A DNA stretch of 64,000 nucleotides from assembly GCA_024137785.1 (NCBI GenBank), contig JAHRHZ010000023.1, forward strand, positions 42,590,260 to 42,654,259, in the 5' to 3' direction. This document shows positions 1 to 64,000 of the stretch, one piece after another. This DNA is from Ginglymostoma cirratum. Lineage: Eukaryota. A program made the translations under genes and the position numbers. Position 1 is the stretch's first letter. Every line of letters begins with the position of its first letter. The notes beneath the pieces are model-generated. The model saw only the letters and a program-made list of their open reading frames with translations, did no database searches and was not told the origin of the DNA.

Positions 1-552
1 CAGTGTTGCTGAGGTGAATGAGGCTGGAGAGCGTAAGATGAAATGGGGGCACAAAATGGCTGAAGGAAATAGCATCCACTTCTTCACTGCTAGTATCCAT
101 TAGATAATCATGTAATTCAAAGCCTCTACCTGGGGATGACTTCAGGTTTACCAATTTGCACCTTTACCATGAAGGTTGGATATTAATTCAATAGCACTTG
201 ACCTGCTACTGAGCACTTGTCTCTAGTGAGTTGATTAGCTGCAGACTCTGCAAGAGTCCTGTGCACCACCAGATAATTCCTTTGCTGTTAGAAACTGCCT
301 ATTAATTTCTTCATTAATAATCCAAAATGGTTTCTCACCATTTCCAGGTGGGTCATCATCAGCATCCAGAGGTGGCCTCTAAGAATGGGGTCACCATCAG
401 CATCCAAAGGTCACTTCCAGGAAAGGGAGGTGGAGGTGAGGATAAACCAACTTTCGTGCTTGATGTCACTTTTCTTAATTTTCCTCGTACCCTCACCAGC
501 CCTCCACCACCCCCTCTCCAACCACAGAGTAATTGGTAAAAATTCTCCACAT

Positions 553-619
553 CCCCCCACCCCCCCCCCCCGCTCCCCCACCCCCCCCCCCCCCCACCTC
601 CCCGCCCCCCCCCCCCCCG
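553..619. repeat. Poly-C low-complexity tract (poly-G on minus strand, G-quadruplex-capable)
   Basis: Several runs of 5-17 C separated by 1-3 other bases. Confidence 0.9.
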
Positions 620-689
620 CAGTGTGTTGAATTTTTTACACTGCATTTCTAAGGAAACAAGATTTACTTGAATGGCTCCAGGATGAAAC

Positions 690-1105
690 ATTACAGTTAA
701 GTGAGTAGATTGGAAAAACTGGGGTCATTCCCCATAGATAAATGAAAGCTAAAACAAACCTTGATAATTCTGTTCAAGATTTAGAGTTTAGATACAGAAA
801 ATAAAGAAAAGCTGTTACCAGTGATAAAACATTTAATACCCAGAGGACGCAGATTTAAGGTAACCAGTAGAAGAACCAACCAGCATGAGGAAAATTAAGC
901 AGTTTTGCAACAAGTGGTTAGAATTTGAAATCCAGGCCTAACAGTGTTGTGGTTACACTTTCAATAATAGCTTTCAAAAGGGAATTATACTGTGCTTGAA
1001 AGAGATAAAAATCACAAAAATATAGGAAATAGTGATTAGTGGGACTATTGAAAGAATTGCTGTAATTCTGAAGACTAAATGGCCTTCTTCTGTTCTATAA
1101 TTCCA
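690..1105 (+). mobile_element. Degraded CR1-type LINE 3' fragment
   Basis: Eroded C-terminal ORF2 signature (ccagaggacgcagatttaaggta, TRGH-FK-like) and 3' tail 'aatggccttcttctgttctataattc', resembling other CR1 3' ends in the window. Confidence 0.6.
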
Positions 1106-1982
1106 CTTGCAATGTATGATCCCAATCTGCACAAGACATCATAATATTCCCATGTGTTAGCAATGAATCCCCAAGTGTGGAAAGTCTACTTGGTTGATGT
1201 GGCTCTGGGTACATTGGAATGATAAGTACACATACCTGATTCTAACCCTTCAGATACCCTGTTCTTGATCGATGGTGACTTAAAATATTGCTTTGATGTC
1301 CATAGTACAATGTAATATCATTATGAACGACTGGAGTATAACATAGAATAATACTAATACTTTACAAAGGGTCTTCAATCTCAAAGGCATAGAAGAGTCT
1401 TGGCAGATCTGATGATGGGTCGTAAACAAGTGACATTAACCATACCTGGCCGTCTCCACAAATGGTGTCTGATTTGTTTTTTATGGCCATGCAGTACAAA
1501 ACTAAGCAATAATTTACCACTTTATGTACTAAAGTACATGAAATTAACAATAATTTTGTAAATACTGTTTTCTATTTTCTTTCCCATTCTCCCATATTAA
1601 ACCAGCATAAGTGGGATGTCCCAGTCACAGGTCAATATACTTGTTCAAGAACATGGCTACAGTGGGAAAATAATATCTCACTCAGAGATAGTAAGAACTA
1701 CTGATGCTGGAGTCAGGTCCACACTGTTATCTCTGGCCTGTCTCACCACTACTTATTCATGTTTTCTGTCAGTGACAGTTTTGTGCAATTTAGGAGCTGC
1801 AGGTCATTCAAAAAAAAGGGATTTGAGCTTGTGAGTTATCGGCTGGAATTTTGAATTATAATTATTCAATTAGTCAGTTAAACACTTAACTGTTTCCCAA
1901 CTTGCATGGTGGCATGTGTTAACAATTGAAGGGCGCATAAATGTCAGCACGGACTAGCTAGCCCTACTGTGAAAATGAGATT

Positions 1983-2140
1983 AGTGTGGAGCTGGAGGAA
2001 CACAGCAGGCCAGGCAGCATCAGAGGAGCAGGAAACCTGACGTTTCTGATGAAGGGTTTAGGCCCGAAACGTCAAGTTTTCCTGCTCCTCTGATGCTGCT
2101 TGACCTGCTGTGTTCATCCAGCCCCATGCTTGTTATCTCG
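1983..2140. mobile_element. Palindromic Penelope-pLTR-derived non-autonomous element with central hammerhead motif
   Basis: ~55-bp inverted arms (gctggaggaacacagcagg...ctgacgtttc / gaaacgtcaag...cctgctgtgttcatccagc) around ctgatgaagggtttaggcccgaaac; closely similar to the termini of the Penelope element at 33793 and 36351. Confidence 0.8.
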
Positions 2141-3056
2141 TTGTTTCGGTTCGGGACCCTGTTAAGATGAGTCTACTAACAGCTAATTGTGAAGTGTTCT
2201 CAGACGATTTAGACTGCATTCCAGTTGAAAATTCTCATCTAGCCCAGATAGATGGCAGACTGTACGGTGTAACCCAGCACAAACAAAAAAAATGCGATTA
2301 CGTGCTTTCAACTAACATTTCATCTAGTTATCTTTACTAATGTCCTTAAGTTTCTGCTTTGCAACAAAGCAAGAGTTGACAGGAATTTTCGCTGTCTTCA
2401 AGCGCTGAAAGTAGATGTGGCCTTCTAACAGAACACAAGATATATAATGCTCCAGATAGATAACTGATTAATCTTAACAAATGACACTAACTGCAAGCTG
2501 TTGCAAAGTCAGTGTGTTCGTAGTGTATTTTAGTAAGCATTACCGGATTCTCATTTCAGTGAAGTCATGTTTTACAGTAAACCAGAGTCTGAATGAACAG
2601 TTCCACAAGTGGACTGTAATGACCTGCGGCGACATCGATGTGGAAAAACTGCACCACGCAAGACTGTTTGGCCCGCAATACCCCCTAAAGAACTAACACT
2701 AGCCGCATCCTCCCGTCCTCATTGTTTCCTCTTCGGATAGTCGCCCACCGCCCTTTCGAGAGAAGGGGGATGGTGGGGAATAGTCATTCCTCACCGTGCT
2801 GTTTCTATCTGGTTGTGGTGTTTATGTTGTTAATAGCACAGACACAAAAAGGTTGAAAAAAAATCCCGGTCATTTCCAATTGATGGGCGATGGGAGAGGT
2901 TGGATTGGGGAGGGGGGGTGCGGAAGACACTTAAGAGCATTACAGTGGTGGTGATGGCTTTGGACATTGCAGGTTTCGCCTTCGGTTGGGGGTTGGGCGC
3001 AGTGGGGAAGCGGGGGTTCGCTGGTGTGGTTGGGGGGGAAGGGGGGTACTGCTGAG

Positions 3057-3143
3057 CCAATGGAAGCAGCGATGTTGCAAACGTTCCCTTTTATGGTTAC
3101 AGAAGGGTGTGGGCGGGGCCCACACCGGGTACGCAGTATAAAA
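3057..3143 (+). promoter_or_regulatory. actb: actb proximal promoter: CCAAT (3057-3061), CArG/SRE CCTTTTATGG (3087-3096), GC box (3111-3118), TATAAAA (3137-3143)
   Basis: All motifs read directly; the CCAAT-CArG-TATA order is the established vertebrate beta-actin promoter layout. Confidence 0.92.
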
Positions 3144-3167
3144 TGGCGACCCGCGCCGGCTCGAGCC

Positions 3168-3230
3168 ACTTTGAACGCCCAACGGCTGAAAGCGAGACTA
3201 GACTTGCACAAAGCGAGAAGGAAACTAACG
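3168..3230 (+). other. actb: actb non-coding exon 1 (TSS approximate)
   Basis: Starts ~30 nt after TATA at Inr-like ccacttt; ends at donor CG|GTAAGA (3231). Beta-actin genes have a non-coding first exon. Confidence 0.75.
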
Positions 3231-3499
3231 GTAAGACAGACTTAAAAAAAAATCAAACACTTCCCACTCCACCCGCCAAAGCATTTTTTAAACAATGAAC
3301 TAGTTTAGTTCGGGGCTAAATATAAAACTACGAATAGCTTTAAAAAATCGAATAAGCAGGTTAGGGGGAGGGAGGTTTGAAGATAGTTCCGATAGATCTA
3401 ACCGAAATCGGTGCTAGCTAACTTAAAATCAAGGGATTGCGGTTTATTTTTTAACTTTCTGGGCTTGTTTCTAAATTCGGGCTAAAATGCGTAGACTGG

Positions 3500-4660
3500 G
3501 GCTGTTCTTCTACCTACTTGGTGGCGTGCGCAAAACCTTAGCACCTTTTTTTGCTTTTTTTATTTGAGGCGAGTGGTAGAAACGCGGGAAATGCGGAGAT
3601 GGCAGCATCTTGGTCGCCTGTTGTCGGCGATAACGTTTTCTTTCAGCCGAGGTGCGGTGAAAGTAACGGGGCTTGTCTGTAAGGCGGAGCCGCTAGCTGT
3701 CCTGCGGTGAGGGCAAGCTGCTGCTTGCTGGAGCCGGGAGGAAGGCGGTGATGGATCTTTCCAGAATGAAGATGGCGGGGGAGGGGAAATCTCAGGAACG
3801 GAGTCGCGTTTCTTCCGTTACTCTTTATGGCGGGGTGTGGTGCGAATACTCGAGCCCAGTGACCGACTAAAGAGTTTAGTTTGGTTTGGCGGGGTGGGTA
3901 ACGGGAAAGAGGAGAAAGTCCGGCTCACCTCGTTTGCTTTCGGTAATCCACGCCACTCGGCTTTTTCTACCTCGATACTTGCCGGGAGGGGAGGGGAGAG
4001 AGCTTAGTGTCACCACCTGACGGTGGTTGAAGACAGGGCGTGGTTGAACGCTTTTAGCTTACTCGCCCGGTGTTACCGAGGGGGAGTGCGGGCTCTGGGT
4101 GTTGCCACCCGAGCGGAGCGGCGCCCTGCCACCGGCATCTCCTTCATCCTTTGCCTCCCACGCGGACGCCGACGCGCATGCGCGCGGAATCGCACACTGA
4201 TGTTGCTGGCAGCCTTGAGCCGCTGTTCTTCAGCGAAACCTTGAGATGCCGCTTCCTCGCTTTGTCTCCGTTTGCTGATAAACTGTATGGCAGTGGCTCT
4301 CCCCCTCCCCCCCCGGACATGGGTGTAACCTCTTTGTGTACCTTTGGCCCCTAGGGAAGTTTGGTCACTTCGATTTTGCGGTCGCTGGTCTCGGGGTTCC
4401 AGCCTCGGAAGCTGGCGGTGAGCCAACCGCCTTGCCTGCCCCCTTCTTCCCCCCCCCGCCGCTGTACAAGTCATTGCCTTTTATGGGCAATGAGAGTTTT
4501 CTTTGTTTCTGGCTCTGCAGCAGCAGCCAGCGCCCTCTTCTGTTATTAGAGGGCGAGCCCGCCAGAGGGAACATGTGCTCAGGAAGTAGCTTGATCAGCG
4601 CAAGTACAATGATCGCCAAGGCGTTCAATTCCCTGGAGGCTTGCAGCACTGGCGTCAACT
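3500..4660. promoter_or_regulatory. CpG-rich actb intron 1 region with YY1 (AAGATGGCGG 3769-3778) and NRF1 (GCGCATGCGC 4174-4183) motifs
   Basis: Visibly high CpG density relative to the rest of the window; motifs read directly. Confidence 0.6.
4477..4486 (+). promoter_or_regulatory. actb: actb intron-1 CArG enhancer (CCTTTTATGG)
   Basis: Identical to the promoter CArG, in the 3' part of intron 1 where vertebrate beta-actin genes carry a conserved SRF enhancer. Confidence 0.85.
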
Positions 4661-4742
4661 CATTGTGCAAGGATAATATTTCGTGAATTTCTGTATCCTG
4701 TAGAATATTCCTTTTACTGATCTTTCTTATCACTTTAGGTAA

Positions 4743-6762
<2,020 letters not shown>

Positions 6763-7240
6763 GCAGACTGTAACTGTCATGATTGCGCGAGATGAATTGG
6801 CATGGCTTTAGTGCTTGTCTCAGGAATAAAAACTGGAACAGTGAAGGTGTTGGTGGTATTTTTGGCAACAAGCATCCCAGAAGTTCTGCAATGCGTTCAA
6901 GGACTGAATTGTACATTTAGTCATTCCAAAATATTGATGTAAAGGATTGCATTGTCTAAGGTTATTAAAGCCTCTGTGAAGGCTGCCCAAAAAGTGGGAG
7001 CAAATACTTAACCTTGTGTAGTATTGCTTATATGTAAATTATGTAACCGAAAAATGTCCTGTTTTGTACTTTCCGCCTTAAATTTTCGGTCCTTTTTGAT
7101 TTTGGTATGCAAAAAGCTTTACCTTTATACAAACACAAGTGAGGTTTACATCCCCTGGGCACAAAATGGACAGTTAAACTTGGGTGATGCCAGTTTGTTG
7201 GACCTACACTGACTAATAAAAGTGCACATGTTTAAATGGA
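6763..7240 (+). other. actb: actb 3'UTR with conserved beta-actin blocks
   Basis: Blocks attggcatggcttta, aaaactggaacagtgaaggtg, agcatccc, agtcattccaaa and aataaaagtgcaca resemble vertebrate ACTB 3'UTRs (from recall). Confidence 0.8.
7215..7220 (+). terminator. actb: actb polyadenylation signal AATAAA
   Basis: AATAAAAGTGCACA context as at the end of vertebrate ACTB mRNAs; GT/T-rich sequence downstream. Confidence 0.85.
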
Positions 7241-7849
7241 AAATTTGAAGTTGCTGTGATTGATTTTAGTTTCTTTTCAAGTTAGATTTTATTAAACTAA
7301 ATGTCAATATAAACACTTGTCTGCAAATTATGGCCTAGAAGATAACCTGGTAGTATCCAGTTCTTGAACTGTACTTAACACTCTGGCACAATCAATTCCA
7401 TCAAGATGTGAGGTTTTATTGATCAAAATTGACTAGTTTTCTAATGTTTCATAAAACATTGAAGCTGTATATTGTCACAATCTCCATAGGAGAACCAAAC
7501 ATTACTGATAAGAAAAGCAGCAATTTGTACATGAGGTCCCACAAACAGAAATTGGATAACTTCATAAATCCAGCATACAAATACTGGAAGGTTACAAACC
7601 CAAGCCTTTACTCTTGAAAGGTTTAAGAATTTGCCTACAAACAGGCAAAATAATTTTGAAATTTTCTTTGAAGGATGCTACCTGATGGGCACACCTATTA
7701 GTATAAGTAATTTGGCAAGAATAAATAGCTGATGGAATTGACTAGATTTTACATTTGATGTCTTTATCAGCCTGGGCAGGTATGTTAAAACACTTCAGAG
7801 GCAGGTGATACTTGAACTTGTGGCCCAGAAGTAGGTTCTGTACCCCACC

Positions 7850-7990
7850 ATTCCCAATTCCTCTAGCTATGCAGGAACCCTTTTTAATCAAGCTGTTCAG
7901 AAATGTTATTGACCACCTCCAGAGCAGGTAGGACTTGAACCCAGGCTTGTTGCTGCAGAGGTGGGAAACTATTCCTGCACCACAAAACCT
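7850..7990 (-). mobile_element. tRNA-derived SINE head (related copies ~40310-40490 +, ~40955-41030 +, ~62150-62320 -)
   Basis: Minus strand reads ttgtggtgcagg...cctgggttcaagtcc (A/B-box-like). Confidence 0.45.
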
Positions 7991-9169
7991 TTTATGGGGC
8001 AGATAACAATTGTGAACATTGACCTTTTCTCCAATGTCTAAATCTCCCATCCCATATGAAACTGAATAGCCAAAGTAGAAGGGGAACAGACATAGATGTG
8101 GAATCCTTTGAATTGTAGACATGAATACCCTATCAAAAAGCCTGGAGTATTGGATCATCCACAGACTTTCCTTTGTTAATTCTATGCAGGTTTTCTGTTC
8201 AATCTAGTTATTGGAGCATAATAGGCATTTTCTAGGTCAATTTGATGTTTATGCCATCACCTATCTCAAGGGCTGACTGAAATTGCACACTAGTATTTCT
8301 TAATGACATGCACACAACACAAGTCTGTAAATGAGATCTATGGATCAGCATCTTTCACAATTGATGTCATTTGGCAGGTTATTTATATGGTTGCATAGAA
8401 CCTTTAAAAATATGGGTTTCCACTACTCCATGTCTGATTGTTCATCCATGGAGTGATGTGGCTGAAGATGTACGTAGAAGGTTGAAAACAGCCCATATAC
8501 TAGACATGGGCAGTGCTATAGTCCCAATGAAGTTTAGAAAATGAAATAGAACTAGACCATTTCAAATAGCTGACTGAGGACCGGATATTTTTCAGTGATT
8601 CATTCAAAAAGGAACCACTGCAAAGCTTTTTCTTCCAATTTTGCTCCTCTACCAAAAGCTTTGATCATTTGCAAAAGAAAGACCAGTGGATTTTCTCTGA
8701 TAGCCCACTCGAGCACAATTTTTAATTAGTGAACTTCAGCAGTAATTGATTGTGGTCTACTTAATTACTTGGAAAGGGTGAAAGCGTAAAGCCTTCTCTG
8801 CACACAACCTGTTTCCATTAGGAGTTTCTGGATATTGAAAAAAAACTCTCAGCTCAGAACAAGGACTGAAACTGGAACCCTGCTGTTGTCTATGGTTCCA
8901 TTGCAGAATTATTTAAATTACTGCAGAAAAGACTTCAACAGGTTTGTTAGCTTGTTGGATTCACCAAAATCCTAAAACTATGCTAAATTTCTCAGGCTAT
9001 GGTAACGTTAACTTGCCATCCAAAAATCGCTATGAGATAATTCCACTCCCCTGGCAAATGGCAACTATCAGTCTCATTGGAGGAGTGAGCATTTCATTTT
9101 ACTTGTAATTGTTTCCAAAATGATCTTAAACCTACATTTGCATTGAGTTTTATGTTCTTATACAGCCGC

Positions 9170-9620
9170 ATGTTTTGGCTGTACAAGACATTGATTAGGC
9201 CACTTTTGGAATCCTGTGTTCAATTCTATTTTCCTGGATCATTGGAGGTTGAGAGGTGGCCTTATAGAAGTTTATAAAATCATGAGGGGCATGTATAGGG
9301 TGAATTGCCAAAGTCTCTTTCCCGGGTAGGGGAGTCCAAAACTAGAGGGTACAGGTTTAACTTGACAGTGAAAAGATTTAAAAGAGACCTGAGGGACATT
9401 TTCATTCAGAGGGTGGTGTGTATATAGAATGAGTTGCCAGAGGAAGTGGTTGGTACAATTATACCATTTAAAAGTCATCTGGATGGGTACATGAAAAGGA
9501 TGGGTTTAGAGGGATATAGGCCAAGTGCTGGTAAATGGGACTAGATTAATTTAGGATATCTGGTTGGCATAGATGAGTTGGACCCAAGGGACCACTGTTT
9601 GTACAACTCTCTGACTTTAT
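9170..9620 (+). mobile_element. CR1-type LINE 3' fragment with internal deletion
   Basis: LYKTLIRPLLE-like start, 'cttatagaagtttataaaatcatgaggggcat', 'aaactagagggtacaggttt' and CR1 3'UTR. Confidence 0.75.
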
Positions 9621-10926
9621 ATGTGATAGTGGTTAGATGATACAATTATCCCCACGCTCCATAACTGGAGGAGGAAAAGAAAGTCTCAATTTTAATGGTC
9701 CTTGCTCTAGCTGCTCTGTGATAAGTGCCCTTTTGCCTCTGCGGGGTTAGAGAGTTTTGGAATGTATATTCATCAACACTTTGAATGCAACAAAATGAAT
9801 GGGAGATGGAGAGACTTGGTTGTGAAATTATAAATGTCTTTAAAAACGTTAATGGATTTCATTGATTGATTGCCTTTTAAATAAAAAAAAGTTACTGAGT
9901 GTACATCTGGGACTACACTCAATAGTTATTGCGCAAAGGAAAATGTAATGTATTTTATATATTTTAATTAGTATTCTGTACTTATTTGGGGGTTGGTTCA
10001 CTTAGGTGACCATAGAGTGTGGTGCGGAATAAAATAGTGAGGTTCAGTTCTGTGCAGGCTGTAGTAGTTCATGGAGGCCGCATCTTCATCTTATCCTATT
10101 CTTGTGGAATAGTTAGCTATACATGATCACTTATGTCTCTTCACAGAGGAGAGGCCTATGTTTCTTTGTGGACTTTAGTTCCTTATCTATCCTACAAACT
10201 TATATATCTTCCATGATATTGATCAGGAGACTTGTAACAAAGAAAATGGTTATGGTATGTCAGGTATAATGACACCAGAGCCTTGAGCTTAAGTGGCAGT
10301 CTGTGATGTTATGTGGTACATAGATGTAGATATCAGGCAGGGAGTGACATTTAGCTGCATCTGAGTATAGTCCTAAATTTTGAATAGTCCCATGCTTTTG
10401 ATAAACCTGGAGTGCAAGTATGAGTCAGGGTGTTAAGAATTTAACAGTAATGAAGTGAGGTTGTTGGAGATCAGCAGCAGGGATTCTCTGATCTGCCAGT
10501 ACTTCATAAAAGCATTATAAATATTTTTTTGGAAGAGGATAATACAGCAGCAATAATAGCTGAGAGCTTTGCATAGTAGCTGGAACCTGATGACTTTGAG
10601 CTTCTACAGTTTAAATGAGAAAATGGGAATTCATAATGGAAAAAGTCATAAAAGTGACAACAAAATGTAGTTATGCAGACAGGAAGTGAATGAAAATGTG
10701 TTTTTCAAATTCTGATTGAAATGTGTAATAAATATATTTTTTAAATTGTATATAATGTCTAGTTTCAGTCCATAAACTCTCACGATGAAAATGTAACCAT
10801 TTTAATTAGAGACTCCAGTAGGAGACACGCATAAGGATACACATCAGAAATCCAACACAAACATCAAATTTGATGTTTAAAGAATGGTTAGAAAGTTAGA
10901 AACTATTGCTGCCAGATCTGTGATTT

Positions 10927-13133
10927 ACATAAGAACTAGGAGCAGGAGTAGGCCGTCCGGCCCTTTGAGCCTGCTCCGCCATTCAATAAGATCATGGCTG
11001 ATCTTTTCGTGGACTCAGATTCACTTACCCGCGCTCTCACCGTATCCCTTAATTCCTTTATTGTTCAAAAAAAATCTACCTTAGCTTTGAAAACGTTTAC
11101 TGAAGTAGCGTCAACTACTTCACTGGGCAAGGAATTCCATAGATTAACAACCCTCTGGTTGAAGAAGTTCCTCCTCAATTCAGTCCTAAATCTGCTCCCT
11201 CTAATCTTGAGGCTATGCCCTCTTGTCCTAGCTTCACCTGCCAGTGGGAACATCCTCTCTACTTCTATGTCATCTATTCCCTTCATAATTTTATATGTTT
11301 CTATAAGAACCCCCCTCAAACTTCTGAATTCCAATGAATATAATCCCAATCTACTCAGTCTCTCCTCATAAACCAACCCCCTGAACTCCGGAATCAACCT
11401 AGTGAACCTCCTCTGCACCCCCTCCAGTGCCAGTACATCATTTCTCAAGTAAGGAGACCAAAACTGCACACAGTACTCCAGGTGTGGCCTCACCAGCATC
11501 TTGTACAGCTGCAACATAACCTCTCTGCTTTTAAACTCAATCCCTTTAGCAATGAAGGACAAAATTCCATTTGCCTTCCTAATTACTTGTTGTACCTGCA
11601 GATCAACCTTCTGTGATTCATGCACAAGGACACCCAGGTCCCTCTGCATAGCAGCATGCTGCAACTTTTTACCATTCAAGTAATAGTCCTTTTTACTATT
11701 ACTCCTACCAAAATGTACGACTTCACATTTATTTACATTGTATTCCATCTGCCAGACCTTTGCCCACTCACTCAATGTATCTATGTTCCTCTGCAAAGTT
11801 TCGCAGTCCTCTGCACACTTTGCTCTGCCACTCATCTTAGTGTCATCTGCAAACTTTGACACCCTACACGTGGTCCCCAACTCCAAATCATCCATATAAA
11901 TTGTAAATAATTGCGGTCCCAACACCAATCCCTGAGGCACACCACTAGTCACTGATTGCCAGCCAGAATAGCACTCATTTATCTCCACTCTTTGCTTCCT
12001 GTTAGTCAACCAATCCTCTATCCATGCTAATACTTTACCCCTAACGCCATGCATCCTTATCTTATGCAGCAGCCTCTTGTGCAGCACCTTGTCGAAGGCC
12101 TTTTGGAAATCTAGGTACACCACATCCACTGGGTCCCCATTGTCCACCTTGCTGGTAATGTCTTCACAGAATTCCAAAAGATTTGTCAAGCATGACCTGC
12201 CCTTCATGAACCCATGTTGTGTCTGCCCAACGGGACAATTTCTATCGAGATGCCTTGCTATTTCTTCCTTGATAATAGACTCAAGCATCTTCCCCACTAC
12301 AAAAGTTAAGCTGACCGGTCTATAATTCCCCATCGTTTGTCTACCTCCCTTTTTAAACAGTGGCGTCACATTTGCTGTTTTCCAATCTGCTGGGACTGCC
12401 CCAGAGTCCAGCGAATTTTAGAAAATTACTGCCAGTGCACCTGCTATTTCTCCCGCCATCTCTTTTAGTACCCTGGGATGCATTCCATCAGGGCCAGGAG
12501 ACTTATCAATCCTTAGCTCCATTAGCTTGCCCAACACTACCTCTTCCGTAATAATGATTGTTTCCAGGTCCTCATCTACCTTCATCTCTTTGTCAATTAC
12601 TGGCATGTTATTAGTGTCCTGCACTGTGAAGACCGATACAAAATACCTGTTCAATGCCTCGGCTATTTCATCATATCCCATAACTAAATTCCCCTTCTCA
12701 TCCTCTAAAGGGCCAAAGTTTACTTTAGCCACTCTTTTTCATTTTATATATTTATGGAAACTTTTGCTATCTGTCTTTATATTCTGTGCTAGTTTTTTCT
12801 CATGTTCTATCTTACTTTTCTTTATAGCTCTTTTTGTGGCTTCCTGTTGACCTTTAAAGTTTTCCCAATCTTCTAGTTTCATGCTGTTTTTGGCCACTTT
12901 GTATACCTTCTCTTTCAATTTGATAGCCTCCCTTATTTCCTTAGACACCCATGGCAGATTACCCCTTTTCTTACAGTCCTTCCTTTTCACTGGAATATAC
13001 TTTTGCTGAGCATTTTGAAAAATTGCTTTGAAAGTCCTCCACCGCTCGTCAACTGTCCCACCATAAAATCTTTGTTTCCAGTCTACTTTAGCCAAGTCCT
13101 CCCTCATTCTATTGTAGTCCCCCTTGTTCAAGC
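10927..13133 (-). mobile_element. 5'-truncated, relatively young CR1 (HER1-like) LINE; RT pseudogene
   Basis: One reading frame 13131-11065 broken by only two in-frame stops. RT motifs NYRPVSLT, QHGF, YLDFQKAFD, GVPQG, KFADD; 3'UTR ends in a cttatgt-type tail. Confidence 0.95.
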
Positions 13134-14533
13134 CACAAATGTCAAACCAAAAGTCTAATAGTGAGTCGTGCCAAACAGCTACTCAAGCTCCACTGAACAT
13201 AAATCTCCCACTTTCCCCATGGTTTGAACAAATCCTAAGTCCCCGCTTCCAAAGTATTACATCCCATGCAGGAAAATCTAGGCAGTCCCAAAAACCATTT
13301 CGAAGTCCATGAACCCAGAGCCAGTACTACCAAAGTCAAGAACAATCCTCTGGATCAATATTATCCTCAAAATGCAGGACTGCTTCTAAGCACAGAAAAG
13401 TCCTATTTATTTTATCTGATATTGTATAAATATCAGAGCCATGAAATCTCGAAGTAGTTCTCCTTTCGCAACTAAGTTACCATGGGAAACTGGAGATCTC
13501 CATGGAATTTAAGGATTTAATTTTAATCGCAATTTATTTTGCATCTTAAGTTAACTATTCTCAAGTTAATAATAAATACCAAAAGTATTATCATATATGT
13601 GAAATGGCTACAATATTCTTCAGGGAAAAGATGAATAAATTGACTTACTGACGTAATACTGCTATTAATCGTTTGTATTGCAACAATGTTAGCCTTTATT
13701 AAATGGTGAAGCATGGTCAAACTTTGAACTGAGATGACCCTGGAGGCTGGCCAATTTCTATACAAAGTAATCATCTACATAATGAGGGGTCTCAATTAAA
13801 TGTATACCATTGCATGTTAGTTTCTAAAATTCAGGGATGCAAAGACAAAAGTTAGTCCTGCAGAATCAAAACATTTGGCTTAGTATCAATTTAAGTGTGT
13901 TTTCTGCTGAAAGAGTGAATAAACTGATGTAGAATCAAAGACAAGGTTTAACTTGGAGAAATAACAATTATAATGTATGTAACAAAAGCAAAACTGATGA
14001 TAACAAACTATTATTGCTCATTGGTTAGTCCAGCGGAGAAAGAATTCTTTATTGAGGAAACCAGTTTATTACCTGAAGCAATTGTAAAGGCATTGACTTA
14101 CCTAGTTTCTGCTTATGTAGTTACGCTTTATTGCATTCAAGTAATGCTGAAATAATGTGAATTGTCATGTAGTAGGAGATGTGTAAAATGCTGCTGGTAA
14201 ACATCTCAATTTGTAAATGTTTGAACGTCCTGAAATACAGAGCTCAGACCTGTAACATCTTTGAGGTTCCAATTGTTGGTTGTAAGAGCTGTCTTGTGGG
14301 TCACGTTTAATTCTGATTACATACACATTATGCAGAACACGTGACCATATTTCGAGAATAGTACTGATATTTGAGGAATAGATAGCACATCTAGTAAGAT
14401 AAATAAACCATTTTCTAATAATTCTATTCCAAAAAAGCATTTTGAAAACTCTATTGTTGAGTTGATTCGTGGACAACCGCTATTTAAAGATTTTTTAAAA
14501 ATTGAGCTGATAACCCATGTGCCTGTAGGTGGT

Positions 14534-14662
14534 TTCTGAAGAAGGGTCTCGACCCGAAACGTCAACTTTCCTACTCCTCTGACGCTGCTTGGCCTGCTGT
14601 GTTCATCCAGCTCCACAACGTTTTATCTCAGATTCTCCAGCACCGGCAGTCCCTACTATCTC
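14534..14662 (+). mobile_element. 129-bp Penelope-derived non-autonomous element with hammerhead motif; 14-bp TSD
   Basis: TSD tgcctgtaggtggt at 14520-14533 and 14663-14676; begins ttCTGAAGAagggtctcgacccGAAACGTC. Confidence 0.85.
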
Positions 14663-15024
14663 TGCCTGTAGGTGGTGCTGTGATTAGGCTTTTTCAAGTT
14701 TTGATGCTTTGATAGCATTAATTATATCGTTACATCTTAGGGCAATCATTGTCAGTCTTTATCCAGAAATCAGGAAAACCTTCAAGCACAATCGGTCATC
14801 TTTTACTTCAAAACAAACATTAGAGCCCCTTTAGACAGAAGCATGAGTCCTGTTTGTTACTCATGGAATGCAGAAACGTATGGAATGGTCCCTATCTTCA
14901 CTATACTTGAACTCAGATAACTCAGTAATGTTCGAAGGTGAGACGTTGGATCCACCTGCTCCCTAATTGCTCAGCCAGCATTGTACTACACTGAGACATG
15001 AACATGAGAAAACTGCAAGGTTTT

Positions 15025-15225
15025 GACCATGACCCTGGAGAGTAACTCATCTGCACTTCTTCCATGTAGTGCCATGGGATCCGTGCCTTTACATCCACGT
15101 GAAAGTACGAAGTCTCATCCCAAAGAAATCATCTCTGACAGCTTGGCACTCTCTCAGTACTGCATTCATGTGTCAACCAAGGCTCTGGAATCGGGCCCGA
15201 ATCAGAGGCTAGTGTGCTGACACGA
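15025..15225 (-). mobile_element. Degraded SacSINE1-like (Deu-domain) SINE
   Basis: tagtgccatgggatc, tctcatcc and gcactctctcagtactgca match the recalled reverse-complement consensus. Confidence 0.6.
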
Positions 15226-15462
15226 CATATGTTTCACACCGAACTAATACTAGGGTAAGCCTCTGTTACATATTTTTTTAAAATAACATACAAGTTATTG
15301 GAGTCAAGAAGAAACGGTTTAATCACCCCATTCCAATCGCTGTTAACACAGCAAGCCACAGTATGAATTGTAGTAATATACATTGGACAGAAGCAGCAGA
15401 AACTTTCGAAGTAGAATTAGCTGCATACTTTGAAAAGGAAAAATAAACAAGTGTATGGATAA

Positions 15463-15600
15463 CAAAAACAAAGTTGCTGGAAAAGTTCAGCAGGTCTGGC
15501 GGCATCTGTGGTGGAAAAAACAGAGTTTACGTTTCGGGTCCGGTGACCCTTCCTCATTGTTCCTGATCCACAGCATCCGCAGTTCTTTCGGTTTTCATTT
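15463..15600 (-). mobile_element. Penelope-derived non-autonomous element (second subfamily); 14-bp TSD
   Basis: TSD aagtgtatggataa at 15449-15462 and 15601-15614; internal gtttcgggtccggtgacccttcctca is a minus-strand hammerhead-like core lacking its first C. Confidence 0.85.
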
Positions 15601-15860
15601 AAGTGTATGGATAAAATAGTGGTAGTCGGGCTAATGGGAGAACTCATTCAAAGAACAATCATAGGCACAACGGACTGAATATTGTTCTCTGCTGTAAGAC
15701 TCTGTGAGAAGACCTGGGGAATCGGAGTGAGACTGTTTTTAGTAACTCTTATAGAGCTACAGGCCAGACATAATGGCACACGGTATCCGCTTGCATACCC
15801 GAGTCTTCCCCGGCACTGGAGTCAATAACCGGTCCTGGAAACGCTATCATTTAATTTCGA

Positions 15861-15959
15861 ACAAAATCAGAAGTTGCTGGAAAAGCTCAGCAGGTCTGGC
15901 AGCATCTGTGAAGAAATATCAGTGTTAACGTTTCGGGTCCAGAGCCCCTTCCTTAGAAC
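15861..15959 (-). mobile_element. Penelope-derived non-autonomous element; 15-bp TSD with 1 mismatch
   Basis: TSD atcatttaatttcga (15846-15860) / atcatttaatctcga (15960-15974); same arm as the 15463 copy. Confidence 0.8.
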
Positions 15960-16061
15960 ATCATTTAATCTCGACAAGTGTCCTTTTATGATTTGTTTAA
16001 TTATTATGAGTTGCACGCTTCCAAAAGAAACACGAGGGCAGGGTACTTTTGTAAAACTATT

Positions 16062-16288
16062 AATAAAAACCAAAAGAACTGCGGATGGTGTAAATCAGGA
16101 ACAAAGACAAAGTTGCTGGAAAAGCTCAGCAAGTCTGGCAGCATCTGTGAAGGAGAAAACAGAATTAAACATTTCGGGTCAGTCGGAACAGTTCTGAGGA
16201 AGCGTCACCGAACCCGAAACGTTAACTGTTTTTTCCTTCAAATGCTGCCAGACCTGCTGAGCTTTTCCAGCAACTTTGTTTTTGTTGT
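16062..16288. mobile_element. Palindromic Penelope-derived element with hammerhead motif at 16187-16230
   Basis: Inverted arms acaaagttgctggaaaagctcagcaagtctggcagcat / atgctgccagacctgctgagcttttccagcaactttgt. Confidence 0.85.
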
Positions 16289-16409
16289 GGTTGTAAAATT
16301 CTTCTTATTTGATGCCACCGGGATGGAAAGGAAAACCCAATCTCTCGGATTCCAGGAAAGGAAGCGCGGCTGAATACCCTGTCCCTGTATACGGCAGTTG
16401 CCTTTGAGT

Positions 16410-16620
16410 TAGGAGCGGAGGTCGGGGAGTGAGCGGGGCGGACGCTTGGGGGAGCAAGCGGGGCGGAAGTCGGGCCTGCGCAGGGCTGGAGTCGACGGGA
16501 CTTGTGGGGCGGAAGTCAGTGTGTGCGGGCGGATTTCACAGTGCGTGTGTCGGAATTAAGTTCCGGAGCGGCGCTGTTAGTTTGTTGGTGCAGGCAGTGT
16601 GAGCGGCAGTGGATTGCTCC
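16410..16620 (+). promoter_or_regulatory. fbxl18: fbxl18 CpG-rich TATA-less promoter
   Basis: Two GGGGCGGAAGTC Sp/ETS composites (16460-16471, 16506-16517), GC box ~16435, palindrome cctgcgcagg (16475-16484); 150-350 bp upstream of the ATG. Confidence 0.75.
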
Positions 16621-16764
16621 TGCTCTGTGTTCTGCCTCGGACCGTCAAATATTTTTATTTAAAACTTTTCCCATTTATATCTTGGTTATTCGTTTGTAGA
16701 GTTGGTTGTTGATGTGCTGCCTTGCCCCCGAGTGAGCCGTTAACTGAAGCCGGCGCCCGAAGAG

Positions 16765-16980
16765 ATGGAGAGCGGAGAGGAGCCGGAGCAGGCCCAACCC
16801 CAACCCCAACCCCAGACCCTCAACCTGACCGAGTTCTCAGATGAGATTCTGTTGACCATCCTGAGGTTTGTACCCAGCTGCGACCTCCTGCTCAATGTCC
16901 GGAAAGTGAATAGAAAGTTGGCGGCTCTGTGTATGGACAAGAGCCTGGTCAGCTCTGTCACTCTGCACAAGGAGTACCAG
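16765..16980 (+). CDS. fbxl18: fbxl18 coding exon 1 (F-box)
   Basis: gagATGG Kozak; donor CAG|gtaaat. Confidence 0.9.
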
Positions 16981-19900
16981 GTAAATCAGCAACCCACTGC
17001 TACTCTGTGCATCGTATTAATAGTTTGTGAAAATGGGAAATAGCTGGAGTCTGAGTCCTCTGGAATACGATCAGAAAGTGCTGGAATTATTTAGGATCAG
17101 GCAGTGAGACAGACTGAGCCAGTGTTTCAATTTGGTGACTTTTCATCTGAATGTGAACTGTGAAATCCTTTCATTGACTTCCACCTTGTTTGCATTCACT
17201 GTTTTAAACAACTCCATTTCAACACCAAACTGGGATGAAATAAAAGAATTTCAGTCTAAGCTGGCCATTGTTTCTAGGTCCAGGAGCAAAAAAAATAAAT
17301 TGGGAGCTGGGAGGTAATGCATTAGCTTTCCCCAATTGTAGTCTTGACCATTCAACTATATCACCAAGACTAGATTCAGACGTAGGCGAAATCTAGCACG
17401 TTGCAGTCAAACATTGTTCTGTATCTACTAAAAAACGTAAAGTCGCCATAGTCCTACCAAACCATAGGGCTACTCTGTCTCAAAGAGAGATGATGGATGG
17501 TGGTTTAACCTAAGGGTGACCAGGCCTCTGGCAAGGGGAGAGGTTGAGAAGGAGAATCATTTATCGTAACTCAGTTGGGGCAGGAATTGAGTCCATGTTG
17601 TTTTCATTACTCTGCATCACAAACCAGCTGTCGAGTCATCTGACCTAACTGAAACCACTCCCAATCAACATTCCCTCTTTGGAGTGATTTAATTTAAAGA
17701 AATGTCCGGTCTACTTGTTGACTTTTAAACTTTGAAATCAGCAAAGAAGAGGTACTGCTGCAAAACCCAATTAGCTACCAACTTTATTTCTCTTTGAATG
17801 GAATTGTAGAAACTACAGAATGTGATCCTTGTGAAATATGCCGCAAGAAAATGAAAAACCATTTATTACCCTGACAGATCATTTAACAAGCATATTGATT
17901 AACATATGCCTTGCAAAGTCAGTTAATTTACCCCAGTATGTGCAATTTCTGATGATCTTGGGCAAAGCAGACGTGAATGCTGATCAACTTTAGTGGCAGT
18001 AGAATAGTACTTCAGGGAGGGTTGTTAGGGGTGGTTTGCCTCAATTTTCTGCATTCCTGGTTTCCACTGCCAGTTTACTGTAAAGGCCGTATGCATACAT
18101 CAAATTGACTGTTATTTCCTCATTGTTCAACCAACATTCTGGCACTAAGGTGCCTGCACAGCATTTTAGTTTGTGTCTTTTCCCCGACTTACTACTTTAT
18201 GTTCCATAATGATTTCAAACAATCTTCCTTCGAAATTTGTTCATTTGCTCTAATGAAATACTTCCACTGGGCTCAACTGAGCTCAGTTGGTTGAGTCCGA
18301 GAATGATTTTTTTATTTTTCTGTTTATATTAATAAAAGTTGATAACTAAATTTGGTGGTGAAGCATTTGATTGTCTGTGCTTTCATGTCATTGTTTAATG
18401 TACAAGTGTAAACACAATTTTAGATTACCTTACCTGTGGCTGTGATCTCTTGCAAACGGTTGCATTATTCAAGGTTAATTTACCAATAGTTAAACCTTTG
18501 AAGGTTCACTCTTAATCCAGTATGTTGCTGGTCCATGGCACCGGCACCTCTCAGGTACAGGCAGTGGCTATGTTTATTCTGTGATCTTTGCAAATCAAGT
18601 GGGTGGTGAAGCAAGTGCTTTTGCCGATATGTTAAGAACTGTGAGGTTGACCAACTGTGCATCTTTTTATTTGAGTCGTCATGTCGAGTTGAGAATGGTG
18701 TGTAGCTCTTTAATTTCATAAAACCATCTTGGTGAGCTGAAGTTCTGTCATATGTAGACAAAGTTTTAGCAACTCTGTTAATTCTTTGATGATACGGTGA
18801 TCATTTTGCTTCTGTCAGGAAATTACATACAGTTATTTCCTCACTGATTGTTGTTCAATTTTTTTTTCTATCCTTTTCTGTCTTCCTTGTGGTCATTGAC
18901 TGGATGCCCTCTGATACCCAGGGCAAATGTTCACATTCCATGCGAAACTTCACGGTGAGCTTGTGTTCCCCAGGGGAGGGAACGCTCAGTCTGTCCTTGC
19001 TAAACTTTAGAGATTTGCAGTTCCTTCAGCCCAAAGTGTATTTCCCTCAAAGCTAAAAGAATTGAAAGAAACACAGCCCTGCTAACCCAGAATAATCACT
19101 GGAATCTGAGATCTTCCAATTCTGCATGTTTCAATTATTCCATGACAAATGACTGAACTATGAAGCAGAAATTCTGTATTCCATAATTTCAACAGTTACA
19201 TGCATACATAAAAGTAGTTTGTTTACTGTAATAACAACTCCTAACAAGCTTCACTGGAGCAAAGTCAGACAAAAATTGATAATGGCACAGATGTTCCGTA
19301 TCTTTCTGAAATACCGAAAGCATGTTCAAGTCGATATAAACTATGTTTTAGCTGGTGGAAGATTGCAGGTGCAGTGCTGGGTGCCTGCTGTGTTAGCTGA
19401 TATCCAGCAGAGGGAGCTTCGATTGGTCTGGCAACTCTGGGCCAGGAAGAGGCATGACAGCTCTCCTCCTGTCCTTGGACAGACGGGGCAGGGTATATGA
19501 GGACCAGCTGCAGAAAGAGGTGTAGAAGTGTATGAAGATCAAATGTGGGATAGGGCTAGACTCAGCTAGCACAAATTTGCATAGTTTTCTGACTCTGAAT
19601 GAGGCCTTGACTGTATGATCCAGGAAAAAAGAAGGGGAGGACGGAAGAATGCATTGTTTTGCTGGACTATAACAATTTGGACTAGATAATAAAGCGCAAC
19701 TGTTTCCAGTGACTGAAGAGACCATGACCAGAGGCCACAGATTTAAAGTGTAGGCAATCGAACCAGAGGCAGATGGTGTTAAATTGTTTTGTAGCAACAA
19801 TTTGAAAGGTTTTGTTATGTGCTGCCTGACTATAGTAAATGCAGATTCAATGTTAGCCCGTAAATGAGAATTGGTTAAATACTTGGAGAAGGAAAAATTG

Positions 19901-22900
19901 CAGGGTTTTGGGTAAAGAATGGGAGAGTGGGACTAACTGTGTCGTTGTTTGAAAGTGCTGGCTCAGACCTTAGGGGCAAACTGCCTCCTGTGATAGACCG
20001 TTCCATGATATTGCCATGGGGAGGAAAATATGTGAAAGGAAATATTTTATTTGAGCATTGAGTCTACAAAAGTAAGATTAAAACTAATGAATGACATAAA
20101 AATCCGTGGAACAAAACATAGCCAGCCCTCGAATCAACTGGATTTATAAAAAAGATGTGCATCAAATACAATACATACCCAAAGATCAATTAGGAAATCT
20201 ACGTGTAAACCTGGAAGTTTGTTATTGCTTTTAGTACCAGAGCAATATTATGCAATTGGAAATGAAGAAGATTGAGTTCGAAGAGGAAAGTAACCACGAG
20301 AGGGCAGTAGAGTAAGCCCGAAGTGCTTACTGTGGAATGTGAAGCCAAATGATTAACTCTCCGCTGAAATTGAATTTAACTTTTAACGCAGCAGTAGTTC
20401 CTTTTGCACCAGGTTTCATTTTGGTCCCTGTAAAGACTAACAACTTTCTGAAAAGAAATTCAAATTCCCAGTGGCCAATTTAAAGGAATTGCGGAACAAG
20501 CTAAAAGCAACTATTGCTGAATGGTATTTCAGTGGGCAGTTTATGCTCTAAATTGCAGAAAAAAATTAACATTTTAAACCACCTGAAGATCATCCTTTAT
20601 TCTTCTTTTATATTACAATTAAGCATCCATGTTAGTCTTCTGTTTACAAGAATGATACCTGGATTTGAGTTATATTATGAGGAGAAATTATACAAATTAG
20701 GACTGTTTTCTGGAGAATTTAAAGGTTAAGGGGTGATTTGGTCAAAGACATCAAGATATTAATGGGAAAAGTCAGAGTAGATAAATTGTTTTCACTGGTT
20801 AGGGATTCAAAGACTAGGGGCCACAGTCTTAGGAATTTGGACCAAACTGTTCAGGAGAGATGTTAGGAAACACCTTGAACTCTCTTTCCACAAACGGTAG
20901 TGGATGCTGAATCAGTTGTTAATTTTTAATCTGAAATAGGTAAAGTTTTGTTAGGTAAAGGTATTAAGGGATATGGCCAAAGGCAGATATATAGAGTTAG
21001 GCCACAGATCAGCCATGATCCCATTAAGTGGTCAAGCAAACTTGAGGGGCTGAATGGTCTACTTCTGTTCCTATGAAACTGGTCCAGTGTTATTCGTGAC
21101 TTCTGAGGACTTGATTCCTTTCTCTTCCTTTTCCAGTTGGATAACTTCTAATCCCCAAATTGGCTTTACCAATGAAGATTACCCTGGAGATTCAGTCTTC
21201 CAGCCAAAGCTAGGCAAATCTTCCAATCTTGTTTGAATCCTCAGTGCCAATCTTTTTGAGTCTGACAGTGTGCTCCTGCCTGTGTTCATGTGTGGTGACT
21301 GTACATAGAACCTCTGTTTACAACCTGACGTCTGTGTGACTCAGTTAAGAAAGGACACTAAGACATTTTACAACGGCTTAATATGGATTCTCAACACCCA
21401 TATCCATGGCAACTGGAATTGTATGGGCTTCGCATCCAGGTAGAATTGCTAGTAAGCCATTCTTTAGACTTTCTGTTCCATTCTGTGTTGAAAATAAGTA
21501 GACTATTTGAGCTATAATAGTTTACAAAACGTGACATTCCTAGCACCTTCCTGGGACTTTGGAAATGTGTGGTGTGTTCACTGTATTTCCAGCAAAACAA
21601 CTTGGGGGCCCTCTTTAATCTCTAACACCTGAATGTGCTGCCTGTAGAATTCAGAGCAGGTCACATAGACTTCTTTGTTCCTTCTATTTATCCTAAATTA
21701 AAGATGCAATCTGAAAACGTAACAATCTTATAAACCTCACATTTCTAACAGTATTTTAGGCTAGAGATTGCAAGTACCTAGTGCTTTGGTGCTTCTCCCT
21801 TCTAAATATGTTGTTTGATCTGGAGCAATGAGATGCAAACCATGAACTGCTGTATGTTTAAAGCTATTTTTTGTTCTTGTACTGAAGTAACTTCACATAA
21901 GCTGATCAATCCAGAATAGGCAAGATCATTTTATGTTGATTTTCACGTCAAGCTCTAGTACCTTGTCTAATTGTCATCCTTGATGTGTGAATGTAATTGA
22001 TGACATGCTGTAGTTGTGGAGCATATCTTGATCAGCAGACTCTGATATTATTCATTTCCACTCCCTTATTGTATAATTAAGGAGAAGGAGCCTTTCTCAT
22101 TCTCTATCCCTTCCCTGCTCCCTAGTGCCCAGAATGGAGCACAGCACCCTGTTTGAGATCTGAGGTATGGCCCATTGATTGATGCAGGACTTTCTGACCT
22201 TGGTTTTGCACCTCTTACCACGTTTGCTGAGCCTTAATATTTATTGGCAAGTTTTTTTTTATAGCTGGGGGTTCAATTCTATAAGATATGAAGCAGCAAC
22301 CATTTTGAGAGGAAGTAAAAGGTTCCATTGATTCATCTGCAGCAGTGTGAATGCACTGCTCATATTTATTCCAGAACAAAGCTTTCTATTAAAGGATTTT
22401 TCACCTTCACAGCCTTTGAAATAAACTTTGTTTTGTTTCCAGGAGAGTGACGCAAAAGTGACGTCTCTGCTGAAAGAAATAGCTAGTGACATTCAACAAC
22501 TGAAGCTGAGTGGCTGCTATTGGTTGTCTGGCTCAACTATTGATCAGGTGGTAAAATGTAAAAACATCCTGAAGCTTGACCTGACAGGATGCCGCATGAC
22601 ATCACTGCGTCTGTCCAGAATGCTGTCTGCACTCTGTAACCTGCGGTCCCTTGCTTTAGATGTCAGCCAAGGATTTGATGTGGGCCAACTGAGCAGTGAG
22701 TGTAAGGCAACACTTGGCAAAGTAACTGAACTGAAGCAGACTTTATTCACCCCTTCTTATGGTGTTGTTCCGTGCTGTACCAATCTGGAGAGGCTATTGC
22801 TTTATTTTGAAATCCCAGATCGGACTCGTGAAGGAGAAATGCTCTCAGGCCAACTGATGGTCGGACAAAGCAACATCCCCCACTATCAAAATCTCAAGGT

Positions 22901-25900
22901 ATTCTATGCAAGGCTGTCACCTGGCTACGTTAACCAGGAAGTTGGGAGATTTTACCTGTCAGTTCTGAGCATTCGGACTCCCGAGAACTTGCGTGCCTTT
23001 ATCCTGTCCGTCCCTGGAGTTTTTGTTGACACTGGATGCTCCACACGGAACTTTCTAGATTGCATGACCAAAAACTTTAGCTTGGAGGCACTGCAGCTCC
23101 CTCGATCCTGGTTGAATGGATCCTCACTTCTACATTCCTCGCTTTTGCACACCATTACATTGAGCAACCCTGTCTATTTGAACTTCAGCCACTGCATACT
23201 GTCTGGCTGTCAGCTGAGCCATCAAATCATTAATGGAGGCAGAAACGTCCAGTCACTAGTTAGCTTGAACCTCAGCGGTTGTGTCCATTGCCTGCTATCA
23301 GACTGCTCTGTCTTTCGCAAGGCTAAAGACGACATTGATTTCGATGTGGTGGAAGCACTGGTAAACTGTTGCACCAACCTGAGGCACCTGAATCTGTCTG
23401 CAGCTCACCACCACAGCCCTGAGGGCACCGGAAGGCACTTGTGCTTGCTTCTGGCAAGATTGAAGCAGTTGCGTTCGTTATCGCTCCCAGTGTGTTGTGT
23501 GGTGCAAAGTGCCAAAAACACTGACAAACTGCCTAATCATGCAGTGCCAGCTTTGCAGGCACAGTCTGTGCGCCGGGGTCTGGGAAAGAAAGTTCGAATT
23601 GGAGTTCCGACCTATCCAAGGAATATTCAGGAGCAGCTGTCGTTGAATTTGCCAGCAACTGTGTTTGGGACTCTACTGGAGAATATTCCCTTTTTGGAAG
23701 AGCTGGAGTTGATTGGGTCCAGTTTCTCCTCGAACGTGCCTCGAAATGAGCCTGCCATCAGGAACATGCAGCCACCCTGTGACCGAGCACAGCGGATCCG
23801 AGACGAAGAGCTGGCACTTATTGGACACTTGCAGCACCTGCGCAGTCTGACCTTGGCCCAACTTCCTGGTATTCTCACAGGGTCAGGGCTGATTGGCATT
23901 GGACTGAAGTGTCAGCAGCTACAGACATTATCCCTGGCAAACCTTGGGCTGCTGGGTAAGGTGGCTTACATGCCAGCCTTGTGTGAAATGCTGAAACACT
24001 GCAAACAGTTGAAGGACTTGAGGTGAGAGCATGTCTTTCTTAGAATTTGAAGTTTTCACATGTACTCCAGAAATGAAGGATTCACCGTTAAGTCTATAGC
24101 ATTTGTGTCTTCATGTGAAGCTGTCTGTAAATCTCGATAAAGGGAACTTCATTGTTCTAGCACCTTTTTAAGTTCTCAGGATGTCACAAAGTGCGCAAAG
24201 TCAATGTTTAAATGCAGTCTTGCAGAGTCTGTCAAAGAGCAATGATTGACTAGTGATGGTGGTGTAGTGGTTATGCTTCTGTACTAGCAGTTCAAAGATC
24301 TGCATAAATCATCCATCATCAAACTGACTACAAATCCCACCGTTTCAGAAGGAAAATTCTCTTTTTTTCATAAGGTGAATTTTTTTTAAATAAAAAAACT
24401 GGTATCCTTTAAATAAAAGTGACTCCATTATTGGTTGAATGTTTACAAAAAAAGCAGATTCACTGTCACGTGGTTGCGAAAACCTGTCGTCTTTACCAGT
24501 TTTGAACTGCCCTCTGGTGTAGCTGAGCATGCCATTCATTTGTATGAAACTGTTCAAGAAGCTGTAGTTCTGCTGATGGCATGATGAACAGCTATGGACC
24601 ATGCTTCTAGTTAAAAATGTGGAATGAGGGAAAGAATTCTGTAAAAGTAGCTTTCTCGCTTATTCAACAATTGTGCCTATGTTGCTCTGCTCCCAAGTGA
24701 CATTACATTCATTTTGTGGTAGACGTTTCTTGTACTGCTTACTTATGTGTGATCGCCCTCTTGTCCAAGGCTTAGTTTGACTGCCATATGCTGCAGTGAT
24801 TTGTGACCTGTTTAATTGTTTTGTTCATTTTACACAGTCATAGGTGGAGGAGAAAAGATTATGACTGTTTGCGATAATGGAGGATTTTCCTTTTCTTCTG
24901 ATACAGCTATTCTGTCCTTGAGTAATTTTGTTCAGTGCCACATTGCTCATATGTAGAATTCGATTTGTTTCTGGCACACAAATACTAGGACCCTTGAGGG
25001 TAATATTTTTGACCCAAGAAATGCTTATTCATCACTGTGCCCAATTAACATAAATTAAGCTACAGAGTTGAATACGGTTTATGTGGTTAGGCTGGAATTG
25101 TGGCTACAGGGAATTCTGCATCACTATCTACAGGATTTAACAAGCAGCAGTTATTTAGTGGCTAATGTGACTTACAGCTGCTATGTTTTATTTTATTATT
25201 TTGTGGGTTGTGCATGTCACTGTCTAGGCCGTCTTCTGTTGCCTTGTCTCTGCCCTTGAGAAGGTTGTACTGAATGCCTTTTGAACCATTGCAGTCCTTG
25301 GGGTGTAGATGCGCACCCACAGTGCTGTTATGAAGGGGAGTTCCAGAATCTGGACCTATTGTTAGATGATTGTATTCCTTTTAACGTGTTCTTCCGTCTG
25401 TAAAGTTCGTGGAAGGTGCTGTTGAAAGAGTGCAAAGTATTTTATTTCCTTTCTGACTTATCCCTGTAAATGATGGGGCAGATTTGAAAGAATCATGAGT
25501 TGTGTTAACCAGTCGCAGAATTCCCAGGTCCTCCCGTAGCATTGGTATTTATTTGAATACTCCAATTAAGTTTCAAGCATGTTGATGATAAGGCTTCAGC
25601 AATGCTGGATGGTTAAGTTCTGACTTATTGAAGATGTTAATTGCCTGGCATGTGTGTGCTGTACTTATCAGTCCAAACCTGACTGAGTCTTTGCTGCACA
25701 TGGGCACAGGTTACTTTGTGTGGAATTGTGATTGGAGCTGCACACTGCACCCAATAGCGAGCATGCTCACCACTGACCTTATGATGGAAAGAGAGTCATC
25801 GATAAAAATATTTGGGAGTCAGACACTACCCTGAGGAACAATTGCAACAATGTCCTTGGACTGAGATGATTGGCTTCCAGCCATCACAATAGTTCTCTCC

Positions 25901-28900
25901 TGCATGTTTAGTTTTAATTAAATATCACACAAACGTGTCTCTTCTCTATTACCTTAATGTTGCTATTTCTCTCCATTTTCTTTCTGCCCTGTGCACTCTC
26001 TGCCTTTTTCTTTCCACACTGGATTCTAGAAGGCAGCTGCCAGTGACTCATCCTTGTAATTGCTCCATGTCGTCTCGTACCTTCTCTCTCTTCCTGATCA
26101 TCTTTTGCAAACCTAGTCTCTCCCTTACAATTTCTCCCTCTTTTCTTTTTCATCCACCTTCCCTTTCAATATATTCTTCCTGTTACTTCACTCATTTTTA
26201 TAGCCATCCTGTGTTCCTCTTCCTACTTGTCCCTTCTGGCCTACTCTCTGAAACCCTTGGGCTTGATCACCCCCACTTTCCCCAACCCTCCGTGGCCCCA
26301 CCATTCCTTTTTTTTTTTGTTTGAACAATCCCACCATCTTTCTGTTTTCTTCCCACTGTGACTCAATAAAACCTCCAAATTAAAAATGTTACATTTTGAA
26401 ATCTCTGCAAGTGAAACTGGCATTTTGATGAAGAAACAGAAGCGATGAAGTGTGGGGATGCTGTAGCATGAACCAGCATTGCTTGAGACTGCAGTGTAAG
26501 TATTGGTAAGTGGTGAAACCATTGAAAAGGTTTTAGTTTCTTTTGAGGAGGATTTTGCATATATGTCATAGAGTAAGAGTGTTAATCTGGATAAACATTC
26601 CAAGTGCGACATTTGAATTTCTTTTGTATATCCACCTGATTGTGGAATATCAAAGCATCATGATGGAAATTCTGTAAATAGAGTCATTGTAAGATATAGC
26701 AAGCAAACCAGAATGCTGCAGGCTGAGGAAACGTGGCCCTGGTCATGGCATGAAAGGAGGGATGAAGCTGTTGATGGGTGAGACAGAGATCATTTTGTGT
26801 TTCAAACCCCAGAAGGGCGCGGTTTACTGGACAGCAAAGATCGTCACGCTCCGATATTCTTCAGAGATTTACACAACTTGCAACAAACACCTCCAAAGCA
26901 CTGGAAAACTGTCACCAGCATTGTCTTCACACTATCCTTCAAACTTAGTGGCAAGAAAGGCAGTCCAACAGCAGTGTCTTCTCCTAAGCCAACAGTCCTA
27001 GCGTGGAAGAGCTGATCGTGCAGAATCAGCTCTGTGGGCCGTGCCACTCGTGGCTGATATCTGATTCCAAAGCAATTGGTCTAGTCAGACCTTGGTCATT
27101 GCAGGAGACTTTAGAGGTGATAGTAGAGATGAACATGTCTGAAGAAGTCATATACCATAGCCGACTCCTGGGAATACTCAGCTTGTAACTGACTGAAATG
27201 GAGAATTTCATTTGGAAATGCATCAAGAGACTTTGGGAGTACAGAGGGGCAAAAGTCAAGACATCAGAAGGAATGCCTAAACTTCCAAGCAGCCCATCTA
27301 CCCAATTGTTCAAACATCATCATGTGGTCGAGTCTACAGAGCACACATTGAGCTTACCAGCCATTTCAGAACCCGTGGAATAGTGTCATCCTTGATCCGG
27401 AGGGGCTGCCTCAGATCAAGACTTTGTGTATATGTAATACTGTTGTAATAGATACGTGCTGAATGTGGTGCAGCTCACATTGGGTTAAATTGGGGGAATT
27501 TTGGAATAATCAGGATATTGATTCCTGTAGCACATCACCTAGCCTGGAAGAGAAGCTGTTTTTACTTTTCAACATGATCAAAACCACAGAGTCCTGTTTG
27601 CTGAATGGCAGTTGTTGCATAGTTAGCATTCTTGACTTTGAGTCACAAGGTTCCGCGTTCAAGCAATTCCAAAGCTTGAGCACGGCAATCAAGGCCAACA
27701 TTTGTGCATTACGGAGGTCAGAGATGCTATTTTCCAGATGAGATGTTAAAGCATCATCCCATCTGTCTGCTGGACAAGAACGAACCCATATCATAATTTC
27801 AAAGAAAACAAGGGAGTTTTCCCTGGTGTCCTTACCAATTTTTTGTCTCTCTACGGACATATAGAACAGGTTTTTATAGAGTCTAACTAGAGGCCATTGA
27901 TATCAGACAGTCACCAAGAAATCCAAAAGAAAATTCAGAGCAGACAACTTTGCCCAGAGGGTGGTGAATGTGTGGATCTCACTACCCCTCGAAGCAGATG
28001 AAGTGAACAGTATAAATGGCCATAAATGGGGAACCTGAGAAGCTGCTGGAGTAGGGATTAAAATGGTAGATTTGGATTTAAAAAAAAAAAGGAAGAGGCT
28101 TCAGTAGAGCTTATATGCTGGCTTGGATCGTTGGGCCAAATGGCCTGTTTCTGTGCCATATATCAAATACAAAACATGATCATATTGCTTTTTGTTGGTG
28201 CTTCTGCTATGCAAGAGCCAGCTGCTGCATTCCCTACACAAAGTGATTATGCTTCATAAATGCTTCATTGGCAGTAAGCTTCCTTGAGACACCCAGTAAT
28301 CATGAAAACAGTCCTAGAACTGTTTCACATTACATTTCTCCAGTTTTGTCATTATCTTTCCCAAATTATCTCTCACTCCTTGGAATGTGAATGCTTCTTT
28401 TTTGTTTCTGAATCCTTTCCTCTTGTCAGTGTTGAAGCTGCTTTTTCTGGGACGTTCCTCAATTCATCACTGTGGTTCCTACACGTGTTCAAATCCCTCT
28501 CTCTATGCAGTTTCTATATTTCTCACTTGAATTTTGAAGCCCATCATATACAGCAAATGGCATGACATGTTTTGAGTGGAGTTGAGTACTAAAATTTAAC
28601 AGGGAGAGCTTGTCAGGGTGCTCATGGGATAAATACATTATGAGAGAGGAAATAGGAGAACAAGGATTGAGGCCTGGAGGAAACATGGTGGTGATGTTGG
28701 AATCATTGGGCATGGAACTAATTCTCATTAGGGATAGGGAGTACAAATAGGATTGTGTTATATGGTGGAATATGGAGGCTGAACTGCCCTGATAAGCAAT
28801 GGTGGAATGGGGCTAGACTGTAAGAGGAAGATAATCTGAGAAACTGGGTAAGGGATTTGGAAGTTTGGGTGCATGTCAGAGGCTTCTAAGGGTGGGCTCA

Positions 28901-31900
28901 TTAGTAGGCTTGGATCATGTACGTTTGGTTTAGTTGGAGTAATTGCTGGTATCCTACACTTTGTTTTGACAGCATCTGGGAAGGAGGAGTCTGTGGTTTG
29001 ACAGGCCTAGACACTTGGGGTTTGTGTTGCTTGGGTAAGCGAGTTAAGAGGAAGCGGCTAAGGTAGCAGGGCACACTTAAGTAGCTTTCAGATGTGTTTT
29101 GAAAGTCTTGCAGCCTTTTTATCTGTTCTGTGCTGTTATGATGTTCAGCAGAAACAACTTTTCCTTTGTGTATCAATCCTTACCTTTCTATTTCTCGTAC
29201 CATTTACTCCACATCCACAGTATCCTTTACCTGCTCGTTGTAAATCACACTCTGATACTTCCGCATGTGAGAAGTACTTCATGAATATATTTGCTGTTGC
29301 ATGTTATCAATCTGACTGCCGGTAAAACTTGGCTGGCTGCTCTTTGCCTATAACAAAGTCACACGTTTACTTAAGGTCCAAACATACACTTGCCAGCAAG
29401 GTGACCAAATTGAGTATTCTTTCAGTGTATTAGGTTGCTGGATGGGCCCATATACAGTCTTTAACGCAACAATTGCTGCCTTTGCCAGTGGCACTGTCAC
29501 CTCATGAGCAATTTGAAAAAGAAAATCATAATTTTATTTTCACGAGAGTGTATGAAGAGTTTCTTCCCGCTTCTAGCATCCTTCGAACCTATCTTGAAGG
29601 CACATGCTGAGGTATGGTTCTGGTGTATACTATCAAAGTTCCTTTTGTGACCAAGAGGTTATTGTTATGTGATGTTACACTTGTTGCCAAGAGAAAATTA
29701 TTTGACTGGGGACACATCAGCCGATCTCTAGTTTTGAACTCATGGGGTAGTGTCCAGATAGGTACAAAATGACACCAAGTAAGAGCTGAGAATGCAACGC
29801 TGAATCCTGGCTCTCAAGAAAGTGACAGAACTATAACATGACGCATCTACACAGGCAGATGTCTTTATAAAGACGGTTATAAGAATTTGTAAAGGGAAAA
29901 TAACTGATATGCAATGTGGGAAGAAACAAAAATCTTTATGTAGATCAAATTCCTTCTTGTTAACTTAGTACTGATGGAGTGATGAGCCAGAATTGGCAAC
30001 TAGATTTGTTCCAAGCAGACAGAAATAAAAGTTGAGGTTTTGGAAAAGCAATAAAGTATCCACATGTTGAACAAGAATAAAAGCTAATTTATATTTGAAC
30101 TTTGTTGTGTGGGTAGGATGTGATGAAAATGCAGATCTACTTTGAAAGCTGATACTTTACAAGGTTGTAGAACACCCCGTTCTGACTTGCATTTTGTTGT
30201 TATTTTGTTCCTTCTGCAGACTAGAACAGCCGTACTTGTCAGCAAATGCACAGTTCTTTCAAGCGCTGGGGCACTGCTCATCCCTGGAGCGATTCTGCAT
30301 AGTTTCTCGGCACGGAACCTTCCAGCATGATGCAGTGATATCGTTCATGACCAAGTGCCCAAATGTCATCATGTGTCACATGTTTACAGGAGAGACCCTG
30401 GTGGCCTGCAAGAATCTTCAGCAAGCGCTGATCACAGGGTAAGTGGAAAGAAATTGCTTGTCTACAGAAGCAGCAAGTCACAGGTGTGGTATGTAAAAGT
30501 AAACAATACTCAAGGTCTGAATGTGTTGGTGGAAGCACACCAAATAGCTTTAATGGATCTAACAAGTGCTAAATAAAGTGCAGGTATTTCTGCTGTAACG
30601 CATGTTTCGTTAATGCGAATTGGCTATAACGCGATTGAATAGTGGACACTGAATAACGTGGAGTTTCTACTGTTCAGACTAGTGATTTTCTATAACGCAG
30701 GGTCACATAAGAATGTAGTGATTGCATTGGAGGAGAAATGCCTGTGGATCAGATAACTAACGGGTTGTCTTTCTGTCCCATTAAAGCATTTGGGTTATAG
30801 GTTTTAAAATGTTCTTTAAATTAAGATTTCATATCTTAAAAGCTATTTTAAAAACTTGTCAGAAAGTGCCTGGTGTCTTGTTCAGGCTGTCCCTGTTACT
30901 GTATTCCTGAGGCCATAACCATTGCTTCCCCTCTCCTGCACAAGGTTTAACTAAGCTTGCCGTGTGTGGCATTAGAAAGTCTACAGTCGCCCTGAAGTGT
31001 TACTGTGGTAAGGAAGGGCATACTAAATAGCCAGCATTTGCATTGCTGATTACGATCAATGTGTCTCTTGCTGGAAATTTGTACATTTGGATGCACATCA
31101 TTGATTGTGATAACAACTGACATTCCAACCCAAAGTCTCTTGATCATGTAATTTATAAATATTGTCTAATTTTCACACATGATACCAGAAGGCTCCACAG
31201 GTTATTTGTGGATCCTGCAGTTAATAGAAACACCACACTTCACAACAGCAGGTTGTTTTGACGTTCAGTGTCGCGTGCATAGAACAATAGGAATGTGCAG
31301 CTTATGTTATAAGCATTGGGCAGATGCCATAAATTAGTTGATCTTTTTGGCATAATGTTCCTTGTTTCATCCTATACAGATAATGTCTGATTCTGCTGTA
31401 CTGCTTATCTAATCAGATCGAGAGTAATTTTGCTCCTTAGTATCACGGGGCATTAACACTAGTTTAAATCATTTTAAGGTTCCAGAGATTTCTTTACACT
31501 TTCAGTAGGGGGCAATATCGTAAGATGTATCAGACTCTAGTTGTTTTCCATTTTTCATACATAGGCAATGTAAAGAGTGTTCTGCAACCTAAACACTCTA
31601 ATGGAATTGAATTGGACCAAAGTATTTAAGTGTTTAACCGCCGTATTGTGACATCTTAAACATCATCTCTAAATGGTGTTTCAACAGAAAGGTTACAAAT
31701 AGTTTAGGATTTTTTTTCTTGCTCTTTCTCTTGCACTGCATCGCTTGAGCACGTTTGGTGTGAATAAAAAGAGCAGCAGTTGTGCAGAGTTATTAGTGGA
31801 TTGTTTGATTTATACGGTCGATGTGGACTCATAAATGATTCATGGGTACATTATCCTTTTCATAATGGATAGAGGTACTTAATCCCTCTGGATTTCCTGA

Positions 31901-34900
31901 AAATGTTATCTGTAATCTACATTCTTGTGTGTGATGTATGTGTGTTTGAATGTAGCTGCATTTTGGAATGATAAAATAGGATGGGAGAGGAAAAGCACAA
32001 CTTCACATTAAGGAGTACTGAAGTATAAAAAGCAGGGGTAAAAAATACAATTGGTAGGAGAGATATCAGGAAAAATTAAAAACATTGAAAAGTGACACTG
32101 GGAATATGCAGTCACTTGCTCACTCCCTAGTTTACGCTGTTGCCCAAAGGGCTGAGTTGAGTGGATTTTTTTTCCCCCCCTATGAACCACTAGCTTTTAT
32201 GATGCATACTCTGAGTTCCTGGTGGACTTGTTATAACGTTAGTCCATTTACAGATGGTACTTTGGATTTTAAAGTATGTGGCCACTGCTGCTCAATTGCT
32301 GACTCTGTTAATGTCATTTTTCTGAAAATATGGCCTGAAGCGAAGACCTATTTATTTTTCCTATGTCGCCATGCTGTAGGTCATTGTGTAGGAGGTTTAG
32401 CTTTCTCCCGCTTTTACCATCCCATGCTATATTTGTACTGCAGTGAAGTTAATCATGTGAGGCCCAGTGAGATTAATAAGGGATATGGAATGAAACCAGT
32501 GTGTCCTTGCTTGCCTCTTTGAAGCCCGCAGCATTCTTGGTTCATACTTTTTGCTGCTTTGAAATTGATTACAGATCACGCCGAGTAGCCTAGAATCATT
32601 TTTTGACAGCAGGTTATTAGCTGTGGTATTTTGCAGTCAGCTGTTTGTGGATGTCCTCACGCTAAGGCAAAATAGATCCTTATTCAACTTCTAAATAGCA
32701 TCTTGGAAAAGGTAGAGTGGGATAAAGAGCATTAGGCTTTAAGATGAGTCTTATTGATCATATTTACTTCCGTTGAATGTTTGAATCTTTCCACTGCTGA
32801 TTAATCCTCGTGTCAATCCTTATTCTCTTAGTCTCCAGTGACATTAGGATGCACATTCCATTTCCAGTATTTTCAGACCAAGTAGTGGGAAAATGCAGCG
32901 GAGCTATTCAGACATGTTTTCCACATTTACCAGTGCATCCGTCGGCCATGGTGCGTGGACCTGCAAGTCAGTTCAGCATAATGAAACTCAGCAGGTCTGG
33001 CAGCATCTGTAGAGAGAAAAACAGAGTGAGGCTTTAAGTTTGTTACCATTACTTGCTCTGAAAAAAGGAGTCATATTGGACTTGAAACATTAAATCTGTT
33101 TCTGTCACCACAGATGTTGCCGGACTTGGGCTTCTCCAGCATTTATGTTTTTATTTTCAAACTCAAATATCTGCAGTATATTTTTTAATTTCAATGTGAT
33201 AACCCGGCCTGAAATTTTAAGTTTAATTTAACCTCTAATGATTCATTCCAAATAAAAATGTGGAGTGTTAATGTAGAAATCTTGGATAGCTCGGTAGCAA
33301 TTAAAAACGAATAGTGGGAGCCCTTCCAGAGTCAAAAGGACTGGATCCTGTCCAGAAGTTATGAATCAAACCCACTAACTCTACTTTCAGACTTGAGTTG
33401 GGCATTAATATTGCTAGAGAGATACTCTTTTTTTTTTTTTTTTTTGTTTTGTTTTTAAGCTAGTTTCTTCCAAATCAGCAGTTAATGATTTAATTCAGTC
33501 TATACCCTGCTAGATTTCCTCTGCAGTCTTCCCAAAATCTCTCCATTTGATTTTTTTCCAAATATTTATGACTTGCTTTCATCTTGAAAGTCCACATCCC
33601 AGGCAGCTCCCTATTACTAAATAGGAACCTGTAAGTAGTAGATTGTATATCAGTGTGGCTTAGCGGGTAGAACTTGCACCCTGAGTCACTATCCCACAGA
33701 CTTGAATACAACAATCCAGTGCAGTCATGATGGAATATTGAGGGAATGTTTGTACCGCTGCTTTTTGGATGTGCTACTAAGCTGACACCCTGGATAACAA
33801 GGCGTGGGGCTGGATGAACACAGCAGGCCAAGCAGCATCAAAGGAGCAGGAAAACTTGACGTTTCGGGCCTAGACCCTTCATCAGAAATGGGGGAGGGGA
33901 AGAGGGTTCTGAAATAAATAGGGAGAGAGGGGGAGGCGGATAGAGGATGGATAGAGGAGAGGATAGGTGGAGAGGAGGCAGACAAGTCGAAGAGGTGGGG
34001 ATGAAGCCAGTAAAGGTGAGTGTAGGTGGGGGGGTAGGGAGGAGATAGGTCAGTCCAGGGAGGACGGACAGGTCAAGGGGGCGGGATGATGTTAGTAGAT
34101 AGGAGATGGGGGTGGGGCTTGACGTGGGAGGAGGGGACAGGTGAGAGGAAAAACAGGTTAGGGAGGTGGAGATGAGCTGAGCTGGTTTTGGGATGCGATT
34201 GGGGGAGGGGAGATTTTGAAGCTTGTGAAATCCACATTGATACCATTGGGCTGCAGGGTTCCCAGGCTGAATATGATTTGCTGTTCCTGCAGCCTTCGGG
34301 TGACATCACTGTGGCATTGCAGGAGGCAGAGGATGGACATGTCTGAGGAATGGGAGGGGGAGTTGAAATGGTTCGCGACTAGGAGGTGCAGCTGTTTGTT
34401 GCGAACTGAGCGCAGGTGTTCTGCAAAGCGGTCCCCAAGCCTCCGCTTGGTTTCCCCAATGTAGAGGAGGCCACAACAGGTACAGCAGATGCAGTATACC
34501 ACACTGGCAGATGTGCAGGTGAACACCTGCCTGATGTGGAAAGTCGTCTTGGGTCCTGGGATTGGGGTGAGGGAGGAGGTGTGGGGGCAGGTGTAGCACT
34601 TCCTGCGGTTGCAGGGAAAAGTGCCGGGTGTGGTGGGACTGGAGGGGAATGTGGAGTGGACAAGGGAGTCGCGGAGGGAGTGGTCCCTCCGGAAGGCAGA
34701 TAAGGGTGGGGAGGGAAAAATGTCTTTGGTGGTGGGGTCTGATTGCAGATGGCGGAAGTGTCGGAGGATGGTGCATTGGATCCGGAGGTTGGTGGGGTGG
34801 TACGTGAGGATGAGGGGGATTCTTTTTTGGTTATTATTGCGGGGACGGGGCGTGAGGGATGTGTTATGGGAAATGCAGGAGACACGGTCGAGGGCGTTCT

Positions 34901-37900
34901 CGACCACTGTGGGGGGGAAGTTGCGGTCCTTGAAGAATGAGGACATCTGAGATGTACGGGAGTGGAATGTCTCATCCTGGGAGCAGATGCGGCGGAGGCG
35001 AAGGAATTGGGAATAGGGGATGGCATTTTTGCAGGAAGGTGGGTGGGAGGAGGTGTATTCCAGGTAGCTGTGGGAGTCAGTGGGCTTGAAATGGACATCG
35101 GTTTCTAGATGGTTACCCAATATGGAGACAGGGGTCCAGGAAGGAGAGAGAAGTGTTGGAGATGGTCCAGGTGAACTACAGGTTGGGGTGGAAGGTGTTG
35201 GTGAAGTGGATGAACTGTTCGAGCTTCTCGTGGGAGCACGAGGCGGCGCTGATGCAGTCATCAATGTAATGGAGGAAGAGGTGGGGTTTAGGGCCAGTGT
35301 AGGTACGGACGAGGGATTGTTCCACGTAACCTACAAAAAGGCAGGCATAGCTTGGGCCCATGCGGGTGCCCATGGCCACCCCCTTTGTCTGTAGGAAGTG
35401 GGAGGAATTGAAAGACAAGTTGTTGAGGGTGAGGACGAGTTCGGCTAAGCGGATGAGGGTGTCGGTGGAGGGGGATTGGTCAGTTCTGTGGGACAGGAAG
35501 AAGCAGAGGGCCTTTAGGCCATCTGCATGGGGAATACAGGTGTATAGGGACTGGACGTCCATAGTAAAAATGAGGTGTTGGGGACCGGGGAATTGGAAGT
35601 TCTGGAGGAGGTGGAGGGCGTGGGTGGTGTCACGGACGTAGGTAGGGAGTTCCTAGACCAAAGGGGTGAAAATGGAGTCTAGGTAGGTGGAGATGAGTTC
35701 GGTGGGGCAGGAGCAGGCGGACACAATGGGTCGACCAGGGCATTCAGGTTTGTGGATTTTGGGGAGGAGATCGAAGCGGGCGGTGCGGGGTTGGGGAACG
35801 ATGAGGTTGGAGGCGGTGGGTGGGAGGTCACCTAAGGTGATGAGGTTGTGGATGGTTTGGGAGATGATGGTTTGGTGCTCGGGGGTGGGGTCATGATCCG
35901 GGGGCGGTAGGAGGAGGTGTCAGAGAGTTGGCACCTGGCCTCAGCAATGTAGAGGTCAGTGCGCCATACTACGACTGCCCCTCCCTTGTTCCAGGGGGCG
36001 GTAGGAGGAGGTGTTTCAAAATCTCCCCTCCCCCAGCCACATCCCAAAACCAGCCCAGCTCATCTCCACCTCCCTAACCTGTTTTTCGTCTCACCTAGCT
36101 CCTCCTCCCACCTCAAGCCCCACCCCTATCTCCTATCTACTAACATCATCCCGCCCCCTTGACCTGTCCGTCCTCCCTGGACTGACCTATCTCCTCCCTA
36201 CCCCCCCACCTACACTCACCTTTTACTGGCTCCATCCCCACCTCTTCGACTTGTCTGCCTCCTCTCCACCTATCCTCTCCTCTATCCATCCTCTATCCGC
36301 CTCCCCCTCTCTCCCTATTTATTTCAGAATCCTCTTCCCCTCCCCCACTTCTGATGAAGGGTCCAGGCCCGAAACGTCAAGTTTTCCTGCTCCCATGATG
36401 CTGCTTGGCCTGCTGTGTTCATCCAGCCCCACGCCTTGTTATCTCGGATTCTCCAGCATCTGCAGTACCTTTTATCTCTGATAAGCTGACACCCTGTCTG
36501 CTCCCTTTGGTGAATGTGAAACATTCTGTGGCACTACATAGAGAAGAGCAGGAGAGTTGCTGGTGTTATCCAGGACAGTATTTGTCCCTTGAGGAATAAA
36601 TCCAAAAACAAACTACCTGATTATTATCACTCTGGTGTGCACAGATTCCAGTCACGGTACTCACATTGCAACAGATTCGTCAGCACTTCTTTGGTGGGAA
36701 CCCTATTTCTGACCCTGAGCAAATTAAAAATTACATCTCAATGACTTCTGTGTTGGAGATTCCAAGTCAGGAGCTTCCTGTGATGAACCTGTCTATGAAT
36801 CCAGGAGCGAAGGAGATCTTTATAGACACCACAGCACCATTTTGCAGCAGTCAGTCAGTGAGCTGTGTTCTGTGGTTTTAAATGTCCAGCCCTTTGACAA
36901 CCCCTGTGAAAGTGTAAACCATGTAATGTCAGCACAGGCTTAGGTTGGCAGTTGGGTGAGTGGGTTACGTTGCCAACTAGGTAGGATGCAGAGTAAGTAA
37001 ATGAGTGCTTACGGTCAGACTGGGGACTGGGGAGCCTGCTTGTTGGTTGGGGCTGCATTGAGAGGTCATGGGCTTTGGGTCTCGGATGGAGGTGGAATGG
37101 GAGTCATCAAATGGCAGTGGTTCGGTTGGTGTGTGGTTGGATTGAGGCAAGGTACTGGGTCTGGAAGCTGGGTTTGGATGGCTCAAGGCAGGGCACTGGG
37201 TGTGGAAGGTGGGTGTTGAGGAATTGGTGATTCTGGGTGTGTAGGGGAATTGCCACCTGGCTAGGGGTGTGCAGTGATTCGGTCTGGGGGTAGGGGTAAA
37301 TCAGAGGTGAGGCAGGGTGATGTCAAGAATGGCAGGGCTATGTTTTGGGTTAGGCAGGTTTGGATGAGGGTGTTGGGGATCAGAGGTATAGTTGGTGGGC
37401 CCAAGGGGTCAGTGGTGACTGAGTCAGGGATGTCAGATGTTAAAGAAGGTTTTTAATCCTCTAGAGCTGATGGCCTAGTGATATAATCATTACAGTACCT
37501 GGGTCTCTGGATGAATAATGTTCTGGGGACCCATGTAGTAGAATTTGAATTCAATAAAAATAAATTGGGATTAAGAATCTAATGATGACCATGAAACCAT
37601 TGCCGAATGTTGGGAAAACCCATCAGGTTCACTGATGTCCTTTAGGGAAGGAAATGTGCCATCCGTACCCAGTCTGTTCCACATGTGACTCTAGTTCCTC
37701 AGCAATACGGTTGATTCTCAACCGCCCTCTGAGCAGTAAATACTGGCCTGGCCCACGACGTCCACATCCCGTGAATGAATAAAAATAAACAAGATTAATT
37801 GAGTTGGAACCTCCAAGGTTTTCACTTTTTAAGGAGCTTTCTCAGCGGGTTCCAGACAGGGGAGTTGCGCATCAGAAGTTTCAATTTTCTGGGCAATTCT

Positions 37901-49900: not shown

Positions 49901-51482
49901 TCTGCAGGGGTAATGTAATGTAAATGTCCTGGGGGTAACTTATCAATGAAAATTTCAGATTGAAATGCATCCTCAATATGGAGACTTTATTTGTTCATGG
50001 GCTTTGGGTGCCTCCGGCTACACCAACATTTACTGCCCATTCTTAATTGCCCTTGAGAGGATGGTGATGAGCTGCCTTCTTGAACCACGACAGGTCTTGG
50101 GATAAGTATATCCATATTGCTGTAAGGAAAGGAATGTTAGGACATGTGGCCAAGAACTTAATGAGGTAGGCTCTCTCAGAGGGTTTTGAGGATGAGAGAA
50201 GGTGAGAGAGTAGAGATTGAGAAATGCTATCCAGACCTTAGAGCCCAACTACAGTGGAATGATTAAGATCGAGTTTACGTGTGGCCGGAGCTGGAGGAGT
50301 GTAGAGGGCTCTGAGAAAGTTCTGGGTTGGAAGAGATTACAGATTGACTCTAGATGTGAGCTTTCTGTGAAGCAATTTTCCAACTTCAGCACCACCTTCT
50401 TGGTTTTATAAGTCACTCTTCCCTTATATTTTATATACATTCATCACTGGTTTTAACAATTTATTCAACAAATCTCCCCGGTAGGTTTTTATTATCTTGG
50501 CCAAAGCATATTGTTGATTCATTTGTATTTCCTGTACCTGCTTTTCAACCCAATCACTTAATTTTGCATGTACATAACATCATCATCAACCTGTGTTTGA
50601 CCTCACCTCTCCAGGTTCCTTTTGGATTATCACAAATTGATTATTAGTCAACCAGAAGAAAATCTGCTCTGGGGTTTCTACTTGCAAGAACTTTGTATGT
50701 CTTCATGCAAAAGCCATACATGTTTTTGTTCCCTCTTCACTGTCTTGTCTCTCCTTGAAGGTTTTGACTTGTAATGACATACAGTTCCAGCGTTCCTGTG
50801 GTACCTTTTCACCCTCATTTGCATTTTTGCAATCTAGTAAAGTAAGAGCTACTTTCAGATCAAGATGTGCAGCGGACTGTCCCTTCTCCACACCACCGAA
50901 AATGCCCAGCTTCTACCCCTGTGGCAGATCGAAGGGTAATCCTAGCATCTTTACTACCAGTCACATTGAGAATAGAAAATGCAATGCATGCTAATGATTG
51001 AGTTCATTCAGCATTTTACTGGTACACATGACAAGTTCCCCTGAAATGGGTTAAAAGGAACAGGGAGAATAGTAATTGTTTAGGAATTTCATAGAACCAT
51101 CTTTCCTACCTCCACAGCCAGGTTTCCACTTTATCACGGAATAACAACTTTTCTTGGCAGTTGAAGGTGCTGCTTTATATTTTTCAAAATGAAATGCAAA
51201 AGATAAGTGACTTGTTGTTGAACCACTGTAAATTACTATTTAACTTCAACAGCATCATTGCAGGAGGCAAGCCTTTTCTGTCCAACAGCCATCTTTCTAA
51301 CTTGTTGTTTTCTGTCATTCTCCAGTTTCCAGACTGACCGCCCTGCACTGAATGTGGCCATATTCCCACTTCTTCACGAAGGACTCGCTGACATCATCCG
51401 AGATGTTCCAATGATGCACTTGGATGAAATAACTCTGTTTAAAAGTCGTGTTGCAGAAGACCCTCAGCATCTCTGGTGGTGA
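16765..51482 (+). CDS. fbxl18: F-box/LRR-repeat protein 18, 723 aa; join(16765..16980,22443..24022,30220..30438,51326..51482)
   Basis: 216+1580+219+157=2172 nt, phases 0/2/2 consistent, all GT-AG. F-box FSDEILLTILRFVP, LRRs, FBXL18-like LKQTLFTPSYGVVPCC and C-terminal LFKSRVAEDP..LWW. Adjacent to actb. Confidence 0.93.
17440..17655 (-). mobile_element. tRNA-derived SINE
   Basis: Minus-strand head tcagttagg...ctggtttgtgatgcagag...ggactcaattcctg with tail ...ggactatggcgacttta, recalled as a common shark SINE. Confidence 0.55.
19670..20010 (+). mobile_element. CR1-type LINE 3' fragment
   Basis: 'ctgtttccagtg...accagaggccacagatttaaa' (LFP...TRGHRFK) plus 3'UTR. Confidence 0.65.
20640..21075 (+). 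mobile_element. CR1-type LINE 3' fragment
   Basis: FTRMIPG..LYYEEKLYKLGLFS; 3'UTR cagatcagccatgatc...gaggggctgaatggtctacttctgttccta is homologous to the tail of the LINE at 10927. Confidence 0.8.
22443..24022 (+). CDS. fbxl18: fbxl18 coding exon 2 (1580 nt, LRR region)
   Basis: Acceptor ttttgtttccag|, donor AG|gtgaga; open 526 codons. Confidence 0.95.
24255..24650 (+). mobile_element. Degraded tRNA-derived SINE (family also at 37470-37790 + and 47090-47340 -)
   Basis: ggtggtgtagtggttatg head; shared body gattcactg...accag..tg with the other copies. Confidence 0.55.
25200..25900 (-). mobile_element. Degraded LINE 3' fragment (family also at 46090-46960, 49985-50160, 59500-59990)
   Basis: Shared 'gcccttgagaagg...ttgaacc..tgcagtcc...cacccacagtgctgtta' block among the copies. 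Confidence 0.6.
26620..27380 (+). mobile_element. Degraded RTE-like LINE 3' fragment
   Basis: Eroded C-terminal RTE-like stretches (SVEELIVQNQL, IPKQL, SWE.SAC..KWR-like). Confidence 0.5.
27620..28320 (+). mobile_element. SacSINE1-like SINE split by a CR1 3' fragment (~27875-28170)
   Basis: SINE 5' half (tgagtcacaaggtt, gatgagatgttaaa, gggagttttccctggtgtcct) and 3' half (atattgct, cttcattggcagtaag) flank a CR1 tail (actagaggccat, cagagggtggtgaatgtgtgga, gggccaaatggcctgtttctgtg). Confidence 0.65.
30220..30438 (+). CDS. fbxl18: fbxl18 coding exon 3, (R)LEQPY...LIT(G)
   Basis: Acceptor ttccttctgcag|, donor GG|gtaagt; 219 nt. Confidence 0.95.
30581..30744. mobile_element. 164-bp MITE, Tc1/mariner-pogo (Tigger)-like
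   Basis: Imperfect 21-bp TIRs caggtatttctgctgtaacgc / gcattggaggagaaatgcctg (16/21); internal tataacgc repeats; flanked by TG on both sides. Confidence 0.55.
32980..33180. mobile_element. Older palindromic Penelope-derived element (degenerate hammerhead)
   Basis: actcagcaggtctggcagcatctgtagagagaaaaacagag ... tctgtttctgtcaccacagatgttgccggac arms. Confidence 0.7.
33650..33792 (+). mobile_element. SacSINE1-like SINE 5' half (continues at 36482-36640), host of the Penelope insertion
   Basis: gtggcttagcgggtag...ctgagtca head; after the TSD continues with tggcactacatagagaagagcaggagagtt. Confidence 0.65.
33854..33889 (-). ncRNA. Minimal type I hammerhead ribozyme motif in left pLTR
   Basis: Minus strand AUUU-CUGAUGA-A-GGGU-CUAG-GCCC-GAAAC-GUC-AAGU. 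Confidence 0.7.
36347..36382 (+). ncRNA. Minimal type I hammerhead ribozyme motif in right pLTR
   Basis: ACUU-CUGAUGA-A-GGGU-CCAG-GCCC-GAAAC-GUC-AAGU: stem I 4 bp, stem II 4 bp, palindromic ACGU helix III. Confidence 0.72.
36940..37440. repeat. G/T-rich low-complexity region
   Basis: Many GGG/GGT runs, strong strand skew. Confidence 0.5.
37468..37790 (+). mobile_element. tRNA-derived SINE with LINE-derived 3' tail
   Basis: gatggcctagtg head; body gaatttgaattcaataaaa...ggttcactgatgtcctttagggaaggaaat; tail cacatcccgtgaatgaataaaaa. Confidence 0.7.
38065..38190 (-). mobile_element. Penelope-derived non-autonomous element, divergent subfamily
   Basis: actgcagatgctgga...aatgctggagatcacag...aggcagcatc arm. 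Confidence 0.55.
38283..38575 (-). mobile_element. HE1-like V-SINE
   Basis: Minus strand gggcggcacggtggctcagtggttagcactgctgcctcacagc (A box), ggttcaattcc (B box), V-domain ctccagtttcctcccacagtccaaagatgtgcagg, CR1-like tail ttgggccgaagggcctg. Confidence 0.88.
40570..40925 (-). mobile_element. SacSINE1-like SINE
   Basis: gctttacagccaattaag, gcagccaattt, tagtgccacgggatc, gagtgccaccactgagctacagctg. Confidence 0.7.
46090..46960 (-). mobile_element. Degraded LINE with RT remnant, interrupted by a short CR1-tail piece (~46495-46570)
   Basis: Minus ORF EIFADDHT...MQQDLENIQAWADEWQV (FADD motif). Confidence 0.7.
47090..47345 (-). mobile_element. tRNA-derived SINE (same family as 37468)
   Basis: gatttccttccccaaaggacattagtgaac is the reverse complement of the 37625-37655 block. 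Confidence 0.7.
48045..48180 (+). mobile_element. Degenerate Penelope-derived element
   Basis: ttctgataaaaagtcatcagcctgaaatattaactttgtttctctccacag...tgctgagtttttccagcattt. Confidence 0.6.
51326..51482 (+). CDS. fbxl18: fbxl18 last coding exon, FQTDRP...QHLWW*
   Basis: Acceptor tcattctccag|; TGA 51480-51482; phase matches exon 3. Confidence 0.93.
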
Positions 51483-51582
51483 TATTCCGACCAAGAAGAA
51501 AAAGAAAGTTAATAGTGTGGTGATCCCTATGCGTGACTGTTTCCTTCAAGTTCCCCTGCTTGTCAATGACATTGTTGTTTAA

Positions 51583-51588
51583 AATAAA
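51583..51588 (+). terminator. fbxl18: First candidate fbxl18 polyA signal (others downstream, e.g. ~53276, ~53675)
   Basis: AATAAA 100 nt after the stop; usage cannot be established from sequence. Confidence 0.3.
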
Positions 51589-53949
51589 ACGTACTCGTTT
51601 ACTATCTTGTGGAAACCAGAAAAAGGTTGAAGCTTGAGAATTACAGAAGTTTTTTTGCTGCCTTGTTTTGTAGGTAAACGCCATTGAATCTGGGTCATCA
51701 CCAGTTGTGGTGGATTTTATGTGTGGCAAGTTTTATGTTGTGCCTGCTGTAGTCTTTACAATAACTGGAAATAACATGAGAAGCAAACGACAAGTAACAA
51801 CCTATCAACTCTCATCCCACTAATATCATAATTCTACCGCAATAGCATTCATTGTGTTTCAAGCATTACTAATGTTCGCCTCTACTTGCTGCTTACTTTC
51901 CTTTTCATGAGATTAAATCCCCGGATTTGACTTTTCTTACTTCACTTTTACAAAACTTTGAGTGTAACCAGGTTTAGATTAGCTTTCTTTTTGTTTGTTA
52001 CCCAGTTGCCAGATTAATTGCTGCTTTTCTTGACCGTTCTTGATCATCAGTAACTTTCCTTGAGTTCTTTCACGTTACAGTTGGGATCAGTCTTATTCTT
52101 CTCTGGACTCTCTTTGGTGTTTGTATATGTTCTTTGTGATGTAGTGACCAGCATTAAATACATTTCTTAAAGTGTGAGCTGACCAATGTGCTGTAACATT
52201 TTTGTGTAATCTTTGGCTCTTGTTCCTGATCTTCTGGCTAAGTATTTCACCAGTCTTTTTACCTTCTCATTAAGTTACTTTGTGGTATACTGCCGCCATC
52301 CCCAATTTGATTTTTAGATCTCTGATTTCTAATTCATTGTGTATATATGCATATGACTGAACATAGAATTTACAGTACAGCAACAGGCATTTGGCCCAGA
52401 TACTGTGTGCCAGAATTTATGCTCAGTATGAGATGCCTTCTCCCACCCTGATTTATCTAATCCTAAGAACATTGCCTTCATTTCCTTTGTCCATTATGTA
52501 CTATCTAACTGCTACATAAATGCAGCTATGACTATTATCTAACCTCCCTGTATATGTACAATCCTATTATCTACATTAAATGCATTTACTGTTTGAATAG
52601 CCAGAGAGACACAGGTAATTTTAAATCTGTTGTAACATTTTACACTTGGTCAATATTGCTGATTGGCATTTCTTGGCCACTGTCAATCCTATCATGTGGA
52701 AGCACGTATCATATGCATTCCCTCTTTGTATTGTCTGCCCCAAGCGTCCAGCCAAAGCTGGAATTCTGCCTTTACTCAGTTAAAGTGAGATTGTGTATCA
52801 CTGTCTTCTCAATTTGAGCAGAACAGAAGTGCAACACACAGACAAATGATAAATTGCTTTCATGACTCCTGTGGTGACTGAATTTGAAGACCCTTTATCA
52901 TTCAACTTGTTCTCAGGCTCCATCTCTTCTCCAAACTCCGTTTGCTGCTCTCATCTGGGACCTTGCATGTGCTGCTGCACTTGGCTTCCTTTCCATACAT
53001 TTGGAGTAGGTTGGATATGGGATCCCAAATCTGGCTCTAGTACCCTATTGTTATTCAAAAGAATCAAATACCTTCCGAGATTCAAAGTAGAAAATGATTT
53101 TGAACTAGGAATTTTGAGCTGTTGCAGTACTGCTAAGTTCCTGTTGGTAGCACTGCTGAGCTATCAAAGATCTGTTTGTGGCAGCACCACCTTGATTGTA
53201 AGTGTAGGGATTGCAAAACATTTGTGTTCTATTTGCTATTTCATGGATTAAGACTATCACTTTTATGACGTATTGAATAAAATGTTTTACAACCAGGATC
53301 CTCACTTGGGTAATGACAAGTCTGTGTCAGTGCTAGCACTTCAAGTGATTTGCTGTGACCACAAGTCTGCCCTTATCATCCTTTTCTTCCTATGCCCCAA
53401 TCTTGATGGGTTGGTGATCAAATTTTGGTGACGTGTCAAAGCATGATGGAGCTGCCTTGCTGCTGCAGCTTTCTTCCGCCTTTGCAGCTGATGAGATGTT
53501 GAAGACTTTTAGACCATGTTTTTTCTGGCATCTCCCCCTGCCCTGGTTGCCTTGTGCAGCTCTGCTGAGGAATAAAGAACTCCCAACAGGATCTCTGGGA
53601 CCTCACAGTGCAAAAACTTTTCCACCACATCAAGGTGGCAGTCTACAGAGAAGATGACATTCTGAGGTATGCACAATAAATAAAGTCATCTTCAGGGTTC
53701 TAAGAGGGATTATTAGCCAAATCCTGTCATGACAGAGGGATTAGATCTATAAGCAGTCTTTAGTCAAGACTCTGTGTACAAGTGACACATGCTTGTGATT
53801 TTGTTGGACACTTGTATTCGGTTGGAGGTGCCTTTGGGGAGCAGCATCTGTGACTGAATTGCCCTCTTCCGAATCCCTCTTATCCCAAATGGGGAGAAGT
53901 TAGAAGAGATGCCTAAAAATAAGCTGTGCCACTTTCTCCTCCCTCCCTG

Positions 53950-54480
53950 CTTACAGCCTGCAAGGTCACCATTCTTTGAGGTCAAAGAAAGAAGACATCA
54001 GATCTTGCAGCTTGAAAAGCTGGAACACCCAAGAGTAATTACAAGAAAGAAGGATTGTAATCATATCCTGTGATTATCAAGACTTCAAATTGGCATCATC
54101 GCCATTAGTGCAGTTTGCCTTCCTGAAGGAGGTCTAGTTGAAGAAGCAAGCAGAGTGACCTTCTACTGGAAAGGAAAGACAGTTAGTGACCCTCTTATTC
54201 ACAGAATCAGTTTTGCTATTGGGATTGAACCTTGGATGCACTGCCAGAACTCCCCAGTTGTATAAAGGAAGAACTTAAGACACTTCACTAGATCACTGTC
54301 AGAACCAGTATACCCCTGTACTTACGTCCCAACCCTTAACTCTGATGAAGATATTAAAGGAAATTTCTACCTTGATCTTGATGAAGTCCTCATCACCATC
54401 CCAAAAGAAGAAAAGGCCATTCTGTTGGAGGCGTTTAATGCCTGGATTGACAATGGGTATCAATATCTGGATCAGATGTG
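53950..54480 (+). mobile_element. Degraded RTE-like LINE endonuclease region
   Basis: Eroded IIAIS..LPEGG..EE...TFYWKGK......HRISFAI, resembling the RTE APE domain. Confidence 0.5.
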
Positions 54481-56399
54481 ACTGTGACCTCTTTATCACT
54501 ACTACACAGTGCTTGTGTGCTATAAAAGAATTGTCAATAATTGCTGATAGCTTGAACTGTTAGCATTTTAGTTTGTACCCTTGCATCATTTAAACAGTTC
54601 TGGGTTTTCACACTCAAGGTTATCTGTCAGGCCTAGCCTCGAGTCTCAAAAGATTTGGCCAGGTAGATGAAGCTGTACTTAGAGCCTTTTAATAATGATG
54701 GGACCTTGTTTAAATTGACAGTAAGTCACATCCAGTATAATGGTTCTAGAACATTCCATATTGATGTCTTTATAGGATATGGTAGAATGGTACTTTATAC
54801 AATAAGCCTAGAAGGTCACAGCTCGAGAGTTTAAATCCCATCATTGTCACCTGTAAAATTGAATTTAGTAAACATGGTAATCTGTAGTCTACAGGGTTTA
54901 TGGTAAAATCACAATTGGCTGACTTGGTCTTCCAGCTCAGCACAGCCTGACCATCAGCTTCTGCATAAAGTAGCCCATTAAGTCAATGAGTTTTCATTAG
55001 ATGAAACTTTAACTCTGTTTTCCCCTCTATCAATCCAATCTGTGGAGTGTTTTCAAACATTTTCTCTTTTTGCGATGGTAGTGTTGCCCACGTTATAAGA
55101 ACAACAACGAATATGCTGATGGATCTGATTTCTTACTTTTAAACAATGAAACCACATGAGGCTGTAATCCACTGGAACCAACCCAGACCTCAATAAGCTA
55201 TTAACTATATGAGCCAGTGATTCACATATGACCTCCCCAGTTCCATTCTGGAATTAGTGGAATCGGGTTGAACTGCACAATCAGCTTTAAGTGCCTTAAT
55301 CCTAGCTAAGACCATCTGCAATTACGTCTCCTAAACCAATTGAAGCTGCATCAGTTCTAGTGATCACCTTCAAAAGTGAAAGCCAAGACTAAGTGTCTAT
55401 TAAGTTCCCACTTGCCCTGATTGATCTCTGTGTGGTATTTAATGGTACTCCGACTACTAGCACAAATGGGAAAAAAAAACTATTATTGCTTTATGTACCA
55501 TTTTCTTTCAGTGCTGCAGTTATTCTAGTCTAGCAGCATAACTCAATGTACCTTAACCCTGTTGAAAATAAACAGTAATATTTAGCTATCAGTAACGTAG
55601 ATTTGCTGAATCAAGTAAAATGCAATGATCTACTGATCACTCTCAGCAGAGATTCCACATGGAGGTTAGTTGCTTAGTTAAATCCTTTTTGAGAATGCTA
55701 GACTGCTGTTCCTAATTTGGTTACTATAATTGGAAATAGAGTTCGAAGCCTCTGTTTTAGTAAGTTCAATCCCAGATGGCCATCTTTAACTGTTTACCTA
55801 GAGATGATCTATTGCAGCATCAAAACTCTAAAGGTGTTTCAGCTGGGTTAGATTAACTGTTTGTGCATTAATACCATACATGAGCAAGCCTGAGTGCATA
55901 TCTTGCCATACTTACATTTTTGCCTTGCTTTGGCAGGCTTGAAAGCCATTACTCTTTGTTTTTCTTCTAAAGAAATCTTAACCCAAATTATAGAGTGAAT
56001 CTACTTGAGAATGTACAGTACCAGAAAAAGACTCTTTGGTCCATCTGACAGGCCCCACTGTTAGAATAAAGACTCTGTGATTCACTACACATTACCCTCA
56101 TTTCAGTTTCTCACCCAACCCCCATTAAAATTGCTGATGCTGTCAGCCTCTGCTACTTCTCTAGACACTTCAAACATTCACCACCCTCTCTGTGATCCTC
56201 CCTCTGCTGAACTGCATTTCATGTCCTCCACAGTGCTGTTCCCAGGGCCGTGGTAAGGAGTTTCTTAGGGTTCAACTTAAGATGTCAAATGCTTCAATAA
56301 AATCCTTCTCAGACTTCCCTATTATTTATAAACTGAGCTTCTCCAGTCTCTCCTTTTACCTCAGATGTTTTATTTCTCTATTATTTGGCATGAAAATCA

Positions 56400-56735
56400 T
56401 GATGGCTTTTAATAAAGTATGGAGAAGGTGTTTCCATTGTCACCAGTGTCAATAATAGGAGGCATGGATTTAAGCTGCTTGGCACAAGGAGCAGAGTGTG
56501 ATGAGGAAAGTATTTTTTTTTAAGCAATGGGCTGTTATCAGTTAGAATTCACTGTCTGAAAGGGCAGTACAAACAGACTCAATAGTGACCTTTAAAGAGA
56601 ATTGAATAAATACTTGAAATGCAAAAAAAAAACAGGGCTATTAGAAAAATGGAAGGAGTGGGATCAATCGGAAACCCCTTACAAGGAGGTAGGATAGATG
56701 TGCTTCCTTCCATGTTGCATAAATTTATGATTTTA
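56400..56735 (+). mobile_element. CR1-type LINE 3' fragment
   Basis: tgtttccatt...aataggaggcatggatttaag...gaattcactgtctgaaaggg plus 3'UTR. Confidence 0.65.
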
Positions 56736-57484
56736 CTTTGACTTTATGATTCACATTTTCCAACACTGAGTCCTTCCTTGTACAAGAACCAGAACACCAC
56801 ATGCAATTCTGGGTGGGGCGAACTGCCCTGAATCACATCCTATGCTTGCTTGATTCATTTCATAACACTCAAGTATCCTATTTCCTTCATCCGTTGCTGC
56901 TGGATGTCTTTTTAAGGATCTATCCGCCATCACCCTCTTGATCATGTACAGTGTTATAGAATTAGAAGATGTAGGGTGGAATTTGGAGTAGTAAATGTTT
57001 ATTTGGAGCACTAACATCAGCATAGGCCATGCTGGGGCTAAATAACCTTTCTCTGTGCTTCCAGATTTTATGTAACCTTCACCTCCTCACCAATACCTCA
57101 AAAACTCTCTTATTATCCCTTATCTTAATTCCTGTCTCAATCCATAGAGGTTTTATTTCCTGCAATTTAACATTATTTACAATAAATGCACCTGGCTGTC
57201 CTGACCTCAGCTGTGAAGTCTTGTACATCAGTTTCTATCCTTCATGATGTGCTGCTACTTTTATTCTTAGTTAAATGTTGACGTACAGCGATTTAATATT
57301 GCAATCATTGTATTGTCCACAACATAACATTTAACATCATGCTTTTCATGCACTTTGTTTATGGTTTTATGCATATTATTTTTAAAACCCTTGCCTTGAT
57401 TCTTGTACAATCCCACCTCAGCTAGTTACTAAATTCCATTATTTTAGTGTGCTTAATGAATGATTCAAACCTGTGTCATTGTTA

Positions 57485-57629
57485 GACGAGCAGGAAACTT
57501 GACATTTCGGGTTGAGACCCTTCTGAAACGTCAGCTTTCCTGGTCCTGTGATGCTGCCTGGCCTGCTGTGTTCTTCCAGCTCTACACCTTGTTATCTCAG
57601 ACTCCAGCATCGGCAGTTCTTACTATCTC
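57485..57629 (+). mobile_element. Short palindromic Penelope-derived element; degenerate ~13-bp TSD
   Basis: caggaaacttgacatttc / gaaacgtcagctttcctg arms, tail gactccagcatcggcagttcttactatctc; flanks tgtgtcattgtta / tatgtcattttta. Confidence 0.75.
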
Positions 57630-58689
57630 TATGTCATTTTTACTTCATTAATTAAATGTTCTGCCTTACCATATGAGTTTAAGTTTGCTGGTACCCATAC
57701 TTTTTAGTCTCTTAGCTAGTATGTTGGTGCTTCTAGGTTTCAACTGAAAACCATCCCTTCTGTGCAATCTATTACAATCCTTGAGTGCATTTCAGTATCT
57801 AACTTATACAAAACTCTAAATGCTTCCCTGTTTTAACATGTCTCTTATTCTGATCTATAGTGCCCAACATGGCATTGGAAGTAACGCAGCGATGACACAT
57901 CAAGCTCCTCTTCCTCACTATAACACCAAGCCTTGCAAAAATCCGGTTGCAGGATTCACTTCCTATTGCTGCTCCTGTTGTTGGCCGTCACATCAATCAT
58001 TGCCACTGGCTGCTTCCCATTTGCCTAGCCGTTGAATAGCAGCTTTCCCATATTCCTGTCCTTTTCCCTAAAGTCACTCCTATTCTTCTGCTGTTTTCTG
58101 ACTATCTTGTGAAGGCTGCGATCCAGAACTCACCATCCTTTTGGATATTAATAGCTGCAGGGATTTTTAACATAGATCCCCAGAATATTTTATCAATCTC
58201 CAGGGTGACCCACATCCAAAATCTTGTATGTAACCTGAGAGGTCCCTTACTATCTATTTCTAGATGTATCAATTATGAGAAGAAAATGTTTATTCTTTGA
58301 CAATCTCTCAGCACACAATCTAGACTAGTTTGATTAGGTACATTAGCAGAAAGTTTGTGCACATTCCTGCGATGGATCTGTAATGCTCCACATGTTCTTG
58401 AGGTTCTCTTAATCCAGCTGTTCAAACCTGCTATGGTTCATATTTATACAACTTCAACCCTGACCTCTCTTTGGATAGTGCTTTCTTGAACTCTGGCAAT
58501 AAACTCTGCCAGGATAAAATTCCTTGCTCACTTTTCTTTTGCAAATCACAGGCATTAGTGAGAGATTTTATTTCATAATTGATGCCAGCCCTGATCCTGT
58601 AACATCAGTCTAAATATATATTTTCTGGATTGAGTAAGACATTCTCACTTAAATCTCACGCCTTTTTTTTCTCAAAATAAAAAGCAAGT

Positions 58690-59030
58690 TCATTTTCTCA
58701 AGATTATGAGGGCTTTTGATTAAATAAATGTAGGCAAACCGTTTCCACAGGGAGGAGGATCAGTGAGCAGAGGGCACAGGTTTAAAATTATTAGCAAAAT
58801 ATCCAGGAGGAAGGGAGAGATGAGAATTTTGTTTCCCCTACAATAAATTGTTATGACTTGGAATGCACTGCCTGAAGTTATGGTGGAAGCAGATTCAAAA
58901 GCCATTTTCAAAAAGGAATTGGATAAATACTTGAAACCATAAAAAAAAAAGCTGTGGGGAAAGAGCGAAGGATGGGGACTAACTGGAAAGCTCGTTCCAA
59001 GAGTGGGGACTTGCATTTTTATTGAATCTT
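58690..59030 (+). mobile_element. CR1-type LINE 3' fragment
   Basis: caagattatgagggc...cagagggcacaggtttaaa...tggaatgcactgcctga (KIMR...RGHRFK...WNALP). Confidence 0.75.
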
Positions 59031-62000
59031 TGGAGCGAACAGCCAGGTGTTGTTGGAACTTTAGCAAAGAAGAAAAGAAGCAATATCTTCCTGTTCTGTT
59101 CACAGTGATTCCTATGCTAAATAACTGTTAGGGAACAATTTCATAGGTCAGCTATTCTGAACTTCATCATTGAAAAATGTTTGTTACAGTCAAGATCCAA
59201 TTCCAGTGCTCTGTGTGATCCCTTCCTCACTTGTTTGCAACATAAAGTATTTTAAATTGGCAAAACCTCAGCTTGGGAGAAGGTAGAATAATTGATGTTA
59301 AAGTATTTGCAATAAGGTTATTGGTACCCCTGCAGATTTTTCATAGCATTATTCTGTTTCTCTTGTCTCATTTTCTTTCAACACTTGTAAATTCTATAGT
59401 CCTTGACAAAAAAGTGCCATTTTAAGTAGGAGAAATTTTCAGTTGTTTATTGCCTTGTGGTAACAGACTTGACCTCAATATCTACCTTAAAGTGACTTTT
59501 CTTCATTCTTCAATGGGAATATGAACATTGTGGGAAACACAAGCATTTACTGCTCAGCCTCTGGGAGGTGCTGGTAAGGAGCTTTCTTGAACTATCTGGT
59601 GTAGGTGCAACTAGAATACTGTTAGGGAGGAAATTCAAGGATTACAACCCAGGCAGTGAAGGAATAGTTGGTGATTTTGTGCAAAGTCAGGATTTTATAT
59701 TGCTCTCTTTTGACCTTTTAGCATGTGGAGGTCATGGGCATAGAAGGTGCTGGTAAAGAAGCCTCAGTGAGTTGGTGTGCAGTTCATGTTATAGGTGGTA
59801 TGCGCTGCTGCCAACGCATGCTGCTTGTGGAGGGAGTGAATGTTCAACATGGTAGACGGGATGCCTCTCAAATGGACTACATTGTCCCAGGTGACGAGGA
59901 GCTTCCTGGGGATGCTTACAGCTGCACTCATCCAGACAAGTCAAGAATATTCCATCACATTCCTCCCTCATACCTTGTCGTTGGTGGGCAGGATATAAAT
60001 AAATTTTTACTGAGTTCCAGACAATCATCTAGATGCAACAAAAGTTATGCAGCTCAGCACTGACTGAAATATGATAAAGGCTTCCAGTTCAAAAAATGAA
60101 GTCATAGAATTTTTAAAAAATAAAATTCTCTTTCATTTTGATTTGCTTATGCCAATGGAATTCAACCTCAAAAATCTGAGGATTTTCGATGGGATGTTTT
60201 CATAAAAAACTTGGCTTGGAGGTCTATGTTCTCAAAGCAGGTACATGACCAAAAATGCCTGCAGGTTTCAGGTTTCTATTGATTTGCTTATTTCCATTTT
60301 ACCATCAGTCTAGATCCTTGTTAAGCAATAGTTGTTGTATAGATATTTGTGATGTTCATTTTCTCCAAAACGCAAGACTCATTTTCCAAAGCACTATTTT
60401 GACAGCTCAGTCACCACCTTGCGATTAATGCTTGCGTCATCAGTGTTGTAACTCCATGTAGATGTCATTTTTTTTGTTATGTAAGGGTTTATTCAAAATA
60501 AAAGATTTTAATCACGTCGTCAGTCTTTCCTTTTGGTTTTGTTACTGCCATCTTCCTTTTCATTCAGGCAAACACTTCTTTTTTACAGTCAACATCAATT
60601 TGGTCATATTTTATTCAGGAGGAAATGAACAAAATTATTTGGTGGCTAGATATGTATCTAGGGAATGGGAGGAAATTGTCAGCAACCACGTCATGTGGTA
60701 TTACCTCCTCCAATAAGCTACAACACAGTCGAAAACTGAACCCTTAAACTCTGATGCATTGAATTTATCAAAAGTGGAAGGAACGAGCAGAAGCTTGGCT
60801 CAAGAACTACCCTGTCCTACCCAACCCCTGTCCTCAGGGCAATTCTTGTCATCTCTGCTCAAAGACCTGTCGTTCCAGGATAGGCCCAGCTGAGCCGTCT
60901 GAAGATACATGGTTCATGAAATCTGGCAGATGTCTTTCCTGTTTTGAGGGACTGATGAAAATGACGATTGAGCTCTATATATATATGAAAGGTATTCTTG
61001 ATTCTGAAAGGCCTGAGCAGAATGTGTCCAGGCAAGATTTAAAACTGAATCTGTCTCTAATACAGAATTCTTAAATCTGCCAATTCTGAAGCTTAGTCAG
61101 CATTACATGAATAGCATAGATTGCACCGTTACAATAACTCGGAGATTATTTCTTTAGCTCACTGTTCGGTCTCCTCCAAGTCATCAAGTGAAGCACAGCG
61201 TGAGTTTGTGACCGAATTGCACTGTAGACCAAAAATTCTAACATCCTTTCATTGAAGAAAACAGAAGGAATTGATTAGTACTTTAATTTCTCAACTGAAA
61301 TGATTCAACCGTTGGTCCTTTGGTAATGAGAGCTCAATGATATAAAAGCATCCAGACAATGGAATCACAGTGATAGTTACTGTAAACTCAAAATGGGTCG
61401 GATTTGACTCAAACCACCCTATAAATTTTACAGTGTGCGTATAATATATATGGAGGCCTGGGAGTAATTACAAGGCAGTAATCTAATTGAGGGTTTGATG
61501 TGATGTTCATGAACTGTATGAGCTTTGCACTTGTGCTTAATGACATCAATTTAACCCCTCGATTAGATTACAGTCTTCTAATCATTCCCAGGTATCCATT
61601 ATTCTGAAATTATTTTTCCACAGAGTTAGGTTTCTGTTTGGATTGAGTGTTGGACACTGAAAGCAGCTGTTACTTACCAAGAACATATGCAGACTACAGA
61701 GGATGTATGCTGCCTTGACTGTAATTATAATTCTGTTTGATCCAAAAATACTATTTTTCTTGCCTTCAGTACATTATGTGCTTGTCCCACTACCGAAATG
61801 GCTTTGGTGTAGAGGTCGAGAATACCGAGTTCCTATTTCCTCACTCTTTACCAAAGCTGTTGACTTGTTATGCTTGACGCACTGACTCCTTACCCAGATA
61901 TGTAGGGCAATATGGAGATCTTGAATTCATCTCAGCCAGACAGTGATCAAATCTTGTGGGGTTGGCACCAATCTGAGGTAAAACAACTCTCCAACCAACT

Positions 62001-63109
62001 GACATTGCCCCCTCCCACCCCCACCATCAAACTCCACCAACGAGTGTGGCAATTTTACCTGTATGCAGTCTGGAGCCATGGATGGTGATAGTATAGACTG
62101 CAATTTCTTTCCATCACATGGCTGATCAGGAATCTTTCCCACTCCTATTACCTGTCATCAGCTTGTGTTGGAAGAATTTGTACTAAACCAGTTTGGCCAT
62201 CTTATGAAGGCATCCCCTTGGCCATCAATAAATGGAGTGGAACTTCCAGCAAAAGACTTCTAGCATTGGTTCAGAGGCAATGAGGCTGCCCATTCATCAT
62301 GGAGCTTCCAATTTGCATTCTTATAGCCTTAAATGTAGAATGTCTTAAGGCACTTTGTGAACAAACACTTGGACAAAAAGGGGGTTGGACTGATTTACGA
62401 GGAAGTTCCAAAGGGTTAGATCTGGGTAGCTATAGTCAGTGAAATCATCAGGAACAGACAAACATACAAGGGATTAAAAGCACAGGAGCAGAGAATGTTG
62501 GGGTGCAAGGGGCTGTTATTGCAGGATTCAAGGATATTACAATAATGGAAAGAGGCAAGGTAATGACGAATTTAACCTGACACATGAGCATTTTCAATTT
62601 GAGACGTTGAAGAAACAGAGTACAGTTTGAAATGGAGGAGAGTGATGAATAGAACAAATTACAAGAAAAAAAAACTCGGTTGTGGTTGTGGAGGAAGAAC
62701 TGCAGTGGATGAATGACTTTCTCAGGAGGAGAATAAATGTTGATGCCTTGTAATCACAATCTGTCATTGCTGATGATTGTTTGGTTGGAGTGGTTTTGTT
62801 CACTTTGAAAAGAACACTCGTCTTGACACCCTGACACCCCACGCATGCCAGATCATCTGCTGTTCCCATGACTGGAGAGCAAGTTATTCAGGTACTTGTC
62901 AATGGGATGATTCTGGTGGGTTAGTTGAATGTTGCCCTCTAGTTAGTATCTGTTGTATGAGAACATAACATAAATTTGGCAGGTGAGATCAAGATGACAA
63001 CACCCATGGAGAGACACAGTCACCGTATTCTTGGACTGCAGGAATGAAAAATAAATTCAAGAAACTTGAACTGTGTTTGTGAGTGGTAATCAGAATAACA
63101 AAATAAAAG

Positions 63110-63780
63110 CCCTCCCTTCTGTTGCCTTCTTATTTTTCCCTCTGCCGCCTTTCTCTTCCCTCTCCCCCACTATGTTTCATCTCCACTCCCTTTATTTCCC
63201 CGATCCCTCTTGTACCCTCTTCTACCCTGTCTCTTCAATTCAACTCTCCTCTGCTCTGTTCTCCTAACCTGTCTTTACCCACCTTCCTGTTGCCCATTCC
63301 CTCAGCTTGCTCCCTCTGTTTTTTTCCCAAACTCTGCATACTCTCCACACTTTTCTTCTTCTCTTCTCCCTTCTTCTCTGTCCTCAAAACCGTCCTTCTC
63401 ATCTACCCTCCCCTCTCTTCTCCTTTACGTGCTGTCCTTCTCCTCATCATTCCTTTTCTTTCCAAAACACTTTTCCCCTCCACTTTCTGCCCTCTACTGC
63501 TGTCCCCTCTCCCCTTCTTTTGTCTAACTCCCTGGTATTACTCTGCCCTTCCTTCCTTACATCCCCAATGGGCTCCTCCTCCTAAATCCTTACCCTTCGC
63601 TTCTCTCCCAACTCCCCACCTTTCTCCTCCTCCTGCCCTGATTTCTCCACCCATCCTGCACACTTCCGTACCTTCCTTTTCCCCTCCTTACCCTGTTCTG
63701 CCCTCTCCTGTCTTCTCCTCCCCACTTCTCTCCTTACCATCATCCTACCCTGTCTACCCCCACCGACCTCCAGGCATTCA
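63110..63780. repeat. Pyrimidine (CT)-rich low-complexity tract
   Basis: ~670 bp almost devoid of G; explains the spurious 233-aa P/S/L-rich ORF. Confidence 0.85.
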
Positions 63781-64000
63781 TTTCTCAGCTAGCAGCGCAT
63801 CTCTGTCGATTATCCTCAGCTGAGAGTAGGATGTAGACACCATTATACTGACAGAAGTGGCAAGTTAATTCCTCCCTGGTCCAACTGGGTTGATTCAGTT
63901 CAATCTCTGCAGTTGGTATGATTGACCCTGGCCCAGAGGGGTGGGGTATAGGGAGGGGAGGAACCTTGGCTAAAGTTCCTGTTCCTGAGGCTCTTCCTTG

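Follow-up and report, generated by a model that had tools for sequence, protein, structure and literature searches.

The small hammerhead-bearing insertions upstream of fbxl18 in Ginglymostoma cirratum are best explained as dead-end, one-off insertion products (stubs) of two protein-coding families of Penelope-like elements (PLEs), in which each arm corresponds to the hammerhead-bearing end of its parent. The probability of this explanation is put at about 0.8. Judged by sequence, both families are the terminal ~100-130 nt of coding PLEs. The insertion steps we infer by drawing on the biochemistry of an anole enzyme. The DNA analyzed was a stretch of 64,000 nucleotides (the window), complemented by a larger regional sample of the same genome.

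Insertions and neighboring features in the window

Four small Penelope-derived insertions are present upstream of fbxl18 (Table 1), exactly where a preliminary description of this DNA had placed four such elements within 1.8 kb. Clear target-site duplications (TSDs) had been claimed for three of them and were recovered for the elements at 14534, 15463, and 15861 (14/14, 14/14, and 15 bp with 1 mismatch, respectively). The element at 16062 was found to lack a clean TSD; 8 exact bases were detected and 11/14 were matched by eye (16048-61 vs 16290-303). Each insertion had been described as an arm with a hammerhead core, intact or decayed. Both states were found, the canonical core CTGANGA-stem-GAAAYNTH being intact only in the 14534 copy and in the right arm of 16062. 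The 15861 core carries mutations, and those of 15463 and the left 16062 arm are cut. As reported earlier, the 14534 copy starts 2 nt ahead of its core, or 3 nt if a T common with the TSD is counted; the 15861 arm likewise starts 3 nt ahead of its mutated core. The minimal type-I hammerhead in the Penelope pLTR is a sequence motif, for which self-cleavage is predicted. An Rfam scan gave no hammerhead family match, its hits being chance miRNA-type matches to the palindromes, plus one within the actin coding region (mir-3533, 6276-6359, below the gathering score).

Table 1. Positions of the insertions, their relatives and adjoining features within the window.
Feature	Position	Strand	Details
Family-A head-to-head stub	1983..2140		
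Left TSD of family-A solo stub	14520..14533		14 bp; right copy 14663-14676; 14/14
Family-A solo arm	14534..14662	+	Intact hammerhead core 14536-14563; 3′ end at long-tail site (+126)
Family-B element	15463..15600	two strands	TSD 15449-15462 / 15601-15614, 14/14
Left piece of 15463 element	15463-15556	-	Short-tail arm; its core is cut at the first core base
Right piece of 15463 element	~15557-15600	+	Long-tail piece, joined to the - strand arm
Family-B solo short-tail arm	15861..15959	-	TSD 15846-15860 / 15960-15974
Family-B head-to-head pair	~16062..16289	- / +	Long-tail arm (-), filler, short-tail arm (+); TSD decayed
Left arm of 16062 element	16062-16180	-	Long-tail; truncated in stem II
Right arm of 16062 element	16189-16286	+	Short-tail; starts 5 nt ahead of intact core 16194-16223
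CpG island	16200..16950		Covers first coding exon of fbxl18; neighbor, separate from the elements
fbxl18	ATG 16765		F-box 16765-16980; LRR_FBXL18 22425-24023; neighboring gene
Old family-B head-to-head stub	32984..33185		
Coding family-A Penelope-like element, 5′-truncated	33793..36480	-	RT, Cys-rich linker, GIY-YIG; 3′ end at short-tail site 33793; inverted long-tail arm ~36015-36480; TSD 33778-33792 / 36481-36495, 15/15
Decayed relative	38065..38190		65-68% to family B/A arms
Old family-B solo arm	48045..48180	+	
Family-A head-to-head stub	57481..57630		Junction in stem II

The arms belong to two families, A and B, that are ~65-70% alike over their ends and coding parts, in line with the earlier claim of at least two subfamilies. 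Family A contains the elements at 14534, 1983, and 57485 together with the coding element at 33793-36480, to whose pLTR one subfamily had indeed been said to be close. Family B contains 15463, 15861, 16062, 32980, and 48045. The relatives previously listed at 1983, 32980, 38065, 48045, and 57485 proved real, that at 38065 being weak and decayed; no clean TSD was found at any of these five. A tRNA/SINE-like repeat lies at 38280-38580, with a decayed family-B-like arm adjoining at 38619-38679. Family A itself comprises at least three subfamilies (78%, 85-90%, and 95% alike) in the 864-kb block that surrounds the window, each with long and short copies; a TATA-like box and the 50 nt ahead of the core are kept in them, and divergence grows further upstream.

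Orthologous sites were sought in contigs of two related organisms. In organism A, both flanks of the 14534 element lie on one single-copy record and are separated by 27 letters, compared to 166 in the window; the expected spacing is 23 letters with one copy of the TSD and 37 with two. For organism C, the spacing is 62 letters vs 171 in the window, with 28 predicted. Because the flank spacing is short, the 14534 element is absent from both organisms, as known from lengths rather than letters. The expectation of an empty orthologous site was borne out to that extent. For the three family-B elements, flank contigs run into the element ends in both organisms, so these elements are likely older and shared. 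Short insertions were also seen in the related organisms at 16638, 16778, and 16802, affecting the leader of fbxl18 and its repeat-rich N-terminal coding part.

Elsewhere in the window, actin coding exons occupy ~4450-6400, downstream of a 1.9-kb CpG island (2600-4550). Between these exons and fbxl18, the - strand carries at 11065-13182 two long open frames, of 450 and 147 aa, for a reverse transcriptase of LINE type, which we take to be CR1-like by its motifs.

Coding parents and regional sample

The coding element at 33793 scores just below the Pfam cut-offs in both domains: its reverse transcriptase (RT) matches RVT_1 at 28.9 bits (cut-off 29.6; E 1e-6) and its endonuclease (EN) matches GIY-YIG at 22.1 bits (cut-off 22.6; E 2e-4). 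The two closest matches of the 14534 copy are the 3′ ends of long coding copies (L002 and L003), to which it is 95% identical, and identity to long copies is 90-95% for all five arms that make up the four elements. Among the 29 best other genome matches to 14534, 10 run at least 80 nt on into the 3′ region of the parent; the same holds for 8 of the 29 best matches to the 16062 arm. In family B, tblastn detected EN, or RT and EN, coding sequence directly upstream of the arm at four loci (L040, L048, L053, and L054) and a weak EN match at a fifth (L034). At one family-A locus, L146, the tail sequence runs into the N-terminal part of the ORF, with the first in-frame Met after the tail; L155 has most of the same upstream ORF region. 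The stub sequence is thus leader sequence of the coding unit as well, which parallels the anole element. L146 itself (90-1500) is nearly full-length, although broken, and low-complexity sequence rich in Ala and Thr precedes its RT domain. The earlier attribution of the insertions to Penelope elements with minimal hammerheads is supported by these coding parents.

The regional sample comprised 1,158,424 unmasked bases from three regions: an 864-kb block surrounding the window, a block of C249 and a block of C9. Of four additional 200-kb blocks, those of C145 and C18, which are all N, fell outside it, as did 70 kb of N in C9. Arms were located using profile HMMs made from 25 (A) and 6 (B) long copies. 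These replaced a single reference after eight blast 'ends' at -46 to -52 and one at -65 had turned out to be mostly long copies of an older subfamily, or deletions. Positions were counted from the C of the core CTGANGA. In total, 333 arms were obtained, corresponding to 273 elements, or one per 3.2-4.6 kb (~4.2 kb overall); should these regions be typical, the whole genome would contain about a million such elements.

Short elements, in which no arm extends beyond -40, account for 205 of the 273. A TSD score of at least 10 was reached by 45/205 short elements, compared to 2/400 random sites, and in 24 of these 45 the TSD is 14-15 bp long. The agreement in TSD length with the coding element (15 bp), noted earlier for the window, is seen in the sample as well. 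The 3′ ends form two peaks ~33-36 nt apart, at ~+93 and +126 in family A and at ~+95 and +130 in family B. Head-to-head pairs (n = 52) mostly combine a long with a short tail (45 pairs, p 3e-8), with 4 short+short and 3 long+long pairs. One head-to-head stub (L026, 1450-1500) carries telomere-like repeats (CCCTAA/CCCTAG) as filler between its arms.

These features can be accommodated by the reaction described for the anole enzyme in PMC11167929. In short, both strands are cleaved and extended there, and RT initiates at two sites inside the RNA that match the genomic tail ends. Products shorten when the RNA 5′ end is shortened, and ribozyme cleavage is dispensable. The RNA is needed up to ORF nt 172, with the main start at 111-118, and the integration steps of Penelope after initiation are stated to be unvalidated. 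By analogy, the shark endonuclease would cut both target strands ~14-15 nt apart, and each 3′ end would serve as primer for RT, which would start within the RNA at either of two fixed positions ~33-36 nt apart. One cDNA joined to the target would leave a solo arm, and two cDNAs joined to each other a head-to-head palindrome. Close to half of the arms end 1-8 nt ahead of the core; the mRNA would start there, and RT would run off the RNA at its 5′ end.

5′ ends of the arms and alternative readings

Breakpoints were counted for 262 arms ending from -99 to +60; from a total of 326 arms, 16 that border on N had been removed, and 42 long arms plus 6 ending beyond +60 were outside this range. The 5′ end lies at -8 to -1 in 116/262 (A 56/135, B 60/127), with the mode at -3, compared to 5% under uniformity. 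This hot spot is present in all three sampled regions and in both families. The hot-spot end is a true junction in at least the 39 pairs that contain one and in 7 solo arms that have a TSD; of the 66 solo hot-spot arms, 59 are without detectable TSD at the threshold used. An apparent second peak in family A at -21 to -31 arose mostly from misalignment of the partner arm.

In 17/22 long A copies, a TATA-like hexamer begins at -35/-34, and in 5/6 long B copies it begins at -33. Most long copies have an A in pyrimidine context (initiator-like) at -4, ~30 nt after the TATA-like box, which is the spacing of TATA-initiator geometry. From these sequence features, the odds are about even that the hot spot is the mRNA start, specified by the TATA-like box and the initiator, with RT running off the RNA 5′ end. 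A putative TATA and initiator have been noted in the pLTRs of Adineta (PMC3846280), and the promoter of D. virilis Penelope is internal and TATA-less (PMC2377424). Tentatively, and with the chances somewhat against it, the stubs can be seen as fossil 'strong-stop' cDNAs. The mRNA would start 4 nt before the hammerhead, and RT would start ~95 or 130 nt inside the leader and run off. Long copies would result only if the cDNA transferred to the RNA 3′ end, possibly via the ~30-nt core repeated there, resembling the first strand transfer of LTR elements. If true, failed transfers would be preserved in about a million stubs, from which the start site and the two initiation sites could be read at single-base resolution.

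Alternatively, the hot spot at -3/-4 may be set by the hammerhead fold or a bound protein, through stalling, fold-back or cDNA annealing; the origin of the stubs would be the same. This is a serious alternative, held at less than even odds. The sequences place the 5′ strand of hammerhead stem I on the very bases of the hot spot (-1 to -4 in A, -1 to -5 in B), and several pairs join a hot-spot end to +27 to +41, or within stem II, as annealing of inverted repeats would give. On the other hand, RT reaches the fold from the 3′ side, so that a stall would be expected at ~+25 to +35, where there is no peak. In 11 pairs both arms end at the hot spot, with unrelated filler separating the arms in several of them, and the 7 solo arms that have a TSD begin directly at this duplication or a few letters away from it. 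The TATA-like spacing, moreover, fits in two families that are only ~65% alike. Two other sources of the hot spot were considered and rejected. Hammerhead cleavage predicts ends at +28/+30, where no excess was observed; ends within 2 nt of the predicted cleavage site numbered 0 (A) and 2 (B), vs ~4 expected in each. A 3′ splice site would require an AG, which occurs at -4/-3 in family B and is missing in family A, and most B copies keep the G.

The preliminary description had regarded the short copies as 'ribozyme SINEs', i.e., a separately replicating non-autonomous family with an internal promoter that is mobilized in trans. We consider this quite unlikely, in spite of the large excess of short elements (205/273) and the sharply defined 5′ end that speak for it. 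Non-autonomous PLE derivatives are known in MRC1 of Chlamydomonas (PMC8557442) and in animal retrozymes (10.64898/2026.07.22.740005), and because an internal promoter has been shown for D. virilis Penelope, a stub beginning at the start site might be transcribed. The stubs, however, end at the presumed RT start sites and would be without the downstream RNA required by the anole enzyme; as the RNA in the anole reaction extends ~55 nt beyond the RT start sites, they are probably not re-copied. Their nearest relatives are the ends of coding copies. All 52 head-to-head junctions differ from one another, and only 5/330 neighboring arms are head-to-tail (adjacent on the same strand). For the junction of 15463, no near-identical locus was found among the 40 scored of 995 candidates, nor for that of 16062 among the 40 scored of 93; among these scored candidates, the best full-length matches are 85-89% identical with length changes.

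Short copies also form no clade in a tree built from the 42 long-tail arms of family A in the 864-kb block (24 short, 18 long): the tree requires 14 label changes, compared to a shuffled mean of 13.9, and 0/200 bootstrap trees united the short copies. This tree covers family A only and is weak (128 columns; 22/39 inner branches unsupported), and a modest short-copy lineage could hide in it. Its one supported short-only group, of four copies, is probably an artefact of flank letters taken into cut cores. Of the earlier proposal, separate insertion of each element by Penelope RT/EN holds, given TSDs of their own with the length of that of the coding element and different ages. Separate mobilization as a non-autonomous family does not, in view of coding parents 90-95% identical, no short lineage in family A and no shared junctions.

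Finally, it is highly unlikely that the fbxl18 cluster reflects preferential insertion into open promoter chromatin, as had been suggested, or preferential retention there: the sole cluster of four in 1.8 kb in 1.16 Mb does adjoin a CpG-island promoter (Poisson chance 6e-4 for one site named in advance), but uniform placement predicts 2.6 such clusters in the sample and 1.07 in the 864-kb block alone, against one seen, and 17 elements lie no more than 2 kb from one of the 17 computed CpG islands, vs 16.0 expected (13 vs 15.0 minus fbxl18). Not all of these islands are promoters, so the island count has modest power and a weak preference is possible. Under the stub explanation, the cluster is accumulation at background density over at least two epochs.

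Comparison with known systems

The following comparisons refer to passages of the papers cited. Solo and opposite-strand minimal hammerheads of metazoans (PMC4209133) are mostly single and are described as 'probably related to truncated PLEs', with some opposite-strand pairs 100-700 bp apart, like the pairs found here. The genomes named there include no shark. The density observed in this study is far above the 4,000-9,000 motifs of coelacanth and frog, which were counted by a different detection method. Animal non-LTR retrozymes (10.64898/2026.07.22.740005) are also short, non-coding and pLTR-derived, with a type-I hammerhead. Retrozymes consist of head-to-tail tandem units, an arrangement seen here in the five neighboring arms mentioned above, whereas the stubs stand alone or in head-to-head pairs, and each has a TSD of its own.

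More closely related are the insertion units of EN+ PLEs (PMC8557442), including Pen2a of Adineta (PMC3846280). These share 5′ truncation, a head-to-head inverted 5′-truncated arm, a 30-40-bp tail at one end, a TSD, and a hammerhead in the pLTR. The shark elements display the corresponding set: a parent with RT and C-terminal GIY-YIG, the hammerhead motif, an inverted arm with tail, and a TSD. The Cys-rich linker between RT and EN is a Neptune/Nematis trait according to PMC8557442. The minimal form dominates here, making up about three quarters of the elements, and TSDs are 14-15 bp long, compared to 8-10 bp in the Adineta examples. The layout of the stubs (inverted arm, 30-40-nt tail, TSD) is already published (PMC8557442, PMC3846280). 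The question whether the family had been described before is thus answered in part: layout and truncated-PLE hammerheads are in print, and the sharp 5′ hot spot is the detail not found there. It is unmentioned in the passages of these two papers, and no title or abstract opening found in the Penelope literature describes it, although Fig. S2 of PMC11167929 may show it in the anole.

The closest parallel is Poseidon of Anolis carolinensis, PAc (PMC11167929), which has a hammerhead at the pLTR-ORF junction and two fixed 3′ end points one tail-length apart, and in which either strand is usable. The shark elements differ from it in the Cys-rich RT-EN linker and in the first in-frame Met, which in L146 follows the tail. 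The PAc paper maps where cDNAs start rather than where they end. Read as a naturally occurring archive of how Penelope integrates, the stubs would yield two base-precise predictions, one from the sharp 5′ hot spot and the other from the pairing of long with short tails.
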